Part shown: positions 1 through 64,000 of the stretch, piece by piece
Numbering within the stretch: position 1 is the stretch's first letter
Layout: each line of letters opens with the position of its first letter
Origin: an uncultured Gammaproteobacteria bacterium
GTDB lineage: Bacteria; Patescibacteriota; Microgenomatia; Levybacterales; GWA1-39-11
Direction: 5' to 3'
DNA length: 64,000 nucleotides
Assembly (NCBI GenBank): GCA_964472415.1
Contig: CAYYLC010000003.1
Location: forward strand, 96,075-160,074
The notes under the pieces: model-generated
Told to the model about the DNA's origin: nothing
Database searches by the model: none
What the model saw: only the letters and a program-made list of their open reading frames with translations
Position numbers and translations under genes: made by a program

Positions 1-999
1 CTTTGCAAGATGTGCAATTTTTGCAACAAGCACCGATTTGTTTACTTGATAAGGAAGTTGTGTAATGATGATTGCGCTCTTGCCTTGCCCAATTTCTTCG
101 ATATTTGCGATACCACGAATAATAATCTTTCCACGTCCAGTTTGATATGTATTAACTATTTCTGTTTGATCATAAATTGCTCCACCTGTTGGAAAATCTG
201 GTCCCTTTATAAATTCTAGAAGCTCATCGATTGTGACATTTGATGTTAGCGTTACTTTTTTACTGAGATAGTCCCCTTCCTCGATTGTTTGATAGGCAGG
301 CGTTTGCGCATCATTTGCCTCCCTCTCTTCCTCTTCAGCAATCTCATTAGCTGCTTCTTTCGGACTCTCTGCGTCTACCGTAATTTCTGCATTAAATTCA
401 GTTTTTGTGATCGTATATAGTACTGCATCCACTACCTCGCCCAGATTATGAGGTGGGATTTTTGTGGCCATACCGACTGCGATTCCTTCAGATCCAGAGA
501 GTAAAAGGTTTGGAATTTTTGCTGGCAGATACATTGGTTCTTTCATGGTGCCATCAAAATTATCGGTAAACTCTACCGTTTCTTTTTCTAAATCTTGGAG
601 CATTTCCATGGCAAGTGGCATGAGTTTTGCCTCAGTGTAACGCATAGCGGCTGGTGGATCTCCATCTACTGAGCCGAAGTTTCCTTGGCCGTTTACAAGC
701 GGATATCGCATGGAGAAATCTTGCGCGAGACGCACTAATGCATCGTAGATTGGGCCATCTCCATGCGGATGATATTTTCCCATTGCTTCTCCGACGATCT
801 TAGCGCTCTTTGCAAATTTCGCCTGTGGAGAAAGATTCATATCAGACATCGCATATAAAATTCTGCGGTGTACCGGTTTTAATCCATCACGAATATCAGG
901 AAGTGCACGAGAGACGATAACACTCATCGCATAGTCTAGATATGCTTTTTTCGCCTCTTTTGCGATCTCAACTACTTCTAGTTTTCCAATATCTTGCAT
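1..999 (-). CDS. gyrA: DNA gyrase subunit A, N-terminal part (runs off the window edge)
   Basis: Reverse-complement translation from the ATG at 999-997 gives [51 protein letters not shown]...GKYHPHGD...GQGNFGS, the canonical GyrA N-terminus with the active-site region. There is no stop in the window, so the ORF track does not list it. Confidence 0.9.
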
Positions 1000-1059
1000 A
1001 TTAATTTAAATAAATACTAGCCAATAGGTAATATGTATTTATTACCTATTTACTATTAT

Positions 1060-1572
1060 CTACTTAGCATTTTTTATTCCGTTTTCGATTTCTTTTACTG
1101 CTGCATCTTTTTCAGCCCAGCCTTTTACTCGTACCCATTTCCCTTCATCCAAATCCTTGTATCGTTCAAAGAAGTGTTTGATTTTATTCTTAATATTTTC
1201 AGGGATGTCGTCTAGATTCGACAAATTTCCATATGTGATATCGCCAGTTACAGCCGGAACCGCAACCACTTTATTATCGAGTCCGCTCTCGTCTTCCATC
1301 TCAAGAAGAGCAATTGGCTTTGCAGCCAAGATTACTCCCGGCATAACAGACTGCTCAGAAAGAATCAGTACATCTACTGGATCTCCGTCTCCGGAAAGTG
1401 TTCCTGGAACGAATCCATAATTACATGGATAATTCATAGTTGTCATTCCAAATCTGTCTACAGCAATCATTCCAGATTCTTTGTCAAATTCGTATTTTAC
1501 ATTTGTGTCCTTAGGGATTTCAATGATAACATTTACTTCCCCAGGCGCCTTTTTTCCGTATGATATCTTCAT
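1060..1572 (-). CDS. ppa: inorganic pyrophosphatase (family I)
   Basis: 170-aa ORF; EIPKDTNVKYEFDKESGMIAVDRF...DGDPVDVLIL match the soluble PPase family. Confidence 0.85.
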   Translation of the reverse strand: MKISYGKKAPGEVNVIIEIPKDTNVKYEFDKESGMIAVDRFGMTTMNYPCNYGFVPGTLSGDGDPVDVLILSEQSVMPGVILAAKPIALLEMEDESGLDNKVVAVPAVTGDITYGNLSNLDDIPENIKNKIKHFFERYKDLDEGKWVRVKGWAEKDAAVKEIENGIKNAK

Positions 1573-1596
1573 GTAAATAAATTCACCTCCTTTTTA

Positions 1597-3576
<1,980 letters not shown>

Positions 3577-3689
3577 TTACCCGTACAAAAGTCAAAGCGT
3601 AAGGTCTAGTTTTTCCTATGCCAATGGGCTAAATGAATGATTATTTTTCTGATTACTATTCTAGAAGAGGATACGCTCAAATGAGCATG

Positions 3690-3760
3690 AAAAAACCACC
3701 TCTTGAATTAACATCACTACTCTACTGAGTAGCAATCCCACGAGTGTGGGAAGAGGTGGT
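3690..3760 (-). terminator. rho-independent terminator (long composite hairpin) downstream of the 3807-4376 gene
   Basis: Inverted repeat ccacctctt (3696-3704) / aagaggtgg (3751-3759) encloses two inner hairpins (ctac-tga-gtag, cccac-gagt-gtggg). On the minus strand it is followed by a T6 run (A6 at 3690-3695 on plus), 47 nt after the stop of the 3807-4376 ORF. Confidence 0.5.
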
Positions 3761-3806
3761 TGGTTTGGAGGAGCGAGTGCGAAGGCGCACAGGATTTTTG
3801 CTCTGT

Positions 3807-4376
3807 TTACGAGCCTGTATGTGTTGATTGCGTGCCTGAGTGCGCAATTGATATGTCTTTGGCGTATGCATCCTCAGCTATCAGTATGCGCTGAACAAGA
3901 TCCTGCCGTAATTCCGATGAAAAATTACCAGAAGAGATTGCTTGGTATGCAGCTTTTATGATAGCCTCAAATGCCTTTTCATGATCTTCGGAGAGATATA
4001 TTCTTCGCTCTACCATTCGTAAGGTTTCATCCCGAGCTCTGCTTACTTGATAATCGTTGTTTGATAGCCAGTCTGGGAAATTACTTACTGTGAAGGAACG
4101 ACCAGGTATCGGAGGTGTGAGAGATGTTTTTAGTATTTTGTCTACTTGGGGCATGATCATGATCCAAAGTAGTACTACTAGCATAGTACCGATAAGATGC
4201 CAGAAAACAAATTCGCTATCTGGCGTGTCTATAATTGTCTTAATTCCGAAGCCACCAAAGAACCATGTCCCTGGAACTATTAGGAAACAGAAGAAGCGTT
4301 TGTTGTTTCTTGCACTTTCTTTTTGCCAATCCATTTGAAGTGATTCAAGTGCACTCATCCTTATTGTTTCTGACAT
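3807..4376 (-). CDS. hypothetical membrane protein (two TM segments plus a cytoplasmic domain)
   Basis: 189-aa ORF with hydrophobic stretches FFCFLIVPGTWFFGGFGI and LIGTMLVVLLWIMIM; followed by a terminator; no recognisable family. Confidence 0.5.
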   Translation of the reverse strand: MSETIRMSALESLQMDWQKESARNNKRFFCFLIVPGTWFFGGFGIKTIIDTPDSEFVFWHLIGTMLVVLLWIMIMPQVDKILKTSLTPPIPGRSFTVSNFPDWLSNNDYQVSRARDETLRMVERRIYLSEDHEKAFEAIIKAAYQAISSGNFSSELRQDLVQRILIAEDAYAKDISIAHSGTQSTHTGS

Positions 4377-4490
4377 TGCTTTCCTCCAATTGTAAATGTT
4401 CTTTTGCGATGGGTATTTCGGCGATTGAAATACGTCACAAGTGCACAGATTATACTAGATTATAGGATTATAAATCAACAAGAATTTTAA

Positions 4491-5693
4491 CTACTGGATT
4501 TGGGAAATGAGGCCATAAATAGGGGTAATTACTGCCATAATTAAGAATGCGACTGAAACTCCGAGTACGATAATGAGGATCGGTTCAATTGCGGTGGTAA
4601 GATTTTTTACTTTTAGATCAAGATCTCTTGCGAAATACTCTGAGACTTTTAGAAGACTTTCATCAATTTTTCCTGTAGCTTCTCCTACTTTCACCATCTG
4701 GACCATGATGGGTGGGAAGACTTTTTGATTCTCGAGCGCCAAAGAAAGTCCTGCGCCCTTTTCCACCATAGTTGCGGCATTGAGAAGGGATGTGCGGTAG
4801 TATACGTTTCCAGAAACATCTGCTGCGATCCTGATGGCAGAAATGAGTGATGAACCGGACGACACAAGGAGTGAGAGAGTCCGTGATATTTCATCAAATG
4901 ATGAGAGTTTGACAATATCTCCGAATACTGGCATTTTGAGTTTTATTTTATCTATTATTTTCACCCCTGCAGGAGTTTTTGAATATTTTCGTAAAAATAT
5001 AGCACCGCTGATTATCCCAATGATAAGGAGCGGAAGAAAGGTCCGGGTAAGGTTTGATGAGGTAACGACGATTTTTGTCATAAGTGGAAGTTCCAGATCG
5101 AGACTTTCGTATAAGTCTCCGAGTTGTGGAATTACAAATATATTCATAAGAATGATTACGACAAATACTCCTGATACGATGATAGCTGGATAGAAAAGTG
5201 CTGATCTGACACGTTTTTTTGTCTCCTCAGACTTTTCCATATTATCAGCAAGACGAACCAAGACTTTATCTAGGAGCCCGCCCTCTTCTGCTGCTTTTAT
5301 GAGAGAAATATATACATTTGAAAAAATTTCATGGTGTCTTTCGAGCGCTTCGGAGAGCGCCCTTCCTTCTGAGATGTCTGCTATTAGCTCATCTATAAGT
5401 TTTTTCATTGTAGGCTTCTCAGCTTGTTTTTGAAGAAGAGTAAGAGATTCTATGAGCGTGAGTCCGGTGAGCGTCATGGAGGAAAGTTGACGGGTAAATA
5501 TCACGATATCAGCATTTGTCACCCGATTAAAATATGACAAAATAGTGGACTGATTTTTCTCTAACGACTCAATCTTTATGGGGGTGAGATTTTTTTTCCG
5601 AAGGTACTCTACTACATCCTTTTCATTGCCTGCCTCGATTTGCCCGATTTGTTTTTTTCCATCAGAAAGTGCTGCTGTGTATTTAAATTCCAT
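4491..5693 (-). CDS. pilC: type IV pilus assembly platform protein PilC (GspF family)
   Basis: 400 aa with two T2SSF-like repeats and three TM regions; sits next to pilT and pilB. Confidence 0.85.
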   Translation of the reverse strand: MEFKYTAALSDGKKQIGQIEAGNEKDVVEYLRKKNLTPIKIESLEKNQSTILSYFNRVTNADIVIFTRQLSSMTLTGLTLIESLTLLQKQAEKPTMKKLIDELIADISEGRALSEALERHHEIFSNVYISLIKAAEEGGLLDKVLVRLADNMEKSEETKKRVRSALFYPAIIVSGVFVVIILMNIFVIPQLGDLYESLDLELPLMTKIVVTSSNLTRTFLPLLIIGIISGAIFLRKYSKTPAGVKIIDKIKLKMPVFGDIVKLSSFDEISRTLSLLVSSGSSLISAIRIAADVSGNVYYRTSLLNAATMVEKGAGLSLALENQKVFPPIMVQMVKVGEATGKIDESLLKVSEYFARDLDLKVKNLTTAIEPILIIVLGVSVAFLIMAVITPIYGLISQIQ

Positions 5694-5694
5694 A

Positions 5695-6774
5695 TTATCC
5701 GAGCAATTTATTGAACAATTCCTGCCTTAAAACATAGCTCTTTGCAATTTCAAGTGTCACAACGCCATTTCGGACAAGTGTAGCAAGAGATGCCTCCATG
5801 GTATTCATCCCAGCATCTGTTGAGGTTTCCAGAATAGAATCTATTAAGTGTGTTTTCGCTTCACGAATATTTGATCTGATAGCATTATTTGCAACAAGAA
5901 TCTCCGTAGCGACAACTCGGGTTCCATTGATGCTTGGGATGAGTCTTTGAGAGATTATGCCAGCGAGTGCTGAGGATAGTTGAATTCGAGCCTGATTTTG
6001 CTGATTTTCCGGGAATGTATCGATAATTCTATCGATGCTTTGAGAGGCAGAATTTGTATGAAGCGTAGAAAATACGAGATGCCCAGTTTCGGCAATGGTG
6101 ATTGCTGATGCGATACTTTCTGGGTCTCGCATTTCCCCAATAACTACCACATTTGGGTCCTCGCGCAAAATACTTTTCAGGGCCTCATTCCATGAGTGGG
6201 TGTCCTGTCCTATCTCACGTTGTGATATGATGCTCTTTCCTTTGGGGTATACATATTCTATTGGATCTTCTATAGTAATAATATTTTCAGACCTCGTCAT
6301 GTTTATCTCATTTACCATTGAAGCGATTGTGGTAGTTTTTCCGTGTCCAGTCGGCCCTGCAATAAGTACAAAGCCTTGACGAAATCCAGAAAATGTGTGG
6401 CATATTTTCGGGAGATGAAGTTCTTCTATTGTTTTGACTGTTGCAGGAAGGAGCCTGAGAGATGCGGCCATTGTGCCTCTTTGGAAAAATGCGTTGATCC
6501 TGAATCGTCCGCGGTCTCCATAGTTCCCATCTCCAAATCCATATGAGAAATCAATACTTCTATTTGCGATGAATATGTCCTTTTGCTGCTCTGTGAGAAG
6601 TTCAAGTATGAGTCGTCGTGTAAGCTCTTTTGGGAGCTCGGGGTAATTCTCAAGCTGACGAAGTAACCCATTGATTCGAAGGATTGGCTTAGATCCTGCG
6701 ACGATATGGAGATCTGATGCATGATTATTAATGGTTTGATTGAGTAAATCGTGAATAGAAATATTTGCTTCCAT
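5695..6774 (-). CDS. pilT: twitching-motility (retraction) ATPase PilT
   Basis: 359 aa; Walker A GPTGHGKTTT, Walker B VVVIGEMRD, GHLVFSTLHTNSA His box; PilT-length protein with no N-terminal GSPII domain. Confidence 0.9.
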   Translation of the reverse strand: MEANISIHDLLNQTINNHASDLHIVAGSKPILRINGLLRQLENYPELPKELTRRLILELLTEQQKDIFIANRSIDFSYGFGDGNYGDRGRFRINAFFQRGTMAASLRLLPATVKTIEELHLPKICHTFSGFRQGFVLIAGPTGHGKTTTIASMVNEINMTRSENIITIEDPIEYVYPKGKSIISQREIGQDTHSWNEALKSILREDPNVVVIGEMRDPESIASAITIAETGHLVFSTLHTNSASQSIDRIIDTFPENQQNQARIQLSSALAGIISQRLIPSINGTRVVATEILVANNAIRSNIREAKTHLIDSILETSTDAGMNTMEASLATLVRNGVVTLEIAKSYVLRQELFNKLLG

Positions 6775-6851
6775 ATTGAGATTAATTTTTAACTATTAGG
6801 TTCAGATTTTCAGATATTTTATAATTTGTATTTATCATAATTTTCACATTG

Positions 6852-8663
6852 TTATTCCTGAGCAACTCGGAGAATCTCATCAATTGTTGTTTGTCCATCG
6901 AGTACTTTCAAATAACCGTCCTGTTTCATTGTGATCATCCCTTCAGCACGGGCTTGCTTCTCAAGAGTTGCACTATCTGCGCGTTGCAAGATAAGCCTTG
7001 CGAGTGCTTCGGAAATGGGCATTACTTCAAAGACTCCAATTCGCCCCAAAAACCCTGAATGTCCGCATTTTTCGCATCCTGTTCCTTTATATAACTTTAC
7101 CGCACTGTCTGCTACTTGTGGCATTAGCTCTCCAAGTATTTTTCTGATTTCTGCAACTATTTCTCGGGGTGGTGTGTAGTTTGTTTTACAATCCGGACAG
7201 ATTTTTCGTGCAATCCTTTGACCAAGGCTTGCGGTGATGGTGGATGCGAGAAGAAATGTTTCTGCTCCCATGTCAATGAGTCGTGGGAGTGCTCCGGCCG
7301 CATTTGAGGTATGAAGTGTAGAGAATACAAGATGTCCAGTAAGCGCAGCTTGAATCGCGAGTTCTGTTGTTTCTTGATCTCGAATTTCTCCTACCAGGAT
7401 AATGTTTGGGTCTTGACGAAGAAATGATCGAAGTCCTGATGCGAAGGTTAGGCCTACTTCAGGGTTTATCTGGACCTGATTAGCTCCATGAATCTGGTAT
7501 TCTATTGGATCTTCAAGCGTGAGGATATTTACTCTTGTAGTGTTAAGTTTTGAAAGTACGGAATACAAAGTGGTAGTTTTCCCTGATCCAGTTGGTCCAC
7601 AGACGAGAATGATTCCGTGCGGTCTAAGGATTGCAGCTTCTAGGGTACGCAAGGATGGACCAGTTAGTCCGAGCTCCTGTAGTGTAGGCACACCGCCCGA
7701 TTTTTTCAAAAGTCGCATGACGATTTTTTCGCCGAACGCTGCAGGGAGTGAGCTAACACGAAGATCTACTTCTTCTTGACCAACTTTGAAATTAAATCTC
7801 CCATCCTGAGGAGTCCTGTGTTCATCAATCTTCATCCCAGATAGAATTTTGATTCGAGAAATTACTGCCTCGCGGACTCCTACTGGGAGCGAGAGCCGTT
7901 CATATAAAATTCCATCAATTCGATATCTTACACGGATTCTATCTGCTTGAGGTTCTATATGAACATCAGAAGCACGACTTTTTACTGCATATTCTAGAAT
8001 TGTTGATACGATTTTTGCGATTGGTGCTTCTTTAATGACTGACGAAATCGTGTCCTTATCAAATGTTTTTACTTTTTGGATTTGCTCGCTTTCTTTGAGT
8101 GCAGCCTTTACTTCTCCAACGAGCCCGAAGCTGTATTGCGTTTGGATTGCATTGTTAATTTCACTCGGTACTCCTTGGAAGGTTTTTATTTGCATTCCGC
8201 TTTTTTGAGAGATAAAGCTAATTGCTTCAAGATCTGAAGGATTACTCATGACAACTGAGAGCATTTTGGTATTTGGATCAATTGCAAATGGAATCAAGCG
8301 AAAACGCTCTGCAACGGATTTTGGAATTGCCCCCAATGCTTCTGGAGAAAATGGAAGTGTCGAAACTGATGCAAATGCTATCCCATATAGTTTGCTTCGG
8401 GCCTCATAATATTGTTCTTCTGGGACAATTTGCGCATCGAGGATAAGTTTGTCGACGGCAATATTTCGCTTTAGCGCCTCAACCTTTAGTTGTTCAACTT
8501 GTTCAGGACGCAAAATCCCATCAACGACCAGAACGTCGCCGACGTTGCGCGTGGCATTTGTGGGGCTATGCGCAGGATTCACGGTTTTGTTTCCCACAGG
8601 ATTATTTTGGGCAGGTTGTTGCACTCTATAATCGTATTCGATAGAATGCTTGCAGTCAACCAT
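6852..8663 (-). CDS. pilB: type IV pilus assembly ATPase PilB (GspE family)
   Basis: 603 aa; N-terminal GSPII-like domain, Walker A GPTGSGKTTT, ILVGEIRD, GHLVFSTLHT, tetracysteine CPDC...CEKCGHSG. Confidence 0.9.
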   Translation of the reverse strand: MVDCKHSIEYDYRVQQPAQNNPVGNKTVNPAHSPTNATRNVGDVLVVDGILRPEQVEQLKVEALKRNIAVDKLILDAQIVPEEQYYEARSKLYGIAFASVSTLPFSPEALGAIPKSVAERFRLIPFAIDPNTKMLSVVMSNPSDLEAISFISQKSGMQIKTFQGVPSEINNAIQTQYSFGLVGEVKAALKESEQIQKVKTFDKDTISSVIKEAPIAKIVSTILEYAVKSRASDVHIEPQADRIRVRYRIDGILYERLSLPVGVREAVISRIKILSGMKIDEHRTPQDGRFNFKVGQEEVDLRVSSLPAAFGEKIVMRLLKKSGGVPTLQELGLTGPSLRTLEAAILRPHGIILVCGPTGSGKTTTLYSVLSKLNTTRVNILTLEDPIEYQIHGANQVQINPEVGLTFASGLRSFLRQDPNIILVGEIRDQETTELAIQAALTGHLVFSTLHTSNAAGALPRLIDMGAETFLLASTITASLGQRIARKICPDCKTNYTPPREIVAEIRKILGELMPQVADSAVKLYKGTGCEKCGHSGFLGRIGVFEVMPISEALARLILQRADSATLEKQARAEGMITMKQDGYLKVLDGQTTIDEILRVAQE

Positions 8664-8674
8664 TTTTAGTATAA

Positions 8675-9313
8675 ATGAGAAGTTTTATTATCACTGGAAG
8701 TAAAAAAAAACGAAATGAATTTATTCAGTCATTTATAGCTGAGGAGGAAATTCTGCCTCACGCAGTTACAGAGTATTCCGAGGATATTAAAATAAAAAAA
8801 GCCAAAGAGATTCGCATGAATCTTTTGCAGAAACACTCAGAAAAACGACTCATCGTAATCAATAGCCCGATAAACCTTCCTTCGCAGAATGCTCTTTTGA
8901 AAAGTTTTGAAGAGTTGCCAAATATGGTTTCTGTAATTATTTCTCTTGATACGTTGAATGGAGTCTTGCAGACAATGCGGTCCAGATTCTTTTTGAAGCA
9001 TTTTCTTGACGAACTATCTGTGGAAGGGCAAGAGGTGCAGCTTGCATATGATGATGTGGGGAGGCGCATTTTGGCTGCAGATAGTTTTCTTACTGCTTTG
9101 GAAGTAGACGCAAAAAGCGCAATAGATGAATTTATAAAATATTACAGGAGAGATTTTTTGAAAACTATAGCGGAGAAAGATGAGAAGATGATACGGTTAC
9201 ATTTGAGTATTTTAAAAAATCTTATAAAAACCTCTCAGCTTGTAAAGTTTAATAATGTAAATCTTCGTCTTGGAGTTGAGGCAAGTATTCTTCCAAAAGC
9301 TATTTTCAAATAA
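8675..9313 (+). CDS. DNA polymerase III delta-prime-like protein with a degenerate P-loop
   Basis: 212 aa; LIVINSPINLPSQNALLKSFEELPNMVSVIISLDTLNGVLQTMRSRF parallels the HolB/tau box VVIIDDAHxLtxxAANALLKTLEEPPxxTvFIL...LPTIxSRC. N-terminal FIITGSKKKRNEF is a degenerate Walker A. Confidence 0.6.
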   Translation: MRSFIITGSKKKRNEFIQSFIAEEEILPHAVTEYSEDIKIKKAKEIRMNLLQKHSEKRLIVINSPINLPSQNALLKSFEELPNMVSVIISLDTLNGVLQTMRSRFFLKHFLDELSVEGQEVQLAYDDVGRRILAADSFLTALEVDAKSAIDEFIKYYRRDFLKTIAEKDEKMIRLHLSILKNLIKTSQLVKFNNVNLRLGVEASILPKAIFK

Positions 9314-9352
9314 GGCTTGACAAAGATTTTTTAATATGATTAGCTAATTTTA

Positions 9353-9925
9353 ATGAAATTATCTGCTCACAAAACTCTGCAAAAAGGTTTCACACTAATC
9401 GAGCTTTTAGTCGTTATTGGAATTTTAGGAATTCTTGCGGCAGCACTTGTTGCAACTATTGACCCATTTGAGCAAATCCAAAAAGGAGAAGATTCAAAGA
9501 TAAAAAACATGGCTGTAGAATTTCATACTGGTCTTGTCCGCTACTACACTACTCATGGATCATTCCCTTGGAATGATGTTAATAGTGATAACACAGATTG
9601 TACCGCACTTGGAGCAGGTGCTATTGATGCACTCACGTTGAATGCAAATGGCATGATTGATTGTCTAGAGGGTTCGAGTTATAGCTTGATAGACGATGGT
9701 GAGCTGAAGGCTGCATTCACCAGTAATGAGAATGATCTTGCAGAGGTTCATGTAAGCTGGGATCCATCAAATGGAAGTGATGTGGTGATATGTTTTGCTC
9801 CGGTATCGAAAGCTCAAAAGGCATCATCTGAAACGAAATATAACGACGATGGAACTGATGCGGATCCAAATGTTTGCCCAGATGCGGATGTAGCTGATGG
9901 TACCTGTTACTGGTGTACTCGATAA
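9353..9925 (+). CDS. pilA: type IV pilin (probable major pilin) with class III signal peptide
   Basis: Leader MKLSAHKTLQKG followed by FTLIELLVVIGILGILAA (prepilin cleavage/methylation motif with E+5); 190 aa; four Cys in the C-terminal half. Confidence 0.8.
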   Translation: MKLSAHKTLQKGFTLIELLVVIGILGILAAALVATIDPFEQIQKGEDSKIKNMAVEFHTGLVRYYTTHGSFPWNDVNSDNTDCTALGAGAIDALTLNANGMIDCLEGSSYSLIDDGELKAAFTSNENDLAEVHVSWDPSNGSDVVICFAPVSKAQKASSETKYNDDGTDADPNVCPDADVADGTCYWCTR

Positions 9926-10701
9926 ACTTGAATCTTCTCTCTTTTTTTCAATATTCTATAATTTTTCTTTTTGGGATTTGCCTAGGAAGCTTTCTGAATG
10001 TTGTGATTGATCGTTTTGCGACGAATCGTTCAGTTCTAAAAGGAAGATCGTATTGCGAGCACTGTAAGAGGACACTCTCAGCTATTGATTTGGTTCCGAT
10101 TTTTTCCTTCCTATTTCTTCAAGGAAAATGTAGATCTTGTAATAAAAAAATCCCACTGAGATTATTTTTGGTGGAACTTTTGGGGGGAGCCACTCTTCTG
10201 TATTTGTTTTACCAGTATTTCTTTTTAAACATAGCAAGTTTTATCGTATTATCAATAATTATTTTCATATTCATTGCAATATTTTTTATTGATTTAGAAT
10301 TTGGAATAATACCTGATAAATTGAGTATTCCTTTGACAATCTTTTCTGTCATATATGTTTTAATTTCTGGGAATAACCTATATATTCATGTGTTTGCGGC
10401 ATTCGGATCACTTCTCTTTTTCATGTGTCTATTTTTTCTTACAAAAGGACGAGGTATGGGGTTTGGGGATGTGAAGATTTCATTTGCGCTTGGCATGATT
10501 CTCGGATTCCCTTTAGTAGTTTATGGTCTTTATTTGGCTTTCTTGACAGGTGCTATAGTCTCAATCATACTGGTATTATGGAAAAAGAAGAGCTTCAAAA
10601 AAAGCACCGTCCCATTCGGACCATTTCTCGTGGGATCCACTCTATTTACCATGTTTTTCTCAGATATTTTTATCCACCCTCTTATAAGAATTCTTTTTTG
10701 A
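9913..10701 (+). CDS. pilD: prepilin peptidase (A24 family)
   Basis: 262 aa; N-terminal CxxC...CxxC zinc motif (CEHCKRTL...CRSCNKKI), multiple TM helices, GFGDVK catalytic aspartate box. Confidence 0.9.
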   Translation: MYSINLNLLSFFQYSIIFLFGICLGSFLNVVIDRFATNRSVLKGRSYCEHCKRTLSAIDLVPIFSFLFLQGKCRSCNKKIPLRLFLVELLGGATLLYLFYQYFFLNIASFIVLSIIIFIFIAIFFIDLEFGIIPDKLSIPLTIFSVIYVLISGNNLYIHVFAAFGSLLFFMCLFFLTKGRGMGFGDVKISFALGMILGFPLVVYGLYLAFLTGAIVSIILVLWKKKSFKKSTVPFGPFLVGSTLFTMFFSDIFIHPLIRILF

Positions 10702-11300
10702 GTTCATTGTTAATTGGTTCACATTTTTCAATTCGTAGTGCTCGATCCCAGAAAGGCTTTACTCTTATAGAGATTATTACTGCACTTGGAGTCTTAGCAG
10801 TTCTTGCCTCAATTGCACTTGTTGTGATTAACCCAGTAGCGCAATTCCAGAAAGCACAAGACGCGAGAAGGAAAAGTGATCTTGCACAAATTCAACGTGC
10901 ATTAGAGGCGTATTATCAAGATTTCGGACAATACCCTTCTTTTACTGGTTGTTGTCAGACAAGTAGCCCTGGAGAATTTCCATTTACCATAAACACTGGC
11001 GAAGGAGATCGAAATGATGCTATTGAGTGGGGAACGACGTGGGCGCCTTATATGGACATACTTCCTGTCGATCCAAATTCAAGCAAATTTTATGTATATT
11101 GGTCGGATGCAAATAACGGATTTCAAACATATAGAATTTATGCATCTTTGGATAGAGGTGACTCAGATCCAGACGCTTGTAATAATGGATTAGCATGTAG
11201 TTCTGTTCCTATCCCGGATGGGTCTTCTGCCCAGCTTACTTGTGGATTATCCGGTCAGATATGTAGTTATGGAGTAACGAGTCCGAATGTTTCACCCTAG
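10698..11300 (+). CDS. GspG/PulG-like pseudopilin; start codon uncertain (no in-frame ATG before the prepilin motif)
   Basis: Prepilin motif RSARSQKG|FTLIEIITALGVLAVLA, then DARRKSDLAQIQRALEAYY (GspG signature). The ORF-track ORF 10425-11300 overlaps pilD in another frame. Only TTG (10698, 10707) or ATT (10731) are available after the pilD stop at 10699-10701. Confidence 0.65.
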   Translation: MSSLLIGSHFSIRSARSQKGFTLIEIITALGVLAVLASIALVVINPVAQFQKAQDARRKSDLAQIQRALEAYYQDFGQYPSFTGCCQTSSPGEFPFTINTGEGDRNDAIEWGTTWAPYMDILPVDPNSSKFYVYWSDANNGFQTYRIYASLDRGDSDPDACNNGLACSSVPIPDGSSAQLTCGLSGQICSYGVTSPNVSP

Positions 11301-11327
11301 GATGGAATATCATGGTATGATAATTAT

Positions 11328-11762
11328 ATGAGAAAAAGAAATGGATTTACCCTCATCGAGCTTCTCGTGGTAATTTCTGTTATTGCTATTTTGACAACAC
11401 TTCTGATGGCAAATTTTGTAGGAATTAGGCAGCGCGGGAGAGACGGTCAGAGAAAATCAAATCTTTATAATATGCAATCTGCCTTAGAGTTGTATCGTGC
11501 GGATGTGGGAGCATATCCTGAAAGTGGTGCATTTCCAGGATGCGGACAGCAACTTGCGAACGGAGATGCCATATATATGCAAGAAGTTCCTTGCGATCCT
11601 ACGGGTGATGAGGTGGATTATGACTATGAAAGTTTAGATGGAATTTCATATATTATTATTGCGTGCTTAGAGAATGAGAATGACTCTGATCGCGATGATG
11701 CGGATATGTATGCTCAGAGTAATTGTGATACCCCAGCATCTTTTACCTTGACAAATCCGTAA
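11328..11762 (+). CDS. GspG-like pseudopilin / minor pilin
   Basis: MRKRNG|FTLIELLVVISVIAILT leader and N-terminal helix, then RQRGRDGQRKSNLYNMQSALELY. Confidence 0.8.
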   Translation: MRKRNGFTLIELLVVISVIAILTTLLMANFVGIRQRGRDGQRKSNLYNMQSALELYRADVGAYPESGAFPGCGQQLANGDAIYMQEVPCDPTGDEVDYDYESLDGISYIIIACLENENDSDRDDADMYAQSNCDTPASFTLTNP

Positions 11763-11811
11763 AAAATTATGGGTTTAGAGTGGAGAATTGGAAATTAGAA
11801 TTACATGAAAA

Positions 11812-12396
11812 ATGGGAATATTACGAAAGAAATTATTACAGATAAAGGATACATTCTCTTCTCGTTTTTTTCAAATCTTAGTTCTTAACTCTCAGCTTCA
11901 AAAAGGCTTTACTATTATTGAGCTTTTGGTAGTGATTACTCTCGTAGGTGTTGTTTCTGGTGTCGGGATATTTTCACTCGTTAATTACGGAAATACTCAG
12001 ACTATTGAACAAGCTGTGAGTAATATAAAAGGGATTTTTGAAGAGGCAAAATTTAATGCTATCTCTTCTGTTCGAATATCTATGGACGATGATGGGCAGG
12101 CGCTTAACTGTGCCGGTGATTTAACATCATATCGTGTAGATATAATTCCTTCGTCAGAAATTCCTGATAGGTTTGTGCTTTTCATGGAATGTGAAGGAGG
12201 ATTTGATCAAGTGAGGACGTATGCTCTGCCGAATAATGTAGACTTAGGGGTTGAAACGACGTGTGATGAGATAACCTATGAATCGGTAGATTTAGTGGCA
12301 TCTGAGCTGAATGGCCTTCCTTGTTATATCGAAGTAGTAGGATTTGGTCAGGAAAAACTGATAGAAATAGATGAGCTTGGAAACGTTAGGATCTAA
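11812..12396 (+). CDS. minor pilin / pseudopilin; true start may lie downstream of the annotated ATG
   Basis: Internal QKG|FTIIELLVVITLVGVVSG prepilin motif preceded by a 31-aa N-terminal extension. Confidence 0.6.
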   Translation: MGILRKKLLQIKDTFSSRFFQILVLNSQLQKGFTIIELLVVITLVGVVSGVGIFSLVNYGNTQTIEQAVSNIKGIFEEAKFNAISSVRISMDDDGQALNCAGDLTSYRVDIIPSSEIPDRFVLFMECEGGFDQVRTYALPNNVDLGVETTCDEITYESVDLVASELNGLPCYIEVVGFGQEKLIEIDELGNVRI

Positions 12397-12398
12397 TA

Positions 12399-12896
12399 AT
12401 GAAAAAAAATGAACGAGGCTCTACATTAATTGAAGCAGTGGTGGCATTAGGTGCGGTTTTTATGATAGTTGCAGCACTTTCTATAGTGATTGTTAATTCT
12501 ATCAATAATTCCCGCTATGTAAAAGATCAGAACCTTGCAAATAAATATGCGCAACAAGGAATGGAATTTGCGCGGAAACTCGCTTCAGATGATGTAAATT
12601 TGTTTGCTGATTATTCCGGGGTGTATGCATATGATGAGGATTCTTTGTCATTGACTCCAGGCGAGAGCGCTATAGTTAATGTAGGTAATTCTCATATCCG
12701 AAATATAGATTTTAGAAATGATGAAGAACCGTGTATTAATACGAATGATCCAAGTAGTCCAGGATTAGATCTTAAGAAGGTAACTGTTACAGTGTCTTGG
12801 TCCAGCGGGAGGTGCCCCTCTGATGAAAGATTTTGTCATCAGACGATACAGGTCTCCTGCATTCCGTATGAAAAAAATGAGTTATCACAACCATAA
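12399..12896 (+). CDS. minor pilin (prepilin-type N-terminus)
   Basis: MKKNERG|STLIEAVVALGAVFMIVAAL; 165 aa. Confidence 0.65.
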   Translation: MKKNERGSTLIEAVVALGAVFMIVAALSIVIVNSINNSRYVKDQNLANKYAQQGMEFARKLASDDVNLFADYSGVYAYDEDSLSLTPGESAIVNVGNSHIRNIDFRNDEEPCINTNDPSSPGLDLKKVTVTVSWSSGRCPSDERFCHQTIQVSCIPYEKNELSQP

Positions 12897-12897
12897 A

Positions 12898-13446
12898 ATG
12901 AGAGATAGTCGTGGATATACTGTCGTGGAGCTTCTTGCGGTAGTAACGATTCTCGTTCTCATAACTGGCGTTGTTGCAGCGCTTATAACTCAGACTTTAC
13001 GTGGGACTAGTAGAACAAAAATAACGAATCAAGTTGCTCAAGCTGGAAGCTATGTTACGAGTGTAATCTCCGCGAGTGTAATCTCCGCAGAGAATATTGT
13101 CTCCATAAATGGACAGGAGATCGTGGATTGTACTGGAAATCCTTCTGGACAATCTATTGAGATCTTTATGTCTGAAGAGCGAGGGGTTATAGAATATGCG
13201 TGCATGGATGACACGATCGCTTCTGGGAGCGTTTCTTTGATAGATACTAATAGTTTGCGTATAGATACGACAAATCAGAACGCCTGTTACTTCCGATGTT
13301 CACAGCCGCCGGATGACCCCTACTCTCCTCCATTTATCGAGTTCGGATTTACTATAACGCAAAAAAATGAGAATGTACTTTTTGAAAACCGAGAATCGGC
13401 ACCATTTCAGACTTCTGCATTGATGCGAAATTATCACCCAAATTAA
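12898..13446 (+). CDS. minor pilin (prepilin-type N-terminus)
   Basis: ATG at 12898 gives MRDSRG|YTVVELLAVVTILVLITG. The ORF-track start at 12823 overlaps the upstream gene; 12898 is in the same frame and directly follows its stop. Confidence 0.65.
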   Translation: MRDSRGYTVVELLAVVTILVLITGVVAALITQTLRGTSRTKITNQVAQAGSYVTSVISASVISAENIVSINGQEIVDCTGNPSGQSIEIFMSEERGVIEYACMDDTIASGSVSLIDTNSLRIDTTNQNACYFRCSQPPDDPYSPPFIEFGFTITQKNENVLFENRESAPFQTSALMRNYHPN

Positions 13447-13501
13447 CCTCTATTTTCCTTGACTTTGAATCTCTGAGCACGCTATTATAAAAGTAGTAGT
13501 T

Positions 13502-14338
13502 ATGTATCACAAAAGCTCAGAGCGTGGACAAATTCTCCTTATTGTGGTGATTACTATGATTGTAGCGCTCACTGTTGGGCTTTCAATTGCTGCGCGGACA
13601 GTTACTGAATTACGCCTTTCTCGTCAGAATGAAGAATCACAGCGTGCGTTTAATGCGGCAGAGGCTGGGATAGATAGGGTTTTGCAAGAAGGTGGAGAGA
13701 TTGTTCTCAGTCAGGAGCTTGGAAATAATGCAGATTTTCAAGTAAGCGCAGTTGAATATGCTGGGGCGCAGTTGATGCTTAATAATGGTGATATTGTGGA
13801 TCAAGATGTGGGAGCTGATGTATGGCTTTCAAGTTATCCAGACTATACAGATCAAATTGCAAATGCACAGCTTTCGATTTATTGGGGCGGAGAGGATCAG
13901 GTGAATTGTACGGCTACTTCAGAAGTTCGCCCTGCGCTTGAGGTTGTAGTTCTTCAGGGGAATGTATTAAATCCTACCATTGAGAAATATTTATATGACA
14001 CGTGTCCTACGAATTCGCGAACGCTTGGAACACTTATGGGAAGTAGTTATGATGTCTATACGGTTGCAGGGATTCCTGGACAGACATTTCGAAATCGTAC
14101 CAGTGCACCAATCTCTATAACAAATGGAATTATCATGAAAATTATTCCGCTTTATAACTCGACAAAAATTGCAGTGGTTGCGACGGATTCTTCAGGAACG
14201 CCCTTAGCGCTCCCTTCTCAGGGCTCGGTGATTGAATCTACTGGTACATCTGGTGAAACGATTCGAAAAATTACTTACTATCAATCGTATCCCCAGCTGC
14301 CACTTGAGGTATTCCCATATAGTATTATTTCACAATGA
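13502..14338 (+). CDS. PilX-like minor pilin
   Basis: N-terminal hydrophobic helix ERGQILLIVVITMIVALTVGL followed by RAFNAAEAGIDRVL, resembling the PilX N-terminal domain. Confidence 0.55.
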   Translation: MYHKSSERGQILLIVVITMIVALTVGLSIAARTVTELRLSRQNEESQRAFNAAEAGIDRVLQEGGEIVLSQELGNNADFQVSAVEYAGAQLMLNNGDIVDQDVGADVWLSSYPDYTDQIANAQLSIYWGGEDQVNCTATSEVRPALEVVVLQGNVLNPTIEKYLYDTCPTNSRTLGTLMGSSYDVYTVAGIPGQTFRNRTSAPISITNGIIMKIIPLYNSTKIAVVATDSSGTPLALPSQGSVIESTGTSGETIRKITYYQSYPQLPLEVFPYSIISQ

Positions 14339-15366
14339 AAAGTAACTCGTTTGGTTTAGACATAGGAAGCACTACGATAAAAGCGGCGAAATTCCGCAAA
14401 AGCGGAAGTGGAATAGAGATTGAGGCGATCGGTATGGGCTCGTCTCCTGAGAGGGGAATATTGTCTGATTCTCAGGGTGATTTAGACGCACTATCCCGTC
14501 GTATCAAAGAGATTATTACAGAAGCAAAAATTTCCGCATCAGAAGTTTCAGTTTCTCTGCCGGACAATCAAGTTTATACGAAAATCATTGATATGCCACC
14601 GCTTTCCGAGCGAGAACTTTCTGCATCTCTGAAGTATGAAATGGAGCAATATATTCCGCTTCCACTCGAGCAAGTAAGAACAGATTGGCAGATTTTAGGA
14701 ACAAGCACGAAAAATGGTCAGTCTTTGACGAGTGTGTTTCTTGTAGCAGCACCCCTTACTCTTTTAGATAAATACGAAAAAGTAATTGAGCATGCAGGAT
14801 ATTTTGCAGCAGGTATTGAGACAGAGATGATCTCAGTGTATCGAGCGCTCTACCCGCTCTTACATAATCCAGCACCAAGTGTTGTGGTTCATATGGGGGC
14901 TACCACGACGAGCATTTCAGTAATAAAGAATGGGGTGATTCTTATGGTCTTTACTATTGATCAGGGAGGACTTTCTATAACTCGCGCAATTTCCTCAGAT
15001 TTAGGGATTGATATCACTCAAGCAGAGTCATTTAAGAAAGTATATGGGCTCAATAAGGAAACGTTTGAAGGGAAGATTGGGAAGTCCCTTTTCCCGATTC
15101 TGGATTCTATTATGGGAGATGTTCGAAAGGCGATGTTGATGTATCGTGAGAAATCAAATAACGAAGAAATCAATCAAATCGTTTTATCCGGTGGTACTGC
15201 ACAGCTTCCGGGAATTGATGTGTATTTTACGAATCAGTTAAGTATCCAGGTGGTTTTGGGAAATGCGTTCCAAATTTATAATATAGGAAAAGTTCCTGAT
15301 GAGTTACTTCGTGAAGCACCATCCTTTAATACTGTTGTTGGACTTGGGATAAAAGAGCTTGTATGA
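14335..15366 (+). CDS. pilM: type IV pilus assembly protein PilM (actin-like ATPase)
   Basis: 343 aa; FGLDIGSTTIKAA N-terminus and actin/FtsA fold motifs (GGTAQLPG); overlaps both neighbouring genes by 4 bp. Confidence 0.85.
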   Translation: MKSNSFGLDIGSTTIKAAKFRKSGSGIEIEAIGMGSSPERGILSDSQGDLDALSRRIKEIITEAKISASEVSVSLPDNQVYTKIIDMPPLSERELSASLKYEMEQYIPLPLEQVRTDWQILGTSTKNGQSLTSVFLVAAPLTLLDKYEKVIEHAGYFAAGIETEMISVYRALYPLLHNPAPSVVVHMGATTTSISVIKNGVILMVFTIDQGGLSITRAISSDLGIDITQAESFKKVYGLNKETFEGKIGKSLFPILDSIMGDVRKAMLMYREKSNNEEINQIVLSGGTAQLPGIDVYFTNQLSIQVVLGNAFQIYNIGKVPDELLREAPSFNTVVGLGIKELV

Positions 15367-15902
15367 AAAATTCCATAAATCTTGTTTCAAAACGGCAGGC
15401 GCCGAACCGTTTTCATAAGCGATTTTTTATAGCTGGATTGAGTTTTTTTTCTGTAACCTTTCTTCTTTCAGTAGGAGTTATTGGATATCAATTTCTGCTT
15501 TCAGAACAACTTGCCACGCTTAAGTCTGAAGAATCCGTACTGATTTCCCAAGTAAATAGTGATCCGGAGAAGAAAATAAAGTTTTTGACAATTCGTGAGC
15601 GACTAACTGAGATACAAAAAGTTATAGCGCGTCGCCAAGATGTCAATTCGCGGATCAATGCGATATCAGAAGTGGTTCCTGGAGATATTGGAATTAATGT
15701 TATAGAGGGTGATGAAGAGGAGATGCGGGTGCGAGTAGCTGCTGATAATCTGTCTTCTTTGAATAACTTGATTGAGGAACGGATTGAAGAGTTTGCGTTG
15801 GAGCAAGGAAAAACAGTTAAAAGGATTGAGATGACAAGTTTTGGCCTTAACTCTAACTCACTCCTGTACGAGGCGACATTTGTGATAGAGTTTAATTCAT
15901 AA
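15363..15902 (+). CDS. pilN: PilN-like bitopic inner-membrane protein
   Basis: 179 aa; single N-terminal TM segment then a coiled-coil/periplasmic domain; position between pilM and pilO. Confidence 0.6.
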   Translation: MKNSINLVSKRQAPNRFHKRFFIAGLSFFSVTFLLSVGVIGYQFLLSEQLATLKSEESVLISQVNSDPEKKIKFLTIRERLTEIQKVIARRQDVNSRINAISEVVPGDIGINVIEGDEEEMRVRVAADNLSSLNNLIEERIEEFALEQGKTVKRIEMTSFGLNSNSLLYEATFVIEFNS

Positions 15903-16555
15903 TGGATAGACAAATACGAAAATATTATCGACGACATAAAAAAGATTTGGCTTCATTGGCACTTGTTTTTGCTGGAATTATCATGTTTTTCTGGATTATT
16001 TTGCCACAAATTGGAGAGGTTTCTGATACAAGATCAAATATTAGTACGCAAGAACAAACAAATGCTGACCTGTATGAATCTAGTCAAACGCTTACTGCGC
16101 TTAACCCCCAACAATTAGATGTTGATTTCGAGCTTGTAATGGGAATTCTTCCAGCACAGAAAAGTGTCGGGAGGATATTTGAAGCATTAACACTCGCCTC
16201 AGGAAGATCTAATGTAGAGATTGGAAGCCTTAACGTGCAAGTTGGAAACGTCTATTCTACTGATCAATCAGTAGTTCAACGTGGAGCAGTTGATGGTGTA
16301 CCACTCCTTAATATGTTGGTACGGGTTACCGGTTCAGGCACGCAAGATTTAACGGAGTTTGCTAACATGCTTTATGAGACAGGGCCAATTGTTGGAATAA
16401 ATTCAGTGGGAATCTCAGGAAGCGAAGGTAGGTATGATTTAGATTTTTATTTTAAACCGATAAATGAAAAAGCATTTGAAGCACAGACAATTGTTACTCC
16501 TTTGACTTCTCAGCAGCGCGAGCTTCTGACAACACTTGATTCGTGGATTCGCTAA
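15902..16555 (+). CDS. pilO: PilO-like bitopic membrane protein
   Basis: 217 aa; N-terminal TM LASLALVFAGIIMFFWIIL then a periplasmic domain; last gene of the pilMNO block. Confidence 0.55.
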   Translation: MDRQIRKYYRRHKKDLASLALVFAGIIMFFWIILPQIGEVSDTRSNISTQEQTNADLYESSQTLTALNPQQLDVDFELVMGILPAQKSVGRIFEALTLASGRSNVEIGSLNVQVGNVYSTDQSVVQRGAVDGVPLLNMLVRVTGSGTQDLTEFANMLYETGPIVGINSVGISGSEGRYDLDFYFKPINEKAFEAQTIVTPLTSQQRELLTTLDSWIR

Positions 16556-17228
16556 TATCAGGGCGTATAATTTTAGTGAGTTGAAGCGCTTGTTTTTCAC
16601 GAAATTCTTTTACATTTGCATCGTGCCCACTGAGAAGTACTTCAGGAACCCGCTTTTCATCATATACTTCAGGACGTGTATATTGGGCGTGTTCTAGAAT
16701 TCTTCCATGAGAGGATTGAGAGAACGATTCATATTCTGTTGCATGTTCTTTTTTTAGAACATGAGGAATAAGTCTTGTTACGGAATCAACTACGCTCATT
16801 GCAGGGATTTCTCCCCCTGTTAGGATGTAATCTCCTATAGAAATTGAAAAATCTACGTAGTTTTTTATTCGCTCATCAAAGCCTTCATATCGTCCACAGA
16901 CTAAAATTAAATGGTCGAGTTTTGAAAAACTTTCTGCGATAGATTGGGAGTATGGCTCTCCTTTCGCATCAAATATTGCAACTTTCTCATTTCCTTTATG
17001 AAGCTTCGTAGACTTTATTGCGTTATGAAGAACATCTACCCTTAGTACCATCCCTACTCCTCCGCCGTATGGCTTGTCATCCACTATTTGGTGTGGGCCT
17101 ATTCCAAATTTCCTGAGATTAATAAATTCTATCTGAATCCTGTTTTCTTTTAGTGCACGGGAGAGAATTGAATGATTAAATACACCGTCGAACATTTCGG
17201 GAAACAACGTGATAATGGAGAAGCGCAT
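16494..17228 (-). CDS. trmD: tRNA (guanine37-N1)-methyltransferase
   Basis: 244 aa; ITLFPEMF, GGGVGMVL, ILVCGRYEGFDER, ILTGGE motifs. Confidence 0.9.
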   Translation of the reverse strand: MRFSIITLFPEMFDGVFNHSILSRALKENRIQIEFINLRKFGIGPHQIVDDKPYGGGVGMVLRVDVLHNAIKSTKLHKGNEKVAIFDAKGEPYSQSIAESFSKLDHLILVCGRYEGFDERIKNYVDFSISIGDYILTGGEIPAMSVVDSVTRLIPHVLKKEHATEYESFSQSSHGRILEHAQYTRPEVYDEKRVPEVLLSGHDANVKEFREKQALQLTKIIRPDISESTNQVLSEARAAEKSKE

Positions 17229-17236
17229 GGAGAAGT

Positions 17237-17467
17237 TTATTTCTCTTTAATTTCTAAATCGACGAATACATTTTCTTTCATTGCTTTTACTTTAAGAAGC
17301 TGCTTCATGGCATTGATTACTTTTCCTTCTTTTCCGATAATTCTCCCGATTTCACTTTGGGGTGCAAAAATCGTAAATACTGTAGCGTCGTTTTCTTCAC
17401 GCGATTCAACAGTTATTTCACTTTCTGGAAATAAGGAATCAAGAATGTGTTTAAGCAGTTGTTCCAT
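17237..17467 (-). CDS. KH-domain RNA-binding protein (UPF0109 / YlqC-like)
   Basis: 76 aa; GRIIGKEGKVINAMKQLL KH motif; canonical position between rpsP and trmD. Confidence 0.8.
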   Translation of the reverse strand: MEQLLKHILDSLFPESEITVESREENDATVFTIFAPQSEIGRIIGKEGKVINAMKQLLKVKAMKENVFVDLEIKEK

Positions 17468-17714
17468 TTTGTTTTGCGTATTTATTATTATAGAGCTTAT
17501 TGTCTACGCTTGGAGTAACTTTTGCACCTTTTGAAATCCAGTAATCGACTTTTTTCTGGTCTACCTCTTTTATCACATTGTTTACGGTTTTTTCGTAGTA
17601 TCCGAGGATGTCAACAGGCTTACCGTCCCGTCTGCTTCTTTTCTCACGAACAACCAAGCGATATTTTCGCTCACCCTTTCGACCAACTTGTGCAAATCTA
17701 ATTACTAATGACAT
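17451..17714 (-). CDS. rpsP: 30S ribosomal protein S16
   Basis: MSLVIRFAQVGRKGERKYRLVV...DILGYY matches S16. Confidence 0.9.
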   Translation of the reverse strand: MSLVIRFAQVGRKGERKYRLVVREKRSRRDGKPVDILGYYEKTVNNVIKEVDQKKVDYWISKGAKVTPSVDNKLYNNKYAKQNGTTA

Positions 17715-17769
17715 AAGGCTGATAGTTTATCATGTTTAAGATTGTTTTTCAATTCAAACATCTGCGAAA

Positions 17770-18429
17770 CTACTTCAAAATTTGAAGTGCATTCTGTGCT
17801 GACTTCTTTTCTGCTTCTTGCTTCGATTTCCCCATTCCCTGCGAAAGAAGTTTATCTTCAAGATATACGCCTACGGTATATGTTTTATCATGATCTGGTC
17901 CTTCTTCCTTGAGTACTTCATATTGGGGGGAGACTTTGTACTTTTCTTGGAGAATTTCTTGGAGGTGACTCTTTGGATCCTTGAGCCCTTTTACTTGAAT
18001 AATTTCATCGATTGCCATGAGAATCGTTTCAGTGACAAATTTTTCTGCCACTTCAATTCCTTGATCAAGATACAGTGCGCCGAGAACCGCTTCATAGGTG
18101 TTGGCAAGAATGGTTTTACTTTCTCGACCGCCACTTTCTTCCTCTCCGTGGGATAGTTTGAGTTGTTCTCCAAGGCCCAGTCGCTTTGATACCTCGTAAA
18201 GTGTTTCAGTGTTTGTAAGCACTGAGCGAAGGCTCGTAAGTTCTCCTTCTTTGCGATCTGCATATTTGTTGTAGATGTATGAGGAGACGATATATGACAG
18301 GACGCTATCACCTAAAAATTCTAGCCGTTCGTTTGATTCTGTTGTTTTATTTGATTCGTTTAGGTATGACCTGTGGGTAAATGCAAGTTCAAATAAGTCG
18401 TTATTTCTAAATTTTGGTACGTTAATCAT
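17770..18429 (-). CDS. rnc: ribonuclease III
   Basis: ERLEFLGDSVL RNase III signature and C-terminal dsRBD (GMGKSKQEAEKKSAQNAL). Confidence 0.9.
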   Translation of the reverse strand: MINVPKFRNNDLFELAFTHRSYLNESNKTTESNERLEFLGDSVLSYIVSSYIYNKYADRKEGELTSLRSVLTNTETLYEVSKRLGLGEQLKLSHGEEESGGRESKTILANTYEAVLGALYLDQGIEVAEKFVTETILMAIDEIIQVKGLKDPKSHLQEILQEKYKVSPQYEVLKEEGPDHDKTYTVGVYLEDKLLSQGMGKSKQEAEKKSAQNALQILK

Positions 18430-18778
18430 CTTTTTTTATAAGCTTTCCGAGTGCTCCGTTTACAAATCCAGGGGAAGACTCTCCGCCATATTCTTTTGCC
18501 AACTCTATTGCCTCATCTATTATAACTTTTGGTGGCTCCTTTTTTTCAAACTCTATTTCATAGACTCCTAAGCGAAGCACTGCTAGGTCGATTTTATTGA
18601 TTTTATCAACAGGAAATTCGGGTGCAATTTTTTGGATTCTTGTATCAATTTCAGAAAGTTTTTCTAGGATCGCTTTTACCTTGGGACTATTTGCCTTTTG
18701 TGATAAAAAACTTTGAGAGAAAAGATTTTCGACTGCTTCTTGACGTACTTTATGTCGTGGATCGCTTGCTGTCTTCAT
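18422..18778 (-). CDS. nusB: transcription antitermination factor NusB
   Basis: 118 aa; RHKVRQEAVENLF...DLAVLRLGVYEI...IDEAIELAKEYGGESSPGFVNGALGKL matches the NusB family. Confidence 0.8.
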   Translation of the reverse strand: MKTASDPRHKVRQEAVENLFSQSFLSQKANSPKVKAILEKLSEIDTRIQKIAPEFPVDKINKIDLAVLRLGVYEIEFEKKEPPKVIIDEAIELAKEYGGESSPGFVNGALGKLIKKDD

Positions 18779-18783
18779 GCACT

Positions 18784-18908
18784 TAGACTAGTTTTCGCTT
18801 TTTTGCATTTGATAGCTTATGGGCAAGATCAACTAAGCTCAATTTAATGCTTGAGCGTCGTTTCCCGCGCCGTGCGGATGAATGGCGTCGTTTTGGTTCT
18901 TGTGGCAT
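18784..18908 (-). CDS. rpmF: 50S ribosomal protein L32-like gene, out of frame with its own ATG and Shine-Dalgarno (apparent 1-nt frameshift)
   Basis: Frame +2 of the minus strand reads ...ATEPKRRHSSARRGKRRSSIKLSLVDLAHKLSNAKKRKLV*, matching the L32 N-terminal signature PKRRTSKARRxxRRSH. The only ATG (18908-18906, preceded by AGGAGG at 8-nt spacing) is in frame 0 and terminates after 22 aa. Inserting one G after the ATG would give MATEPKRR.... Confidence 0.45.
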
Positions 18909-18922
18909 AACATCTACCTCCT

Positions 18923-20935
18923 CTAATCAGGTGATACTTTTTGTATTATAGTAGATTCTACCTCTTCACGCAATAGTTTGTACTCATCAAGTTCCTTTAT
19001 GAGTTTTTCTGCATCCTGTTTTACGAGATTTATCAGATCTTTATCAAATATTGACGCGAATTTGAACTCTACTCTTCCGTGTTGTGCAGTCCCATAGATA
19101 TTTCCCGGACCTCTGAGTTGCAAGTCTATTTCGGAAAGTTCAGGACCAGAAAAAATCTTTTCAAGCGATTTGAGTCTCATCTGTGCGGGAGGATTCATGT
19201 TATCTGAAAAAAGCAGACAGAACGATTCTCTTTCTCCTCGCCCTACACGCCCACGCATTTGGTGAAGCTGCGAGAGTCCGAATCTGTCTGCACCCTCTAT
19301 TACCATGATTGTCGCATTTGGAATATCAATTCCTACTTCTACCACGGGAGTAGTGACGAGAATATCAAATTTTTTATCCTTAAATTCTTCTAGTACGGTG
19401 TTTTTTTCGCTAGTCTTCATTTTTCCGTGAAGAAGTCCAAGCCTATATCTTTTGAATGGGCCGTTTTTCAGTCTATTAAATTCTTCGGTGGCGGCTTTTA
19501 TCGTGGTCATATTTTCAGACACATCGATAAATGGACAGACGATAAACACCTGATCTCCAGTTGTAATTTTCTCTTTTATCCATTCATAGCTACTTTTTCG
19601 TTTCTCATCAGGGACGAGCCATGTTTTGATAGTTTTACGGCCTTTGGGCATTTCATCCAGGAGTGATACATCCAAATCTCCATACGCTGTCAAAAGAATT
19701 GTTCGTGGAATAGGGGTCGCGGTCATAGAGAGCACGTGGGGAGACTTCCCTTTCTCGCGTAAAATAGCACGCTGCTCGACTCCAAATCTTTGCTGCTCAT
19801 CAATAATTACTAATCCCAAATTTTTAAAATCTACTTTTTTATGGATGAGTGCGTGAGTTCCTATGGCGATATCAAATTCATTGTGTTTTTTTGTGCTGGA
19901 TGTAAAAAGTTCTACGCGAATTCCCAGTGGCGAAAGAAGTTTTCCAATTGTTTTGTAATGTTGTTCAGCAAGAATTCCTGTAGGTGCCATGAACGCGGTT
20001 TGAAATCCATTGAGGTATGTGAGATATGCAGAGATCGCTGCAACGATGGTTTTCCCTGAGCCTACATCTCCTTCGAGCAATCTATTCATGGGCTTATTTT
20101 TTTGCAGATCGAGAAAGATGTTATTTATTGCTGATCTCTGTGCATTTGTCAGATCAAACGGAAGAGATTTTATAAGTTCATCAATTTTTGATTGATGTTT
20201 TTTAACCGTGAATTTATTTGCGGTGAGCGTCTTGTTCCAGTTCTCTTTTATTTTGAGACTGGAGAGGTGCTTGATGAGAATTTCTTCATAGGAAAGTCTT
20301 AATTTTGCTTTCTGAACGTCCTCTATTTTTTTTGGAAAGTGAATTGTTCGGACTGCATGTTCCATGGATAGTAGGTTGTGTTTTTTTAAAAATTCTTCAG
20401 GAATTACGTCTGTAAATTCTATGCTCGTGCCGAGCTGTTCAAAGACCCTATTTCGAATCCATTTAGAGGAAAGGCCTCGCGTTTCGCTATAAACAGGAAC
20501 AATATTCGTGATATGGATAGGATTTTTATTTTCCTTCACGAGTTCGTATTCTTTTACTGAGATTGATTTTTTGTGTCCGAATTGTTTTACTTTTCCCGCA
20601 ATACGGAGAGTAGTTCCTTCGTTGATTACACGGGTGAGATATGTTTGGTTAAACCAAACGCACTCTATTTCTCCTGTTTCATCCCAGATGACTGCTTTTT
20701 GGATGGTGAATTTATTGCGAGTATACTGATTTTCCATTTTTGCGACTTTTCCTTGGATAACAGCATCTTGTTCATGATGGACTTCGCGGATGGGTTTGGG
20801 ATCGGGGTATCTTTCGTATCGCGTTGGTGGATAGTAAAACAAATCCTTAAGAGTTTGTATTCCGAGTTTTTCGAGCGGTTTTTTCTTTGCTTTATAGACA
20901 AAGCCTAAGAGTCCTACCGAAGTTGAAAGTTGCAT
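18923..20935 (-). CDS. recG: ATP-dependent DNA helicase RecG
   Basis: 670 aa; wedge/OB N-terminal domain, helicase motif I GDVGSGKT, DEQQRFGV (DExH), C-terminal helicase motifs. Confidence 0.9.
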   Translation of the reverse strand: MQLSTSVGLLGFVYKAKKKPLEKLGIQTLKDLFYYPPTRYERYPDPKPIREVHHEQDAVIQGKVAKMENQYTRNKFTIQKAVIWDETGEIECVWFNQTYLTRVINEGTTLRIAGKVKQFGHKKSISVKEYELVKENKNPIHITNIVPVYSETRGLSSKWIRNRVFEQLGTSIEFTDVIPEEFLKKHNLLSMEHAVRTIHFPKKIEDVQKAKLRLSYEEILIKHLSSLKIKENWNKTLTANKFTVKKHQSKIDELIKSLPFDLTNAQRSAINNIFLDLQKNKPMNRLLEGDVGSGKTIVAAISAYLTYLNGFQTAFMAPTGILAEQHYKTIGKLLSPLGIRVELFTSSTKKHNEFDIAIGTHALIHKKVDFKNLGLVIIDEQQRFGVEQRAILREKGKSPHVLSMTATPIPRTILLTAYGDLDVSLLDEMPKGRKTIKTWLVPDEKRKSSYEWIKEKITTGDQVFIVCPFIDVSENMTTIKAATEEFNRLKNGPFKRYRLGLLHGKMKTSEKNTVLEEFKDKKFDILVTTPVVEVGIDIPNATIMVIEGADRFGLSQLHQMRGRVGRGERESFCLLFSDNMNPPAQMRLKSLEKIFSGPELSEIDLQLRGPGNIYGTAQHGRVEFKFASIFDKDLINLVKQDAEKLIKELDEYKLLREEVESTIIQKVSPD

Positions 20936-20938
20936 TGA

Positions 20939-21052
20939 TTAGTACAGTCCTGCGCCGGGAAGGAATGGTAATATGAGTGATGCTATCATTGCAAGAATGA
21001 GAATTATTGCAAAGATTTTCCAAAACCACTTATTTTTCCTGATAAAATTCAT
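20939..21052 (-). CDS. small hydrophobic protein (37 aa), not in the ORF track
   Basis: Reverse-complement ORF MNFIRKNKWFWKIFAIILILAMIASLILPFLPGAGLY* fills the recG-tyrS gap exactly; single predicted TM helix. Confidence 0.3.
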   Translation of the reverse strand: MNFIRKNKWFWKIFAIILILAMIASLILPFLPGAGLY

Positions 21053-21054
21053 AG

Positions 21055-22215
21055 TTATTTTATAATTACTTCTCGATAATTTCGCTTTCCGATTTTTAGG
21101 ATACCATTTCTAGAAATATTTGTCGAAAGCTCAGCTTTATCATCGTTAAATGTTACTCCACCCTGCTCTATCAGTCTTTTTCCTTCAGATTTACTTTCTG
21201 TTAGATTATTTCTTATCAAGAAATCAAGTATTGAGATTCCAGACTGAGTTTCAATTCTTTCTATATTTTCTGGTATTTCTTTGTTCTGAACTGTTTTTTC
21301 GAAATGCTCGTGTGCTTCTTTTGCCGCTCTTTCGTCATATAGTTCTGAAACTATTGTGTATGCTAATTTTTTCTTTAATTCCATGGGGCTTGCCTGAAGT
21401 TCAGATTCGTACGATTTAATTTCTTCCGTTGAGATATCTGTTGCGAGAGTAAAATATTGGATAATTACATCATCGGTTATAGACATAAGCTTCCCGAACA
21501 TATCAGATGCAGTATCTGTCAGCCAGATTGCATTCCCCCAGGTTTTGCTCATTTTGCGCCCGTCAGTACCCGAGAGAAATTCCATAGTTATGATAAAGCT
21601 TTCCTTTTTATCTTTCAAGAGAGATCTTCCTGCTTGCATGTTAAATGTTTGGTCAGTGCCACCGATTTGCAAATCGGTATCCAAAGTATAGCTATCATAG
21701 CCTTGCATAATAGGATATATAGTTTCAAGGAGTCCTACGCTTTTTCCATCAGTTAAACGTTTTTTTATAAGTTCTCTAGAAATAAAATCATTCAGGGAAA
21801 ACTTTCCTACAAGCTTTATTACATCTTCGAATGAAAGTTTTGATAGCCATTCGCTGTTAAATTTAATCGTGATTTTTTCAAAATCTATAATCTTGCTTGC
21901 TTGTTCTCTATATGTTTTGAGGTTTTCTTGAATTTGGGTATTTGTAAGCTGGGGGCGCTCGGATTCTTTGTCAGACGTGTCTCCGATTCGAGCAGTAAAA
22001 TCACCCACAAGGAAGGTAACATTGTGACCAAGCTGAGCAAATTTTTGTAGTTTGCGAAGTAAAACCGCATGCCCAAGGTGAATATTGGTGGCAGTAGGAT
22101 CTATGCCCAAATAAATATTGAGCTTTTCTCCTGAGTTTAATTTCTTCTCAAGTATTTCTCGGTTTGGTATAATATTTGCCACACCTCTTGTGAGCAAGTC
22201 TTGCATTTCGTGCAT
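21055..22215 (-). CDS. tyrS: tyrosyl-tRNA synthetase
   Basis: Class I HIGH (HLGH) and KMSKT motifs, C-terminal S4-like domain. Start trimmed to MHEMQDLLTRG (22215; alternative 22206) because the ORF-track start at 22314 overlaps the divergent PBP gene. Confidence 0.85.
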   Translation of the reverse strand: MHEMQDLLTRGVANIIPNREILEKKLNSGEKLNIYLGIDPTATNIHLGHAVLLRKLQKFAQLGHNVTFLVGDFTARIGDTSDKESERPQLTNTQIQENLKTYREQASKIIDFEKITIKFNSEWLSKLSFEDVIKLVGKFSLNDFISRELIKKRLTDGKSVGLLETIYPIMQGYDSYTLDTDLQIGGTDQTFNMQAGRSLLKDKKESFIITMEFLSGTDGRKMSKTWGNAIWLTDTASDMFGKLMSITDDVIIQYFTLATDISTEEIKSYESELQASPMELKKKLAYTIVSELYDERAAKEAHEHFEKTVQNKEIPENIERIETQSGISILDFLIRNNLTESKSEGKRLIEQGGVTFNDDKAELSTNISRNGILKIGKRNYREVIIK

Positions 22216-22275
22216 GTGCTTAATTATACTTATTTGCAACCATTTTTTGCAACGATTCCATTTTCTTAATACGTT

Positions 22276-24570
22276 ATGAAATATTACCGACCGAGACGAC
22301 GTGTAAGAGCGCAATCCAAAACTAAGGGAAAGCTCAATTCTTTGAAGCTGTTTCTGATGGGGAGAGGAATGAAATATATCTTTTTTGGGCTTATTATATT
22401 GCTTATTGTTGGGTTTATTTTTGCGCTTTGGGTAAGTCGGGATTTGCCGACGCCAGGAAAACTTACAAATCCCGACTTGAAGGATTCAACGAGAATCTTA
22501 GACAAAGATGGAGAATTGTTATTTTCATTTTTCCAGGACATTAATAGAATTTATGTAAAACTTGATGATATTCCTGTGCATCTTCGAGAGGCAACAATAG
22601 CAGTTGAAGATAAGGATTTTTATACAAATCGTGGGTTTTCAGTCACTGGTTATATGAGAGGTTTGATTATCGATCCAATATTTCGGGGGCGCGTTACTGG
22701 AGGTTCGACAATCACGCAGCAGTTGGTAAAAAATGCGCTTCTTTCTCCGGAGCGAACTGCAACCCGAAAACTAAAAGAGCTGATTCTTGCGGTTCAGGTT
22801 GATAGCCGATTTAGCAAAGATGAGATCTTGGAAATGTACCTGAATAATATTCCGTATGGTGGATCTGCAGTGGGCGTTGAAGCAGCAAGCAATCTTTATT
22901 TTGATAAGAACGCAAAAGATCTTACGCTTTCAGAGTCTGCGTTTTTAGCAGGACTTCCGCAGTCTCCCTCCTATTATTCGCCGATCGTAAGTGGTGGAAC
23001 GGCGTATATTGATCGCAGTGCGATAGTTTTGAGTCGCATGCAGGAGGATGGGTATATTAGTAAAGAAGAAGCGGAAAAGGCTCTTGCAGAAATTAAGAAT
23101 TTTACTTTTGATCAAAAAACAGGAAGTATTAAGGCGCCACATTTTGTGATGTACGTGAGACAGCTTCTCATAGATCAGTTTGGGGAAAATCTTGTGGAAA
23201 ATGGAAATCTTACTGTAACTACTACACTTGATTCCAATATTCAAGAAAAAACAGAAAAAGCAATAACGGAAGAATTTGAAAAGTTTGAGGGATATGATGT
23301 AAATAATGCAGCATCTGTTGTGTTGGATGTGGAGACAGGAGGAGTCCTTGCGATGGTTGGGAGCGTTGATTATTTCGATACAGGGAATGATGGAAATTTT
23401 AATGCTGCAACTGCACTCAGGCAGCCGGGTTCATCACTCAAGCCAATAACGTATGCTGTTGCCTTTGAAAAAGGTTATACACCAGCAACGCTTGTTATGG
23501 ATGTAAGGACGAATTTTACATCGGGTACGAATGGAGACCCAGATTATCGTCCGGTAAATTATGATGGAGAATATCGGGGACCTGTACAATTACGGTTTGC
23601 ATTGGGAAATTCTCTTAATGTACCGGCAGTAAAAATGCTTGCTCGCGTGGGGATTGAACCAGTTCTGGAGAAAGGATATGAAATGGGAATTGGTAATTGG
23701 GAACCAACTCAAAACAATCTATCAAATGTAGGATTATCTCTAGTTTTAGGAGGACGAGAGGCAACGCTTCTGGATGTGACATCTGCGTTTTCAGTTTTTG
23801 CACGAGGCGGTAAGCAAATAGATCCTCATGCGATAGAGAAGGTTGAGGATAGAAACGGAAAAACGCTCTATGCGTACGATAGGCCGAGCCCAAAGCGGGT
23901 TTTTTCTGAAGAAACTTCATTTTTGATATCCCATATATTACTTGATAATAATGCTCGCACTGCTGCATTCGGAGCGAATTCGTATCTCAATATTCCCGGT
24001 AGAACTGTGGCGGTTAAAACAGGAACGACTGATGAGAAGAAAGATAACTGGACGATCGGCTATACTCCCTCATATACTGTAGGCGTTTGGGTGGGGAATA
24101 ACGATGCGACCCCGCTCGATCCACGGATTGCATCAGGTATTACGGGTGCAACTCCCATCTGGAATAAGGTGATGCGAGGGGCCTTAGACGGTACTTCTAA
24201 CGAAGAATTTAAACAACCCGATGACGTGAAAGCAGTCGAGATTGATGCATTTTCTGGTGGAAAGCCAGTAGATGGACAGCCGACGCGCGTAGAATATTTT
24301 ATAAAAGGAACAGAGCCATCCTCTAAATCTCCGATCTATAAAACGCTTAAGCTTTCAAAGCATGATGACGGAAAGCTAGCATCTGATCACGAAGTAGAAG
24401 AAAATGATTATGACACCGGTGAGTTTGTAGTATTTGAGGAAGACGATCCAGTATCTCAGGATGGCCAGAATCGTTGGCAGGAAGCGATTGATGAATGGGT
24501 GAAAAATACCTATGCAGCAGATCAGCCACAATACTATCCCCCCACGGAAAAATCTGATTATAAGGATTGA
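22276..24570 (+). CDS. class A penicillin-binding protein (bifunctional glycosyltransferase/transpeptidase, PBP1A-like)
   Basis: GT51 motifs EATIAVEDKDFY, GGSTITQQLVKN, RKxxE; transpeptidase SSLKP (SxxK), SLN, KTGTT; N-terminal TM anchor. Actual start may be at MGRGMKYIFF or MKYIFF. Confidence 0.85.
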   Translation: MKYYRPRRRVRAQSKTKGKLNSLKLFLMGRGMKYIFFGLIILLIVGFIFALWVSRDLPTPGKLTNPDLKDSTRILDKDGELLFSFFQDINRIYVKLDDIPVHLREATIAVEDKDFYTNRGFSVTGYMRGLIIDPIFRGRVTGGSTITQQLVKNALLSPERTATRKLKELILAVQVDSRFSKDEILEMYLNNIPYGGSAVGVEAASNLYFDKNAKDLTLSESAFLAGLPQSPSYYSPIVSGGTAYIDRSAIVLSRMQEDGYISKEEAEKALAEIKNFTFDQKTGSIKAPHFVMYVRQLLIDQFGENLVENGNLTVTTTLDSNIQEKTEKAITEEFEKFEGYDVNNAASVVLDVETGGVLAMVGSVDYFDTGNDGNFNAATALRQPGSSLKPITYAVAFEKGYTPATLVMDVRTNFTSGTNGDPDYRPVNYDGEYRGPVQLRFALGNSLNVPAVKMLARVGIEPVLEKGYEMGIGNWEPTQNNLSNVGLSLVLGGREATLLDVTSAFSVFARGGKQIDPHAIEKVEDRNGKTLYAYDRPSPKRVFSEETSFLISHILLDNNARTAAFGANSYLNIPGRTVAVKTGTTDEKKDNWTIGYTPSYTVGVWVGNNDATPLDPRIASGITGATPIWNKVMRGALDGTSNEEFKQPDDVKAVEIDAFSGGKPVDGQPTRVEYFIKGTEPSSKSPIYKTLKLSKHDDGKLASDHEVEENDYDTGEFVVFEEDDPVSQDGQNRWQEAIDEWVKNTYAADQPQYYPPTEKSDYKD

Positions 24571-24614
24571 TGAATCTCTGCTTTCTGCATAAGAAATTTT
24601 TATAGAAAGGTAAC

Positions 24615-26564
24615 TTATCCTATCTTTGCTTTCAGTTTTTCCTTGAGGGTTTTTTCTAGCTCTTTTCGGATTGGTGCTACATCTTCATTTGAAAGGTTTT
24701 TCGTTCTATCCTGATAAGTTATGCGGAATGTTTTTTTATTCTCATATTCGTCAATAAGTTCTGTTTTTATAATGAGTTTATTGATAGAAAGGATGGTATC
24801 TACAATTTTTTTGTATGAACTATTATTTTTTATTTCAATTCGAATATCTTCAATTATTGGTGGATATTCCGGAATCGGGATAAATACCTTTTTATTTGTT
24901 GCATGCTGTATTAGTTCAAGAAAATCTAATTCAAAATTTACGACGTCTTCCTCCAGAAGTTCGATATCTCCAATTCGTTTATTCTCGATAAAAATATCTG
25001 CGCCTGCACCACCTTGCTGGCGTGTTCGGAAGTCGTATGAAAAAATGCCAATATCCTCAAGTAATGCCGCAAGAATCCCTTTTAAATCAAAAAACAGTGT
25101 ATCACTACTTTTTTTTATTACTCCGCTAAAATGAGGATTCTCATCGGGAAGCGTGTCAGCCCTCTTTTTATAGATGTTTGCAATCTCAAAAATACTCAGC
25201 GTATCTTGGGGATTTTTTCTTATAACTTCTAAAAGGCTTGGTACGAGAGTGGTCCTCATATATATATGATCTTCTGATAGGGGATTTGAGATTTTAACTG
25301 CTGATTCAAGTGGTCCTTCGAATAATTCTTCAGAAACCATAGAGTATGTATAGACTTCATGAAATCCCCAGTATTTCATCGCATTTTTTACTCTGTTTTC
25401 CCAATAAAATATGCCCTCTTCTATATTTTTTGCTTGCTTATTTGTTATCGGAGGAAGCGAATTGGGAATCTTGTCATATCCATAGATTCTGGCAATTTCC
25501 TCTATGACATCTTCTTCTATTTGGATATCGTTGGCCCTGAAGCTTGGTGGAGTAACATTCCAAGAAGTTTTATTGCCGACAATTTGAAATGAAAGCATGG
25601 TAAGAATTTCTTTGACAGATCTATCAGGAATTGTGGTTCCGATGATATGGTTAATGCGCTCTTTTCGAACAGGTATCTTTGCTGTCTTTATAGGGTTTGG
25701 ATACAGATCTATAATATCTCCAACAATTTTTCCGTCTGCATATTTCCTATAGAGTTCAATTCCTCGTTTGAGAGTAGGTGGAATAAGCTCTGGGTCTACT
25801 CCTTTTTCATTTAGGATTGCAGCTTCAGAACGAAGTTCTAGTGCAAGAGATGTCTTGCGGATTTTTTTTGGACTATTGTTGTTGAGGAATAGTACGATTC
25901 GTTTTGTGGTATTTGTTACAACGCTATTTTCAAGTCCCATAATACCGAGCAGATCTATGATTTCGCCTGATCCATCAATTGCCACAATATCTCCTCCTGG
26001 GAGAACATAAGTTCGCTCATCAAGTGTTTTAATGATTTCACTCTTTTCAGATTCACGAATACTAATTTTTTTGTCTTCAATCCTGTCATAGTCAAATACG
26101 TGCGCGGGGTGTCCAACTTCTCGCATGATGTAGTTCGTGATATCGATGAGATTGTTAAGAGCTCTAATACCGCTTTTCTCAAGCCGATCTTTTATAAAAT
26201 CCGGAGAGTCTTTTACTGTGACATCCATGATTACGGCAGATACTCTATTCGTGAGTTTTTCATCAATTCGAATATCGAGATGAGTACTTTTTTTTGTAGT
26301 TTTAATATTTGTTGGCAATTCTTTGAATTGTGCTGTAAAGCCATTTTGGGGCAATATTGCTGAAAGTTCTCTTGCAAGGCCTACTGCAGACATGAGATCT
26401 ACACGGTTTGTTGTAACTTCTATATCATAAAGAAAATCATTTCCTATTTTTTCTAGACGCTCTACTGAGACGCTTGCGAGAGAAAGATATTTGGAAATAT
26501 CTTTGGGTGTAGCGTTTGTGGTTATGTGATCGCGTAAAAAGCTATCCAAGATTTGTATATTCAT
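24615..26564 (-). CDS. pheT: phenylalanyl-tRNA synthetase beta subunit, short form lacking the N-terminal OB-fold tRNA-binding domain
   Basis: 649 aa; B1, B3/4, B5 and catalytic-like domains recognisable (TNRVDLMSAVGLAREL, ferredoxin-fold anticodon-binding C-terminus). Immediately downstream of pheS. Confidence 0.85.
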   Translation of the reverse strand: MNIQILDSFLRDHITTNATPKDISKYLSLASVSVERLEKIGNDFLYDIEVTTNRVDLMSAVGLARELSAILPQNGFTAQFKELPTNIKTTKKSTHLDIRIDEKLTNRVSAVIMDVTVKDSPDFIKDRLEKSGIRALNNLIDITNYIMREVGHPAHVFDYDRIEDKKISIRESEKSEIIKTLDERTYVLPGGDIVAIDGSGEIIDLLGIMGLENSVVTNTTKRIVLFLNNNSPKKIRKTSLALELRSEAAILNEKGVDPELIPPTLKRGIELYRKYADGKIVGDIIDLYPNPIKTAKIPVRKERINHIIGTTIPDRSVKEILTMLSFQIVGNKTSWNVTPPSFRANDIQIEEDVIEEIARIYGYDKIPNSLPPITNKQAKNIEEGIFYWENRVKNAMKYWGFHEVYTYSMVSEELFEGPLESAVKISNPLSEDHIYMRTTLVPSLLEVIRKNPQDTLSIFEIANIYKKRADTLPDENPHFSGVIKKSSDTLFFDLKGILAALLEDIGIFSYDFRTRQQGGAGADIFIENKRIGDIELLEEDVVNFELDFLELIQHATNKKVFIPIPEYPPIIEDIRIEIKNNSSYKKIVDTILSINKLIIKTELIDEYENKKTFRITYQDRTKNLSNEDVAPIRKELEKTLKEKLKAKIG

Positions 26565-26566
26565 AA

Positions 26567-27601
26567 TTAAAATTGCCTAAGAAACTCTATTTTATTTGAG
26601 TAAATCAGTCTGAGGTCGGGGATTTTTAGTCCTTCTTTCATCATCAGAACCCGCTCCACTCCCCAGCCAAATGCGAATCCGGAATATTCTTCAGGATCTA
26701 TTTTTCCTGCCTTTAATACATTTGGATGTACCATGCCAGCTCCACCCAGCTCAAGCCAGCCTTCTTTACAAAGCTTGCATCCTACACCATCACACATTCC
26801 ACAACTGATATCGACTTCAAATGACGGCTCGGTAAATTGAAACTGATATGGCCTGATTCGTGTAGTGCGATTTTCTCCGAAATATGATTTTGCGAAATAA
26901 TCGAGGACCCCTTTCAGATGTCCGATGGTGATATTTTTATCTACTACTAAGCCTTCAAACTGATGAAACATTTCTGTGTGTGAGATATCGCTTTGGCGGC
27001 GGTAGCATTTCGCCAGATTCAGCATATGAATTGGAAGATTCCCCTTTTCCATTTCTCGAACTTGTCCGGATGATGTGTGAGGAGTCAGAATCATTGGACC
27101 GAATTTTCTATGACGGTCGTCATCAATAAAGAATGTTTCCCATTCGTCTCTTGCCGGATGATCATCAGGGAAGTTGAGGGCTTCAAATGCATACCAGTCC
27201 CATTCTATTTCTGGGTGTCGTACTCGTGAGAATCCGATATTTTCAAATATTTTTGTAATTTCTTGGATGGCTTGTGTTACGAGGTGAAGAGATCCTATTG
27301 TGGGCTTTATCCCCGGTCTTGTGATATCTAGTTTTTCTGCGCGCGCAGTGTGTTTTCCATCTTTCAGACTCTGCTCTTTATCAGAGATTATTGTCTCAAG
27401 GGTTGTTTTTATTTCATTGGCGAGACGTCCTAATTCGGGTCTGTTTTCTTCTGGAACATCTTTGAGATTTTTTAGCTCACGGGTGAGTTTTCCCTGTCGT
27501 CCAAGAAAATCTATATAGATTTGATTTAACTCTTCGAGTGTTTCAACCCCTACTATGAGGGACATCGCTTCATTCTTTATGTTTATCAGTTCTGCTTGCA
27601 T
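26567..27601 (-). CDS. pheS: phenylalanyl-tRNA synthetase alpha subunit
   Basis: 344 aa; class II motifs (HPARD, FRxE-like, GxGxGxER) including GFAFGWGVERV. Confidence 0.9.
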   Translation of the reverse strand: MQAELINIKNEAMSLIVGVETLEELNQIYIDFLGRQGKLTRELKNLKDVPEENRPELGRLANEIKTTLETIISDKEQSLKDGKHTARAEKLDITRPGIKPTIGSLHLVTQAIQEITKIFENIGFSRVRHPEIEWDWYAFEALNFPDDHPARDEWETFFIDDDRHRKFGPMILTPHTSSGQVREMEKGNLPIHMLNLAKCYRRQSDISHTEMFHQFEGLVVDKNITIGHLKGVLDYFAKSYFGENRTTRIRPYQFQFTEPSFEVDISCGMCDGVGCKLCKEGWLELGGAGMVHPNVLKAGKIDPEEYSGFAFGWGVERVLMMKEGLKIPDLRLIYSNKIEFLRQF

Positions 27602-28004
27602 AGTATTTTATGGAGAGATCAATCATTTCTTTTGTCTCGTCAACGCATTCTAGCTTTTCAACCTCTTCTCTTGTAAGCCATTTTGCGTCATTTGTCTCTT
27701 CATCCTTCGATACGTCAATTGTATCAGAAATAGGACGTGCCAAAAAGCCGTGGAGGTGGTATATGTCAGTTGAGTATTGTTTGGATATTTTCTGGAATTT
27801 ATTTGTGGCAAGCTGAATAGTGAGACCTGTCTCTTCTCGTGCTTCGCGAATACACGCGTTAGCGATTGTCTCATCCTTCTCTACTCCACCTCCGGGGAGT
27901 TGCCACTTCATATGCATTGTAGGGTTGCTCGGGTCAAAGCGTTGCGTTAGAAGAATTTTATCGTTTTCTATAATTACAGCAAGTGCAACCTGTATGTTTC
28001 TCAT
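27570..28004 (-). CDS. NUDIX hydrolase (MutT-like)
   Basis: Nudix box GGGVEKDETIANACIREAREETGL. Confidence 0.8.
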   Translation of the reverse strand: MRNIQVALAVIIENDKILLTQRFDPSNPTMHMKWQLPGGGVEKDETIANACIREAREETGLTIQLATNKFQKISKQYSTDIYHLHGFLARPISDTIDVSKDEETNDAKWLTREEVEKLECVDETKEMIDLSIKYYASRTDKHKE

Positions 28005-28027
28005 TTTTCTATAAAAAAACCTCCCTT
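28003..28027 (-). terminator. rho-independent terminator downstream of rplT
   Basis: Hairpin aacctccc-ttag-ggaggtt at 28008-28027 followed on the minus strand by a T7 run (A7 at 28003-28009 on plus), 30 nt after the rplT stop. Confidence 0.6.
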
Positions 28028-28057
28028 AGGGAGGTTTACGCAGACGTCATTTTGCAA

Positions 28058-28411
28058 CTATTTGCTTTCAAAAGCCTGCTTCACAATGGTGGTGAATGTT
28101 TGTGGATCATTCACAATAATTCCTGCCATAGTTTTTCTATCAAGTTCAATATTTTTCTTTCTGAGCATGTTAATAAACGTGCTGTATGAATGTCCTTGTT
28201 CCTGGACCGCACCAGTGATCCGAGTTATCCAGAGGCGTCTCATATCACGTTTTCGCCTTTTTCTGCCATGAAATGAATATTGATTTGCATGCAGTACTGC
28301 TTCTTGTGCAGTCTTGATAAGTTTACTGCGTGTTCCTCTGTATCCTTTTGCAAGGCCTAGAACCTTTTTATGTTTTTGTCGGGACACTGTCCCTCGTTTT
28401 ACTCGTGCCAT
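28058..28411 (-). CDS. rplT: 50S ribosomal protein L20
   Basis: MARVKRGTVSRQKHKKVLGLAKGYRG matches the L20 N-terminus. Confidence 0.95.
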   Translation of the reverse strand: MARVKRGTVSRQKHKKVLGLAKGYRGTRSKLIKTAQEAVLHANQYSFHGRKRRKRDMRRLWITRITGAVQEQGHSYSTFINMLRKKNIELDRKTMAGIIVNDPQTFTTIVKQAFESK

Positions 28412-28417
28412 AATTTT

Positions 28418-28621
28418 TTATGCAAGTGCTAGCATTTGCTTCACTTTTTTACCAAATTTTCCGTCAAGTGTTTTCTGTTCTTTCATACGTCTTAGAGTTC
28501 TCTTGCTATGTTTTGAGCGCAAATGAGAGAGATTCTGACTTCCTCGAAGAACTTTGCCCTTTTTAGTCACCTTAAATCTATTTCGTACTGATTTTTTAAT
28601 TTTTATTTTATTTTTTGCCAT
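28418..28621 (-). CDS. rpmI: 50S ribosomal protein L35
   Basis: 67-aa lysine-rich protein MAKNKIKIKKSVRNRFKVTKKGKV in the infC-rpmI-rplT operon position. Confidence 0.9.
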   Translation of the reverse strand: MAKNKIKIKKSVRNRFKVTKKGKVLRGSQNLSHLRSKHSKRTLRRMKEQKTLDGKFGKKVKQMLALA

Positions 28622-28622
28622 T

Positions 28623-29156
28623 TTATTTTTTTGTTATTATAACAACTAATTGTCGACCTTCCATACGCATTTCACGTTCTTGTTTCGCAACGTCTTCCAG
28701 ACTATCTAAGACTTTATTCAAAACCCGTTCTCCAAGCTCCTTTTTTGTTATCTGGCGACCAGCAAATCGCACTGCAAATTTTACCTTGTCCCCTTCTGCT
28801 AAAAACTCACGAGCTTTTTTCAGTTTTATTGCTAAATCATGTTCTCCGATAAACGGTCCAAACCTGATTTGTTTAGTCTGAGAAGTTTTGGTATTTTTCT
28901 TCTCCTCCTTTTTTTTCTTATTTAAATGATACAGGAATTTGCTAAAGTCGATGATCTTTACCACTGGCGGTTTTGCTTGTGGTGCAATCTCAACCAAATC
29001 AAGTTCTTTTTCCCGTGCCATTTCTAGTGCTTCTAAAATGGCCATCACTCCAATCTGCTTATCTTCGCTATCGATAAGTCGTACCTCGCGTGCCCTAATC
29101 TGTTCGTTTTTCCGATAAAAGGGCAGATTGTTTCGTTTATTAGTTTTTCTTCTCAA
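28623..29156 (-). CDS. infC: translation initiation factor IF-3
   Basis: INEQIRAREVRLI, N- and C-domains recognisable, lysine-rich linker. infC often uses an unusual start codon, so the exact start is uncertain; overlaps the thrS end by 17 nt. Confidence 0.85.
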   Translation of the reverse strand: MRRKTNKRNNLPFYRKNEQIRAREVRLIDSEDKQIGVMAILEALEMAREKELDLVEIAPQAKPPVVKIIDFSKFLYHLNKKKKEEKKNTKTSQTKQIRFGPFIGEHDLAIKLKKAREFLAEGDKVKFAVRFAGRQITKKELGERVLNKVLDSLEDVAKQEREMRMEGRQLVVIITKK

Positions 29157-30384
29157 TGTCTTTTTTTACTTTCTCGATAAGAGATTTTAGCGCAATTCCC
29201 TTTTCTTGTTCACCGTTTCTATGTCGTACTGTCACAATGAGTTTTTCTTGTTTTCGCGCCGTTTCTTCTTCCTGACCGCCTATTATACAAATTATAGGTG
29301 CTTTTTGTAAAGTAGCGTCACGGATTTTCCCCTGCATTGTGTCATTCCTGTCGTCAAATTTTACCCGAATTCCGTTATTTTTGAGCTCGTTTGTGATTTT
29401 TTTTGCATACTCATTATTCTTCTCACTAATAGGAATTACAACTGCCTGAACAGGTGATAAAAAGAGTGGAAATGCTCCTTGGAAGTGTTCAGCAAGAATT
29501 CCAATGAATCGTTCAAATGATCCAAAAATTGCGCGATGAATCATAACAGGTCGTTTTTCCTGTCCATCATTGTCAATATATTTGAGATCAAATGCTGCTG
29601 GTTGATGGAAGTCGAGTTGTACTGTTGCAAGCTGCCATTCACGTCCTAACGAATCTTTAATATGCACATCTATCTTCGGACCGTAGAATGCGCCATCTTG
29701 CTCTTTGAGGGTGTAAGAAAGAGTGTTATCTTTTAGTGCTTGTTCGAGATCTTTTTCTGCTCTGTTCCAGTTTTCCTCCGTTCCGGCAAATTTTTCAGGG
29801 CGCGTAGCAAGTCGAAACTCATACTGAAAACCGAAACTATCATAGAATCCAATCATAGTTTTTAGGATTTTTGAGATTTCATCCTGTATCTGGTCTTCTG
29901 TTGCATAAATATGCGCATCATCCATGGTTATTTGGCGAACTCTGAGAAGTCCATTTACTTCACCAGACTTTTCTCGTCTATGAAGCCTTCCGATCTCAGA
30001 AAGCCGTAATGGAAGCTCTCGATAACTTCGTGGTCTGAACCTGTAGATCACGGTTGATTCTGGGCAATTCATAGGTTTAAGAGTATACGTCTGAGGATTT
30101 GGATCGTTTTCATCCTCTTTTATCTCCAAGTTGTACATGTTGTGATCTCCGAATTTATTCCAATGTCCGGATTGTTTGAATATCTCACTTTTAATCATGA
30201 TGGGAGTTGACGTCTCCTGATAGCCATTTTCTGCTGTAAGTTCTCTAATATATTTCTCGAGTTCTTTGAAAATAATCATGCCATTTGGTAGCCAGAACGG
30301 AGAACCAGGAGCAAGGGCGTCTGTAAAAAATAGCTCTTGTTCTTGGCCAATTTGCTTATGATCCTTTAAATTACTTGAATTCAT
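29140..30384 (-). CDS. thrS: threonyl-tRNA synthetase, catalytic core plus anticodon-binding domain only (no TGS/N2 editing domains)
   Basis: 414 aa starting MNSSNLKDHKQIGQEQELFF, which aligns with E. coli ThrRS from about residue 242 (RDHRKIGKQLDLY). Class II motifs PMNCPES, FRLATRPE..., anticodon-binding C-terminus. Only 17 bp separate it from the upstream convergent gene. Confidence 0.85.
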   Translation of the reverse strand: MNSSNLKDHKQIGQEQELFFTDALAPGSPFWLPNGMIIFKELEKYIRELTAENGYQETSTPIMIKSEIFKQSGHWNKFGDHNMYNLEIKEDENDPNPQTYTLKPMNCPESTVIYRFRPRSYRELPLRLSEIGRLHRREKSGEVNGLLRVRQITMDDAHIYATEDQIQDEISKILKTMIGFYDSFGFQYEFRLATRPEKFAGTEENWNRAEKDLEQALKDNTLSYTLKEQDGAFYGPKIDVHIKDSLGREWQLATVQLDFHQPAAFDLKYIDNDGQEKRPVMIHRAIFGSFERFIGILAEHFQGAFPLFLSPVQAVVIPISEKNNEYAKKITNELKNNGIRVKFDDRNDTMQGKIRDATLQKAPIICIIGGQEEETARKQEKLIVTVRHRNGEQEKGIALKSLIEKVKKDIEKKN

Positions 30385-30401
30385 TTGAGGGTGTTATTGT
30401 A

Positions 30402-30656
30402 TCACAGGTTGGGATTATTATTCTGAACGAAATTTACGATATCGACTATAAAACTTCCGATAATGGGAACATAGTCAATTCGTGCGATGAGAAAAGAACC
30501 TATGGCAAGAATTATGCTTACTCCGACAGTTACCCCTAGTCCCCAGGCGATTCCTCCAATAAAATTATCTCTAAGAATTTTCTTCAGTGATTTATGGGAT
30601 GCTTCGTCTACTTTCTGCATAGCTTCATTGTACCGAAAGTCCAAGCTTGCTATCAA
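30402..30656 (-). CDS. small membrane protein (84 aa), hypothetical
   Basis: Two hydrophobic helices (GGIAWGLGVTVGVSIILAIGSFLIA; VPIIGSFIVDIV). Confidence 0.4.
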   Translation of the reverse strand: MIASLDFRYNEAMQKVDEASHKSLKKILRDNFIGGIAWGLGVTVGVSIILAIGSFLIARIDYVPIIGSFIVDIVNFVQNNNPNL

Positions 30657-31206
30657 TAGCTTGCATGGATGAAAGCACTATTTGGATGAAATTTTTAATA
30701 GGAATGCCGAGTGATTTTTCGCATTGATAAATTTGTGCTCGGGGAACATTTTCTGCAAAAGATGCATCTTGCAGTTTCTGGAAAACGATATCCGCATTGA
30801 GATCTGTAAGTTTCTTGTCGGAAAGCTTGAGTGCGCAATATACGATAAATCCCGTTAATTCATCACAAGTATATAGTGCCCAGTCCATGGGAGTTTTTGG
30901 CTCTATTTTTGTGTAAGCATAATTATGTGCTTTGATTGCATGCATAATGTGCGGAGGAATTTGGTCTTTCATTTTTTCTTCCAGATATAACGTGTGTTTT
31001 TCTGGATTCTTTCTGGTTAATTCATAGTCTGCGTCGTGGAGGAGTCCGGTAATCCCCCACTCTTCTTCATTTTGCGGAATATTGGTTTGCTGCGAAAAGG
31101 AGACTGCAAGCGCACGCATTGCTGCTTCTACGGCCAAATGATGACGAATAAGACTCTGAGATTGGGTGTAGACAGTGAGGGTTTGGTATGCGCTTTCTCG
31201 TGTCAC
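30625..31206 (-). CDS. HD-domain phosphohydrolase
   Basis: H...HD motif LLHDADYE plus downstream His residues; 193 aa. Confidence 0.7.
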   Translation of the reverse strand: MTRESAYQTLTVYTQSQSLIRHHLAVEAAMRALAVSFSQQTNIPQNEEEWGITGLLHDADYELTRKNPEKHTLYLEEKMKDQIPPHIMHAIKAHNYAYTKIEPKTPMDWALYTCDELTGFIVYCALKLSDKKLTDLNADIVFQKLQDASFAENVPRAQIYQCEKSLGIPIKNFIQIVLSSMQAIDSKLGLSVQ

Positions 31207-31246
31207 TTACTTAGTATAGCAATTATTCATAGACTGTTATAGTGTG

Positions 31247-31320
31247 TGGACTTAAGAGGATTCGAACCTCTGGCCTTTGCAATGTCAATGCAACGCTCTA
31301 ACCAACTGAGCTATAAGTCC
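31247..31320 (-). tRNA. tRNA-Val (anticodon GAC)
   Basis: Reverse complement ggacttatagctcagttggttagagcgttgcattgacattgcaaaggccagaggttcgaatcctcttaagtcca: 7-bp acceptor, GCTC/GAGC D-stem, anticodon loop ttGACat, GGTTCGAATCC T-loop. CCA not encoded. Confidence 0.85.
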
Positions 31321-31537
31321 AGCATCAGAATTGATTTTATGTGTCTGTTTACTGTAGCTCGATAGAATTCATTATTTATCACCTTTTTTCTTTGAATATT
31401 AAATATTCAATAATCAGAGTGCAAGTAATCTACAGAATACGAATCTCTGGTATTTTAACAGATCGAAATTTATCCGACAATCTTTACTATTTTTAGATAT
31501 CATGTCTTATTTTTTCAGTATTAAGCAATTGCTTTTG

Positions 31538-31565
31538 TTGACACGAGAGATTTTTTTGTTACAAT
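31538..31565 (+). promoter_or_regulatory. near-consensus sigma70-type promoter (TTGACA - 16 nt - TACAAT)
   Basis: ttgaca at 31538-31543 and tacaat at 31560-31565 with a 16-nt spacer, in a 540-bp intergenic region. Confidence 0.5.
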
Positions 31566-31657
31566 AATCTTAATGAGAAAAAATTGTTCATACATGTTCG
31601 GACGCGCCCTAGTGATTACGCACTAGGGAGTTTTCCGTGTGGAATAATTTTTTTATC

Positions 31658-31688
31658 GGAACTCCCTTACAGAAGGGAGTTTTTTTAT
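31658..31688 (+). terminator. rho-independent terminator (plus strand), about 95-115 nt downstream of the 31538 promoter
   Basis: ggaactccctt-acag-aagggagtt followed by tttttttat; an upstream T-run is also present. Confidence 0.55.
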
Positions 31689-31864
31689 GGGATAAAATCC
31701 TATAAGCACTTTGACATATCTTGTGATGATGCTTTGTTCTCCCCGCGTGGGACATAAAAAAGTCTTGCGCTGGGGGAACGAAAGCACAAAAAAGTCACAC
31801 TGATGGGCCGGTGAGAATCGGTAGTAGGCAATATTCGATACGAGAGAGCCAAATTGGAGGAGTT

Positions 31865-32248
31865 ATGTCCACAATGCAAGCAATGGGTATAAAAGCAGTT
31901 GATCTCGAAAGCCTTGTTGTCTTACTGAATGAGCCAAGTATTGTATATGATTTTTCTCAAAGAAAAGGTTTTATTCAGTGGAAAAATAGTTATCGCGTAA
32001 TTCTTCGGCAAAACAGTAATGGGCGAGATTGTCATGTACGCGTGTATCTTCCGGGAATGGAAACGTTGATGGAAGGTGAAACACTCTCTGTGAGAGCAAG
32101 AGGCGACGTACACTTTACTGATATGAAATACTACCGTGATTCGCGATGTTTTTCTGCGAAAGTAATTGGTAGGAATCAGGGCGAGCTCCAGTTCGAATCT
32201 ATAGTTCTTTCAGATCCACTACGCTCTTTCCGTAAGAAAGGGCGATAA
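31865..32248 (+). CDS. hypothetical protein, paralog A of a tandem pair (GC-rich block)
   Basis: ATG at 31865 preceded by ggagg; 127 aa. DCHVRVYLPGMETLMEGETLSVRARG and CFSAKVIGRNQGELQFE align with the neighbouring gene. The ORF-track start at 31811 is probably an extension. Confidence 0.5.
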   Translation: MSTMQAMGIKAVDLESLVVLLNEPSIVYDFSQRKGFIQWKNSYRVILRQNSNGRDCHVRVYLPGMETLMEGETLSVRARGDVHFTDMKYYRDSRCFSAKVIGRNQGELQFESIVLSDPLRSFRKKGR

Positions 32249-32319
32249 AGTCTTATGTTGTTGGGCTGATTTATTCAGTAGCGACCGAGTTTGCGCATAT
32301 AGCGCGAGAGGAGATTGGA

Positions 32320-32769
32320 ATGTCATTAGTCACCGCTCAGACAGAAATCGATTTGGAGAAAGTCGCTTTCAACCTCAACAGGAAGAATCTTTTATATGAT
32401 CTTTCTTCGAATCGGAAAGTAGACTTTACTCTTGATGAGTTCCTTGAGTTTGAGGGAGTGCAGGTGGTAAAGGATGTAAATGATCCTTATCTCTGCCATG
32501 TTCGACTGGTGATCCGGCCTGAATATAAGATGCCTGTAGGCTTCACCCTTGCGGTGAAGATTGGGCCGAGACATCCTATTAGTCGAATGTCCTATTTTCA
32601 TGAGTGGAATAATCTCCATTGCAGGGGGAAGCTGCCGAGAAGCAAAGTAGGAAGCCTCGAATTTGAGGTTGTAGAAACCCATGCAGCGCGGAAGCGCTAC
32701 AATGGACCAGAAGCGTATCAATGCCGCCAGAGGGCGCGCGAGCTTCCGCAATACTCTCATCATTACTAA
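32320..32769 (+). CDS. hypothetical protein, paralog B
   Basis: 149 aa; LCHVRLVIRPEYKMPVGFTLAVKIGP and CRGKLPRSKVGSLEFE align with paralog A (shared DLE, YD(F/L)S, CHVR(V/L), TL(S/A)V(R/K), G(E/S)L(Q/E)FE). Confidence 0.5.
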   Translation: MSLVTAQTEIDLEKVAFNLNRKNLLYDLSSNRKVDFTLDEFLEFEGVQVVKDVNDPYLCHVRLVIRPEYKMPVGFTLAVKIGPRHPISRMSYFHEWNNLHCRGKLPRSKVGSLEFEVVETHAARKRYNGPEAYQCRQRARELPQYSHHY

Positions 32770-32899
32770 CGCGAAAGCGTTTTCATCACAAGATACGTCC
32801 CTTAGGGGATAGGAAGATTTTAGGTAGTGCATCATAAGCACTTTGCACGCTTTTTATGCGCAGCCTTTCATATCTTTCTATCCCCTTCATTCTAAAGCC

Positions 32900-33271
32900 A
32901 TGAAAGAAAGAGAATACATAGAGCCAGATATGCGGATTGTAAATCCGAATAATCCCGCTTGTTCCTTGGATATTTATGCCTACTCGAATTCTCATTTAAA
33001 AAATAGCAATGGAGAAAGGATCCGCGAAAAGGATTTGACTACCCGTTCAGGGGAACTCTATGAAGGAGTAAGTATTGCATTTGGTGCGTGGAATAATCCA
33101 GAATGTGAAAATGAAGATATGAGAGAAAAAGTAGTTCGCTCCGGTTTTGCGCCAGAGCTCCATACTACTCCTCAGGCGATTGACTCAGTTCTTCAGAAGG
33201 CGCGTGTCCTTATGGAAGAGTGTCCGTATAGAGATGGGGCACGGTGTAAGCAGAATTATCGAGAGTCATAG
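32900..33271 (+). CDS. hypothetical protein
   Basis: ORF 32843-33271; start probably MKEREYIEPDMRIV at 32900; acidic and Cys-containing; no recognisable family. Confidence 0.4.
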   Translation: MKEREYIEPDMRIVNPNNPACSLDIYAYSNSHLKNSNGERIREKDLTTRSGELYEGVSIAFGAWNNPECENEDMREKVVRSGFAPELHTTPQAIDSVLQKARVLMEECPYRDGARCKQNYRES

Positions 33272-33466
33272 ATTGTCTTCAATGCCAGGTGCAAGTTCTT
33301 TTGGAGCATATTGGAGCCAGCTATCAAGTTCATTTCTAACTTCTTCTACCAGTCCTGGAGTAGGCTCATGAGGATAGTCTTGAATCCAATCACTTAAAAC
33401 GTCGCGTGCGCTTTCTATTCTTCTGAAGTCTTCAATTTTTTCGTTATGATAGTTTCCTCGTTCCAT
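33266..33466 (-). CDS. hypothetical small acidic protein (66 aa)
   Basis: ORF convergent with and overlapping the end of the previous gene by 6 nt; high coding-like GC3. Confidence 0.3.
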   Translation of the reverse strand: MERGNYHNEKIEDFRRIESARDVLSDWIQDYPHEPTPGLVEEVRNELDSWLQYAPKELAPGIEDNL

Positions 33467-33552
33467 AAGTATAAATAACTTTAATTTTAGGTTTCAAAAA
33501 TCGCGATACTCGTCTTTTAGTAAGTTTTTTTATCCGCGTTTATCAGATTTAT

Positions 33553-34173
33553 TTACCCCGATTGTCGCGCAATAGCCCGTTCATTATTTAATGTAAAACT
33601 GGTGCCATGTTTTTTGCTCATAGCCATATATTGTTTTTCTTGTTTCCTATTGTTTACCATAGCGCCGAGCGTATTTACTTCTTCCATTTTTTCTCGAGTG
33701 TTTCTAATAGTTAAAAATACCCATTCATAGAAATTGAGATGATATTTTCCTGGCTTTTCAGGAGTTTGTTGAGTGTTAATTTCTGTAAACACCATTTCCA
33801 TTTCTGCAGAGGCGTCTTTGAGTTTTTTGATCTCTATTCGGATTTCTTCAATCTGCATGCTAAGTTGCTGTTGCTCTTCATGGTTTTGCTTGCTTGGGGC
33901 TGCAAGAATTTCTTGAAAGTACGCCCGATGCTCAGCGCTTGGAGATTTTTTCTCTTGTTCTTGTTTAGGTTTTTCCCCTCCAAGCTCTACTTCATTTCCT
34001 TCTGTTAGACTTCCTTCTATTCCAAAGACTTGATGTTCAGCATCTATTGTGCTTTCTTTTAGTTGGCTTACTGCGGTTTTGTGAGTATCATCAAATATTT
34101 TTCTCAGCCCTGAGGTTAGATTTGCACCAGCTTCTGCAAGACTTGCGCCAATGATAGTGTTATCAGATTTCAT
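33553..34173 (-). CDS. hypothetical protein (206 aa, coiled-coil / Gln-Glu-rich)
   Basis: Long ORF with no recognisable motif; central EEQQQLSMQIEEIRIEIKKLK coiled coil. Confidence 0.4.
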   Translation of the reverse strand: MKSDNTIIGASLAEAGANLTSGLRKIFDDTHKTAVSQLKESTIDAEHQVFGIEGSLTEGNEVELGGEKPKQEQEKKSPSAEHRAYFQEILAAPSKQNHEEQQQLSMQIEEIRIEIKKLKDASAEMEMVFTEINTQQTPEKPGKYHLNFYEWVFLTIRNTREKMEEVNTLGAMVNNRKQEKQYMAMSKKHGTSFTLNNERAIARQSG

Positions 34174-34205
34174 GGCCCTTATTATAGAATATTAGGCTCT
34201 TTTTT

Positions 34206-35093
34206 TCAAATTTGAGTGAGGAAATCAATAGTTTTTTGCTGTCTTATAATACTTGCGACGAGATACGGATTTTGCATAATTTCTTGTTGTTGTTCTTTGT
34301 CTCCAATTTTTCCTATTGCATTCGCGATATCTTCTTCATTTACTGTGATTTTTTCTACTTCAGCAACTTTTCTCAGGAAGAATTCAAGTTTAATATCTCG
34401 CTCTGCGCGGTTTCTGTACTCCTTGCGCATATCTTCTCCGGTGATTTTTTTGCTTTCTAAATATTGTTCAAGTGTCATTCCGAGCATTTTTATTTCATCA
34501 ATCATTTGTGATAAAAGTCGTGATACTTCACGCTCAATAATAACATTGGGTATTGTGATTTTTGCTTGAGAGAGTCCTGCAGTAATAACAGCATCAATAG
34601 ATGGCTTTTGAGGCTCCTTGTCTTTCTCAGTAACGATTTTTCCTTTTGCATTGAGGTCTTGGATTGCCTTTTTGTACTCTCTAAGTTCGACCTTTGGCTC
34701 TTCGGCGACTTCTGCGCTAAATCGTAGATCATGATTGAACTCATATGCCTCAATATGAATCTGTGGAGTTATGATTGGTTGCAATTTGTGCTTTTCTACC
34801 GCTTCTTTATATGCATTCGTTACAAGTTCTTTCAGAACCTCTTCTTTGAGTGCTTCTTGGGAAACGTTTTTTTTCGCAACTTCTTTTGGTGCCATTCCCT
34901 TTCGAAATCCTGGAACAGTCACTCGTTTTATGAACTCATCTTCTCGTTTTTCATACTCTTTTTTCACGAGATCTTTTGAGACTGTGATATTAAGTTCTAT
35001 TGTGCCGTCCTTTTTACGAATAAGCTCCTTTTTTGGTTCTTCAGCCTGAGCTTTTTGAGTTTTTTTGGGAGTAGTTTTTTTTGTTTCAGCCAT
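34206..35093 (-). CDS. tig: trigger factor lacking the FKBP-type PPIase domain
   Basis: N-terminal ribosome-binding signature VPGFRKGMAPKEV (TF box GFRxGxxP) after a Lys-rich 20-aa extension. C-terminal TF domain (EREVSRLLSQMIDEI...RNRAERDIKLEFFLRKVAEVEKITV). 295 aa against about 430 for canonical TF. Confidence 0.75.
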   Translation of the reverse strand: MAETKKTTPKKTQKAQAEEPKKELIRKKDGTIELNITVSKDLVKKEYEKREDEFIKRVTVPGFRKGMAPKEVAKKNVSQEALKEEVLKELVTNAYKEAVEKHKLQPIITPQIHIEAYEFNHDLRFSAEVAEEPKVELREYKKAIQDLNAKGKIVTEKDKEPQKPSIDAVITAGLSQAKITIPNVIIEREVSRLLSQMIDEIKMLGMTLEQYLESKKITGEDMRKEYRNRAERDIKLEFFLRKVAEVEKITVNEEDIANAIGKIGDKEQQQEIMQNPYLVASIIRQQKTIDFLTQI

Positions 35094-35211
35094 TTGGATA
35101 TTGTAACAAATTATTTCTTGAGTTCAAGGCTTCCTTGAAAAATGCTCTTGAGATGATTTCTCCATTGTGAATTGTTGGAGCTTTATTTCCCCAACATCCA
35201 TAAATAGTTCA

Positions 35212-35844
35212 TTATGTTATGTCAGGAAGATTCTTAAGTTTAACCCCATTGTATTCAAAATAGTTTGCGCCTTGATATGCGCCGCTTGTGTTAAGTTGAT
35301 TTTTCTGCTCGAAAATTTTATAAGTTAGCGGTGAAAGCTTCCAAACTTGCCCTCCATGTTCAGCCTCTCGCTCACCAACTATTTTTGCAGTTATGTCTTT
35401 ATCGGATATAAATGTAATTACGTCTCCGTTTTTCAATCCTTTTCGGTAAAAACTAAACAAAGCTCCTTGTTTTCTTGCTTCTGAAACCTCGTCAAATTCT
35501 TTTTCTTTATCTATGTTTTTTGGATAAATAATCTTACCTTCAAAAGATAGAAGTAATTGCTTAGCTACTTCGTAATCTAATGCAAATAATTCACTATCTC
35601 CGATGCGTTGTTTGCTGAATACATCATGTAATAGATTTTCTTTATCCTGGTAATCTTCGACTTCAATGGCAAAAAATCGCTTAAGCCCTGAAACATTATA
35701 GTACCCGTTTGATTCTAGAAAACGCATTCGCTCCTGATAATTGTTTGTCCCTGTCTGCCCAATTTTAAGCAGACCCGAAACAGCCGTTGTCATTATGTAG
35801 ATAATGCCTTTTGTCATTGCTGTAATTTGAGGTTTAGTAGACAA
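35212..35844 (-). CDS. T5orf172 (GIY-YIG-like) / DUF4357 family protein
   Basis: GIIYIMTTAVSGLLKIGQTGTNNYQERMRFLES resembles the T5orf172 domain; C-terminal region resembles DUF4357; lies next to a tRNA. Confidence 0.5.
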   Translation of the reverse strand: MSTKPQITAMTKGIIYIMTTAVSGLLKIGQTGTNNYQERMRFLESNGYYNVSGLKRFFAIEVEDYQDKENLLHDVFSKQRIGDSELFALDYEVAKQLLLSFEGKIIYPKNIDKEKEFDEVSEARKQGALFSFYRKGLKNGDVITFISDKDITAKIVGEREAEHGGQVWKLSPLTYKIFEQKNQLNTSGAYQGANYFEYNGVKLKNLPDIT

Positions 35845-35862
35845 ATTTTATGTAGCTTATTG

Positions 35863-35943
35863 TGCCCGGGAAAGGACTTGAACCTTCACACCTTTCGGTA
35901 CTGGTTCCTAAAACCAGCGCGTCTACCATTTCACCACCCGGGC
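35863..35943 (-). tRNA. tRNA-Leu (anticodon UAG), class II with long variable arm
   Basis: Reverse complement gcccgggtggtgaaatggtagacgcgctggttttaggaaccagtaccgaaaggtgtgaaggttcaagtcctttcccgggca: acceptor gcccggg/cccgggc, anticodon loop ttTAGga, variable arm taccgaaaggtgtg. Confidence 0.85.
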
Positions 35944-35984
35944 ATCGTAGGAATTATACTATGCACAAGTAAGTGATTTCCACC

Positions 35985-36527
35985 TTAGATAGTAATTTCT
36001 ACTTCATTTTTAAGAATATCTATATACTCTTTTTCAATAGAATTTATGAAAGAATTTACTCGCACTGCCCACGTAGGAGATTCAGCATAAATTGGCCCAA
36101 TAGTCCATACAGTATCTGCTCCACGGTCATAATACCGAGATTTTAGTGATTGGGTAATCGTATCAATACCATGTTCCCAAGATTCAAAGTAAATATATCC
36201 TCCACCCCACCCATATGCATTATAGGAGTTTGGCATTAGGTGTTTTCCAAATCCAGATTCAAGCCCAGAGATTGCAGGGAGAAGTTTCCAGTCCACGCCA
36301 TTTTTATCAGCAAGTGCAACATATGCTGGAGCAGCTGATTTTAGTGGTGAATTGTATCGCTCGAACACCTTTTCAAGTGCCTGAACGCGGATATCATCAC
36401 GAGGAGCGATCTCGCTTCCAATTGCAAGCTGCGCCGAAGCAGTCTGTTGTAGTTGATGTGCGTTTACCTTTTGCGGCATAAGAATTGCTGCAAAAAGAAT
36501 AATTGCTATGATTACAATTTTTTTCAT
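35985..36527 (-). CDS. secreted glucosaminidase-domain (FlgJ-like) peptidoglycan hydrolase, paralog 1
   Basis: Signal peptide MKKIVIIAIILFAAILMPQKVNA (start at 36527; ORF-track start 36566). LLPAISGLESGFGKH...NAYGWG resembles the glucosaminidase signature (ESGWG...NN(L/Y)FGI). Confidence 0.55.
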   Translation of the reverse strand: MKKIVIIAIILFAAILMPQKVNAHQLQQTASAQLAIGSEIAPRDDIRVQALEKVFERYNSPLKSAAPAYVALADKNGVDWKLLPAISGLESGFGKHLMPNSYNAYGWGGGYIYFESWEHGIDTITQSLKSRYYDRGADTVWTIGPIYAESPTWAVRVNSFINSIEKEYIDILKNEVEITI

Positions 36528-36661
36528 ACAGTGTCCCGTCTCCGGGAAGTTTTTGTAACTGTTCAAGCTTTCTCAGTACATGAAAAAACTTGAGGATTCC
36601 AAAAACTGTATTGGGGAAAAAGTAGAAGGGTCTAAATATAGATTTACTATATTCAGACCAT

Positions 36662-36698
36662 AAAAAAATCCTAAAGTAGTTTTGGGCTACCTTAGGAC
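36662..36698 (-). terminator. rho-independent terminator downstream of the 36777-37361 gene
   Basis: Hairpin cctaaagtag-ttttggg-ctaccttagg (one mismatch) with a T7 run on the minus strand (A7 at 36662-36668 on plus). Confidence 0.5.
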
Positions 36699-36776
36699 CT
36701 GTTGCGTATTGTATCAGTTGACTATAGGTTTGTCAAGGGGTAAAACTACGGGATGTAGTGCCAATTTTGAGGCTAA

Positions 36777-37361
36777 TTAGAGATGTGTGGATATCTGTCC
36801 CATTACAAAATTAACTGTTTCTGCCCAGGATCCATTACTTACCGGGTTGTATTTTTTCATAATTTCCTCAGGACTTACAAGTCCGATTCCTACATATCGT
36901 TCTCCGAGTCCTTTTGAGACTGTAGTTATTGCCTCTGGGTAATCAGTGAAATAGGTAGTCTTTCCTCCGTAAATTCCATACCCCCAACAATTATGTGAGT
37001 GCTTGGGGATTTTATGGCATAAAGTACTTTCCTTCATAGCAATAGCTGGTACGAGTCTGTAATCTAACCCATGCTTATCAGCTTCTGTAACTATCAGCTC
37101 GGCATATGGTTTGAGGGGAGAATCATAGCGTGCAAAAAATTCTTCAAGTGCGGTGATTCTACTATCTGATGTAGTGATCATTCCATTTATCTCACGTGTC
37201 TCTTCTGGGAGTGCTTGGTATTTCGGTTTTTCAGCATAAATAATTGTTTTATGGAGGCTGTTAGAGCTAAATAGTGTCGTTAGAAGCGCTGCAGTGAGGA
37301 TTATAAAAACCAAGAATGAGCTTATGAAGTACCCTGCTATAAAAGCAATTCTCTTACCCAT
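36777..37361 (-). CDS. membrane-anchored glucosaminidase-domain peptidoglycan hydrolase, paralog 2
   Basis: N-terminal TM IAFIAGYFISSFLVFIILTAALLTTLF. ALEEFFARYDSPLKPYAELIVTEADKHGLDYRLVPAIAMKES...NCWGYG aligns with paralog 1 (ALEKVFERYNSPLKSAAPAYVALADKNGVDWKLLPAISGLES...NAYGWG). Confidence 0.55.
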   Translation of the reverse strand: MGKRIAFIAGYFISSFLVFIILTAALLTTLFSSNSLHKTIIYAEKPKYQALPEETREINGMITTSDSRITALEEFFARYDSPLKPYAELIVTEADKHGLDYRLVPAIAMKESTLCHKIPKHSHNCWGYGIYGGKTTYFTDYPEAITTVSKGLGERYVGIGLVSPEEIMKKYNPVSNGSWAETVNFVMGQISTHL

Positions 37362-37487
37362 ACTTTAATCTGTCATTTTCACGATTTAAAGTCAAGGTGT
37401 AAGACTACTAAAAACTGTTACATACTAATAGTTTACAATATTAAACAATTGTTTTGAGGTATGAATATTGATACAATTTGAGGGTAA

Positions 37488-37571
37488 GCCGGAGTGGCGA
37501 AATGGTAGACGCGCAGTGTTCAGAACGCTGTATCCTTTGCGGATGTGGAGGTTCGAGTCCTCTCTTCGGTA
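37488..37571 (+). tRNA. tRNA-Leu (anticodon CAG), class II
   Basis: gccggagtggcgaaatggtagacgcgcagtgttcagaacgctgtatcctttgcggatgtggaggttcgagtcctctcttcggta: acceptor with two G-U pairs, anticodon loop ttCAGaa, long variable arm, GGTTCGAGTCC T-loop. Confidence 0.8.
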
Positions 37572-37702
37572 CACTAAAGCCTAAGCTTTTTGACAGATTA
37601 TTTGGCTGGATTTTTTATAACTTAAAGATTATGGGGGATTTCTACCTGTATATTTGAGTTTTAAATCTTGCGAGCATACTAAAAGTTTATTATGATAAGT
37701 GT

Positions 37703-38017
37703 ATGGCGAAGGAATTTAGTCATTCAATTCGAACCGCTTACTTCTACCTCTTTTCTGCAATTGGCGTAATTCTTCTCATAGTTGGCGTTTTTAAATTATC
37801 AGACTTTACGGTAAAGCAGGTATTTTTAGATGAGTACTATCTTCCATACGAATCTGGGCGATGTAATTATCCACAGCCTCGTGAACAGTGCATGGAAGAG
37901 CTTAAGCGGGAACGAGATCTTAAAGAAGTGACCGATGTTTCAAGCTCAATTACATTTATTGTCGTTGGGTTATTGCTTTTTGGGTTTCATTATAAGAAAG
38001 CACGAAAGCTTTCTTAA
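37703..38017 (+). CDS. small membrane protein (104 aa, two TM segments, Cys pair)
   Basis: TM1 AYFYLFSAIGVILLIVGVF, TM2 ITFIVVGLLLFGF; lies between tRNAs. Confidence 0.4.
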   Translation: MAKEFSHSIRTAYFYLFSAIGVILLIVGVFKLSDFTVKQVFLDEYYLPYESGRCNYPQPREQCMEELKRERDLKEVTDVSSSITFIVVGLLLFGFHYKKARKLS

Positions 38018-38061
38018 TCTTGAGATTTAGCTTAAAATTCTCTATACTACTCTAGTCTTTT

Positions 38062-38134
38062 GCCGAGATTGCCAAGTTGGTCAAGGCGCGTGTCTGAAGA
38101 ACACGTTATCCGGGTTCGATTCCTGGTCTCGGCA
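38062..38134 (+). tRNA. tRNA-Phe (anticodon GAA)
   Basis: gccgagattgccaagttggtcaaggcgcgtgtctgaagaacacgttatccgggttcgattcctggtctcggca: acceptor gccgaga/tctcggc, anticodon loop ctGAAga. Confidence 0.85.
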
Positions 38135-38349
38135 CAGCGAAATTTCAAGACCTCTATTTTTCGCTCTGATGAAATCAGAGCTTCAGTATCCGGTCTGAAA
38201 TTTCGCCCCTTAATCCCGCTGTGCGGGATTACAGAAATGTTTTGCATTTTTGAGAAGTCGAGAATTTTAATTTTCGAAATAAGGAATAGTGACGAAGGGT
38301 AAAGATTTTAAATTTATTTAAAACCGCCAAGCGAGGTCCATGAGGACGC

Positions 38350-38421
38350 GCGGGAATAGCTCAGTGGTAGAGCGTCTCGTTGCCAACGAGAAGGTCGAGG
38401 GTTCGAACCCCTTTTCCCGCT
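38350..38421 (+). tRNA. tRNA-Gly (anticodon GCC)
   Basis: gcgggaatagctcagtggtagagcgtctcgttgccaacgagaaggtcgagggttcgaaccccttttcccgct: acceptor gcgggaa/ttcccgc, anticodon loop ttGCCaa, discriminator U. Confidence 0.85.
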
Positions 38422-38756
38422 CCGAAATCAGAAGTATTTGTTTCTGTACTCCAAATTCATTGATCATCCTCTATTTTTAGTATAAAAGCGGTAGCTTTGT
38501 GGTTATAATAAAAAGTTATAGGATTGTATTAAGACACACCACTAGATAGGTTTTATTCTTGTAGTGTTTACTAGTATTAGTTATTGAGTTTTTGTAAAAA
38601 ATCTATTCCTCTATAAGCTTGGGGGCAAGTTTTCGCTCCTTAATATAACTGAGAAGCACAAGTGCCAAAAAAATAAAGGAGAATATTTATTCCGGAAATT
38701 CCCACCATCTCTGATGTTAAGGGTTTAGTCAGAGATAAATAATCTAAATCGATTAG

Positions 38757-38830
38757 TGGACGATGAGGGATTTGAACCCCCGACACCCTCGGTGTAAACG
38801 AGGTGCTCTAGCCAGCTGAGCTAATCGTCC
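38757..38830 (-). tRNA. tRNA-Val (anticodon UAC)
   Basis: Reverse complement ggacgattagctcagctggctagagcacctcgtttacaccgagggtgtcgggggttcaaatccctcatcgtcca: anticodon loop ttTACac. Confidence 0.85.
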
Positions 38831-39021
38831 GAATTTCGGGAATGGATTTCGTACGGTTCATTTATGATACATCATAAATTGCGCCATTTTCATCATTCCT
38901 CCTTTATTCAAAAATACTTACGCATTTTTCAGAGTCACCCCGTTTAATGGGATGAGGTAGCAAGCTGACAAGTGTGTTCGAATCTAATCGAACTAAGCAT
39001 AAAGGTCTTGCCAGTTTTGCG

Positions 39022-39103
39022 GTGGGCTTGAGAGGACTCGAACCTCCACACCTTACGGCACAGCCACCTCAAGACTGCGTGTATACCAATTTCACCACAA
39101 GCC
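39022..39103 (-). tRNA. tRNA-Leu (anticodon GAG), class II
   Basis: Reverse complement gggcttgtggtgaaattggtatacacgcagtcttgaggtggctgtgccgtaaggtgtggaggttcgagtcctctcaagccca: anticodon loop ttGAGgt, long variable arm. Confidence 0.8.
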
Positions 39104-39240
39104 CGACTTACTTTCATATTGTAGCAAAAAATTATGAGAAAACAATTATATCCTATAAGACTTGACAAATAAATAAATATCATTACAATGTAACTTTTAA
39201 GGCTTTTTGAAAAGTTTTTGAAATACTGTATAAATAGATT

Positions 39241-39681
39241 ATGAGAATAACAAGCCCAGCATTTGGTCATAACGAAATGATACCTGCAGAATATACGTGT
39301 GATGGGGAGGATGTTAATCCAACACTTATGTTTGAGGATGTTCCAGAGGATATTAAGTCTCTTGCGCTTATTGTGGATGATCCTGATGCTCCAGGAAAAA
39401 CCTGGACTCACTGGATAGTTCTGAATATTTCTCCTGATGCAGATGGGATACATGAGGATTCTGTGCCTGAGGAGAGTATCTTAGTGATGAATGACTTCGG
39501 AAGTACTCATTGGGGCGGTCCGTGTCCGCCACGAGGTATTCATAGGTATAGATTTAAGCTTTATGCGCTTGATGGAGAGCCTGAGTTTGAAGAAGATATG
39601 ACGATCCTGGAGATAGAAGAAGCAATAAAACCTCATGTAGTCGAAGAGGCAATGCTTATTGGGCTTTATACAAGAGAGTAG
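39241..39681 (+). CDS. YbhB/YbcL-family phosphatidylethanolamine-binding protein (PEBP)
   Basis: 146 aa; DPDAP...HW and GGPCPP...HRY motifs typical of bacterial PEBP. Confidence 0.75.
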   Translation: MRITSPAFGHNEMIPAEYTCDGEDVNPTLMFEDVPEDIKSLALIVDDPDAPGKTWTHWIVLNISPDADGIHEDSVPEESILVMNDFGSTHWGGPCPPRGIHRYRFKLYALDGEPEFEEDMTILEIEEAIKPHVVEEAMLIGLYTRE

Positions 39682-39715
39682 ATACCCCCTTGATTGATCT
39701 TATTATATTTTTCCT

Positions 39716-40828
39716 ATGAAATTTCTTAATAAAAAAATTATTGGTATCGGTTTGCTTGGAGTGTTTTTATTTGCAGGTGGAATTATTTATTTTTCTGAAA
39801 AATTAAATAACGTTGATAAAGTTCAAAATGAAAAAAAATCTTTTAGAGAAGATGTTCTCTCCTCCCCTACGCCATCTGATGTTGAGATACAAATACCCGA
39901 GCGTTTTATCATTCCCATGAGACATCATACTTTTCAAACGTTTAACAATTGTGGTCCAGCGACTCTTTCTATGGCGCTTTCTTATTGGGATGTGAATATT
40001 TCTCAGCACGAATTAGGGAATATTTTGAGGCCATATCAGGTGGCGAAAGGAGATAATGATGATAAATCTGTAACGTTAGAAGAGGTTGCACGTCAAGCAG
40101 AGGTGTATGGATTGCATGCCTATCTTAGGCCAAATGGTACTCTAGAAAAGATAGAAAAATTCATTTCTCAAGAAATTCCCGTAGTGACACGTACTCGGTT
40201 AGAGCCTCATGAGGATATTGGACATTACCGAATAATTCGGGGATATGATAGAAATGCCCATGAGATTATTCAGGACGATTCACTTCAGGGAAAAGATTTA
40301 CGGTATTCTTATGGGGAATTTATTACATTGTGGCAGCCGTTTAATTATGAATATCTACTTATCGTTCCAGAAGAAAAAAAGGAAATCGTTGAGAAAATTC
40401 TTGGTGAAGAGCTTAGTGAGAGGGCTGCGTGGGAGAATGCGCTTTCTCGTATTGAAGCTGAAATTCAAGAAAATTCAGATAATTGGCATTTGATTTTTGC
40501 AAAATCTCGGGTTCATTATTATCTTGAGGAATACGAGAAATCTATCGAAGAATTTGAAAAAGTAGAAGATAGGATTTCTTTCCGGACCCTCTGGTATCAA
40601 ATTGAGCCGATAAAGAGTTATTATGAATTGAGGCGATATGAGAAGGTGTTTCAGATTACTGATGCAATTCTCAATAATCAAAATCGTGCGTTTTCAGAGC
40701 TTTATTACATTCGCGGTCAAATGTATTTAGATCAGGGAGATACGGCCCTTGCTCGAGGTGAGTTTGAGAATGCAGTGCGGTATAAAAATAACTATACTCC
40801 CGCAATTGAGATGCTTAAAAATCTCTAA
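39716..40828 (+). CDS. membrane-anchored peptidase C39-like domain protein with C-terminal TPR repeats
   Basis: N-terminal TM; [17 protein letters not shown] (papain-like C39 Cys box) with later His (HYRIIRGYD); C-terminal TPR-like repeats ([27 protein letters not shown]). Confidence 0.6.
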
Positions 40829-42579
40829 AATTCGCTAATAATTTTTTCTTCAGAAATATGGAACCAGAAAAATCTATGACCAGTAAGAGTAAGGAAGTAT
40901 TTTTCGTCTGTAACTGTCGGAAATACGATTTCTCCATTCATCTCAAAGAGATTTAATCCTTTATATTCCGATAGATCTATTTCACAGTATTGCGCGCGTC
41001 GAGATAAATTATAGACACAGAGAATTGTGTCATCTTTATATTCTCGAATGAACGCAAAGATTGCTTTATTTCCGGTTTCAAGAGCTTGGAACGTTCCTCT
41101 TCCAAATGCCTTCGTCTTGCGCCTTACTTTTAGTCGAATCTTTACCCAATTGAGGAAAGAATATGGCATTTTCTCCTCTGTTCGTACATTGAGTGTTTCA
41201 TAATGATATGCTGGGTTTGTGATGGGTGGTAGATAGCAGTGTTCAGGGTCTGCTATAGAAAATCCAGCATTGAGATCGGAACTCCATTGCATAGGTGTTC
41301 TCACACCATTTCTATCTCCGAGAAATACGTTATCCCCCATTCCCAGCTCATCTCCGTAGTACATTACTGGACTTCCGGGAAGTGTAAGGAGCATTCCTGT
41401 GAGGAGCTCCATGGTAAGTTGGTCATTGTCTACGAGTGGCGCAAGTCTTCGTCTAATTCCTACATTTATTTTCATTTTCGGGTGTTTTGCGTATTCCATA
41501 TACATGAAGTCTCGCTCTTCATCTGTTACCATTTCAAGAGTTAGCTCGTCATGATTTCTTAAGAAAGTTGCCCATTGGGAATTTTTCGGAAGGTCTCTGG
41601 TCTGCTCCAGAATGTCTTCAATTGCAGTTTTGTCCTTTTTTGCAAGGGAAAGATAGATCCGTGGCATAAGCGGGAAATTAAATGCCATGTGGAACTCCGG
41701 GTTTTCGTTATCACCAAAGTATGGGATTGTTTCGGAGGGGATCTGGTTTGCTTCAGCAAGAAGAATTTTTCCAGGGTATTTTTCATCCATCATGCGTCTA
41801 ACGTCTTTGAAAAACTCGTGCGTTTCAGGAAGATTTTCTCCAGATGTCCCTTCTCGCTCAAATAAATACGGCACAGCATCACATCTCATTCCATCAAGTC
41901 CAAGGTCCATCCAGAAGCTAATAATCTTTTTCATTTCCTCGCGCACCTCTGGGTTGTCATAATTAAGATCTGGTTGATTGCTAAAAAATCTATGCCAGAA
42001 GTATTGTTTCGCTTCAGGATCCCAAGTCCAGTTAGAGGTCTCAGTGTCGGTGAAAATGATCCGAATATCTTTATATTTTTTATCATCATCTGCCCAAACA
42101 AACCAATTTCTCTTTGGACTATTTCTATCGGTACGTGCTTCCTTGAACCAGCTATGTTCATTTGATACGTGGTTAAATACCATATCGGAGATAATGCGGA
42201 GTCCTCTGTTGTGTGCTTCCTCTGTAAATTTTTTGAAGTCATCAAGTGTTCCTAGGTCAGGGTGAATATTATAAAAATCAGACACGTCGTATCCGTCGTC
42301 TTTAAGAGGTGAGGGGAAAAATGGGAGAAGCCAGATGCAGTCTATTCCCAGGCTCTGGAGATAGTCGAGTTTTTGAGTGAGTCCTGTAAAATCTCCTATT
42401 CCATCCCCATTGCTATCAAAAAATGTTCTCACATGTAGCTCATAAAAAACCGCGTCTTTATACCATAAGTCATCTTCTATATTTTTTTCTATAAGCTTTT
42501 CATCTAGCTCTCCGGGGGACATTCTAGACATACGAACACTATACCATCTCGAATGCGTTTCGTCATCATATAATTCCAA
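40825..42579 (-). CDS. treS: GH13 trehalose synthase / maltose alpha-D-glucosyltransferase (TreS-like)
   Basis: 584 aa; GH13 motifs [60 protein letters not shown]. Confidence 0.75.
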
Positions 42580-42655
42580 TAATGATGTCTTCCTTGAAGC
42601 TGGGGTGCGTTTTTACTATAATTTACGGGTCCCACACTAAATATGGGTGCGTTTT

Positions 42656-42726
42656 TGCCGAGTCGTCTAATGGTAGGACAACGGACTTTGGATCCGTTTA
42701 TTCTGGTTCGAATCCAGGCTCGGCAG
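42656..42726 (+). tRNA. tRNA-Gln (anticodon UUG)
   Basis: tgccgagtcgtctaatggtaggacaacggactttggatccgtttattctggttcgaatccaggctcggcag: U1-A72 first pair and 3-bp D-stem typical of bacterial tRNA-Gln; anticodon loop ctTTGga. Confidence 0.8.
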
Positions 42727-44409
42727 CATGATTCTACTGATAGGCTGATAATCGATCAAATTGCTTGTTATTACGGCCTTTTCTGTAGGTTCTAACGCAA
42801 ATATAATGTCCTCGATTTCTCTCTTTGCTTTCTCTATAAGAAAATATGGCCTATCTCCTGAGATTTGGAGGCTTCGATCTAGAATTGTTAGGTTCGAACC
42901 AAGTTTTGACAAAATATAGGTTTTGGTTCTAACGTCACCTGTTTCAAACTGATATTTGGCACTGCAAGCGAAGTTAAATGTCTCTTTTGACTGGAAATAC
43001 CACTCCTCTTGTTTCTTGTCCACTGAGTCAATTTGCTTCATGACATCTTTTCTCTCTTTTAGTAGTCTTTCTTCCTCATCATCGTAGAACTTCTGCATTT
43101 CAGTACCATTCGTGACGTTTTCTCTTGAGATTCTAAGTCTCGTAAGCCGCGCAAGCGCTTTATCACAGTTTTCCATCTGTTTTACAAGGTTTTCTTTAAT
43201 ACTTCTAATGTCTGTTTCTTCTTTATCATTTAGTTCATTTAAGTGATCTATGCACCAATCGCGGAACTCTTCCGTTAATTCAAATTTGTTAAGCTCTGTT
43301 TTGATCTTATCTTCAAGATTTTTCAGTGTCACACTACCTTGAGAACAAGTCTTAGTAACTCTTTTTGTGCAGTGGTAGAACACATAATGCAGCAACTTTG
43401 GATTTTTCATTTCCTCAATTAAAGTGCCACATTTAGGACAAGCATTTGTCAGTTTTCCTTTATGGAACTTTTGCTTACAAGTTGAGCAGATTATTTGCAT
43501 CTTTTCCTCAGCAGTCACACTTCCGTCACATTCACCACATTTGAGAACATGCTTATATGCGAATTCATGTCGTGCCATACGTGGCTTGCCTTTGCGTCCT
43601 AAACGCACCTGTAGTGTGTCAAATTCATCTTCAGTGAGCATTGGCTTATGTGTTCCAAATACTTCTCCTTCAGATCGCACCATGAGGCCATAATAGTAAC
43701 TATCTGTGAGGATTCTGTACCATCCAGATTTTGCCATTGGCAAACCGCCTTTACTTCCTCTTGCTCTTGATCTAAATTTCCATTTGTTATTTAGAACATC
43801 TAATGCTTCCATTGGAGTATAAGTTCCATCAATAATCAATCTCATTGCATTTTGCAGTAATGGAAATCTTTCCTCATCCACGCCTATTTTCTTTTCCTTG
43901 GTGGCTTCATCATAGTAGTTGAAGTATCCTGGCTTGGCAGGGCCGATCCATTTTTTAAGGTTGTGGAATATGTAATGGTTACCACGCTTCACATTCTTAC
44001 TCAGATTCCTGGAGTATTGGTTTGCCATTCCAAAATGAATTTGCAGAATAAGGTGATCTGAATCCTGTGTGTATCTTTCACCGTCAGTACTTCGAATTTC
44101 TTGAAGCTTTCCATCTTGTAACAGCTGGAGAAGATGTCCACCTTCCATTGGATTGCGGCACAGTCTGTCTGGCTTCCAAGTAAGAATTGCATTTATCTTA
44201 CGAGCCTCAATGAGTTCAATCATTTTTGTGAACTCTGGCCTATTGTTTGGCTTATATGCAGATTTTGACTCTTGGAAGATATGAGTAACTGTCAAATTGT
44301 CTCTATCAACTGCTTTTTTACACTCCTCATTCTGCTCGTTAATAGACATCGCCTGTTTCTCTTTTGACTCTGATGACTTTCTTGAATATTGTGCGTATAC
44401 TAGTTTCAT
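42667..44409 (-). CDS. large serine recombinase (resolvase/invertase N-domain, recombinase domain, zinc ribbon)
   Basis: 580 aa; N-terminal catalytic region VYAQYSRKSSESKEKQ...IDRLCR; CGECDGS...CSTC and CPKCG zinc ribbon; coiled-coil C-terminus. The 3' end of the ORF runs into tRNA-Gln on the opposite strand. Confidence 0.8.
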   Translation of the reverse strand: MKLVYAQYSRKSSESKEKQAMSINEQNEECKKAVDRDNLTVTHIFQESKSAYKPNNRPEFTKMIELIEARKINAILTWKPDRLCRNPMEGGHLLQLLQDGKLQEIRSTDGERYTQDSDHLILQIHFGMANQYSRNLSKNVKRGNHYIFHNLKKWIGPAKPGYFNYYDEATKEKKIGVDEERFPLLQNAMRLIIDGTYTPMEALDVLNNKWKFRSRARGSKGGLPMAKSGWYRILTDSYYYGLMVRSEGEVFGTHKPMLTEDEFDTLQVRLGRKGKPRMARHEFAYKHVLKCGECDGSVTAEEKMQIICSTCKQKFHKGKLTNACPKCGTLIEEMKNPKLLHYVFYHCTKRVTKTCSQGSVTLKNLEDKIKTELNKFELTEEFRDWCIDHLNELNDKEETDIRSIKENLVKQMENCDKALARLTRLRISRENVTNGTEMQKFYDDEEERLLKERKDVMKQIDSVDKKQEEWYFQSKETFNFACSAKYQFETGDVRTKTYILSKLGSNLTILDRSLQISGDRPYFLIEKAKREIEDIIFALEPTEKAVITSNLIDYQPISRIMLPSLDSNQNKRIQSPLSYH

Positions 44410-44451
44410 TTTCTAAATTCTCCTATATATAAATTTTACCGCTATTTGAGG

Positions 44452-44970
44452 CTAAAAGTCAGCCTTTTCTGTTCGTAATGGTTTATCTTTCCAATTCATT
44501 TGCTTTATAAGTTTCTTTCTCCATACTTCATATTTCGCTTGACTCATCTTTTCATTTCGTTTTATTCCATTTGTATTATTAGTAGGAAGTATATTTCCTG
44601 GATGGAGTGGAACTTTAGTTCCTAAATGAGAGGAATTTCCATTCCTAATGCTTGAACCACTTTTTGCTTTTGAAGGTAAATCTCTTGTACTCTTCAAATT
44701 CCTGTGAACTGTATATGTATTCACTCGATTCCATCCTTCTCTTTTTATTTCAATCAATCCTTCCTTTTTTAGTTGCTTTAATAGAATTCTAATGTTTCTA
44801 TCACCGCATCCTAAAATTGCAGCAAGTGTTGTTTGTCCAGGAAAGCATGACTCTTTTTGATAACAATGTTTGAGCAATACAATGTATAAGAATCTTGCTT
44901 GAACTGAGAGCTGAGACACATCTAATAGTTCGTTTGGAACCATAGTAAAGTTTTTGCGTTTCATATTCAT
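44452..44970 (-). CDS. winged-helix HTH protein (replication-initiator or transcriptional-regulator-like)
   Basis: 172 aa; FTMVPNELLD...LSVQARFLYIVLLKHCYQKESCFPGQTTLAAILGCGDRNIRILLKQLKKEGLIEI resembles phage/plasmid replication HTH domains. Confidence 0.5.
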   Translation of the reverse strand: MNMKRKNFTMVPNELLDVSQLSVQARFLYIVLLKHCYQKESCFPGQTTLAAILGCGDRNIRILLKQLKKEGLIEIKREGWNRVNTYTVHRNLKSTRDLPSKAKSGSSIRNGNSSHLGTKVPLHPGNILPTNNTNGIKRNEKMSQAKYEVWRKKLIKQMNWKDKPLRTEKADF

Positions 44971-45133
44971 TTTTTTGGAATTGGTTTATAGATCAACTTG
45001 AAAAATTCCAACAACTCAACACCAAGTTCATTGGCCTGTTCATCACTTAGCTGAATACCAAACTTTAGGAAGTAAATTACCTTGAATTCGTCGATTGCTT
45101 TTTTGCTCAGTCTCATCATGTCTACATTGTGTT

Positions 45134-45147
45134 AGAAATGATGGAAC
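45134..45147 (+). repeat. island motif copy (agaAATGATGGAAc), partial
   Basis: Matches the AATGATGGAA core of the motif; opens an 18-codon ORF MMELKELQ.... Confidence 0.35.
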
Positions 45148-45186
45148 TTAAAGAGCTACAGAAAGTTGGAGATTATTTGTACACCA

Positions 45187-45960
45187 CTATTTGAGAAGAT
45201 TTTTGTATCTGCGGACTGCTTGTTTTACCATTTCATACTCTGGAATTGCATATCTATTGCGGTTCTTCTCATATTCCAATCTATTGGCCGGTGATGTTGC
45301 GGATAAGGCAATATCTGTATATCCTATGCCTTCAATATTCATCCAATACCATTCACGATCTCGTCTGAAATTGCCAGCCTTCCTATTCTTCATTCGATAG
45401 TAGTAGTTAAGTAACTTCATATGAGATTCAAAGATGTCAGGTACATTCTTTTCAAAGACTTCCTGTACATCTTTAAGTGTTGTCATTGGAGTTATGACAA
45501 TTTTTACTTCAGGTAAATCTGTATATTCTGGAGGCTTGGGTGGATCAGTTGGTTCTACTTCAATCTTTGTGTGTTGATAGCTGAAATCTCCAACAACACC
45601 ACACGCTAAAGCAAACTGAATTATCTGAGTGAAATATCCAGGCTTTTTGAATCTTTTGCATAGCTCTACTGAATCTTCTTCAAACTTCCAGAATGGCCTA
45701 TTTGTACTTCTCCATTCAAAATCTTTTGTGTCTTCAAGTGTTTGAATATCTTCATCTAGCAGTTTTATTGTCCACTTCATGAATTCCGATTCTGACATTA
45801 ACGAATTTATTCCATGCTTCTTTCTGTATTCAGGAAGCAGTCTCAGAAACTCTGGCTTATCAACAAGTAGTGCAACATCCATGTATGCAATATCATTGGT
45901 ACATTTGATGTCTATCTTTAAGTCCAGCAAATCTTTATTGTCTGCAATTCTCATTCTCAT
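45187..45960 (-). CDS. hypothetical protein (257 aa), island-borne
   Basis: Long ORF upstream of the HTH gene; no recognisable motifs. Confidence 0.4.
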   Translation of the reverse strand: MRMRIADNKDLLDLKIDIKCTNDIAYMDVALLVDKPEFLRLLPEYRKKHGINSLMSESEFMKWTIKLLDEDIQTLEDTKDFEWRSTNRPFWKFEEDSVELCKRFKKPGYFTQIIQFALACGVVGDFSYQHTKIEVEPTDPPKPPEYTDLPEVKIVITPMTTLKDVQEVFEKNVPDIFESHMKLLNYYYRMKNRKAGNFRRDREWYWMNIEGIGYTDIALSATSPANRLEYEKNRNRYAIPEYEMVKQAVRRYKNLLK

Positions 45961-46210
45961 CTTTATTTTACTTGATGGGGGTGGCCATTTTACATGGAAG
46001 GATTATAACCAATTTGGTTAGATGCCTCTAAAATTTGCACCTATGCTGGTTAATATCTCAGCTTATGTAGAGTACCAAAGAATATTTATGCAGAGATATA
46101 AAAGCAGCATGTGAGCATTTGCTCTTACTCTTTTCATTTAAGGCTAGGAACTCTTTCAAGACTCTCTGTTATTAGAGGAAATCATTATTTCTAATAGGTG
46201 AATTATCTAC

Positions 46211-46234
46211 TTTTAATCAGGAATGATGGAATGT
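46211..46234 (+). repeat. island motif copy ttttaatcaggaatgatggaatgt
   Basis: Its ATGATGG provides the ATG of the 46223 Xis-like ORF. Confidence 0.5.
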
Positions 46235-46480
46235 TTAATCTCTGGTATTTTGATGTTCAATTTAGTACAATTAAGCTCAACTAATATGAACGCAGAGCTT
46301 GAAGAGCTTATATCTATCCAAGAGGCAGCAAGGATTTTGAATGTCAACGTTCAAACTCTGAGGAGATGGGACAGAACAGGTGTTCTCAAAGCAGTTCGTG
46401 TAGGTACTCGGAAAGGTGTTGGTGACAGACGATACCGCAAGAGTGATATTGAGGCTTATTTGTCACGAAATAAAAAATAA
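46223..46480 (+). CDS. excisionase/MerR-like HTH DNA-binding protein
   Basis: ISIQEAARILNVNVQTLRRWDRTGVLKAVRVGTRKGVGDRRYRKSDIEAYL is a helix-turn-helix of the Xis/MerR (HTH_17) type. Start could be the internal MNAELEE at 46289. Confidence 0.6.
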   Translation: MMECLISGILMFNLVQLSSTNMNAELEELISIQEAARILNVNVQTLRRWDRTGVLKAVRVGTRKGVGDRRYRKSDIEAYLSRNKK

Positions 46481-46504
46481 GCACCAAAGAGAATTAAGAA
46501 AATT

Positions 46505-47413
46505 ATGGCATTATTTACAATTACTAATAATAAGGCATCGAAAATTGCACCGATTAAAGTTGGGCTGGAGAAAGATGTACAAAAGATATTCGAAGAGAAT
46601 CTAAATGAGATTTTGAATATAACTTTTCTTGCCACTGAATACTCTACAAGTTTTGGAGGGAGAATTGATTCTCTCGGAATTGATAATAATGGTGCACCAG
46701 TCATTATTGAATATAAACGTAACCATAATGACAATGTAATCAACCAAGGCCTTTCATATCTTCGATGGTTACTAGATCATAAAGCAGATTTTGATGTATT
46801 AGCACATAAAGTAAATCCAGAAATTGAGATTGACTGGAATTCTCCACGAGTCATTTGTGTGGCTGAGAGTTATAACAAATTTGATCTGGATACTGTTGAA
46901 CTTCTTCCAATTAACATTGAACTTTTGAGATATAAAATTTATCAAAACAATCTCCTACTAGTAGAGCCAGAAACACAACAAAAAGTACGTATCTCAACCT
47001 CAAAAATTTTCAATAAAGAAAAACAAGAGAAATCAATTGGAGAAAAAGTCACTTACAAATTAGAGGATCATCTATCTGGTATCAGTTCGAAAGCAAAGGA
47101 AATATTTGAAGAGGTAAATGAAAAAATTGTTGCACTTGATGAGTCAATTATTGTTGAGCCAAAAGCGAAATATATTGCCTATAAATTGACAACAAATTTT
47201 GTTGATATTGTTGTAAAGCAATACGGCCTCAAAATTTTTCTAAATGTTCCAAGTGGTGAACTGAATGATCCTCATGGTATGGCACGTGATCTCACAAAGC
47301 CAAAACCTATTGGACACTGGGGTAATGGAGACTACGAAGTAAAAATTGAAACACAAGAGGATATAGAAAAAGTATTTGATCTAATCAAGCAAAGTTATTC
47401 ATTCAATAAATAA
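46505..47413 (+). CDS. PD-(D/E)xK-type nuclease (restriction-endonuclease-like N-domain with DUF5655-like C-terminal region), candidate R subunit
   Basis: GRIDSLGIDNNGAPVIIEYKR is a D...(D/E)xK core. The stop at 47413 lies 3 bp from the methyltransferase start (translational coupling). Confidence 0.5.
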   Translation: MALFTITNNKASKIAPIKVGLEKDVQKIFEENLNEILNITFLATEYSTSFGGRIDSLGIDNNGAPVIIEYKRNHNDNVINQGLSYLRWLLDHKADFDVLAHKVNPEIEIDWNSPRVICVAESYNKFDLDTVELLPINIELLRYKIYQNNLLLVEPETQQKVRISTSKIFNKEKQEKSIGEKVTYKLEDHLSGISSKAKEIFEEVNEKIVALDESIIVEPKAKYIAYKLTTNFVDIVVKQYGLKIFLNVPSGELNDPHGMARDLTKPKPIGHWGNGDYEVKIETQEDIEKVFDLIKQSYSFNK

Positions 47414-47415
47414 AT

Positions 47416-48504
47416 ATGAGTTCAAAATCATTAAATTCAAATTTACACAAAGCAAGTAAAGCAAAAAAGGATGAGTTTTATACTCAACTTACAGATATTG
47501 AAAAAGAGCTTCGACACTATAAAGATCAATTCAAAGGCAAAGTTGTTTACTGCAACTGTGATGATCCTTTCGAAAGTAACTTCTTCAAATACTTCGCTTC
47601 CAATTTCAACGCACTAGGACTTAAAAAACTAATAACTACTAGTTTTTCAGGCTCACCAATCACTGGAAAGCAACTTTCTCTATTGGACATGGAAGGACTA
47701 AAACCTAAAGGAAAACAGCCATTCAAGATTGAGATTACTAATGTACCAGACAAGAATACTGATGGTGCTATCGACTTAACAGATGTGGAATGGCTATTAA
47801 AACAAGACACGAATGTATCCACTCCTCTTAAAGAAAGCGGAGACTTTAGAAGTGAAGAATGTATAGACTTACTCAAGCAATCAGATATTGTGGTAACTAA
47901 TCCACCATTCTCACTCTTTCGAGAATATATTGCTCAACTTATTGAGTATGAAAAAAAGTTTTTGATTATCGGAAATTTGAATGGAATAAGCTATCAAGAA
48001 ATATTTAAGTTAATCCAAGGCAATAGGCTTTGGCTAGGTTACAATAATGGACACAAAACTTACTTAGTTCCAGATTATTATGAGCAAAAGAATATATATG
48101 TCGGTGAGGATGGTAAAAAGTATGCCAAAATGGGAAATACAGGATGGTTTACAAATCTAGATATTAGCAAACGTCACGAAATGCTTACTCTTTATAAAAG
48201 ATATAATCCGCAAGACTTTCCACAGTACGACAACTATGACGCAATTGAAGTATCAAAAGTATTAGAAATTCCGTTAGATTATAATGGCATTATGGGTGTG
48301 CCAGTAACATTTCTTGACAAATATAATCCAGAACAATTTGAAATATTAGGGATTACTGATAGAAATCCTAAGAGCAAATATAGAACAAAAATGTATACCA
48401 AGGCTGACTCACCAATGTATAACGACTTAAACAGACGTGCAGCAATTAAATTTGATGGTAAATTAAAACCTACATATGCTCGATTGCTGATAAAGAAAAA
48501 ATGA
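47416..48504 (+). CDS. N6-adenine (or N4-cytosine) DNA methyltransferase
   Basis: DEFYTQL N-terminal motif, catalytic motif IV VVTNPPFS (NPPF), candidate AdoMet-binding region KVVYCNCDDPFES. Confidence 0.7.
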   Translation: MSSKSLNSNLHKASKAKKDEFYTQLTDIEKELRHYKDQFKGKVVYCNCDDPFESNFFKYFASNFNALGLKKLITTSFSGSPITGKQLSLLDMEGLKPKGKQPFKIEITNVPDKNTDGAIDLTDVEWLLKQDTNVSTPLKESGDFRSEECIDLLKQSDIVVTNPPFSLFREYIAQLIEYEKKFLIIGNLNGISYQEIFKLIQGNRLWLGYNNGHKTYLVPDYYEQKNIYVGEDGKKYAKMGNTGWFTNLDISKRHEMLTLYKRYNPQDFPQYDNYDAIEVSKVLEIPLDYNGIMGVPVTFLDKYNPEQFEILGITDRNPKSKYRTKMYTKADSPMYNDLNRRAAIKFDGKLKPTYARLLIKKK

Positions 48505-48505
48505 T

Positions 48506-49609
48506 ATGAAAATTGAATTACACAAAATAAAAGTTCGTGAAGTGGTTGAAGGATACAAAGACAATGCTGAAGAAGGTGTTGTAGGATATGGTGGCGAACT
48601 TGATATTCGCCCTAAGTATCAGCGTGAATTCGTTTACAAAGACGCTCAGCGTGATGCAGTGATAGATACTGTCAAGAATGGCTTTCCTCTTAATGTCATG
48701 TATTGGGTAGTGCGTGAAGATGGTGGATATGAAGTCCTTGATGGACAGCAACGCACAATCTCGCTTGCACAATATGTAAATGGAGACTTTTCCATAGACT
48801 TTAATGGTAGGCTGGCAATGTTTCATAACTTAACTCCAGAAGAACAAAACCAGATTTTAGATTATGAGTTGATGATCTACTTTTGTGAAGGTACAGACAA
48901 AGAACGCCTTGATTGGTTTAGGATCATTAACATTGCTGGTGAGAAATTAACAGATCAAGAATTGAGAAATGCAGTATATACAGGGCCATGGCTTTCTGAC
49001 GCAAAACTTAAATTCAGTAAATCAAATTGCGTAGCATATCTTCTTTCAAATGACGGAGGTGCGTTACTCTCTGGATCACCAATAAGACAGGAATATTTAG
49101 AAACAGTACTTTCGTGGATCAATAATGGTGCAATTGAGGATTATATGGCACGTCATCAACATGATGAAAATGCCGATGAGCTATGGAATTATTTTCAAGA
49201 AGTAATCGCTTGGGTGAGAAAAACATTCTCAAACTACAGAAGAGAGATGGCAAGCGTGAATTGGGGTGAACTATACAATCAATTCAAGGATCATGAACTA
49301 AATCCTGAAAAACTGGAAGCTGAAATAAAAGTACTCATGCAGGATGAAGATGTTACAAAAAAGAGCGGTATTTATCCTTACGTTTTGACTCGTCTTGAAA
49401 AATATCTATCTATTAGAGCTTTTACTGACAAAATGAGACGAGAGGCATATGAGAGGCAAAATGGCGTATGTCCATTCTGCAAAAATAAATTTGAAATTGA
49501 AGAAATGGAAGCAGATCATATTACTCCATGGCATGAAGGTGGAAAAACAACTGCTGACAACTGTCAAATGCTTTGCAAACAAGATAATAGAACAAAATCT
49601 GGTGTGTAA
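48506..49609 (+). CDS. DUF262 (ParB/GmrS-like NTPase) - HNH endonuclease fusion, GmrSD-like candidate type IV or modification-dependent nuclease
   Basis: N-terminal DUF262 with DGQQRT motif; C-terminal HNH CPFCKNKFEIEEMEADHITPWHEGGKTTADNCQMLCKQDN. Start 2 bp after the methyltransferase stop. Confidence 0.65.
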   Translation: MKIELHKIKVREVVEGYKDNAEEGVVGYGGELDIRPKYQREFVYKDAQRDAVIDTVKNGFPLNVMYWVVREDGGYEVLDGQQRTISLAQYVNGDFSIDFNGRLAMFHNLTPEEQNQILDYELMIYFCEGTDKERLDWFRIINIAGEKLTDQELRNAVYTGPWLSDAKLKFSKSNCVAYLLSNDGGALLSGSPIRQEYLETVLSWINNGAIEDYMARHQHDENADELWNYFQEVIAWVRKTFSNYRREMASVNWGELYNQFKDHELNPEKLEAEIKVLMQDEDVTKKSGIYPYVLTRLEKYLSIRAFTDKMRREAYERQNGVCPFCKNKFEIEEMEADHITPWHEGGKTTADNCQMLCKQDNRTKSGV

Positions 49610-49656
49610 GTTGTATTGAATTAAAAATATGCTAAATCTGCCTATTATTACGAATA

Positions 49657-51273
49657 ATGAAAATATCGAAAATTATTGTTCAGAACTATAGATCAATTGA
49701 AAGGGTTGAGGTTAATCCAAGCAAATTTTCCATCTTTATCGGACAAAACAATCACGGCAAAACAAATTTCTTTGAGGCAATTGAATGGTTCTACAATTCC
49801 AAGTCATCAAATGAAGAAGAATATTGTAGAAAAGATTCAGACAATAAAATTCAAGTTGAGATAACTTTTGATGATGTTCTAGAAACAGACATTGAAAAAC
49901 TTACTTCTGATACCAATAAAACTAAAATTAGAAATATTTTGAATGGCTCTACTTCATTCTCTGTAATCAAATCAAGTACAGATCATAAAAGAAAATACTT
50001 TGTTAATGGTGAAGATAAAGGTAATCCTCAAGGACTAGACACTGCCATCAATGAATTTTTACCTAAGCTCGAATATGTTAATACTTCAATAAGATTAAAT
50101 GACGTTTCAAAATACAAAGACAGAAATCCTATTGGAACAATGCTTTCTGGCGTTCTCACTGCCATTATTGAAACATCACAAGACTACATTGAATTTAAGC
50201 AAACCTTCACAAAGTTATTTGACAATGCAGACTCAGAAGTTAGAAAAGAGCTTGATAAGTTAGGCGGACAAGTTGAAGTATATCTTCAGAAACAATTTCC
50301 AGGTGATACTAAGGTAAAGTTTGGTGTTAATCCACCTCATTTTACTGACTTATTAAAAAGTTTTGATACATCAATAAATGATGGAATTGAAACAACTGCT
50401 GAGGCAAAAGGTGATGGTATGCAAAGAGCAATAATGCTTTCAATTATCCAAGCATTTGCTGACTATCGTAAGAAGCAAATTGGTGGTGGAACTTTTCTGT
50501 TTATGATTGATGAAGCGGAATTGCACCTTCATCCAACTGCACAACGTTCTCTAAAGAATGCCTTATTAGACATATGTCAAACAGATCAAGTACTGGTAAA
50601 TACTCACTCCTCTGTTTTGGTTGTTGATAACAATGAACTTCAGAAGATTTTCAAGGTTGAAAAAACTGATGGAGTAACAAATATAGATGAGGTTGATGAT
50701 CTTGAGAAGATAAACATTATCTTCGAATTACTTGGTGGAAGTCCTTCCGATCTATTATTGCCAAGGAACTTTCTAATAGTAGAAGGAAAATGTGAATACG
50801 AATTCATCAAAATCATTATTGAACGTTATTATCGTGACAAATTTGATGGAATTAAGGTTTTATTTGCTGGAGGTGACTTGGATGAGCAAGAATCATCATT
50901 GCTCGCAGTCCACAAACTCTTTAATCCATTAGCTGGATCAGACAATCCAATTTATAAGGAAAGAGCTATTGTTTTAATAGACAAGCAAAATGGAGATCAG
51001 CAACATAAATTTGAAGCTTTTAAGCAAGGTTATCCTTATTTATTCAGCAATAATCATGTTTTTGAATTAACTACTACAACTCTGGAAGAATATTATCCAG
51101 ATGCATATAAGAAGAATGCTGCTGAGATCGCTCAACTGCAAGCAGACAGAAAAAAAGTTGAATATGCTAAAGAAGTTGCGTCAAAGATTACACAAGAGGA
51201 ATTTGAAAATGATATGCAGATAATATTCCAAGCACTTACTAAGTGTAATGAATGCGCTTTTAATCCGAAATAA
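49657..51273 (+). CDS. OLD-family protein: ABC/AAA_15-type ATPase with C-terminal TOPRIM-like nuclease region
   Basis: IVQNYRSIE...FIGQNNHGKTNFFEAIEWF (GxNxxGKT Walker A of the OLD/AAA_15 type), Q-loop region, Walker B/D-loop FLFMIDEAELHLHP, then FLIVEGKCEYEFI...VLIDKQNGD consistent with the TOPRIM conserved Glu and DxD. Confidence 0.7.
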   Translation: MKISKIIVQNYRSIERVEVNPSKFSIFIGQNNHGKTNFFEAIEWFYNSKSSNEEEYCRKDSDNKIQVEITFDDVLETDIEKLTSDTNKTKIRNILNGSTSFSVIKSSTDHKRKYFVNGEDKGNPQGLDTAINEFLPKLEYVNTSIRLNDVSKYKDRNPIGTMLSGVLTAIIETSQDYIEFKQTFTKLFDNADSEVRKELDKLGGQVEVYLQKQFPGDTKVKFGVNPPHFTDLLKSFDTSINDGIETTAEAKGDGMQRAIMLSIIQAFADYRKKQIGGGTFLFMIDEAELHLHPTAQRSLKNALLDICQTDQVLVNTHSSVLVVDNNELQKIFKVEKTDGVTNIDEVDDLEKINIIFELLGGSPSDLLLPRNFLIVEGKCEYEFIKIIIERYYRDKFDGIKVLFAGGDLDEQESSLLAVHKLFNPLAGSDNPIYKERAIVLIDKQNGDQQHKFEAFKQGYPYLFSNNHVFELTTTTLEEYYPDAYKKNAAEIAQLQADRKKVEYAKEVASKITQEEFENDMQIIFQALTKCNECAFNPK

Positions 51274-51276
51274 ATT

Positions 51277-52032
51277 ATGTCTCAATACTACAATCCAAAT
51301 CGAAAAAGAAACCTGTACGATCCTCACTCACCTGAGTTATTCCGCTTGAGTCGAGGAAAGATTGATAACTTCATCAATTGTCCACGGTGTTTTTATTTGG
51401 ACAGGCGTCTTGGTGTTGGACAGCCGCCAGGTTATCCATTTTCGCTCAATTCTGCAGTTGATAAGCTCTTGAAGAAAGAATTTGATGTTCATAGAGTAAA
51501 TGGCTCAAAACATCCACTGTGCGATAAATATGGTGTTGATGCAGTTCCGCTATCACACGATAAGATTGATGAATGGCGTGACTCTTTAAGAGGTGGAATT
51601 ACAGTTCACATTGACAGCACGAATGTTGTCATTACTGGTGGCGTGGATGATATTTGGATTTCACCAGAAGGTGAATACATTATTGTTGACTACAAGGCCA
51701 CATCTAAAGATGGTGAAGTATCACTGGATGCTGACTGGCAAATTGGATATAAGCGGCAAATGGAAATATATCAATGGCTTTTTAGGAAAAATGGCTTCAA
51801 AGTGGCTGATACTGGATATTTTGTCTACTGTAATGGAAATACTGACAAAGAAGCATTTGATGGAATGCTTGAATTTGAGATCAAACTCATTCCATACACT
51901 GGTAACACAGATTGGGTAGAAAAGACGATCCTGGACGCAATCAGGTGCCTCCAGAGCGATGTTTTACCTGAGCCTGGACAGGATTGTGACTTTTGTAAAT
52001 ACAGACAAGCTGTGAAGGAATTTGAAGATTAA
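51277..52032 (+). CDS. Cas4/RecB-like PD-(D/E)xK nuclease with four Cys (CxxC at each end)
   Basis: NCPRCFYLD (N-terminal CxxC), GGVDDIW...EGEYIIVDYKAT (D...E...DxK), KRQMEIYQWL (QxxxY motif of the RecB nuclease family), C-terminal CDFCKY. Start 3 bp after the OLD-like gene stop. Confidence 0.65.
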   Translation: MSQYYNPNRKRNLYDPHSPELFRLSRGKIDNFINCPRCFYLDRRLGVGQPPGYPFSLNSAVDKLLKKEFDVHRVNGSKHPLCDKYGVDAVPLSHDKIDEWRDSLRGGITVHIDSTNVVITGGVDDIWISPEGEYIIVDYKATSKDGEVSLDADWQIGYKRQMEIYQWLFRKNGFKVADTGYFVYCNGNTDKEAFDGMLEFEIKLIPYTGNTDWVEKTILDAIRCLQSDVLPEPGQDCDFCKYRQAVKEFED

Positions 52033-52139
52033 ATAGGGCTGGGTCGTGGTGAAAACACCACCTCGGCTTGTTCCGCTGACACCTTAAATCAATTTGCTAC
52101 ATCACGCCTCGCTGGTGTTTTTACCACATTTCTTAATAG

Positions 52140-52166
52140 TTTTAATCATAATGATGGAATTCATCC
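52140..52166 (+). repeat. island motif copy ttttaatcataatgatggaattcatcc
   Basis: Lies between the Cas4-like gene and the small membrane peptide gene. Confidence 0.5.
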
Positions 52167-52207
52167 TGTCATTTGAGATACTATTGAATAAGTAAGGAGG
52201 TGAAAGT

Positions 52208-52396
52208 ATGAATTTTAAGAAATTTGACATGATAGATATTGGATTCACTAAGCTTTCGGTTATGTGTTTCACTTTATTTGCTGTTTCTGCATTTCCAGGA
52301 CTCGCTGAATGGATCACAAACACATCTTGGATGCTATTTCTAGTCGTGAGCCTAGTATTTGCCATCAAACCAGTTATGAAGGTATTCAAGAAGTAG
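52208..52396 (+). CDS. small membrane peptide (62 aa)
   Basis: Strong RBS taaggaggtgaaagt-ATG; two hydrophobic helices; immediately upstream of the CPBP protease gene. Confidence 0.5.
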   Translation: MNFKKFDMIDIGFTKLSVMCFTLFAVSAFPGLAEWITNTSWMLFLVVSLVFAIKPVMKVFKK

Positions 52397-52420
52397 TTTT
52401 AATCAGAAATGATGAAATTG
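52397..52420 (+). repeat. island motif copy ttttaatcagaaatgatgaaattg
   Basis: 33 bp upstream of the CPBP protease start. Confidence 0.5.
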
Positions 52421-52452
52421 AACTGGTTTTGATATACTTTCATTATTAACAA

Positions 52453-53334
52453 ATGAAATTATCTAAGTATCAGCTACCTATTTTCTTCTTCCTTGCTTTT
52501 GCCATCACTTGGACTGCGCAAATCACAGCATATTTATATGCATTTCCAAACGACATAAATCTTACCAATGAATCCAATTTCCTAAATTTTGTGAATATTG
52601 GCGGTTTGCCGCCTGGCTTTCTTCCATACTTGCTTCTTTTCTCCTTCTCTTTCGGGCCAACGGTTGCTGGAATCATTGTTACTTACTGGTTTTATGGCAA
52701 TAAAGGCATGCGAGGAATACTTGATCAACTATTCGCGATTAGATTGCCTGGTAAATGGTATTTATTGGCAATAACAATTCCAGTTGGACTTGTACTTGCA
52801 AGCCTTTTGCTAGGCTTTGTCTTAAGTGGCTTTCAGTCAATTCAGTATGAGTTTCTTGTTCCATTGTCTCTATTTATTCCATTCTTCCTGTATATGACTA
52901 TATTTACAGGACTTGCGGAGGAAGTTGGTTGGCGAGGATATGCGCTTCCACAGCTTCAAAAAAAATATACTGCTGAGAAAGCAAGCTGGATATTAGGTAT
53001 TGCATGGGGACTTTGGCATTTACCTGTAAATCTGATGGTGCCATTTCTGTCAGGCAATTTACAAATACCATATATTGTGATGATCCTACTCGCGTTAACT
53101 CTTGGTATTGCAGGTTGGACAATTGTCCTTACATGGTTTTATAACAACACAAAGAGTCTCTTTCTCATCATATTCATTCATGGATTTATGAATACACTTC
53201 AGTCATATCTCATATTGTCCTCTAACAATCAGATTGCACCTATGCTTTATGGCATACTGCCATGGATAGTAGCAACATATCTTTTGAAAAAGTACGGAGG
53301 TAAGACACTATTGGTTCCTTCGAATAAACAGTGA
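52453..53334 (+). CDS. CPBP-family intramembrane glutamic protease (CAAX protease / Abi domain)
   Basis: Multi-TM protein with EEVGWRGY (EExxxR), FxxxH (LWHL) and HGFMN motifs. Confidence 0.75.
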   Translation: MKLSKYQLPIFFFLAFAITWTAQITAYLYAFPNDINLTNESNFLNFVNIGGLPPGFLPYLLLFSFSFGPTVAGIIVTYWFYGNKGMRGILDQLFAIRLPGKWYLLAITIPVGLVLASLLLGFVLSGFQSIQYEFLVPLSLFIPFFLYMTIFTGLAEEVGWRGYALPQLQKKYTAEKASWILGIAWGLWHLPVNLMVPFLSGNLQIPYIVMILLALTLGIAGWTIVLTWFYNNTKSLFLIIFIHGFMNTLQSYLILSSNNQIAPMLYGILPWIVATYLLKKYGGKTLLVPSNKQ

Positions 53335-53346
53335 AATTCAATAACT

Positions 53347-53802
53347 ATGAATATAAAAAGCCTTTGGAGTAAAATAAACAGTCGATTACAGAAACAGTGG
53401 ATTGCGTGCAGACTGGTATCAGATAGGAAAAGTGTTCAATATGGCATTCGCTTTAGCTATCCGCTCTTCATAGCAATTGTATTAATAAGTATATTTCTGG
53501 AAAATCCTTTTATATTACTATTTGCTGCTCTGATTGCTTTTTTTGGCATGAAATTACCATTACATCCTTTTGACTATGTTTATAGCTATGGAATTGCGAA
53601 GCTAATAGGAGTTAATAAAATACCTGGTAGAGGATCAGAGTTGCAGGTTAACAGTATTGTGGCGCTTATATTTACCTTGTTTGTAAGTGTTTTGATACTT
53701 TTTAGAGTTCCAATCAATTATTCTATGCTTGCTATTATTTATCTTGTGAGCAATATCTTCATACTTGGAATGTTCTTGATAAAGAAGGATTCAAGGAAGT
53801 AA
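53347..53802 (+). CDS. hypothetical polytopic membrane protein (151 aa)
   Basis: Four hydrophobic segments; follows the CPBP gene by 12 bp. Confidence 0.4.
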   Translation: MNIKSLWSKINSRLQKQWIACRLVSDRKSVQYGIRFSYPLFIAIVLISIFLENPFILLFAALIAFFGMKLPLHPFDYVYSYGIAKLIGVNKIPGRGSELQVNSIVALIFTLFVSVLILFRVPINYSMLAIIYLVSNIFILGMFLIKKDSRK

Positions 53803-53816
53803 TAAACCAAGTCGCT

Positions 53817-53912
53817 TTTAATCAGCAGTGATGGAATTCATCAAAAACTAGGCTGAAAAGCAGGTTGGAATGGTTGTTTTGTATTGATAAAATAGGTTCT
53901 AACAGCGTCTAC
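53817..53912 (+). repeat. ~95-bp direct repeat, left copy (ttttaatcagcagtgatggaattcatc ... aatggttgttttgtattgataaaataggttctaacagcgtct)
   Basis: Contains the island motif plus a second conserved block; a similar copy lies at 56008-56092 on the other side of the surface-protein gene. Confidence 0.6.
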
Positions 53913-53974
53913 TAGACACAGCTGAGTAAGCTTTCAAGCCTTGGTTACATTTGGCTAATCTAAAGAGGCATACT

Positions 53975-55924
53975 TTAACATCCTACCCTTAGTACTTGCC
54001 CTATGTTAAGAAGCGTAGAGCTTAGGTTATTTTTCTGCATTAAATCTGAGTATTTGGTACCTGATTCTAGGTTTTGGGAGGCGATAGTCCACAGATTGTC
54101 TCCTGGCTGCACCACATAATCCTGACATTCTTTTACAGACACTGTCGTTGCTTCCAGATCACCATTTCCACTGCCTGCATTAGTTACTCGTCTAGGAAAT
54201 ACAGACAAAATTCTCGATACAAAGTTTTTGTAATACGATGTTGCTTTTGATGACGAGTTACTCGTTGTTGCTGTCATTGTATTTCCCCACTCTCCAGGCA
54301 TGCAGCCGTTGCCACCTCTGACTACGAATGAATACTTAGAATTAGGAGATAAGGCATTAACAGTATACGAAAGCACTCCATTTGATACTCCTGTTTCAAA
54401 CTCTACTCCATACATATTAGTACTTTCTCCATTCCCATAAGCGATGAAGTACTTATGTGCATCTGATATAGGTGCAAAGTAAAGAGTGGCTTGTGTATTA
54501 TTCGTATCTATTTGGAAAAGATTAGGTGTGTTCAGTGGCCTAGTATCTGCGCACGTTGGAGCTGATGGTGAGGAAATGTCAGGTGACGAATTAGTGTTGT
54601 TTGATTGTAGTATAGGTTTGGGTGTAGGTGTACTGGTAGGTTCAGGTGTGGGAGTATTTGTCGGAGTTAGCGTTGGAGATGGAGTACCGGTTGGCGTTGG
54701 CGTCGGAGAATTTGTCGGTGTTGGGGTAGGTGTATTGGTTGGAGTTGGTGTGGGAGTAGTCTCAGGAGCGTCCTCTTCCAATGCAAATTTCAGATTGTTG
54801 TTGGTATTATCATAGTAGCTGATTCTGGCAAACCCGTCACTGCCCACCGCCAGAGAAGCGGGCAACCCTACATCTCCGTCTGCATCAACAATGCTGGTTT
54901 CTTTCTGTGTACAGTCATCATTAGCACATCTAATAAACTTGAGATCAGAGTTAGTATGATCTCGATAAGCTATCCTTGCATAGCCATCATCTCCTACTGC
55001 AATGGACGTATGTAGCCCTACAAATCCGTCTGAATCAAGGGTTGCAATATTACTTTCTGAACAATCAGCATTGGTGCATTGTGCAAATTTGAGATCGCCA
55101 TTTGTCCCATCATAGTAGCTGATTTTAGCAAAACCGTCACTGCCCATGGCAAGGGAAAGATGCGATCCTACGCCTCCTGAGTCAACAGTGGAGACATTTT
55201 TATTTGAACAATCGGCATTGGTGCATTGTAAAAATTTGAAATCATCAGTTATCTCATCGTAGTAGCTGATTCTGGCAAAACCGTCACTGTTCAAGGCAAG
55301 GGAGGAATAATATGGGTACGCACCTGAGTCAAGGGTTGCAACGTTACTTTCTGAACAATCGGCATTGGTGCACTGAGCAAACATCAATAGAGTATTCATG
55401 AATTCAAAATACAGAATCCGCGCAAAGCCGTCACTGCCCATGGCAATGGAAGGGTACCACTCCGTATTACGTTCAGGATCTATGGCGGTGACAGACTTTG
55501 ATGAACAATCGGCATTAGTACACGCGATTAAATACATCTCTTCAAATATAGATTTAGAATAGACGATCCGAGCAAATCCATCGTTACCCATGGCGAGGGA
55601 GTTATTTTGGACCTGTAATAACCCGCCCGTGTCAAACCACGATAATCCTGTGGCAACCGTGGTGATATTTTTTTCTGAACAATCGGCATTGGTGCACTGA
55701 ACAAATTTCAGCTCAGCAGTAACAAAGTCAGTATAGACGATCCGAGCAAATCCATCGTTACCCATGGCGAGGGAAATATCTTCTCCTATATCGCTAACCG
55801 AGTCAACAGCTTCAATTTTCCAGGCACTGGCGGCATTGACCGGCTGCGTAGGTAGAAACGAAGTACTCAAAAGTGAGATGAGAAAGAATGCTATGGTGAA
55901 AATGCTGAATAATTTTTTTTGCAT
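53975..55924 (-). CDS. secreted surface protein: signal peptide, seven ~47-aa CTNADCS repeats, Pro/Thr-rich linker, beta-rich domain, C-terminal LysM
   Basis: MQKKLFSIFTIAFFLISLLS signal. Seven repeats of consensus LAMGxDGFARIxYxDxxxxDLKFxQCTNADCSxxNxxTxDSxG. The 54590-54780 DNA is a PT-repeat (TPTPTPTNTPTPTPTNSPTPTPTG...). C-terminal YVVQPGDNLWTIASQ...LNIGQVLRV is LysM. Confidence 0.7.
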   Translation of the reverse strand: MQKKLFSIFTIAFFLISLLSTSFLPTQPVNAASAWKIEAVDSVSDIGEDISLAMGNDGFARIVYTDFVTAELKFVQCTNADCSEKNITTVATGLSWFDTGGLLQVQNNSLAMGNDGFARIVYSKSIFEEMYLIACTNADCSSKSVTAIDPERNTEWYPSIAMGSDGFARILYFEFMNTLLMFAQCTNADCSESNVATLDSGAYPYYSSLALNSDGFARISYYDEITDDFKFLQCTNADCSNKNVSTVDSGGVGSHLSLAMGSDGFAKISYYDGTNGDLKFAQCTNADCSESNIATLDSDGFVGLHTSIAVGDDGYARIAYRDHTNSDLKFIRCANDDCTQKETSIVDADGDVGLPASLAVGSDGFARISYYDNTNNNLKFALEEDAPETTPTPTPTNTPTPTPTNSPTPTPTGTPSPTLTPTNTPTPEPTSTPTPKPILQSNNTNSSPDISSPSAPTCADTRPLNTPNLFQIDTNNTQATLYFAPISDAHKYFIAYGNGESTNMYGVEFETGVSNGVLSYTVNALSPNSKYSFVVRGGNGCMPGEWGNTMTATTSNSSSKATSYYKNFVSRILSVFPRRVTNAGSGNGDLEATTVSVKECQDYVVQPGDNLWTIASQNLESGTKYSDLMQKNNLSSTLLNIGQVLRVGC

Positions 55925-56007
55925 AGCATAAAGGATGACTCATATTAAGTCTAACGATTATCACGTTTTTGAGTCAACCTTTTCAGGCAAATAAGCTAAT
56001 AAAAGGG

Positions 56008-56092
56008 ACATCATCAGGAACGATGGAAACCAAAAGAATACTCACAAAAATGGTTGTTTCATATTGATAAAATAGGTTCTAACACTGTCTGC
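56008..56092 (+). repeat. ~90-bp direct repeat, right copy (catcaggaacgatggaaacc ... aatggttgtttcatattgataaaataggttctaacactgtct)
   Basis: About 75-80 percent identical to 53817-53912; the block ATTGATAAAATAGGTTCTAACA is identical in both. Confidence 0.6.
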
Positions 56093-56276
56093 CAAGCACA
56101 ACAAAGCCCATCAACACCGCTGCTGTTTGTAATTTACGATACTGAAAAACTTCTGGAAATAGAATAGAATCATTCCATGACTACTTTTTCCTATTTATTA
56201 TAGGTAGCTTATTGTTACTCGTGTTTTTAATCTATCTATCATATTTCTAAATAGATAAATTAAGGAGGTGATACAT

Positions 56277-56660
56277 ATGACAGGATACACAATTAATATA
56301 AAAGAAAAAACCTTACAGAACGAAAATTTTCGTGAAGTTTTGCATACCTCACGATATAGTCAGTTGGTAGTAATGAGCCTTTTGCCAAATGAAGAGATTG
56401 GTATGGAGGTGCATGACGTTGTTGATCAATTTATACGCATTGAACAAGGAGAAGCAAAGGCAATTTTAAATGGAGAAGAATTTGTGTTCTCAGACGGCAT
56501 GGCAATAGTTGTTCCAGCAGGAGCTGAGCATAATATCATTAATACATCTTCTGAGAATAAGCTCAAGCTTTATACTATTTATAGTCCGGCTGATCATAGA
56601 GATAAAACTATACACAAGACAAAGCAGGATGCACTAAGTGACGAACACGATCATGTATAA
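56277..56660 (+). CDS. cupin-domain protein
   Basis: AAGGAGG 8 nt upstream of the ATG at 56277 (the ORF track begins at a GTG at 56268). Cupin motifs G(X)5HxH-like (EIGMEVHDVVDQF) and PAGAEHNIIN. Confidence 0.7.
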   Translation: MTGYTINIKEKTLQNENFREVLHTSRYSQLVVMSLLPNEEIGMEVHDVVDQFIRIEQGEAKAILNGEEFVFSDGMAIVVPAGAEHNIINTSSENKLKLYTIYSPADHRDKTIHKTKQDALSDEHDHV

Positions 56661-56716
56661 AAGCTAACTTTTGAGAGTATTGTTAAGATTGAGTCGGGTT
56701 TCTGTTGCTGTTTTTT

Positions 56717-57028
56717 CTACTGGATATCTTTTCGCTTGCTGAGTACATGTCGGACTGAAGGGCTAATCTTTTTGTCAGTTCGATGAATACAGCCGATCCA
56801 ACAACAAGGCCTCCGTTTTCCTTCCTTTAGCTCTCTAATTGTTCTTTTAACGTGCTCATCGCGTGTTTCTTGCTTTTTTACAAAAGTAACCCAGCATATC
56901 CACTCATTACGCGCGAGTGGCGTAAGACTTTCCCATGCAGTGAGTGCTTTTATATCAGACCTTAGCGCTTTCTGTAGATCTGAAGGTGCTTTGTGTGCAA
57001 CGCCGTTTGAGATGTCTGTATTATTCAT
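56717..57028 (-). CDS. YdeI/OmdA-family protein (bacteriocin-protection-associated domain)
   Basis: LKALTAWESLTPLARNEWICWVTFVKKQETRDEHVKRTIRELKEGK resembles the OmdA/YdeI domain. Confidence 0.5.
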   Translation of the reverse strand: MNNTDISNGVAHKAPSDLQKALRSDIKALTAWESLTPLARNEWICWVTFVKKQETRDEHVKRTIRELKEGKRRPCCWIGCIHRTDKKISPSVRHVLSKRKDIQ

Positions 57029-57165
57029 AAAATTGTTTTAAGCTATATCACGCTTTTTTTATAATACCGTTGAGTAGATTTCAGCGTACAGATTCGATGT
57101 TTTTCCGGAAATCTTGTTTCATGACAGTTTTTATTTTACCATAGGATAGCGAGAGGTTTTTATAT

Positions 57166-57516
57166 ATGATACTTTTGAAACGAATTTACGAGAAGGCAGA
57201 GAAAAACGATGGATATAGAATACTTGTTGATAGATTGTGGCCCCGCGGAGTTTCTCGAGAGAACGCAAAAATTGACTTGTGGTTAAAGGAAGTTGCGCCT
57301 AGTGATAGTTTGCGCAAATGGTTCAATCATGATGTAGATAAATGGAGTGAATTTAAAAAGAAATACAGGGAAGAACTTAAGAAAAACAATAGTTTTTTTG
57401 AAGAATTGCAAGCCTACCAAAAGAAGCACAAAGTCATTACATTGCTCTATGGTGCAAAAGATACTTCACATAATCAAGCAATAATCCTTCAGGAATTATT
57501 GGAAAAAGAATCATAG
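57166..57516 (+). CDS. DUF488-family protein
   Basis: ILVDRLWPRGVSRE...LWLKEVAPS..LRKWFNHD..KWSEFKKKY matches DUF488 signatures. Confidence 0.6.
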   Translation: MILLKRIYEKAEKNDGYRILVDRLWPRGVSRENAKIDLWLKEVAPSDSLRKWFNHDVDKWSEFKKKYREELKKNNSFFEELQAYQKKHKVITLLYGAKDTSHNQAIILQELLEKES

Positions 57517-57661
57517 TTTCGTAAAAATATGGGGATTTATCGTTCAGCTATTAACGCATTATTTTCTTGATAACCTTAAAAAGGCATATCGCACACATTT
57601 TTTTGTGTTAGGTGCTTTTTAGTCATTTGATAGTTTAGGTAAATATCCCTTATACTTTTGT

Positions 57662-58729
57662 GTGATGCCTGATTCTCATTTATTGTTGAAATCTATAAAG
57701 GACGCATTTCTCATAGATTTGTCTGCTTCTGCAAAAGGAGAAAAAACCTCTCTTGTATTTGAAAAAACTATTTTTCCTGATTCTCAAACTAGAAAAGAAG
57801 AAGCTATTCAGGTGATGGTAATTGGTGGGACAAACTTCTCTGAAGCATTAGTAGAAAAGGCTGAGGATATGAGAGTACGAGAGTTTAGTGAGCAGAAAGA
57901 ATTTCAGATGTTTAGAAGTGCAGATGATATATTTTCTTTAATTCTAGAAAACCTTCGACCAGATATTTCTCACCTTGCAATAAATTTTGCCTATCCTATG
58001 AAAAACGTTATGCGGAAAGGTAGAATTGATGGGATTCTTACAAAAGAAGTGAAGGGGCATGCGTTTAAAGATGCTTTGGGAAAACCTCTAGGTGCACAGA
58101 TAGAAAATTTTATTTTTCAAAAAACGCAGCGAGTCATAAAGATTGCGGTAGCAAATGACGCATTGTGCCTTCTTCTTTCTGGTCTGTCTTCTGCACCTCG
58201 TGATCAATTAGTAGGAGTAGTTGTGGGTACTGGTTATAATATGGGATTTTTTCTTGATAAGGACACAATGGTGAATTTAGAAGCAGGACGATTTGATCAG
58301 TTTCCTGCAAGTGAGTCGGGAAAAATGATAATGCGTGATATCCATTCTAGTGTATTAAGAAAGTTTGAGATGGAAGTTTCCGGTGCATATCTATATCGTC
58401 ATTTTAATTATTTAGTACTCAATAATGCGGTTGCTCATAAAAAAATTAGTTCTACTTATGAGCTTTTCCAAATAGCATTTGGAGAGAGAGATGCAGTTCA
58501 GGAAATCGCCTACACACTGATAAAGCGTTCTGCTGGATTTGTAGCAGCTCAAATTTCTGGAATGGCAGAGTTTAAGAATTCTGACATAGCAGTAATATTT
58601 GAAGGGAGTCTTCTTACGCAGCAATATGTAAATATGATGAGTGAGGTTATCCCTGAATTAACAAAATTCACAGTTCATTTTTACAAAATAAAAGATAGTT
58701 CAATTGTTGGCGGTGCCAATCTTCTCTAG
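57662..58729 (+). CDS. hexokinase-family sugar kinase (eukaryotic-type hexokinase fold)
   Basis: MVIGGTNFSEALV (as in hexokinase LAxDLGGTNFRV) and VVGTGYNMGFF (as in GTGTNACY). Confidence 0.5.
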   Translation: MMPDSHLLLKSIKDAFLIDLSASAKGEKTSLVFEKTIFPDSQTRKEEAIQVMVIGGTNFSEALVEKAEDMRVREFSEQKEFQMFRSADDIFSLILENLRPDISHLAINFAYPMKNVMRKGRIDGILTKEVKGHAFKDALGKPLGAQIENFIFQKTQRVIKIAVANDALCLLLSGLSSAPRDQLVGVVVGTGYNMGFFLDKDTMVNLEAGRFDQFPASESGKMIMRDIHSSVLRKFEMEVSGAYLYRHFNYLVLNNAVAHKKISSTYELFQIAFGERDAVQEIAYTLIKRSAGFVAAQISGMAEFKNSDIAVIFEGSLLTQQYVNMMSEVIPELTKFTVHFYKIKDSSIVGGANLL

Positions 58730-58743
58730 GGAGATTTGGAGAC

Positions 58744-58911
58744 TTACGCTGCATCCCGCTCGCCTTCTGCTGGAGGTGCACTCATCATATCTTGCTCATC
58801 TTCTGTAGCGCCGACTTCTTCTGCACTACTCTCTGGATGTGCTCTCTTGTGATGTGTTGCGTGTTCTTCTTCGGTTGAAAATTCTGCTCCGCAATTCGGA
58901 CATTTAACCAT
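58744..58911 (-). CDS. small zinc-ribbon protein (55 aa), not in the ORF track
   Basis: Reverse complement: ggagggagg RBS, then ATG ... MVKCPNCGAEFSTEEEHATHHKRAHPESSAEEVGATEDEQDMMSAPPAEGERDAA*; CPNC...H...H zinc-finger-like N-terminus and acidic tail. Confidence 0.45.
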   Translation of the reverse strand: MVKCPNCGAEFSTEEEHATHHKRAHPESSAEEVGATEDEQDMMSAPPAEGERDAA

Positions 58912-59043
58912 ATTGTTTATATACCTCCCTCCTTTCTTAAAAGATTCTCTTTATTCTAAATATGCAGGATGAAAATTTCATAAACATACGGGGATAGTTT
59001 TGTAAGAGCGTTTTTTTAATATGTATTTCCATGGTATAAAGGA

Positions 59044-60648
59044 GTGGTACAGTTTATGGAGTCTGATTGGAAACTAAATTCAGTTATTTATCAAATTTAC
59101 CCCAGAACCTTTCAAGATAGTAATAATGATGGGATTGGGGATCTGCCGGGAATAATTTCTCGCCTCGATTATATAAAAAATTTGGGAGTGACTGCGATAT
59201 GGCTTTCCCCAATTTATCGCTCTCCACAGATAGACTTTGGATATGATGTTTCTGATTATAAAGATATTGACCCGATCTTTGGAACGCTTGCAGATTTTGA
59301 ACGTTTAGTACAGGAGTGTAAAGAGCGAAAACTCCAGATTTTAATGGACTATATTCCAAATCATACGTCATCTCAGCATCCCTGGTTTCAAGAATCTCGG
59401 AGTTCAAAAAATAATCTTAAGAGTGACTGGTATATCTGGGGAGATGCAGGAAGAAATGGTGAGGCGCCTAACAATTGGCTTTCAGTGTTTGGGGGATCTG
59501 CTTGGGAATTTGATGAAGCTCGTCAGCAGTATTATTTGCATACATTTGATAAATCACAACCAGATCTAAACTGGCGAAATCCGGATGTGCAAGAGGAAAT
59601 GTTTGATGTCCTCAGGTTTTGGATGGATAAAGGTGTTGATGGATTTCGAGTTGATGTGCCCTACCATATCTTTAAAGATCCATTACTTCGTGACGAATCT
59701 CCGAATCCCGACTATGCGGAGGGGGTGCATAATTTCTTTAATAGTTTGCACCATGTTCACACAGCGTGGCTTCCAGAGTCTATGGAGATGATGAGGCAAT
59801 TTGCGGAAGTTTTGCAAGAATATAAAAATAAATTTATGGTAGCAGAGGCTTGGGGAGAGATCTCTGACTTGATAAAGTTATCCAACACAGTAGGATGGAG
59901 ATATTTTGTGCCATTTAATTTCTCACTGATCACACTCCCCTGGCGCGCTGATGTGCATAAAGAATTTATTGATATGTACGATTCTGAATTGGGAGGTGGA
60001 TATCTTCCTTGTTATGTTTTAGGGAATCATGATACGTCGCGTATTGCCTCTAGAGTCGGGCAAAAGCAAGCGCGTGTAGGAGCGCTTCTTCAGTTGACAT
60101 TACGGGGGCTTCCATTTATTTATAATGGTGAGGAATTGGGGATGATAGACGGAGAAATTTCAAGAGAAATGATAAAGGACATTTTTGAAATAAATTCTCC
60201 CGGACTTGGTTTAGGGCGCGATCCGCAAAGAACTCCTATGCAGTGGGATGATACAAATAATGCCGGTTTTTCTACCCATATTCCATGGCTTCCTGTGGGG
60301 AGTAGTTATAGGTTCATCAATGTAAAAACTCAGGAAGAGGATCCCCATTCTATGCTCTCTCTTTATAAGCTTCTTATACATATAAGGAACCAGCATGGAG
60401 CTTTACGTGAGGGAAACTATGTAAAAATTCCACAACCACAGAAAGATATTTTTGCATTTATTCGTGAAAAAGATGCAAGCAGAGTTTTAGTGCTTGCGAA
60501 CTTTTCGAAGAAAAATATATCCATTTCTCTTGATTTTCATAAAGCACGAATGATTTGCAATACATCTTTGACTGGATTGCAGGAATCGGTTGACTTAAAT
60601 AATTTTATTGTAAAAGCGGATGAGGGGTATGTTTTTGTTCTTGAATAA
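59044..60648 (+). CDS. GH13 alpha-glucosidase (oligo-1,6-glucosidase / trehalose-6-phosphate hydrolase-like)
   Basis: VIYQIYPRTFQDSNNDGIGDLPGI, DYIPNHTS, GFRVDV, EAW, GNHD GH13 regions; 534 aa. Likely start at MESDWK. Confidence 0.8.
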   Translation: MVQFMESDWKLNSVIYQIYPRTFQDSNNDGIGDLPGIISRLDYIKNLGVTAIWLSPIYRSPQIDFGYDVSDYKDIDPIFGTLADFERLVQECKERKLQILMDYIPNHTSSQHPWFQESRSSKNNLKSDWYIWGDAGRNGEAPNNWLSVFGGSAWEFDEARQQYYLHTFDKSQPDLNWRNPDVQEEMFDVLRFWMDKGVDGFRVDVPYHIFKDPLLRDESPNPDYAEGVHNFFNSLHHVHTAWLPESMEMMRQFAEVLQEYKNKFMVAEAWGEISDLIKLSNTVGWRYFVPFNFSLITLPWRADVHKEFIDMYDSELGGGYLPCYVLGNHDTSRIASRVGQKQARVGALLQLTLRGLPFIYNGEELGMIDGEISREMIKDIFEINSPGLGLGRDPQRTPMQWDDTNNAGFSTHIPWLPVGSSYRFINVKTQEEDPHSMLSLYKLLIHIRNQHGALREGNYVKIPQPQKDIFAFIREKDASRVLVLANFSKKNISISLDFHKARMICNTSLTGLQESVDLNNFIVKADEGYVFVLE

Positions 60649-60682
60649 TTGTCCGCATGGTAGAATGACTGCGGTATAAATG

Positions 60683-62317
60683 CTACTTGCTTTCAAACCA
60701 CCGGAAGCCGTATCCGGAAAGCGTTAAATTTCCATTTTTTCTTATCTTCGAATACTTTTTATTACTAAAGAATTCTTTCATTTCTAGCTTTTCGATCTCT
60801 GGAATAGTAACTTTGGCCTCATTTTTCGAAAAATTTGTAATCATAATAGTTGTATGTCCTTCCCATACGTATGAAATAATAAATATGCTTTCATGATGAC
60901 TATTGATAAGCGCTGATTCTCCATACCCTATTTCTTTGTGTTTTTTGACTGTTTTTATGAGTTGCTTGATATGGTTTAAAAGGGAGGAGTCATTTTTTAA
61001 TTGTTTTTCTACATTAACTTTCTGATACCTATAATCACCTTCAGAAATAATTCCTCTTATGAGAGTGCTTGGGTGAGAATCAGAGAAGTTCGCATTTATA
61101 CTATCATTCCATTGCATAGGCGTTCTTACTGAAACTCTTTCTGGAAGTCGCAAGTCGTCACCCATTCCTATTTCGTCTCCGTACAGTATCATTTGTGCCC
61201 CAGGAAGAGAAAATAATAAGCTATATGCCATTTTAAGCCTATTTAAATTTCCCTCAAACATAGGTGCAAGTCTTCGTCTGATTCCGCGATTGTATACAAT
61301 CATTCCATCTGTCGGGGCAAAAGTCCCGAAAACCCTTTTCTGCTCCCTTTTCGATAGTTGCTCAATGTTTAACTCATCGTGATTTCTCAAAAAATCTACC
61401 CACTGTGCACCTGATGGAGGAGTTGGTAATTTTTTCATGAAATCATACAATGGTTTCGTTTTTTTGTCTGCAAATGAAAGGAATATATAGCGATTCAATA
61501 GGAAGTTATACATAAGATCCATTCGTTTCCCATTCCCGAAAAACAAGGGAACTTTATCACTTGTTACGTCAGCTTCTCCGAGCAGAATTGCATCAGGATT
61601 TTTTTCCTTAATATGCTTGTTCCACCGATCCATCACCAAATCTGCATCAGGCACTTCTGTTCCCGGAAGTCCTTTCCTCTCAAACATAAACGTTGCAGCA
61701 TCTATGCGGAATCCCGCAATGCCAAATTCCATCCAGAAATCCATAATTTTCTCAATTTCATGTTGTACCTTGGGATTTGCGATATTAAGATCTGGTTGGA
61801 AGTGATAAAAACTATGATGATAGAATAGTTTTGATTCTCCATTAAACTGCCAAACGCCTGCCTCTATGCTCGGAAATGCACTCTCCATTTGGATGCCATC
61901 AGGAATTTTATCTGTCCAGACATAGTAGTTGCGGTATTTAGAGTTTGGATTTTTACTTGCCTCTTCAAACCATGGATGTTGATCCGATGTGTGATGAACA
62001 ACTAAATCAATAATTACTTTTATCCCAAATCTTTCAGCCTCTTTTACAAATGTTTTAAACTCTCCGAGTGTTCCGAGCCTTGGGTCAATATTGTAATAAT
62101 CAGTTACGTCGTATCCATTATCTCGGCCACCCGAGGGATGAAATGGAAGCAGCCAGATACAGTCAATTCCGAGATTTTTTAAGTAGGGAAGTTTCATGGT
62201 GAGCCCTACGAAGTCTCCTATTCCATCACTATTTCCATCCTTAAATACTTCTACGATTACTGCGTAGAACACAGCGTTTTGGTACCATTGGTGCTCTAGA
62301 GAGTTATTATCCGACAT
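60683..62317 (-). CDS. GH13 enzyme, TreS-like / amylosucrase-like paralog
   Basis: 544 aa; [56 protein letters not shown]; parallels the 40825-42579 protein. Confidence 0.75.
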   Translation of the reverse strand: MSDNNSLEHQWYQNAVFYAVIVEVFKDGNSDGIGDFVGLTMKLPYLKNLGIDCIWLLPFHPSGGRDNGYDVTDYYNIDPRLGTLGEFKTFVKEAERFGIKVIIDLVVHHTSDQHPWFEEASKNPNSKYRNYYVWTDKIPDGIQMESAFPSIEAGVWQFNGESKLFYHHSFYHFQPDLNIANPKVQHEIEKIMDFWMEFGIAGFRIDAATFMFERKGLPGTEVPDADLVMDRWNKHIKEKNPDAILLGEADVTSDKVPLFFGNGKRMDLMYNFLLNRYIFLSFADKKTKPLYDFMKKLPTPPSGAQWVDFLRNHDELNIEQLSKREQKRVFGTFAPTDGMIVYNRGIRRRLAPMFEGNLNRLKMAYSLLFSLPGAQMILYGDEIGMGDDLRLPERVSVRTPMQWNDSINANFSDSHPSTLIRGIISEGDYRYQKVNVEKQLKNDSSLLNHIKQLIKTVKKHKEIGYGESALINSHHESIFIISYVWEGHTTIMITNFSKNEAKVTIPEIEKLEMKEFFSNKKYSKIRKNGNLTLSGYGFRWFESK

Positions 62318-62444
62318 ACGTTATTGTTGATAGAAGTGTGTTTTTCCCATCGTGCCAATGTAATTTACATTGTATCACAATAAAATCATGGGAGAGCGAT
62401 TTCATGAATGCGTGGTAATTATTATTGATTGAAAAAGGGTTCGG

Positions 62445-63380
62445 TCAAATCTTTTTTGGGAAAATAACCGATAGCAACATGGAAATACCGAGTGCAAGCA
62501 TAATAATTGCAAATGAAATTATGGATGAGATGTGGATACCAAAAATATCTATCAACATTTTTCCACCGATAAATATGAGAATGAATGCGAGACCTTTTTG
62601 AAGGTGGTGGAATTTGAGTAACACGTTTTCTAAGAGAAAGAAAAGTGCACGAAGTCCGAGAACAGCGAAGATGTTTGATGTAAATATAATGAATGGATCT
62701 TGGGAGATTGCAAATGCTGCCGGAATAGAATCAATCGCAAAAATAATATCTGTTGTTTCAACGAGTAGGACGATAAGAAAAAGAATGGTGAAATATTTTT
62801 TTCCGTTTTCTTTCAATATAAATTTCCCAGCATGATGTGTTGTGGTAAAAGGAAGATATTTTTTTGCAAGACGTACTACTTTATTTTTCTCAAAATCTAT
62901 ATGCTCCTCCTTTTTATCTTTAAAGAGTTTTAGTCCAGTATAGATAAGAAGTGCTCCAAAGATATATAAGACCCAGTGGAATTGGCTAATAATGAGTGCG
63001 CCAACTCCGATAAATATCGCACGAAATACAATGGCACCCATGATTCCCCAGAACAATACTTTGTGGTGATATTTTTCCTCAATTTTGAAAAAATTGAAAA
63101 TGAGCGCAATTACAAAGAGGTTGTCGACGGATAACATCTTCTCTGTGACATAGGCACTCATAAAGTCTGCTGCCATGCTTTGTCCCATAAAGAGAAAGAT
63201 AAGGAATGCAAAAGCAAATGCGACAGCGATCCAGAAGAGTGATTGTATGAGAGCAGATTTTGGAGGAATCTTATGTGCGCGTCGATTAAAGTATCCGAGA
63301 TCAGCAATCAAAAATCCAATGATAACGACCCCGAATAAAATTAACAGATTGTTTTGAGCGTCCATTGGGATATTATACAA
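62445..63380 (-). CDS. TerC-family integral membrane protein
   Basis: Multi-TM; SVDNLFV and TDIIFAIDSIPAAFAIS motifs typical of TerC. Confidence 0.75.
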   Translation of the reverse strand: MYNIPMDAQNNLLILFGVVIIGFLIADLGYFNRRAHKIPPKSALIQSLFWIAVAFAFAFLIFLFMGQSMAADFMSAYVTEKMLSVDNLFVIALIFNFFKIEEKYHHKVLFWGIMGAIVFRAIFIGVGALIISQFHWVLYIFGALLIYTGLKLFKDKKEEHIDFEKNKVVRLAKKYLPFTTTHHAGKFILKENGKKYFTILFLIVLLVETTDIIFAIDSIPAAFAISQDPFIIFTSNIFAVLGLRALFFLLENVLLKFHHLQKGLAFILIFIGGKMLIDIFGIHISSIISFAIIMLALGISMLLSVIFPKKI

Positions 63381-63447
63381 ACTTTGTGATAAAAATCACA
63401 TGTTCTTGAAGTAAGTTTCTCATGGGAAGAGATGTTATACTGGTTTT

Positions 63448-63618
63448 ATGAAGAGGAAAGGCTCACAGAAGAAAAATCAAAAAGAGTTTTCTATAGGCTT
63501 TGGTATTGTAGTAGGGATTATATTTGCCATGATGATGAATAATATCGCGATGGGTGTTGTCGTGGGGATTGTTTTTGCAGTAGTACTTAATGCCCTGAAA
63601 TCTCCTCGGAGAAAATAA
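63448..63618 (+). CDS. small membrane protein (56 aa), not in the ORF track
   Basis: MKRKGSQKKNQKEFSIGFGIVVGIIFAMMMNNIAMGVVVGIVFAVVLNALKSPRRK*: two Gly-zipper-like helices. Confidence 0.35.
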   Translation: MKRKGSQKKNQKEFSIGFGIVVGIIFAMMMNNIAMGVVVGIVFAVVLNALKSPRRK

Positions 63619-63680
63619 TTATTTCTTAGTGTTTTTCTAATTCCTTCAAATAACCCTTTTTGTTTGCTAGAATGGTTTTT

Positions 63681-64000
63681 ATGCCTCCAATTTTTGATAG
63701 CATAATAATGCTTTTAATAATCTTAATCGTTGCAAGGTTTATAAAGAGACGATCTATTATCCTTCAGAGGTTATTTATTCCAAGCTCTTTAGTGGCTGGG
63801 GCTATTGGGCTTATTTTAGGTCCGCAGATACTCGCAACTCTTCCGGTGGAGATCACTGACTATTGGGCGATTTTTCCGAAAAATCTTATTAATATAGTAT
63901 TTGCCGGATTATTTCTCGGGAAACATATTCCAAGTATTAGAGAGATTTGGCGTATGGCGGGACCGATGGTGGCATTTGGAAATACCCTTGCATGGGGACA
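63681..64000 (+). CDS. gltS: sodium/glutamate symporter GltS, N-terminal part (runs off the window end)
   Basis: MPPIFDSIIMLLIILIVARFIKRRSIILQRLFIPSSLVAGAIGLILGPQIL matches the GltS N-terminus. Confidence 0.6.
   Translation, partial: MPPIFDSIIMLLIILIVARFIKRRSIILQRLFIPSSLVAGAIGLILGPQILATLPVEITDYWAIFPKNLINIVFAGLFLGKHIPSIREIWRMAGPMVAFGNTLAWG

Follow-up and report, generated by a model that had tools for sequence, protein, structure and literature searches.

A probable mosaic defence operon: a putative DUF262-HNH restriction-modification pair with three accessory nuclease genes

INTRODUCTION

The DUF262 nucleases studied so far (GmrSD, BrxU and SspE) depend on or sense DNA modification. SspE senses phosphorothioate, and a DUF262 nuclease can depend on a modification system of its host. 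A toxic restriction enzyme needs a methylase, whereas a type IV enzyme does not. Anti-defence proteins elicit a response from PrrC, PARIS and P2 Old.

A class 1 OLD protein is by definition one without a partner gene, and genes of this class are described as not being close to other defence genes (2023 review, PMC10568477). ABC ATPase-Toprim systems have been discussed as a possible second line of defence, with anti-restriction proteins as the trigger (Payne et al., bioRxiv 10.1101/2024.01.29.577857). The PDC families of the same work, which are candidates for phage defence, were defined on the basis of genes that lie within other defence systems (bioRxiv 10.1101/2024.01.29.577857).

In this study, we compare with these systems a five-gene block that had been described, in an earlier note on the sequence, as a compact defence island. 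The block lies in the window, i.e., the whole stretch of 64,000 nucleotides that was analysed, and all coordinates are positions of this stretch.

RESULTS

Layout of the block

The ORF list shows five co-directional, tightly spaced genes on the + strand between positions 46505 and 52032:

46505..47413, + strand: gene 1, PDC-S18 candidate defence nuclease (PADLOC, AlphaFold, Foldseek, invariant residues)
47416..48504, + strand: gene 2, predicted EcoRI-family N6-adenine DNA methyltransferase with NPPF motif (PF13651, PADLOC MTase_II)
48506..49609, + strand: gene 3, DUF262 (ParB-like, DGQQR) plus zinc-ribbon HNH nuclease (PADLOC REase_II, GmrSD_N, HNH)
49657..51273, + strand: gene 4, OLD-family ABC ATPase plus Toprim nuclease domain, class-1-like (PADLOC Old, GajA/TsOLD matches)
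51277..52032, + strand: gene 5, solo Cas4-like PD-(D/E)xK nuclease with four invariant Cys (PDDEXK_1, Cas4 models, invariants)

The encoded proteins comprise 302, 362, 367, 538 and 251 amino acids, and the intergenic gaps from gene 1/2 to gene 4/5 are 2, 1, 47 and 3 bp. The packed arrangement was thus recovered as the earlier note had described it, and profile matches in Pfam, PADLOC and NCBIfam agree with its call of a defence island and with all five of its domain assignments. An identical five-gene order is present in three independent assemblies (ENA, JGI and Logan). The GC content is 33 to 35% over 46 to 51 kb, compared to about 38 to 40% in the remainder. According to the alignments, the catalytic residues of all four nucleases (genes 1, 3, 4 and 5) and of the methyltransferase are intact.

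A simple consensus scan reported no internal terminator-like site on the + strand of the block. The gaps of 1 to 3 bp and the lack of such a site are compatible with a single integrated system. Genome-wide, 46% of co-directional neighbour pairs are no more than 50 bp apart and 26% no more than 5 bp. The packing of the block exceeds this average, but taken alone it is weak evidence for joint function, since neighbouring genes are often close together in this compact genome. We infer that the five genes are co-transcribed.

Genes 2 and 3 as a putative restriction-modification pair

The gene 2 product covers the whole Pfam profile PF13651 (EcoRI_methylase; 5e-142) and matches PADLOC MTase_II (5e-124), with the catalytic NPPF motif visible in the translation. 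Gene 3 matches the PADLOC REase_II model PDLC03418 end to end (1.2e-143) as well as the Pfam models GmrSD_N (2e-17), HNH PF01844 (1e-12) and HNH_5. Invariant in the alignment of its family are D79, G80, Q81, Q82 and R83 (DGQQR), D337-H338, N352, N361 and four cysteines.

An EcoRI-family methyltransferase is located upstream and on the same strand in 72 of the 80 genome loci with a member of the gene 3 family; the available upstream DNA of the other eight is in each case shorter than 1 kb, so that the link holds in 72 of 72 assessable loci. Both genes are directly adjacent in 57/71 loci, most commonly with a gap of 1 bp, as in the window. Furthermore, NCBI-annotated pairs with 48 to 62% identity occur on plasmids of cultured bacteria, among them Bacillota, Pseudomonadota and Actinomycetota. 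The annotated genes of one such plasmid, pLa3_1 (7.5 kb), are a MerR regulator, the methyltransferase, the DUF262 protein and rep. Overall, the family has more than 8000 homologues; it turned up in 334 stretches of species-representative genomes, occurs frequently in Patescibacteria and extends to plasmids across phyla.

With a methylase that carries its catalytic motif and a linked nuclease gene, genes 2 and 3 are predicted to form a restriction-modification (R-M) pair, in which gene 3 appears to be the restriction partner of gene 2, with a role other than type IV. The constant presence of a nearby methylase wherever enough upstream DNA is available fits a toxic restriction enzyme, unlike a type IV enzyme. 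The earlier note had paired gene 2 with gene 1 as a type II R-M system, which is not supported: gene 1 accompanies the gene 3 family in only 1/80 loci, and the constant partner of the methylase is gene 3. The note had also found it odd that a methylase should stand beside a modification-dependent nuclease, and had proposed a non-type-IV role for the DUF262-HNH protein, for example as Septu-like partner of the OLD ATPase. The oddity is resolved if gene 3 is read as that methylase's own restriction enzyme. The non-type-IV role is thereby retained, but not the partnership with the ATPase: in the co-occurrence check across other genomes, gene 4 was found in 0/80 loci of the gene 3 family and gene 3 in 0/46 loci of the gene 4 family.

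Mean identity is 0.80 for the restriction enzyme and 0.62 for the methylase, and the restriction enzyme is the more conserved of the two in 98.7% of pairwise comparisons. To our knowledge, this is atypical for type II systems. The observed-to-expected ratio of GAATTC is 0.77, versus 1.02 for controls, and the depletion is also seen in other loci of the candidate phyla radiation (CPR). A literature search found no published description of this DUF262-HNH R-M enzyme family.

Gene 1 belongs to a family with varied R-M contexts

Gene 1 meets the PDC-S18 models of PADLOC over residues 1 to 299, i.e., full length (PDLC04946, 3e-98; PDLC04945, 4e-78); other profile matches were to DUF5655 and, weakly, NucS_C. 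Its N-terminal domain is NucS/Shedu-like PD-(D/E)xK, and its C-terminal DUF5655 domain has a YjbR/DUF1801/frataxin-like fold. The AlphaFold model (pLDDT 79) yielded Foldseek matches to EndoMS/NucS, SduA, YjbR and YdhG, and D55, E69-x-K71 and Q81..Y85 are invariant in the family alignment. The earlier note had held that its reading would fail if this protein had no nuclease fold; the predicted fold is NucS/Shedu-like and supports a nuclease.

Of 11 contexts of gene 1 relatives, 7 are in or next to R-M loci (type I, II or III), and in the others the relatives adjoin recombinases or stand alone. Some are inserted into complete type I systems, between hsdS and hsdR. One relative (locus L154), 80% identical to gene 1, lies 4 bp upstream of a different methylase. 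The order in this locus, PDC-S18, type III R-M and AAA_15 ATPase, echoes that of the window; the AAA_15 protein is related to gene 4 only remotely (33% over 52 residues). The literature searched on PDC-S18 and DUF5655 yielded no relevant paper and no experimental test of a family member.

Gene 4 resembles class 1 OLD nucleases

Gene 4 matches PADLOC Old (2e-62) and Pfam AAA_15. Sequence matches in the PDB include GajA and Thermus OLD (6p74), with alignments that reach the Toprim EGxxE motif. Walker A, Walker B and the signature motif are conserved, as are the acidic Toprim residues E376, E380, D407, D442 and E477. The Pfam Toprim model did not match gene 4, and the Toprim assignment is based on the GajA/TsOLD alignments. 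By its domains, gene 4 would be placed in class 1 of the OLD family. No UvrD helicase (class 2), retron reverse transcriptase or noncoding RNA (class 3) or AriB (class 4) lies beside it, its neighbours being genes 3 and 5, and Rfam detected no retron RNA.

Across 46 loci, the gene 4 family has no conserved neighbour; gene 1 is absent from all of them, and a gene 5-like gene is found in a single one, at 25% identity. Relatives are found within a type I system, where hsdM and hsdR flank the gene, within a type III-like operon and beside an nSTAND3-Mrr gene. Gene 4 itself and its relatives in loci L091, L100 and L103 are embedded in defence operons. Two known two-gene systems were considered for gene 4 and rejected: Gabija, as the downstream gene encodes a 251-amino-acid PD-(D/E)xK nuclease and the block contains no helicase, and Septu together with gene 3, given the lack of co-occurrence and PtuB matches to the HNH region of gene 3 of only about 6e-4.

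Gene 5 recurs behind unrelated defence genes

Gene 5 matches PDDEXK_1 (5e-14) and Cas4 models (about 1e-10), but reaches only 36.7 bits against TIGR00372, below the curated Cas4 cut-off of 65. In its family alignment, C35, C38, C237, C240, D125, D138-x-K140 and Q161..Y165 are invariant. Neither a CRISPR-like repeat array in the window nor a cas gene among the neighbours was detected.

At least 14 different genes precede its relatives (identity mostly 55 to 85%, in one viral locus 48%), including those for a reverse transcriptase (AbiP2), a UvrD helicase and DUF262, FRG, SLATT and DUF3644 proteins, and the relatives also follow type I, II and III R-M operons. Often they stand directly after large ABC/SMC-type ATPases, namely, PDC-S06 (L009, L172) or LmuB-like proteins (L160, L162), and the pair of PDC-S06 and gene 5 recurs after two different R-M types. 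The recurrence of this Cas4-like gene in last position behind unrelated defence genes is a lead worth following. If the family were a shared accessory or effector nuclease, its recruiters would include the OLD ATPase, PDC-S06, SMC-like ATPases, DUF262, UvrD helicase and AbiP2 reverse transcriptase.

The block probably resides on a small integrative element

Around the block, the following features were annotated:

42656..42727, + strand: tRNA-Gln(UUG) (ARAGORN; Rfam tRNA, 62 bits)
42667..44409, - strand: large serine recombinase (integrase; Pfam Resolvase, 4e-20; PHROG integrase, 1e-45)
44452..44970, - strand: HTH_36 protein, replication-initiator-like (Pfam HTH_36, 4e-9; PHROG replication-initiation families, about 1e-13)
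45187..45960, - strand: 257-amino-acid backbone protein (no match in Pfam, PADLOC, NCBIfam or PHROGs)
46286..46480, + strand: excisionase/MerR-type HTH_17 gene, first of the + strand operon (HTH_17, 9e-13; TIGR01764 excisionase; PHROG excisionase)
52046..52127, + strand: hairpin with 15-bp arms, 13 bp after the stop codon of gene 5 (RNA fold)
46211..46232 (first copy, + strand), 52397-52418 and 53816-53837: 22-nt motif TTTTAATCAGNANTGATGRAAT (three matches versus 0.03 expected)

The tRNA-Gln gene overlaps the 3' end of the integrase ORF, lies at the left edge of the presumed element and is its probable integration target. No second copy of its 3' half is present in the window, which fits the chemistry of a serine integrase; the matches of this integrase to the NCBIfam XisF/Ccr-like models are below their cut-offs. 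The HTH_17 gene starts at 46286 in public gene calls and at 46223 in the mechanical ORF. A similar small HTH gene precedes the methylase-nuclease pair in L006-L008, L016, L062 and pLa3_1, yet in only 2 of 71 surveyed genome loci. The hairpin (-29.3 kcal/mol; z = -2.7; none of 200 shuffles folds as well) is possibly the terminator of the operon or one end of the element. The first two copies of TTTTAATCAGNANTGATGRAAT, a motif found solely in copies of this contig, bracket the region from the HTH gene to gene 5. The right-hand boundary of the element and att sites were searched for and not found. With its serine integrase, replication-initiator-like gene and excisionase-like HTH gene, a small and presumably mobile integrative element adjoining tRNA-Gln probably carries the block.

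DISCUSSION

A mosaic operon as the preferred reading

We regard the block as a defence island of an ordinary kind. Gene structures, catalytic motifs, co-occurrence statistics and the modelled fold of gene 1 are best explained, in our view with good likelihood, by a mosaic defence operon, i.e., an R-M core (genes 2 and 3) and three accessory nucleases on an integrative element. The methyltransferase would mark host adenines, and the DUF262-HNH protein would cut DNA without that mark, its HNH domain being the cutter and its ParB-like DGQQR domain perhaps a nucleotide-dependent module for DNA sensing or clamping. Genes 1, 4 and 5 would be independently mobile nuclease genes placed around this core, of which gene 4 may act on its own as a DNA nicking or exonuclease defence. 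R-M pair and accessory genes would then be separate defence layers that share one promoter and one mobile vehicle and not subunits of one machine. The gene order in L154 and the recurrence of PDC-S06 with gene 5 leave some room for functional coupling of the accessory genes to R-M.

A more far-reaching and, as we see it, doubtful proposal has two parts. Genes 2 and 3 may represent a distinct R-M class with a type IV-like, nucleotide-dependent but methylation-blocked nuclease, which would fit a restriction enzyme that is more conserved than its methylase, and gene 5 may be an accessory or effector nuclease shared as the last gene by many systems. Should the latter be so, gene 5 could form, together with genes 1 and 4, an R-M-linked second line of defence.

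Alternative readings

Alternatively, genes 1, 4 and 5 may be second-line modules functionally tied to the R-M pair, which might fire on phage inhibition of restriction or process the DNA ends made by restriction. Besides the 1- to 3-bp gaps and the missing internal terminator-like site, this would draw on the recurrence of all three accessory families in or beside R-M loci of differing types, be it gene 1 (in 7 of its 11 contexts), gene 4 flanked by hsdM and hsdR or within type III-like operons, or gene 5 behind type I, II and III operons, and on the L154 order and the second-line role discussed for ABC ATPase-Toprim systems (bioRxiv 10.1101/2024.01.29.577857). However, each accessory family also occurs without an R-M neighbour (L148, L151, L176, L163, L158 and L100), none co-occurs consistently with another, and the AAA_15 protein of L154 is only a remote relative of gene 4. 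Moreover, defence genes generally embed in defence operons, which implies no physical or regulatory coupling (bioRxiv 10.1101/2024.01.29.577857). We consider such coupling of the accessory genes to the R-M pair unlikely.

Still less probable is a two-gene system of genes 4 and 5, an OLD ATPase-nuclease with a Cas4-like nuclease comparable to Gabija or to an ABC ATPase with its effector nuclease. The gap of 3 bp and the frequent position of gene 5 relatives right after large ABC/SMC-type ATPases (L009, L172, L160, L162) speak for it, but a gene 5-like neighbour was seen in just 1/46 gene 4 loci (the one at 25% identity), gene 5 stands just as readily behind a reverse transcriptase, a UvrD helicase and DUF262, FRG, SLATT or DUF3644 proteins, and gene 4 already has a nuclease domain of its own.

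We give little credence to gene 3 being a true type IV, GmrSD-like nuclease, with the methylase as an unrelated or self-protective passenger, or with gene 3 sensing methylated self DNA in the manner of SspE. Its DGQQR-type DUF262 domain and His-Me nuclease match the architecture of GmrSD, BrxU and SspE, SspE is a precedent for a DUF262 nuclease that depends on host modification, and classical type II systems would not be expected to conserve the restriction enzyme more strongly than the methylase. On the other hand, the obligatory link to one methylase family holds in all 72 assessable loci and on small plasmids, the full-length match is to an REase_II model, its C-terminus carries a zinc-ribbon Pfam HNH domain (PF01844) in place of DUF1524, and an attack on m6A from its own operon partner would kill the cell.

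Finally, the model in which genes 1 and 2 form a type II R-M system (PD-(D/E)xK enzyme and NPPF methylase) and genes 3 and 4 a Septu-like HNH nuclease and ATPase is highly improbable and largely refuted already by the co-occurrence counts: the intact fold of gene 1, its stop codon 2 bp before the methylase, the 80%-identical relative of L154 with a different methylase 4 bp downstream and the weak PtuB matches of gene 3 (about 6e-4) stand against a gene 1 that joins the gene 2-gene 3 pair in just 1/80 loci and has relatives alone or between hsdS and hsdR of type I systems with their own nuclease, and against genes 3 and 4 that are never found together outside this contig (0/80 and 0/46), gene 4 having its own Toprim nuclease domain.

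Comparison with known systems

Septu (PtuA and PtuB) and Gabija (GajA and GajB) resemble the mosaic operon in that an HNH nuclease lies beside an ABC ATPase (genes 3 and 4), and gene 4 matches both GajA and PtuA models via its ATPase domain. The order of genes 3 and 4 is reversed relative to Septu, and the HNH protein belongs to the methylase; Gabija differs in its UvrD helicase, which is missing here, and the gene 3 and 4 families do not co-occur elsewhere.

Like the class 1 OLD proteins of P2 (Old), Thermus scotoductus and Vibrio cholerae, gene 4 combines an ABC ATPase and the Toprim acidic residues in one polypeptide of 538 amino acids, without a UvrD, reverse transcriptase or AriB partner gene. 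In sequence it resembles TsOLD only weakly (3e-9, central part), and both gene 4 and its relatives lie inside R-M operons, in contrast to the distance from defence genes described for this class (PMC10568477). Gene 1 agrees full length with PDC-S18, a family from the "guilt-by-embedding" analysis of Payne et al. (bioRxiv 2024), and has relatives between hsdS and hsdR; it differs in that it heads a type II operon and is not nested in type I, BREX or DISARM. Solo Cas4 proteins of the Cas4/RecB family share with gene 5 the PD-(D/E)xK core, the QxxxY motif, a size of ~250 amino acids and four conserved cysteines as potential ligands of a metal or an iron-sulfur cluster. Its cysteine pattern is CxxC...CxxC, however, its TIGR00372 score is below the cut-off, the window has no cas genes or CRISPR array, and the family stands last after many unrelated defence-type genes.

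With GmrSD, BrxU and SspE (DUF262 plus DUF1524), gene 3 has in common the DGQQR-type DUF262 domain, a C-terminal His-Me finger nuclease and the location in a defence island. It is about half their size and carries a Pfam HNH domain with a CxxC...CxxxC zinc ribbon and no Pfam DUF1524 match. GmrSD-type type IV enzymes are expected to act on modified DNA without a cognate methylase, whereas the link of gene 3 to a methyltransferase is obligatory and argues for cleavage that would be blocked by modification and not dependent on it. The dependence of known DUF262 nucleases on modification, or their sensing of it, speaks against such methylation-blocked cleavage.

Type II R-M systems that consist of an HNH (beta-beta-alpha-Me) enzyme and a PF13651 m6A methylase are likewise made up of adjacent, co-directional genes with an NPPF methylase. 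As in these systems, the gene 3 nuclease was never seen without a methylase in assessable loci, the pair occurs on small plasmids and integrative elements, a small HTH gene is sometimes found upstream, and gene 3 matches the REase_II model from end to end. It departs from them by the ParB-like DUF262 domain at its N-terminus, a typical feature of type IV enzymes, and by being more conserved than its methylase (0.80 versus 0.62), and this unusual conservation is a lead worth following.

Results

Layout and co-occurrence of the five genes

The five plus-strand ORFs of the defence block, placed at 46505-52032 by the earlier note, were recovered with identical boundaries and are followed by a strong hairpin.

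46505-47413, plus strand: gene 1, PDC-S18 (PADLOC defence candidate) putative nuclease
47416-48504, plus strand: gene 2, EcoRI-family methyltransferase
48506-49609, plus strand: gene 3, DUF262-HNH protein
49657-51273, plus strand: gene 4, OLD ATPase-Toprim protein
51277-52032, plus strand: gene 5, Cas4-like nuclease
52046-52127, plus strand: hairpin, inverted repeat with 15-bp arms GTGGTGAAAACACCA ... TGGTGTTTTTACCAC

The genes are separated, in order, by 2, 1, 47, and 3 bp, and the same arrangement exists in three independent public assemblies, the longest being a 192-kb ENA contig. The GC content of the block is 33 to 35%, compared with about 38 to 40% for the remaining window. A simple consensus scan reported no terminator-like site on the plus strand within the block, and a promoter scan found 40 sites versus 44 expected. 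The hairpin starts 13 bp past the gene 5 stop and has a folding energy of -29 kcal/mol (z = -2.7); it may terminate transcription or mark an end of the element. Since 46% of co-directional neighbour pairs in this genome lie 50 bp or less apart, and 26% 5 bp or less, the packing alone is little evidence of functional coupling.

Of 334 confirmed stretches with a relative of gene 3, the best 80 were surveyed; most come from Patescibacteria, and their relatives are 76 to 89% identical to gene 3. In these 80 loci gene 4 never occurred, gene 1 occurred once (34% identity), and gene 5 five times. Genes 1 and 3 were likewise absent from all 46 metagenome loci carrying gene 4 relatives (42 to 82% identical), gene 5 was present in a single one at 25% identity, and no neighbour was conserved across the 46. 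We consider it likely that the block is a mosaic of independent modules on one vehicle, probably read as one transcript. An integrated "R-M plus guards" system, in which genes 1, 4, and 5 belong together with a restriction-modification (R-M) pair, would be compatible with the compact layout; set against the co-occurrence counts, it appears improbable. A pair made up of genes 4 and 5, which are direct neighbours in the window and share one of the 46 gene-4 loci, is somewhat less probable again.

Genes 2 and 3 as a probable restriction-modification unit

Gene 2 encodes a full-length EcoRI-family adenine methyltransferase (5e-142) with an NPPF motif and had no match in a PDB sequence search. Gene 3 combines DUF262 and HNH domains, with invariant DGQQR, D337-H338, N352, and N361 residues and a CxxC...CxxxC zinc ribbon, and matches the PADLOC REase_II model PDLC03418 end to end (1.2e-143). 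A profile search of PDB sequences returned generic HNH matches only, and the AlphaFold model of gene 3, with a pLDDT of only 55 from a 35-sequence alignment (79 to 90% identical to the query), was left out of the fold search.

Of the 80 gene-3 loci, 72 have a same-strand EcoRI-family methylase gene upstream, and in each of the eight that lack one, the upstream DNA covers less than 1 kb. Direct adjacency was seen in 57 of 71 loci, most commonly with a 1-bp gap between the two genes as in the window, while 14 of the 71 (L010/L004, L011, L013, L022, L023, L026, L056, L057, L059, L068, L075, L082, L084, and L085) have an insertion of 0.4 to 4.4 kb between the methylase and the restriction gene. 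This junction seems to accept embedded genes; the insertion in L004, for example, encodes a 927-aa LmuB-like SMC ATPase. According to NCBI annotation, plasmids of cultured Bacillota, Pseudomonadota, and Actinomycetota carry the same type of pair, listed as "adenine-specific methyltransferase EcoRI family protein" next to "DUF262 domain-containing protein". One of them, the 7.5-kb plasmid pLa3_1 of Ligilactobacillus agilis La3, is annotated with genes for a MerR regulator, for the methylase and for the DUF262 protein, and with rep. Other cultured carriers include Sulfitobacter indolifex DSM 14862, Macrococcoides canis, Gordonia sp. KTR9, and Aeromonas caviae. The literature search brought up no paper in which a DUF262-HNH restriction enzyme partners an EcoRI-family methylase.

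We conclude that genes 2 and 3 are probably the R-M unit. On this reading, it is no longer puzzling to find the methylase gene in one operon with what looked like a modification-dependent nuclease, and the attractive suggestion of a type IV nuclease or a Septu hybrid beside a methylase is wrong. That gene 3 is a genuine type IV enzyme, or senses modification as SspE does, is quite unlikely. Least probable is the original assignment of genes 1 and 2 to an R-M system and of genes 3 and 4 to a Septu-like one: gene 1 does have a modelled nuclease fold, but neither member of the proposed Septu-like pair occurs in the loci surveyed for the other.

Within the R-M unit, the restriction enzyme is more conserved than the methylase in 98.7% of 2346 pairwise comparisons (L009-L088 against window 47416-49609), with mean identities of 0.80 versus 0.62. 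The usual type II pattern is the opposite. Palindrome avoidance in gene-3 loci versus controls was used to guess the recognition site, with GAATTC counted in L009-L088 (the gene-3 loci) and L148-L175. GAATTC was mildly depleted, with an O/E of 0.77 in gene-3 loci versus 1.02 in controls, and fell below expectation in 52 of 63 gene-3 loci, but it was equally depleted in other CPR (candidate phyla radiation)-type loci (11 of 11; pooled O/E 0.47), and the contrast for GTTAAC was stronger. The GAATTC deficit suggests widespread selection against the site in CPR-type lineages.

Metagenome-assembled genomes labelled Gammaproteobacteria, Pseudomonadales, Bdellovibrionales, and "archaeon" (L009, L010, L013, L045, L046, L049, and others) carry restriction genes 78 to 89% identical to that of the window, which points either to horizontal transfer in the very recent past or to genomes that were wrongly labelled or binned.

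The OLD, Cas4-like, and PDC-S18 genes

Gene 4 encodes an OLD-family ABC ATPase with a Toprim domain (PADLOC Old, 2e-62) in which the Walker A, Walker B, signature, and Toprim acidic residues are conserved; its PDB sequence matches are GajA and Thermus OLD (6p74). Its relatives separate hsdM from hsdR in a type I system, are found within a type III-like operon, or adjoin an nSTAND3-Mrr gene.

Gene 5 is a Cas4-like PD-(D/E)xK nuclease with four invariant cysteines that scores under the curated Cas4 cut-off. Its PDB sequence search gave no match, and no CRISPR-like array was found in the window. More than 8000 relatives exist, the best-scoring about 80% identical. In 16 independent contexts, relatives 48 to 83% identical form the next gene, at -4 to +47 bp, after a varied upstream gene.

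Genes directly upstream of gene 5 and its relatives
OLD gene: this window
PDC-S06: L009 (after type II R-M) and L172 (after type III R-M)
LmuB-like SMC ATPases
830-aa DUF262 proteins
UvrD/GajB-like helicase
AbiP2 reverse transcriptase
FRG (PDC-S15), DUF3644 (PDC-S19), and SLATT proteins
DUF262-HNH restriction enzyme itself
UPF0047 protein; proteins without a match

The PDC-S06 ATPases of L009 (9177-12571) and L172 (2359-5762) are 878/879 aa long and 80% identical to each other, and in both loci the Cas4-like gene follows 2 bp later. PDC-S06 may form a two-gene system with it.

Gene 1 matches PADLOC PDC-S18 over its full length (3e-98) and contains DUF5655; a PDB sequence search gave no match. 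Its AlphaFold model (pLDDT 79) has two domains, the N-terminal one resembling NucS/EndoMS, the Shedu nuclease SduA, and the LlaBIII nuclease, and the C-terminal one YjbR, DUF1801, and frataxin-like proteins. Family invariants are D55, E69-x-K71, and Q81..Y85. With this modelled nuclease fold and these residues, the earlier reading of gene 1 as a nuclease stands, as does the five-gene block itself; the pairing of gene 1 with gene 2 is not supported, nor is the Septu-like interpretation. Gene 1 has more than 4000 homologues. In 7 of the 11 contexts that were examined, relatives of gene 1 lie within R-M loci or adjoin them.

Contexts of gene 1 and its relatives
Between hsdS and hsdR of type I systems: Cupriavidus, A. 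baumannii, A. towneri
Adjoining a divergently oriented type I system: Rhizobium
Heading a type III operon: L154
Heading a type II operon: this window
Adjoining R-M locus fragments: Saccharobesus
By recombinases or standing alone: the other 4 of 11

These contexts agree with how the PDC models arose, namely from genes nested within other defence systems (bioRxiv 10.1101/2024.01.29.577857). Searching the literature for "PDC-S18" gave no result, and "DUF5655" brought up no relevant paper.

Among cultured organisms, the gene stacking of the window has a counterpart on Acinetobacter towneri pNDM_SCLZS30 (L183), where three nuclease genes are nested in a single type I R-M operon in the order hsdM, hsdS, HNH endonuclease, PDC-S18, PDC-S26, hsdR. 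The PD-(D/E)xK gene beside PDC-S18 there was considered as a relative of gene 5; it is PDC-S26 and unrelated.

Element backbone and neighbourhood

To the left of the block lie a tRNA-Gln overlapping the end of a 580-aa serine recombinase gene, an HTH_36 replication-initiator-like gene, a gene without an assigned function, and the first gene of the plus-strand operon, which is of the excisionase type (HTH_17). Together they resemble the backbone genes of a small integrative element that carries the defence genes as cargo. The att-site search revealed neither a second copy of the tRNA-Gln 3' half nor a direct or inverted repeat of at least 12 nt common to the left and right edges, and repeat searches of the edges located neither att repeats nor the right-hand boundary. 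The idea that HTH_17 is a dedicated controller of the R-M pair, pushed away from it when gene 1 was inserted, was rejected as a general rule because just 2 of the 71 loci surveyed have a similar HTH gene immediately before the methylase; such an arrangement does exist in L006-L008 and pLa3_1.

Further features were observed around the block.

46211-46232, 52397-52418, and 53816-53837, plus strand: 22-nt motif TTTTAATCAGNANTGATGRAAT, three copies versus 0.03 expected
52453-53802, plus strand: CPBP/Rce1-like intramembrane protease (PF02517) and 151-aa membrane protein, just right of the block
53869-53920 and 56049-56100: 52-nt direct repeat, 85% identical
53975-55924, minus strand: gene for a 649-aa LysM protein with repeated CTNADCS units and a Thr/Pro-rich linker
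31246-39104: cluster of seven tRNA genes (Val x2, Leu x3, Phe, Gly) upstream, in addition to the tRNA-Gln at the edge

Copies 1 and 2 of the motif bracket the stretch from the HTH gene to gene 5, and copies 2 and 3 the Rce1-like gene and 151-aa ORF. Among all fetched loci the motif is confined to copies of this contig; it could be a promoter/operator or a cassette boundary. The protease and membrane protein may be extra cargo of the element, and the 52-nt repeat flanks the LysM gene.

Discussion

The block shows clearly how defence genes can accumulate on a probable small mobile element when the genome is reduced and Patescibacteria-like. Being a new combination of catalogued module kinds, it is ordinary as a defence island, and two by-products could matter more. 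A DUF262-HNH protein that does the restricting in a very widespread R-M pair would extend the known roles of ParB-like DUF262 domains, and no biochemical study of such an enzyme was found in the literature. The highly conserved Cas4-like nuclease, as a recurrent last gene after unrelated defence genes, is a lead to a shared accessory function.

In the mosaic that we favour, the R-M pair would methylate host adenines and cut unmarked DNA via the HNH domain. By analogy with GmrSD, BrxU, and SspE, the DUF262 domain is probably a nucleotide-dependent sensing or clamping module. Genes 1 and 5 would contribute additional putative nucleases, and gene 4 may act as a stand-alone ATP-modulated nicking enzyme or exonuclease, as in the OLD proteins of P2, Thermus, and Vibrio. 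By the published context-based scheme gene 4 is a class-1-like OLD. Class 1 OLD genes are described as isolated from other defence genes (PMC10568477), and gene 4 departs from them in one respect, as it sits among defence genes.

Follow-up and report, generated by a model that had tools for sequence, protein, structure and literature searches.

An OLD-family gene and a Cas4-like nuclease gene adjoining in a Patescibacteria defence island are probably two units of different history

The locus raises the question of whether an OLD-family ATPase/Toprim gene and the nuclease gene directly behind it form one dedicated defence module. The window, that is, the whole stretch of 64,000 nucleotides that was analysed, contained both open reading frames, at 49657-51273 (538 aa) and 51277-52032 (251 aa), both on the + strand. 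An earlier note had interpreted them as an undescribed two-gene system of an OLD protein and a Cas4-like nuclease. This interpretation was partly supported, and it was kept at that level by an enrichment of distant OLD genes upstream of the nuclease.

The 538-aa protein (49657..51273) belongs to the OLD family. Profile searches matched it to Pfam AAA_15 (7e-31), and in PADLOC the best match was Old (2.3e-62), followed by AriA (1e-33), GajA (1e-24) and mad3 (1e-15). The search for named systems that the earlier note had proposed went against its claim, as Old is a single-gene model. Full-length structural alignment of the OLD model on Foldseek gave GajA as the top matches (4e-19), and TsOLD (6p74, 2e-17) and the retron-Eco8 OLD were also matched. 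P2 Old was the top phage match (E 2e-19), and the matches in plasmids and phages were all below 30% identity. The gene had a GC content of 0.33 and a GC3 of 0.24.

The ATPase motifs named earlier, Walker A GQNNHGKT and Walker B/D-loop IDEAELHLHP, were borne out in an alignment of 26 homologues (65-100% identity). The Walker A or P-loop (G29-Q-N-N-H-G-K35-T36; 49741..49764, + strand) was invariant, as were the Walker B and D-loop LFMIDEAELHLHP (D285, E286, H290/H292; 50497..50535, + strand), which align to the Walker B of GajA, and H317 of the H-loop. A Toprim-like domain was placed at residues 371-470 (50767..51066, + strand), its residues of note being E376, E380, D407, D442-K443 and E477, and the predicted model showed the order beta-alpha-beta-alpha-beta-alpha-beta. 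The Toprim claim stood for the glutamate of IVEG (E376), which was invariant and aligned to the Toprim Glu of GajA, while the E380 position was acidic in 26/26 homologues. It did not stand for ‘IDKQNGD’, which holds no DxD motif; this position reads D442-K-P/Q across the clade, with the second Asp missing in the 26 homologues. The protein did not match Pfam OLD-like_TOPRIM (PF20469). In TsOLD, the catalytic residues are E377/D381/D431/D433, with S478 and E480 as further metal ligands (PMC7049728).

Judged by its sequence, the 538-aa protein would be of the Class 1 (P2 Old/TsOLD) type. Like P2 Old, Thermus scotoductus OLD, Vibrio cholerae OLD and E. coli YbjD, it is a single ABC ATPase of ~530 aa with a C-terminal Toprim-like domain; it likewise has no ~50-aa Toprim insert of Class 2, and close relatives stand alone in Burkholderia and Roseovarius. 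It differs from Class 1 in the D-K-P/Q reading of the DxD and in the missing Pfam Toprim match. Reviews describe Class 1 OLDs as solitary genes that lie apart from defence genes (PMC10568477), whereas the gene in the window and many of its relatives are embedded in restriction-modification (R-M) operons or lie beside DUF2130. Gabija (GajA + GajB, Class 2) is alike in that an OLD-type ATPase/Toprim gene precedes a DNA-processing gene and in that GajA is the top structural match, but the downstream gene of the window encodes a 251-aa PD-(D/E)xK nuclease without a helicase domain, the GajA match was weaker (1e-24 vs 2e-62 for Old), and no UvrD-like gene and no helicase were present at 46-52 kb. 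The retron-associated OLDs (Class 3) differ in that the window had no adjacent reverse transcriptase or msr/msd, and NF038234 (retron_eff_Eco8) scored 58 bits, far short of its cut-off of 250. From PARIS (Class 4) the window differs in its fused ATPase and Toprim, an AriA match below Old and no AriB-like neighbour.

The 251-aa protein (51277..52032, + strand) is a RecB/Cas4-like PD-(D/E)xK nuclease that falls below the Cas4 family cut-off. PDDEXK_1 was its sole Pfam match (4.7e-14), and TIGR00372 (Cas4) gave 36.7 bits, below its cut-off of 65. The catalytic D...(D/E)xK core and the QxxxY motif of RecB/Cas4-like PD-(D/E)xK exonucleases were present, on a restriction-endonuclease-like fold, and GVDD (D124/D125), VDYK (D138-x-K140), Q161xxxY165, C35xxC38 and C237xxC240 were invariant in the alignment. 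The motifs listed in the earlier note were thus found, including CxxC pairs at both termini, but the wording ‘as in Cas4’ was too strong, given the TIGR00372 score and a 2+2 arrangement of cysteines (C35/C38 + C237/C240). The cysteine pattern of Cas4 and AddB is 1+3. A sequence search against solved structures gave no match. The protein differs from the Cas4 of CRISPR adaptation in matching PDDEXK_1 and not PF01930 or TIGR00372, with no cas1/cas2 neighbours found among the nine genes scanned at 42.7-52.0 kb, and from AddB, AdnA/AdnB, RecB, Dna2 and RecE/lambda exonuclease in standing alone at 251 aa, not fused to a helicase. The closest description was that of the solo-Cas4/PDDEXK_1 nucleases, which lie outside CRISPR loci, are mainly inherited vertically and are over-represented in CPR and DPANN (Hudaiberdiev et al. 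2017, PMC5704561). The 251-aa nuclease shares the non-CRISPR location, the mainly vertical inheritance, the occurrence in Patescibacteria (CPR), the occasional position beside R-M genes, the RecB motifs and the four conserved cysteines; it differs in belonging to PDDEXK_1 rather than to the Cas4 family proper and in the 2+2 cysteines. Directly 3' of its stop codon lies a hairpin (52046..52127, + strand; 15-bp outer stem, ~82 nt span, z = -2.2), which was kept in four related loci (L147, L152, L156 and L157) with too little variation for covariation analysis. Neither the hairpin nor a 22-nt motif after the nuclease matched an Rfam family.

The defence island setting given in the earlier note was confirmed. 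The AT-rich operon lies on the + strand and begins with a MerR/excisionase-like HTH_17 gene (46223..46480; Pfam HTH_17 8.6e-13, PADLOC mad1 2e-11). It continues with the candidate defence protein PDC-S18, which has a NucS-like N-terminus and a DUF5655 domain (46505..47413; PADLOC PDC-S18 3e-98, Pfam DUF5655 1.7e-12), an EcoRI-like adenine methyltransferase of type II R-M (47416..48504; Pfam EcoRI_methylase 4.9e-142, PADLOC MTase_II 4.8e-124) and a restriction endonuclease with GmrSD_N (DUF262) and HNH domains (48506..49609; PADLOC REase_II 1.2e-143, Pfam GmrSD_N 2.3e-17 and HNH 1e-12). The OLD gene is the terminal gene. At the left of the island, a large serine recombinase (42667..44409, - strand; Pfam Resolvase 4e-20) overlaps at its 3' end with tRNA-Gln (42656-42726, + strand; ARAGORN, Rfam 62 bits). 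No CRISPR-like array was found in the window, no cas domains among nine scanned genes at 42.7-52.0 kb and no RVT domain among the neighbouring genes, and the Rfam matches were limited to tRNAs. Membership of the operon in MADS or Menshen was rejected: the mad1-mad8 set was not found, NF047739 (MAD3) reached 42 bits where 420 are required, and mad1, mad3, NsnA and NsnB were domain-level matches far below REase_II, MTase_II and Old. The tRNA-Gln was also rejected as an attachment site with a distal repeat, no tRNA repeat being present in 42-54 kb. HTH_17 homologues headed comparable operons in 9/99 nuclease loci and in an R-M/OLD operon without the nuclease (L092), and on these grounds the idea that HTH_17 and the nuclease are a resident frame enclosing exchangeable cargo was rejected.

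The nuclease was widespread across Patescibacteria, with more than 8000 cluster representatives at 77-94% identity. It was present in at least 556 species genomes, 80 of which were kept and were 68-82% identical. The NJ tree split into Microgenomates + WWE3, Parcubacteria, and Gracilibacteria + Peribacteria and thus followed taxonomy; relatives at 47% identity were present in Chloroflexota. A phage or plasmid origin was rejected, since no nuclease homologue was found among 50,697 phage records and the OLD matches in plasmids and phages were so distant. No earlier description was found of a nuclease with ~70% identity across Patescibacteria classes and a start codon at which defence genes are docked, and the gene was not mentioned in the main text of a Patescibacteria Tn-seq paper.

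The neighbours of the nuclease were variable, forming 57 upstream clusters, unrelated to one another, and 63 downstream clusters; nearly every genome had a different gene upstream. Tight upstream neighbours included OLD, UvrD/GajB-like, SMC-like, Shedu, GmrSD, RT, Schlafen helicase, RhuM and Fic genes, and some housekeeping genes. Even nucleases 85-94% identical to that of the window followed type I R-M + HD, type I R-M + GmrSD_N, DUF4411 or an unknown 145-aa protein. The upstream genes were co-oriented with the nuclease in ~85% of loci. No cas families were present among the 25 commonest of 32 neighbour families (43 loci with a tightly linked upstream gene). The nuclease sometimes lies inside an island, because a serine recombinase (L003) or a Shedu gene (L158, where the nuclease stands between OLD and Shedu) follows downstream. 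L030 and L042 are two nuclease copies in one MAG and are sisters in the tree. As side observations, the two-copy MAG, the L003 and L158 settings and a 22-nt motif bracketing HTH_17 to the nuclease speak against a simple joining of an island to a resident gene.

The co-occurrence survey of the gene pair, suggested in the earlier note, failed to support a constant pairing. Relatives of the window's OLD were found in ~45 loci with downstream flank, none of which had the conserved nuclease; in most loci, the stand-alone genes apart, this clade occurred inside R-M operons (types I, II, IIG and III) or beside DUF2130, with no single constant partner, and it was often paired with another PD-(D/E)xK protein (DUF2130 or RmuC). 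The OLD clade and the nuclease were together only in L011 and L024, where other genes stand between the nuclease and OLD relatives at 82% and ~50% identity (phmmer 494 bits). An OLD gene of any kind was present in less than 10% of nuclease loci. Seven further loci had an OLD-family gene directly ahead of the nuclease, including an isolated OLD-nuclease pair (L033), and L158 provided an additional adjacent pair. The nuclease-adjacent OLDs were 22-29% identical to one another and fell into at least 4 distant subfamilies, whereas their nucleases were 70-80% identical. No OLD-specific lineage or residues were found in the nuclease, and the nearest neighbours of OLD-adjacent nucleases were non-OLD ones. 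An OLD gene was directly upstream in 6/76 species loci, vs 3/362 at positions 2-8 and 0/483 downstream (p about 0.001-0.003, the count being inflated by related loci), and OLD was the last gene in 7/10 multi-gene operons vs 2.6 expected (p 0.0035). This enrichment in the adjacent slot exceeds what a neutral docking site predicts.

At the junction (51271..51279, + strand), the OLD stop codon TAA, 3 nt (ATT) and the nuclease ATG follow one another without a Shine-Dalgarno sequence. The 3-bp spacing reported earlier was therefore correct, but it is not specific to the partner: in many other loci, unrelated upstream genes also stop 0-6 nt ahead of the nuclease ATG. A Shine-Dalgarno-like motif preceded the nuclease in 2/71 loci. 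A -10 box 5-13 nt from the ATG was present in 13/38 stand-alone vs 2/33 embedded loci (background 3.8%), and no terminator-like site was found in 45.9-52.5 kb. Information content was about zero upstream of the ATG and past the stop in 74 loci, and on this ground the junction was rejected as a conserved att or recombination site. The break in GC content, and likewise that in DNA synteny with close relatives, falls exactly on the nuclease start codon. Island genes had a GC content of 0.32-0.37 vs 0.40 for the nuclease; over 50 loci, the values were 0.393 for the upstream 4 kb, 0.427 for the nuclease and 0.412 downstream (nuclease vs upstream p 1e-7). In BLASTn against nine related loci, homology began at 51268-51286 and ran on downstream in L147, L152 and L156. 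L072 shares the methyltransferase, the restriction endonuclease and the nuclease with the window, yet its OLD is only 26% identical; L011 shares OLD and the nuclease, not the intervening genes.

On the domain identities, the distribution, the variable neighbours and the breaks in composition and synteny, the pair is probably two units of different history joined by island insertion, an imported operon-terminal OLD gene and a resident, vertically inherited Patescibacteria nuclease gene. The AT-rich operon from HTH_17 to OLD would have been acquired horizontally. OLD may back up the R-M system as a second-line nuclease, with ATP binding and hydrolysis in the ABC head gating cleavage by the Toprim domain, either of DNA (by nicking or as an exonuclease) or of tRNA, as shown in other Class 1 OLDs. 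The nuclease is presumably a slowly evolving RecB-family exonuclease whose role in repair or recombination would be to process DNA ends from the 5' side, and C35/C38/C237/C240 may form a putative metal or Fe-S site. The slot upstream of its start codon holds variable, usually co-oriented, mostly defence genes. The stand-alone gene appears leaderless, and because it does so and no Shine-Dalgarno is present, embedded copies would need termination-reinitiation; this would account for the gap of 0-6 nt between the ATG and whichever gene precedes it.

Defence hotspots flanked by core genes have been described in Pseudomonas, E. coli and Vibrio. The Patescibacteria locus is alike in that a conserved resident gene marks varied, AT-rich defence insertions; it differs in that the boundary is a start codon, that co-oriented insertions end within 0-6 nt of it, and therefore that the anchor gene, itself a nuclease, would be co-translated with the cargo. 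The ~85% co-orientation is not required by a purely passive hotspot and, like the OLD enrichment in the slot, stands against the joining of two units of different history.

A looser functional link is possible, in which the nuclease is a shared helper of whatever operon is docked (R-M, OLD, Gabija-like, SMC-like, GmrSD or Shedu), with OLD cooperating non-exclusively; its probability is judged to be well below that of the two-history reading. The nuclease might degrade nicked or cut DNA, like RecBCD after restriction in E. coli, or might be a host end-processing nuclease whose inhibition OLD-type proteins monitor. Such a role would agree with upstream genes that serve mostly in defence, share the orientation of the nuclease and stop within 0-6 nt of its ATG, and would therefore be co-transcribed and translationally coupled with it; with NTPase-type proteins (OLD, SMC_N/AAA_23, UvrD, GmrSD_N, Schlafen helicase), which make up ~1/3 of immediate neighbours; with the OLD enrichment; and with the frequent PD-(D/E)xK companions (DUF2130 or RmuC) of the OLD clade and its Toprim without the second Asp. 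It also finds precedent in a UvrD fused to a Cas4-like PDDEXK_1 adjoining type III R-M, in solo-Cas4 adjoining R-M in DPANN archaea (PMC5704561), and in the killing of recB and recC mutant hosts by P2 Old (PMC7049728). Against it, the nuclease of distant lineages stands alone with a promoter-like box or behind housekeeping genes (SelR, cyclophilin, ROK), its sequence is independent of neighbour type, and its strong conservation and vertical descent are housekeeping-like. Moreover, solo-Cas4 shows no arms-race signature (PMC5704561), and the upstream systems are complete and known and, in other phyla, do without a nuclease of this kind. In its fullest form, which is tentative, the solo Cas4-like nuclease would be a fixed chromosomal component upstream of which interchangeable defence operons are plugged in and co-translated, serving as a shared degrader of cut DNA or a guarded end-processing hub, with the OLD enrichment reflecting real cooperation. 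Patescibacteria are not known to encode RecBCD/AddAB.

It is very improbable that the nuclease is a backbone gene, travelling with the defence cargo, of an integrative element that runs from HTH_17 to the nuclease and is mobilised by a serine recombinase. Copies of the 22-nt motif TTTTAATCAGnAATGATGGAAT bracket 46208-52138 (one copy at 52138-52160), both the window and L003 have a serine recombinase close to the nuclease, the two-copy MAG and the L158 copy would fit transfer, and past insertions downstream of the nuclease are flanked by duplications. However, the GC content of the nuclease is genome-like and that of the cargo AT-rich, the nuclease tree agrees with taxonomy and has both copies of one MAG as sisters, homology with close relatives begins at the ATG and not at an upstream element end, the reading frame has no conserved flanking site, and phage records held no homologue (0 of 50,697). 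The motif itself was absent from the other 140-odd loci and occurred once, downstream, in close relatives.

Least probable of all, and largely refuted by the co-occurrence survey, is a specific OLD-nuclease complex forming a new defence system, for which the 3-nt junction, the seven further OLD-before-nuclease loci with the isolated pair L033 and the finding of no PADLOC system coupling OLD to such a nuclease can be cited, but which is contradicted by the ~45 OLD loci without the nuclease, the rarity of OLD among nuclease loci, the 57 upstream clusters, the divergence of adjacent OLDs beside similar nucleases with no partner-specific residues, the separated OLD relatives, the different OLD in L072 and the GC and synteny break at the ATG.

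If the two-history account is correct, the gene pair would not belong in catalogues of defence systems, and a false positive from guilt by adjacency would be avoided. The OLD clade found in R-M operons or beside DUF2130 is a poor fit to the definition of Class 1 as isolated genes. The nuclease offers a testable lead on the role of solo-Cas4 nucleases in small-genome prokaryotes, and a Patescibacteria docking site marked by one recognisable gene could guide the search for new systems in a nearly unculturable phylum.

Both ORFs were found on the forward strand, at 49657-51273 for the OLD-family ATPase/Toprim protein (OLD, 538 aa) and at 51277-52032 for the Cas4/RecB-like PD-(D/E)xK nuclease (251 aa), and the domain calls made for both in the earlier note were correct. 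OLD matched AAA_15 in Pfam (7e-31), while PADLOC ranked the Old model (2.3e-62) far ahead of AriA (1.5e-33) and GajA (1.5e-24), and the top match among phage genomes was P2 Old itself. Alignment of 26 homologues showed invariant residues in Walker A (G29-T36) and the Walker B/D-loop (D285, E286, HLHP), and at H317. The AlphaFold model (pLDDT 71) gave full-length alignments with GajA, Thermus scotoductus OLD (TsOLD) and retron-Eco8 OLD. The C-terminal region had the Toprim beta-alpha pattern with a conserved Glu pair, E376/E380, the counterparts of TsOLD E377/D381. The stretch 'IDKQNGD', previously read as the canonical Toprim DxD, is not one, because the clade reads D442-K-P/Q throughout this position and Pfam OLD-like_TOPRIM was not matched. 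By sequence and fold, OLD is an additional member of the Class 1-type OLDs. Class 1 OLD genes are portrayed as isolated (PMC10568477), whereas the clade of the window is habitually found in a restriction-modification (R-M) or DUF2130 context with a DKP/Q Toprim. The profile searches placed OLD with a named model, and the pair lacks the defining features of Gabija, PARIS, retron systems, CRISPR-associated Cas4 and MADS.

The nuclease had at least 8000 cluster representatives as relatives, the best 120 of which were 77-94% identical and nearly all 249-259 aa long. It was present in at least 556 genomes (one genome per species); the best 80 of these carried it at 68-82% identity and came from Microgenomates lineages, WWE3, Parcubacteria lineages, Gracilibacteria, Peribacteria and Saccharibacteria. 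A neighbour-joining tree of taxonomically labelled nucleases kept Microgenomates with WWE3, Parcubacteria, and Gracilibacteria with Peribacteria apart, with one exception (L058, a locus assigned to Microgenomates that fell among Parcubacteria), and the two copies carried by one Gottesmanbacteria MAG were sisters. Distant relatives (47% identity), labelled Cas4/RecB family at source, occurred in marine Chloroflexota, and no homologue was found in phage records. This distribution, tree and absence from phages agree with the published picture of solo-Cas4, which is common in CPR and DPANN, mainly vertical, without an arms-race signature and sometimes beside R-M (PMC5704561). The nuclease is a conserved resident gene and falls within the solo-Cas4-like group already known.

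Its neighbours across the surveyed loci fell into 57 upstream and 63 downstream blastp clusters. The 43 distinct upstream genes on the same strand that ended no more than 40 nt from the nuclease included 6 OLD-family proteins and 3 UvrD/GajB-like helicases, together with SMC-like ATPases, Shedu, GmrSD_N, reverse transcriptases, a Schlafen-type helicase, RhuM, Fic and KilA-N, and a few housekeeping proteins (SelR, cyclophilin and ROK). Upstream genes differed even among the nucleases closest to that of the window: an unknown 145-aa protein preceded the one 94% identical (L147), DUF4411 after an HTH_17 / GmrSD-SLFN / ResIII / MTase / M78 operon preceded that at 86% (L148), and type I R-M followed by GmrSD_N preceded that at 85% (L150). 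Within the same 90% nuclease cluster, L152 had type I R-M and an HD protein upstream, and L156 had type I R-M, SLFN and GmrSD_N. The nuclease has no fixed partner.

The boundary of the imported stretch is the nuclease start codon. When the window was compared by blastn with nine related loci, homology began at 51268-51286, around the nuclease ATG at 51277, and extended past the nuclease downstream in L147, L152 and L156. Genes of the window at 44.4-51.3 kb had a GC content of 0.32-0.37 and a GC3 of 0.22-0.33 (0.22-0.28 in the four genes from PDC-S18 to OLD), while the nuclease (GC 0.40, GC3 0.34) resembled the remaining window. Across 50 loci, mean GC was 0.393 in the 4 kb upstream, 0.427 in the nuclease and 0.412 in the 4 kb downstream, with corresponding values of 0.377, 0.424 and 0.408 in tightly linked loci (nuclease vs upstream, Wilcoxon p 1e-7). 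No conserved DNA motif was found immediately flanking the nuclease ORF. L072 shared MTase, REase and nuclease with the window and its OLD was just 26% identical, while L011 shared OLD and nuclease with different intervening content.

At the junction, the OLD TAA stop is followed by 3 bases and the nuclease ATG. Of 71 loci (L010-L089), only 2 had a Shine-Dalgarno-like motif within the 40 nt before the nuclease. A -10-like (TATAAT-like) box lay 5-13 nt before the ATG in 13/38 stand-alone loci vs 2/33 embedded loci (background 3.8%). From these signals we infer that the nuclease gene is normally leaderless. A gene inserted upstream would leave it translatable only via termination-reinitiation, and selection would then favour insertions whose stop codon adjoins the nuclease ATG. 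No terminator-like site was found at 45.9-52.5 kb, so the window operon probably spans the HTH_17 gene to the nuclease. Translational coupling of the nuclease to the upstream gene is plausible, and it is not evidence of a specific OLD partnership because it is expected with any upstream gene.

A broader OLD profile was run over the nuclease loci and hits were counted by gene position. OLD-like genes occupied upstream position 1 in 6/76 species loci, position 2 in 2/70 and position 3 in 1/64, with 0/228 further upstream and 0/483 downstream, and OLD was the last gene in 7/10 multi-gene operons vs 2.6 expected (p 0.0035), although these position statistics are soft, being inflated by related loci counted repeatedly. 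The nuclease-adjacent OLDs belonged to at least four subfamilies that were mutually only 22-29% identical. In the L054/L072 subfamily, one member (L158) had OLD, 6 nt and then a frameshifted nuclease copy (6564-7281, 59-68% identity) with a Shedu gene next, while another (L160) had OLD without a nuclease after it. The L158 contig also bears Nitro_FeMo-Co and Fer4 genes, and for this reason may be non-CPR. The upstream clustering and last-gene excess would suit a nuclease that serves upstream defence operons in general, with OLD cooperation that is not exclusive; this was judged possible but rather unlikely. There may be a looser functional tie between OLD-type proteins and the nuclease, and three further observations would suit it: the OLD clade of the window frequently has a different PD-(D/E)xK protein as its partner (DUF2130 or RmuC), the DxD of its Toprim is incomplete, and P2 Old kills hosts mutated in recB or recC (PMC7049728). 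No lineage or distinctive residues marked the OLD-following nucleases.

The claimed defence-island setting was borne out. A large serine recombinase (42667-44409, reverse strand) overlaps by its 3' end a tRNA-Gln (42656-42726, forward strand; Rfam 62 bits) at the left island edge, and no tRNA-Gln repeat was found at the opposite island end. In the OLD operon, a candidate PDC-S18 defence gene (46505-47413, forward strand; NucS-like N-terminus and DUF5655) separates the HTH_17 gene from the R-M genes. That the nuclease belongs to the backbone of a mobile element was considered very unlikely.

The new two-gene system that had been proposed was not supported, and a dedicated OLD and nuclease pair received the lowest probability, a very small one, as upstream partners vary and the conserved nuclease was found in 0 of about 45 OLD-relative loci with flanking sequence. 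Relatives of OLD were many (43-84% identity), including some standing alone in an island in Burkholderia pseudomallei (68%) and Roseovarius (65%), and one of the flanked loci (L126) had a distant 225-aa PD-(D/E)xK ORF downstream. At 90% identity, the nuclease cluster had 21 members vs only 3 for OLD. The clade sits in R-M operons, with OLD flanked by HsdM/S and HsdR (L092), following type III Mod+Res (L011) or a type IIG enzyme (L024), or preceding Eco47II (L096) or type III Mod (L104, L110 and L134). Only L011 and L024 among nuclease loci carried this OLD clade, both with intervening genes (in L011 a GmrSD_N gene plus a 93-aa ORF, in L024 DUF2130). DUF2130, which belongs to the PD-(D/E)xK superfamily (PMC3424549) and is absent from PADLOC, directly adjoined window-type OLD on either side in about 10/46 loci, often within type III R-M operons (L095, 7611-8810; L024, 8827-9927; L104, 3833-5116; L110, 4124-5986; L113, 7619-8770). 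For a genuine pairing of OLD with a nuclease, DUF2130 is a stronger candidate than the Cas4-like gene.

Directly 3' of the nuclease stop lies a hairpin of about 82 nt (52046-52127; 15-bp outer stem) that matched no Rfam family and was kept in L147, L152, L156 and L157 with variation too low for covariation. The motif TTTTAATCAGnAATGATGGAAT had four window copies (46208-46232, 52138-52160, 52394-52418 and 53814-53837), the first overlapping the HTH_17 gene start; pattern search gave three vs 0.03 expected by chance, and one further copy differs by a 1-nt indel. L147, L152 and L156 each had one copy downstream of the nuclease, and the remaining loci had none. Intergenic DNA of about 200 nt that is contiguous in L156 (10022-10226) lies in three separate pieces in the window (52041-52165, 53816-53915 and 56049-56104). 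The ends of the pieces overlap by about 27 and 47 nt, a pattern suggestive of two insertions with target duplications on either side. The first insertion (52166-53815) carries a 151-aa ORF besides a 293-aa uncharacterised one (the latter a predicted membrane protein); the second (53927-56048) carries a 649-aa secreted surface protein (53975-55924, reverse strand) with about 8 repeats bearing a CTNADCS motif, a Pro/Thr-rich linker, a C-terminal region LysM-like by eye and, by Tandem Repeats Finder, a 147-nt repeat in its gene. Elsewhere in the window, ORFs on the forward strand at 9353-15902 form a cluster whose products start with prepilin-type leaders (GFTLIELLVV). This cluster probably represents a type IV pilus-like locus, which Patescibacteria would be expected to have.

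Published Class 1 OLD enzymes nick and degrade DNA (PMC7049728, PMC12392090), and P2 Old cleaves the anticodon stem of tRNAs (PMC12445682). OLD may cleave DNA or tRNA through its Toprim domain under ATP control, as a second-line defence alongside the EcoRI-like MTase and GmrSD_N-HNH R-M pair. The nuclease would process DNA 5' ends in a metal-dependent manner during repair or recombination, and may also clear restricted DNA, with the cysteine pairs at its N- and C-terminus forming a putative metal or Fe-S site. In the literature searched, no description was found of the extreme conservation of this PDDEXK_1 nuclease across Patescibacteria, of its marking the 3' border of a defence region that is variable and co-oriented, or of OLD enrichment in the slot adjoining it. 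The value of the locus lies mainly in the docking site and in a lead on solo-Cas4 function.

What the first reader, a model, noticed from the sequence alone, without database searches (positions are those of the whole stretch)
53817..56092. The surface-protein gene is bracketed by ~90-bp imperfect direct repeats
53817-53912 and 56008-56092 share the island motif plus a conserved block (AATGGTTGTTTyrTATTGATAAAATAGGTTCTAACAsyGTCT) and flank the 53975-55924 gene on both sides. This is a cassette-like arrangement. The cause could be insertion of the gene by site-specific recombination, a duplicated promoter or terminator region, or a target for inversion or excision by the island recombinase.
Basis: seen in the sequence. 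Interest (0 to 1): 0.55.

Follow-up and report, generated by a model that had tools for sequence, protein, structure and literature searches.

The report
Repeated ends of tRNA-targeted mobile islands
The two repeats around the surface-protein gene are most likely the far ends of mobile islands that a large serine recombinase inserted beside a tRNA-Gln gene, each repeat being the cut-off last codons of a recombinase gene; this is a variant of a known arrangement, not a self-contained gene cassette.

Summary
The repeat is real: 53869-53920 and 56049-56100 are 85% identical over 52 nt, with a 36-nt core matching at 34/36 (none expected by chance).

It is not a local duplication. Read on the minus strand, both copies encode "...LCL(V/A)D(A/S)VRTYFIN(T/M)KQPF". 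This is the C-terminal tail of a family of large serine recombinases (LSRs) from CPR bacteria.

The window carries one such LSR (42667-44409, minus strand). Its 3' end reads antisense into tRNA-Gln (42656-42727).

Homologues end in one of two ways after the same point: antisense tRNA ("DSNP...") or the VRTYFI tail. A homologue at 90% identity or more (L061) matches the window gene up to ...ATCATGCTG, then continues into the tail.

Joining the window LSR to copy A, or to copy B, at the shared GCTG gives an in-frame, in-register tail-type protein. The tail's GGTTCTAAC mimics the tRNA T-loop but lies 5 bp further from the junction. This is the published attP versus attB spacing rule for serine integrases.

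I conclude that copy A is the attR-type end of an 11.2-kb defence island. Copy B is a second such end. The LysM gene lies in a recombinase-less segment of a tandem island array.

No excision was observed. The closest known case is the Dehalococcoides ssrA islands.

The parts
42656..42727 (+). tRNA-Gln(UUG). It is the integration target and supplies the B arm of attL. Its T-loop GGTTCGAAT starts 19 nt before the shared core.
   Evidence: ARAGORN and Rfam; sequence; spacing
42724..42727 (+). CAGC core of attL (tRNA positions 71-74 by my count). The inferred crossover lies in or next to it.
   Evidence: The window LSR and the contiguous-tail homologue L061 are about 95% identical (my count on alignment A3) up to GCTG (the reverse complement of CAGC) and unrelated after it. 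The same 4 nt end copy A.
42667..44409 (-). Large serine recombinase gene (580 aa). Its last 19 codons (LPSLDSNQNKRIQSPLSYH) are the antisense of tRNA-Gln.
   Evidence: Pfam Resolvase E=4e-20; 1148 homologues, several of the 120 listed carrying Recombinase and Zn_ribbon_recom domains; translation
42728..42751 (+). Inferred P' arm of attP, which is also LSR codons ...YQPISRIM. It carries a degenerate T-loop-like motif, GGCTGATAA, at 42743-42751, 19 nt from the start of the core.
   Evidence: The same offset holds GGTTCAAAA in L050, GGTTCGAAG in L045 and GGCTCATAA in L051. This is inference.
44452..46480 (.). Integration module next to the LSR: HTH_36 protein (44452-44970, minus), a 257-aa protein (45187-45960, minus), a small ORF, and an HTH_17/MerR-like 64-aa protein (46286-46480, plus) that is a candidate excision factor or regulator.
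   Evidence: Pfam. The same gene set sits next to the LSR homologues in L051, L059 and L061.
46505..53802 (+). Cargo of the proximal island: PDC-S18 candidate, type II methyltransferase and restriction enzyme, OLD-family ATPase, Cas4-like nuclease, a 62-aa ORF, CAAX protease and a DUF4395 protein.
   Evidence: Pfam and PADLOC
53817..53922 (+). Repeat copy A, the attR-type end of the 11.2-kb island. It holds the island motif (53818-53837), the T-loop-like motif GGTTCTAAC (53895-53903), a 15-nt spacer and the core CAGC (53919-53922).
   Evidence: (tail profile E=2.8e-13)
53841..53921 (-). Split-off LSR tail in copy A: L-CLVDAVRTYFINTKQPFQPAFQPSF-stop. It is in frame and in register with the window LSR when the two are joined at GCTG.
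   Evidence: Register is compared with P0035, with P0365 (same 90% cluster) and with L059.
53975..55924 (-). Strain-specific secreted LysM repeat protein. It is the only gene in the 2.2-kb segment between the two island ends.
   Evidence: No close homologue exists; the next best hit is 47% identical over 56% of the query.
56008..56102 (+). Repeat copy B, a second attR-type end. It holds a degenerate island motif (about 56010-56029), GGTTCTAAC (56075-56083), a 15-nt spacer and the core CAAC (56099-56102).
   Evidence: (tail profile E=3.2e-10)
56042..56101 (-). Split-off LSR tail in copy B: L-CLADSVRTYFINMKQPFL-stop. It is also in frame and in register with the window LSR.

Best explanation
The window comes from a CPR bacterium related to Levybacteria. 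Downstream of its tRNA-Gln(UUG) lies a tandem array of integrated islands made by one family of large serine recombinases (LSRs).

In the free form of these elements, the attachment site attP lies inside the 3' end of the LSR gene. The P' arm is the codons ...(Y/F)(E/Q)P(I/V)S..(W/M)L. The P arm is the last 15-25 codons, ...(V/I)D.VRTYFI...stop.

Integration takes place at the extreme 3' end of a tRNA gene, in a 4-nt core at tRNA positions 71-74. It cuts the LSR gene in two. The body stays next to the tRNA and reads on into the antisense of the tRNA. The tail is carried to the far end of the island.

Repeat copy A (53817-53922) is that far end for the resident 11.2-kb defence island. Repeat copy B (56008-56102) is the same kind of end from a second, related element. 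The 2.2-kb segment between them, which holds only the LysM gene, has no recombinase of its own. It is either a decayed older island or a segment that moves only when the neighbouring LSR uses copy B.

The tail's GGTTCTAAC mimics the tRNA T-loop and would be the site bound by the recombinase zinc-ribbon domain.

Shown: homology of the repeats to LSR tails, the two alternative LSR C-termini, the breakpoint, the frame and register, the 5-bp spacing shift, and the variability of this locus among relatives.

Inferred: that recombination still occurs, the exact crossover position, and the history of the LysM segment.
For: 1. The repeat's 20-nt core occurs in 2 Levybacteria genomes and 45 metagenome contigs with unrelated flanks. 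In L029, L044 and L012 it is the last codons of ~525-aa LSR genes...VRTYFIKNS-stop.

2. Among the 120 best homologues of the window LSR, my regular-expression sort of the C-termini gave 52 that run into antisense tRNA (DSNP-type) and 16 that carry the VRT(Y/W)(F/I) tail. The two kinds diverge at the same position.

3. The window LSR's own 90% cluster contains a tail-type member, P0365. Its DNA (L061) is about 95% identical to the window (my count on alignment A3) up to ...AGAATCATGCTG, and then diverges into the tail. The window and L051 instead diverge into tRNA-Gln.

4. Both copies lie on the same strand as the LSR, to its 5' side, as an integrated element requires. Fusing the LSR to either copy at GCTG gives an open, in-register protein...SRIM-L-CLVDAVRTYFIN..., compared with ...SRIML-RMW-EEVRTYF in P0365 and ...STWLRRVDEVRTYFID in P0035.

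5. An unbiased shift scan over 11 pairs of tRNA and tail peaks sharply at +5 nt: 62 of 110 matches against roughly 16-43 at other shifts. All tails, including those still contiguous with an LSR gene, have the motif, then 15 nt, then the core. This matches the rule that the zinc-ribbon-domain motif lies 5 bp closer to the centre in attB than in attP (PMC3783163).

6. In 11 or more loci the order is tRNA(+), then 0.4-13 kb, then the tail(+). Several of these have no LSR left.

7. Relatives with 81-85% identical TreS keep TreS and tRNA-Gln but have entirely different genes after the tRNA. The LysM protein has no close homologue.

8. Copies A and B differ at 7 of 18 codons, and 4 of those 7 changes are synonymous.
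Against: - No excised circle, empty site or population variant was found. All contigs that carry the cupin or LysM genes show the same arrangement or break inside the LysM repeats.
- The exact predicted fusion proteins are not in the 15-billion-protein collection.
- In the window itself, the sequence shared between attL and copy A is only CAGC. Copy A alone does not stand out in the shift scan: 4 of 10 matches at +5.
- No LSR remnant lies to the right of copy A, although a simple tandem array would predict one.
- The core of copy B is CAAC, not CAGC.
- The original empty site could not be reconstructed.
- In the window LSR, the Recombinase and zinc-ribbon domains are detected only weakly (Zn_ribbon_recom E=0.052).
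- In L050 the tail is followed by a whole second tRNA-Ser, which the simple model does not explain.
- The synonymous/non-synonymous count is small. My rough binomial estimate, not a tool result, puts its probability at about 0.07.
Confidence: 0.75

Rival explanations
1. Both ends are still active. The resident LSR can pair attL with copy A to excise 11.2 kb, or with copy B to excise 13.4 kb. In the second case the LysM gene rides along as a cis-mobilised segment (accretion). This variant differs from the best explanation only in treating copy B as live rather than as a relic.
For: Copy B keeps the full architecture: the motif, a 15-nt spacer and a core. It also gives an in-frame, in-register fusion with the LSR. 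If the central dinucleotide is the first two bases of the core (CA), copy B matches attL. The tails in L019 and L022 also end in CAAC. LSR-less tandem islands that may be co-mobilised are described for the Dehalococcoides ssrA islands (PMC3146451).
Against: The core is CAAC rather than CAGC, which would block recombination if the centre is AG. The island motif and the distal part of the tail are more degraded in copy B. No junction evidence exists.
Confidence: 0.2
2. The repeats are inert pseudogene debris: the 3' ends of two dead LSR genes with no present or past role as att sites. The real island boundaries lie elsewhere.
For: They are homologous to LSR coding sequence. Tails without an LSR are common. 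No excision was observed.
Against: Random decay would not repeatedly leave exactly the last ~20 codons, ending at the same 4-nt core. Nor would it keep them in the orientation, frame and register of the neighbouring LSR, or downstream of a tRNA in 11 or more loci, or with the attP-type +5 spacing.
Confidence: 0.1
3. The repeats are a duplicated regulatory region. They form a promoter module (TTGGAA-17-TAAAAT with an upstream TG) copied in front of two transcription units, and are kept because they drive the flanking genes.
For: A sigma-70-like site with an extended -10 element lies at 53865-53893. Copy B lies 185 nt upstream of the cupin gene. In 34 of 46 tail instances a co-oriented ORF starts within 20-400 nt downstream.
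Against: Copy A points into the 3' end of the convergent LysM gene. Promoter-like sites are not enriched in the region (14 found, 10.5 expected). The same sequence is coding in intact LSR genes, and conservation extends 30 nt beyond any promoter element. Co-orientation with a downstream gene is expected anyway for genes that follow a tRNA. At most this is a secondary function.
Confidence: 0.05
4. The segment is a true cassette. Copies A and B recombine with each other, through the LSR or through homologous recombination, to delete, invert or capture the LysM gene.
For: Direct repeats flank a single accessory gene.
Against: Both copies are the same site type in direct orientation, and serine integrases pair only attP with attB, or attL with attR (PMC3783163). 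At 52 nt and 85% identity the repeat is poor substrate for homologous recombination (general knowledge, not tested here). No integron integrase and no second recombinase lies nearby. No contig lacks the segment.
Confidence: 0.03

Closest known systems
Dehalococcoides ssrA-specific genomic islands with the CcrB-like serine recombinase DsiB (McMurdie et al. 2011, PMC3146451)
   Same: - A serine-recombinase island sits at the 3' end of a small structured-RNA gene.
- The recombinase gene lies next to attL, and its 3' end always overlaps attL and the target gene in antisense. Those authors suggested it may be fully functional only on the circular form.
- Several islands lie in tandem downstream of one target, and some have no integration module.
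- A conserved short motif lies just inside the distal boundary.
- A conserved multi-gene integration module is present.
- The region is hypervariable between strains.
   Different: - The target here is tRNA genes (Gln, Ser, Asn and others), not tmRNA.
[quoted passage not shown]
- No 20-bp direct repeat of the target is produced; only about 4-8 nt are shared.
- The distal boundary is instead marked by a conserved coding tail with a T-loop mimic.
- No second small serine recombinase (DsiA/CcrA-like) was seen.
- The host is a CPR bacterium.
Phage serine integrases with solved att-site recognition (Listeria A118/LI, Bxb1, phiC31; Rutherford et al. 2013, PMC3783163)
   Same: - The enzyme is a large serine recombinase with an N-terminal resolvase domain.
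- The sites are short, with a small central core.
- The distal recognition motif lies 5 bp closer to the centre in attB than in attP.
- The pairing rules are attP with attB, and attL with attR.
   Different: - attP lies inside the integrase's own coding region, so integration changes the protein's C-terminus.
- The target is a tRNA.
- The sequence match to solved structures is very weak (TP901-1 catalytic domain only, E=0.0099).
Classical tRNA-targeted islands of tyrosine integrases (Islander, PMC4383910) and tycheposons (bioRxiv 10.1101/2020.12.28.424599)
   Same: - The island follows a tRNA gene and the tRNA remains intact.
- Tandem arrays form at one tRNA.
- Defence genes and accessory cargo are carried.
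   Different: - The enzyme class differs. [quoted passage not shown] Only 27 of 937 tycheposon-type elements carry a large serine recombinase.
- No displaced tRNA fragment of 15-50 nt marks the far end here.

Membership tests
Large serine recombinase (serine integrase) integrative element | N-terminal resolvase-type catalytic domain | tested here: met
   PF00239 E=4e-20 over residues 7-143. The N-terminus reads YSRKSSESKEKQ.
Large serine recombinase (serine integrase) integrative element | C-terminal Recombinase domain, zinc ribbon and coiled coil | tested here: inconclusive
   In the window protein, Zn_ribbon_recom scores E=0.052 and a double zinc ribbon E=0.0018. Several homologues at 38-53% identity carry precomputed PF07508 and PF13408. 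No structure was predicted.
Large serine recombinase (serine integrase) integrative element | Distal (zinc-ribbon-domain) motif 5 bp closer to the centre in attB than in attP | tested here: met
   GGTTCGAAT of the tRNA starts 19 nt before the shared core, and GGTTCTAAC of the tail starts 24 nt before it. The shift scan peaks at +5 with 62/110 matches. That this motif is the bound site is inferred, not shown.
Large serine recombinase (serine integrase) integrative element | Identical central dinucleotide in the partner sites | tested here: inconclusive
   attL and copy A share CAGC, and copy B has CAAC. Which two bases form the centre is unknown.
Large serine recombinase (serine integrase) integrative element | Demonstrated integration or excision | not testable with these tools
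   Only indirect evidence is available: the same LSR lineage occurs with both junction types.
Tandem t(m)RNA-targeted islands (accretion), Dehalococcoides ssrA-GI type | Recombinase next to the target gene, with its ORF overlapping attL and the target in antisense | tested here: met
   The LSR (42667-44409) overlaps tRNA-Gln (42656-42727) by 61 nt.
Tandem t(m)RNA-targeted islands (accretion), Dehalococcoides ssrA-GI type | Several successive island boundaries downstream of one target, some without a recombinase | tested here: met
   Copies A and B lie 11.2 and 13.4 kb from the tRNA. No LSR or LSR remnant lies between them.
Tandem t(m)RNA-targeted islands (accretion), Dehalococcoides ssrA-GI type | About 20-bp direct repeat of the target's 3' end at each boundary | tested here: not met
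   Only CAGC is shared with tRNA-Gln. The boundary is marked by the LSR tail instead.
Tandem t(m)RNA-targeted islands (accretion), Dehalococcoides ssrA-GI type | The locus is hypervariable among related strains | tested here: met
   L053, L055 and L057 keep TreS and tRNA-Gln but have unrelated genes after the tRNA.
   Both are P-arm (attR-type) sites in direct orientation, with different cores. No integron integrase or other recombinase lies in 44-60 kb.
Structured RNA or riboswitch repeat | Match to a known RNA family, or a fold shared by both copies | tested here: not met
   There is no Rfam match at E<=1 in either repeat. No common fold appears: z-scores are -1.6 and +1.0 on the + strand, and -2.2 and +0.6 on the - strand.

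The most novel reading that the evidence does not exclude
A large family of CPR serine recombinases (1148 homologues found) targets the 3' ends of many different tRNA genes. It would do so by using the universal T-loop sequence as the recognition motif of its zinc-ribbon domain. It carries attP inside its own 3' coding end.

Integration would then swap the enzyme's C-terminus from a conserved VRTYFI tail to an arbitrary antisense-tRNA peptide. Excision, or a tandem insertion, would restore the tail. The swap could be a built-in switch of recombinase activity or directionality.

This would contradict the textbook statement that tRNA genes are targeted only by tyrosine integrases. It would also explain how gene-poor CPR genomes build defence and surface-protein islands.
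Probability: 0.45. Interest if true: 0.65.

Novelty: new variant of a known kind. Interest (0 to 1): 0.45.

Why it matters
For this genome, the result places the LysM surface-protein gene and an 11-kb defence island (restriction-modification, OLD/Cas4-like, PDC-S18) in a recombinase-built variable region beside tRNA-Gln. This explains why relatives differ there.

More generally, it points to a large, undescribed group of tRNA-targeting serine integrases in CPR bacteria. Their att sites can be read directly from the sequence. That is useful for delimiting islands in CPR metagenome bins, which current tRNA-island finders miss because no tRNA fragment is duplicated.

The group is also a possible source of new integrases whose natural target, the tRNA T-arm and acceptor end, is present in every cell.

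The split-gene arrangement makes the idea raised for Dehalococcoides DsiB directly testable: that a serine integrase is complete only on the excised circle.

Tried and rejected
- **Promoter reading of the core.** An extended -10 element, TGATAAAAT, is present. It cannot explain conservation of the next 30 nt, or the coding homology.
- **tRNA fragment after the repeats.** None is present. ARAGORN finds no tRNA there, and only CAGC is shared with tRNA-Gln.
- **Crossover at the TAGGTTCTAAC also present in the LSR body (42786-42796).** The resulting fusion would be out of frame with the family tail. The breakpoint seen against L061 lies elsewhere.
- **LSR remnant to the right of copy A or B.** Local alignment scored no better than shuffled sequence.
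- **Tail profile (nhmmer) in the relatives L051-L058.** No tails were found, so no empty-site or boundary comparison was possible.
- **Empty site through TreS relatives.** The flanks are too divergent.
- **Exact look-up of the predicted excised-form proteins.** They are absent from the collection.
- **Population variants through contigs carrying the cupin, LysM or TreS genes.** None was found; contigs break inside the LysM repeats or inside the LSR.
- **Circularity of the tail-type LSR contigs L059 and L060.** Neither has a terminal overlap.
- **Rfam and RNA folding.** Nothing was found.
- **MITE or IS reading.** No terminal inverted repeats and no transposase were found.
- **First spacing test.** Its search windows were offset by 5 nt, which biased it. 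I repeated it as an unbiased shift scan.
Full report
**Observation**

The repeat is real. The gapless match is 53869-53920 versus 56049-56100 on the + strand: 52 nt at 85% identity, 2180 nt apart.

Upstream, both copies also carry a version of the 'island motif' TTAATCAGNAATGATGGAAT. This motif has three good + strand copies inside the island, at 46213, 52399 and 53818, against 0.1 expected. In copy B it is weak (4 mismatches by my count) and sits 12 nt closer to the block.

The bracketed ORF 53975-55924 (minus strand) encodes a 649-aa secreted protein. It has eight ~49-aa repeats, a Pro/Thr linker, a weak FN3 match and a C-terminal LysM domain.

**What the repeat is homologous to**

The 23-nt core hits two Candidatus Levybacteria genomes. 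The 20-nt core TTGATAAAATAGGTTCTAAC hits 45 metagenome contigs whose flanks are otherwise unrelated.

An all-against-all comparison of ORFs around these hits showed what the core is in L029, L044 and L012. There its reverse complement is the end of a ~525-aa large serine recombinase (LSR) gene...VRTYFIKNS-stop.

Read on the minus strand, window copy A encodes ...LCLVDAVRTYFINTKQPFQPAFQPSF-stop. Copy B encodes ...LCLADSVRTYFINMKQPFL-stop. Of the 18 codons from LCL to KQPF(F), 11 are identical, 4 differ synonymously and 3 non-synonymously. This is suggestive, though weak, evidence that the two copies diverged as coding sequence rather than arising from a local DNA duplication.

**The resident recombinase**

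ORF 42667-44409 (minus strand, 580 aa) has a resolvase catalytic domain (E=4e-20). It has 1148 homologues at E<=1e-20. The source names among the 120 listed are all CPR/Patescibacteria lineages, and several carry Recombinase and Zn_ribbon_recom domains.

Its last 19 codons are the antisense of tRNA-Gln(UUG), 42656-42727.

Next to it lies a module of an HTH_36 protein, a 257-aa protein, a small ORF and an HTH_17/MerR-like protein. The same module recurs beside homologues in L051, L059 and L061.

The cargo up to 53802 consists of defence genes. These are a PDC-S18 candidate, a type II methylase and restriction enzyme, an OLD-family ATPase and a Cas4-like nuclease. A CAAX protease and a DUF4395 protein follow.

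**Two alternative C-termini**

The C-termini of the 120 best homologues share ...(F/L)EP(I/V)(S/C/R)..(W/M)(L/R).. and then split into two kinds.
- 52 continue as (R/L)DSNP..., which is the antisense of a tRNA T-arm. In these, W = TGG is the antisense of CCA.
- 16 continue as (V/I/L)(D/E).(V/I)RT(Y/W)(F/I)..., the tail. The counts come from my regular-expression sort of the C-termini.

The window LSR's own 90%-identity cluster contains both kinds:
- ...SRIML-PS-LDSNQ (window)
- ...SRIML-RC-KDSNL (P0362)
- ...SRVML-GV-LDSNQ (P0363)
- ...SRIML-RMW-EEVRTYFNLFNF-stop (P0365)

At the DNA level, L061 (which encodes P0365) is about 95% identical to the window (my count on alignment A3) up to ...AGAATCATGCTG. 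After that it is unrelated. The window and L051 go into tRNA-Gln, while L061 goes into the tail. This fixes the breakpoint at GCTG, which is CAGC on the + strand: 42724-42727, tRNA positions 71-74 by my count.

**Fit of the two repeats to the resident LSR**

Both copies lie on the LSR's strand, on its 5' side. This is where the cut-off 3' end of the gene must be in an integrated element. Copy A ends in CAGC (53919-53922) and copy B in CAAC (56099-56102).

Joining the LSR to either copy at that point gives an open frame with the family register:
- ...YQPISRIM-L-CLVDAVRTYFINTKQPF... (587 aa) with copy A
- ...SRIM-L-CLADSVRTYFINMKQPFL (580 aa) with copy B

Compare ...STW-L-RRVDEVRTYFIDNN in P0035 and the four-way alignment.

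**Site grammar**

In every tail, whether split or contiguous with an LSR gene, GGTTC(T/G)AAC is followed by 15 nt and then the core: CAGC, CCGC or GAGC. In a tRNA, the T-loop GGTTCGAAT is followed by 10 nt and then the same core.

I ran an unbiased shift scan anchored on the GGTTC motif. It compared the last 10 nt around the tRNA end with the tail in 11 tRNA/tail pairs. It peaks at +5 with 62 of 110 matches, against roughly 16-43 at the other shifts. An earlier version used biased search windows.

A recognition motif that lies 5 bp closer to the centre in attB than in attP is what Rutherford et al. showed for the zinc-ribbon-domain motif of serine integrases (PMC3783163).

The P' side, which is LSR codons (Y/F)(E/Q)P, carries a GGTTC-like motif 19 nt after the start of the core in L050, L045, L051 and the window. 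The reconstructed attP is therefore roughly symmetric.

I could not fix the central dinucleotide. For window copy A alone, the shared sequence is only 4 nt.

**Distribution**

In 11 or more loci the order is tRNA(+), then 0.4-13 kb, then the tail(+). In several (L013, L015, L021, L024) the interval is too short (about 0.4-0.9 kb) to hold a ~1.7-kb LSR gene. Tails that outlive their recombinase are therefore common.

In L061, a tail followed at once by an LSR body lies about 300 nt from a tRNA. This is what an internal junction of a tandem array should look like.

**The locus is a hot spot**

Left of the tRNA is trehalose synthase (TreS). Right of copy B are a cupin, OmdA, DUF488, a hexokinase-like protein and two amylases.

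Three relatives with 81-85% identical TreS keep TreS and tRNA-Gln. After the tRNA they have three unrelated gene sets, with no LSR and no tail. Two of them carry displaced tRNA-Gln 3' fragments that start in the T-loop. These are scars of another type of element.

The LysM protein has no close homologue; the next best hit is 47% identical over 56% of the query.

**Interpretation**

Copy A is the attR-type end of the 11.2-kb defence island. Copy B is a second end of the same family. The LysM gene is the only content of a recombinase-less segment between them.

That segment is either the remains of an older island or a passenger that moves only if the LSR uses copy B. Whether copy B is still usable depends on which bases of the core form the centre: CA would match attL, AG would not.

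The two copies are not partners of each other. A 2.2-kb cassette excision or inversion is therefore not expected.

**What is missing**

- There is no direct evidence of excision. Every assembly that carries these genes shows the same order or breaks in repeats.
- The predicted fusion proteins are not on record.
- No empty site could be reconstructed.
- No LSR remnant lies next to copy A.
- L050, from a complete Levybacteria chromosome, has its tail directly 5' of a second complete tRNA-Ser(TGA). The simple model does not explain this.

**Comparison with known systems**

The closest described case is the Dehalococcoides ssrA islands (PMC3146451). Those are tandem serine-recombinase islands at the tmRNA gene. 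The recombinase dsiB always overlaps attL and ssrA at its 3' end, some islands in the array lack a recombinase, and the authors raised the idea that the recombinase is complete only on the circle.

The differences here are as follows:
- the targets are tRNA genes;
- the crossover lies at the extreme 3' end, not in the T-loop;
- no 20-bp target repeat is made;
- a conserved coding tail with a T-loop mimic marks the far end.

Islander states that serine-family integrases are not known to target tRNA genes (PMC4383910). In Prochlorococcus tycheposon-type elements, only 27 of 937 carry a large serine recombinase. My literature searches found no description of this CPR family.

**Verdict**

The feature is a new variant of a known kind: tandem site-specific islands. 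The recombinase family behind it is moderately interesting in its own right.

Noticed in passing
window 46213-46232, 52399-52418, 53818-53837 (weaker at 52139-52165 and about 56010-56029): The 'island motif' TTAATCAGNAATGATGGAAT occurs on the + strand only (3 copies against 0.1 expected). It lies 35-75 nt upstream of the island's + strand genes (HTH_17, a 62-aa ORF, the CAAX protease), so it is probably a shared promoter or operator. Its last copy overlaps the stop codon of the predicted excised-form LSR.
   Followed up: partly
window 42786-42796; also L050, L051, L061: AGGTTCTAAC, the T-loop-like motif of the tail, also lies inside the LSR body (codons A-L-E-P, read in a different frame from the tail). 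It is about 62 nt from the core, in direct orientation, and is conserved in homologues. It could be a possible third binding site or a by-product of the conserved xLEP protein motif.
   Followed up: partly
window 46505-52032: The 11.2-kb island is a defence island. It carries a PDC-S18 candidate, a type II methyltransferase with a GmrSD/HNH restriction enzyme, and an OLD-family ATPase followed by a Cas4-like PD-(D/E)XK nuclease.
   Followed up: partly
L050 (CP066685.1, Levybacteria) 6119-6260 and 11708-11797: A 5.5-kb LSR element is flanked by two identical complete tRNA-Ser(TGA) genes. The identity runs 97 nt, including 7 nt upstream. The tail sits immediately 5' of the distal copy. Either the element captured a tRNA or the target was a tandem tRNA pair.
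   Followed up: partly
L053 about 9760-9866 and L057 about 7750-7851 (minus strand; relatives of the window organism): About 85-100 nt after tRNA-Gln lies a displaced copy of the tRNA-Gln 3' end that starts in the T-loop. These are scars of a different element type (T-loop crossover, as with tyrosine integrases or the Dehalococcoides type) at the same hot spot.
   Followed up: no
46 tail instances in L002-L048 and the window: In 34 of 46 instances a co-oriented ORF starts 20-400 nt downstream of the tail, often 20-75 nt after its end. The tail contains TGnTAAAAT, an extended -10 element. An outward-reading promoter at island ends is possible, but this was not separated from the general co-orientation of genes that follow tRNAs.
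   Followed up: partly
L029 296-1874 and 8017-9595; also L030: Two identical tail-type LSR genes lie in inverted orientation, both pointing inward, around a shared ~6-kb segment in organisms with GC-rich flanks. This could be an invertible segment, a composite element or an assembly artefact.
   Followed up: no
window 31246-42727: Eight tRNA genes are scattered over 11.5 kb (Val, Leu x3, Phe, Gly, Val, Gln). The order is conserved in relatives (L052, L053). A GIY-YIG/T5orf172-type gene lies among the tRNA genes in L052, and GIY-YIG genes lie in the regions fetched from L053, L055, L057 and L058.
   Followed up: no
window 53975-55924: The LysM protein has eight ~49-aa repeats (G.DGFARI.Y...LKF.QCTNADCS) of unknown fold. 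These are shared at 40-50% identity with ~950-1000-aa proteins of many Parcubacteria lineages and with Nitrospiria proteins of 670-790 aa. Assemblies from other samples break inside these repeats.
   Followed up: partly
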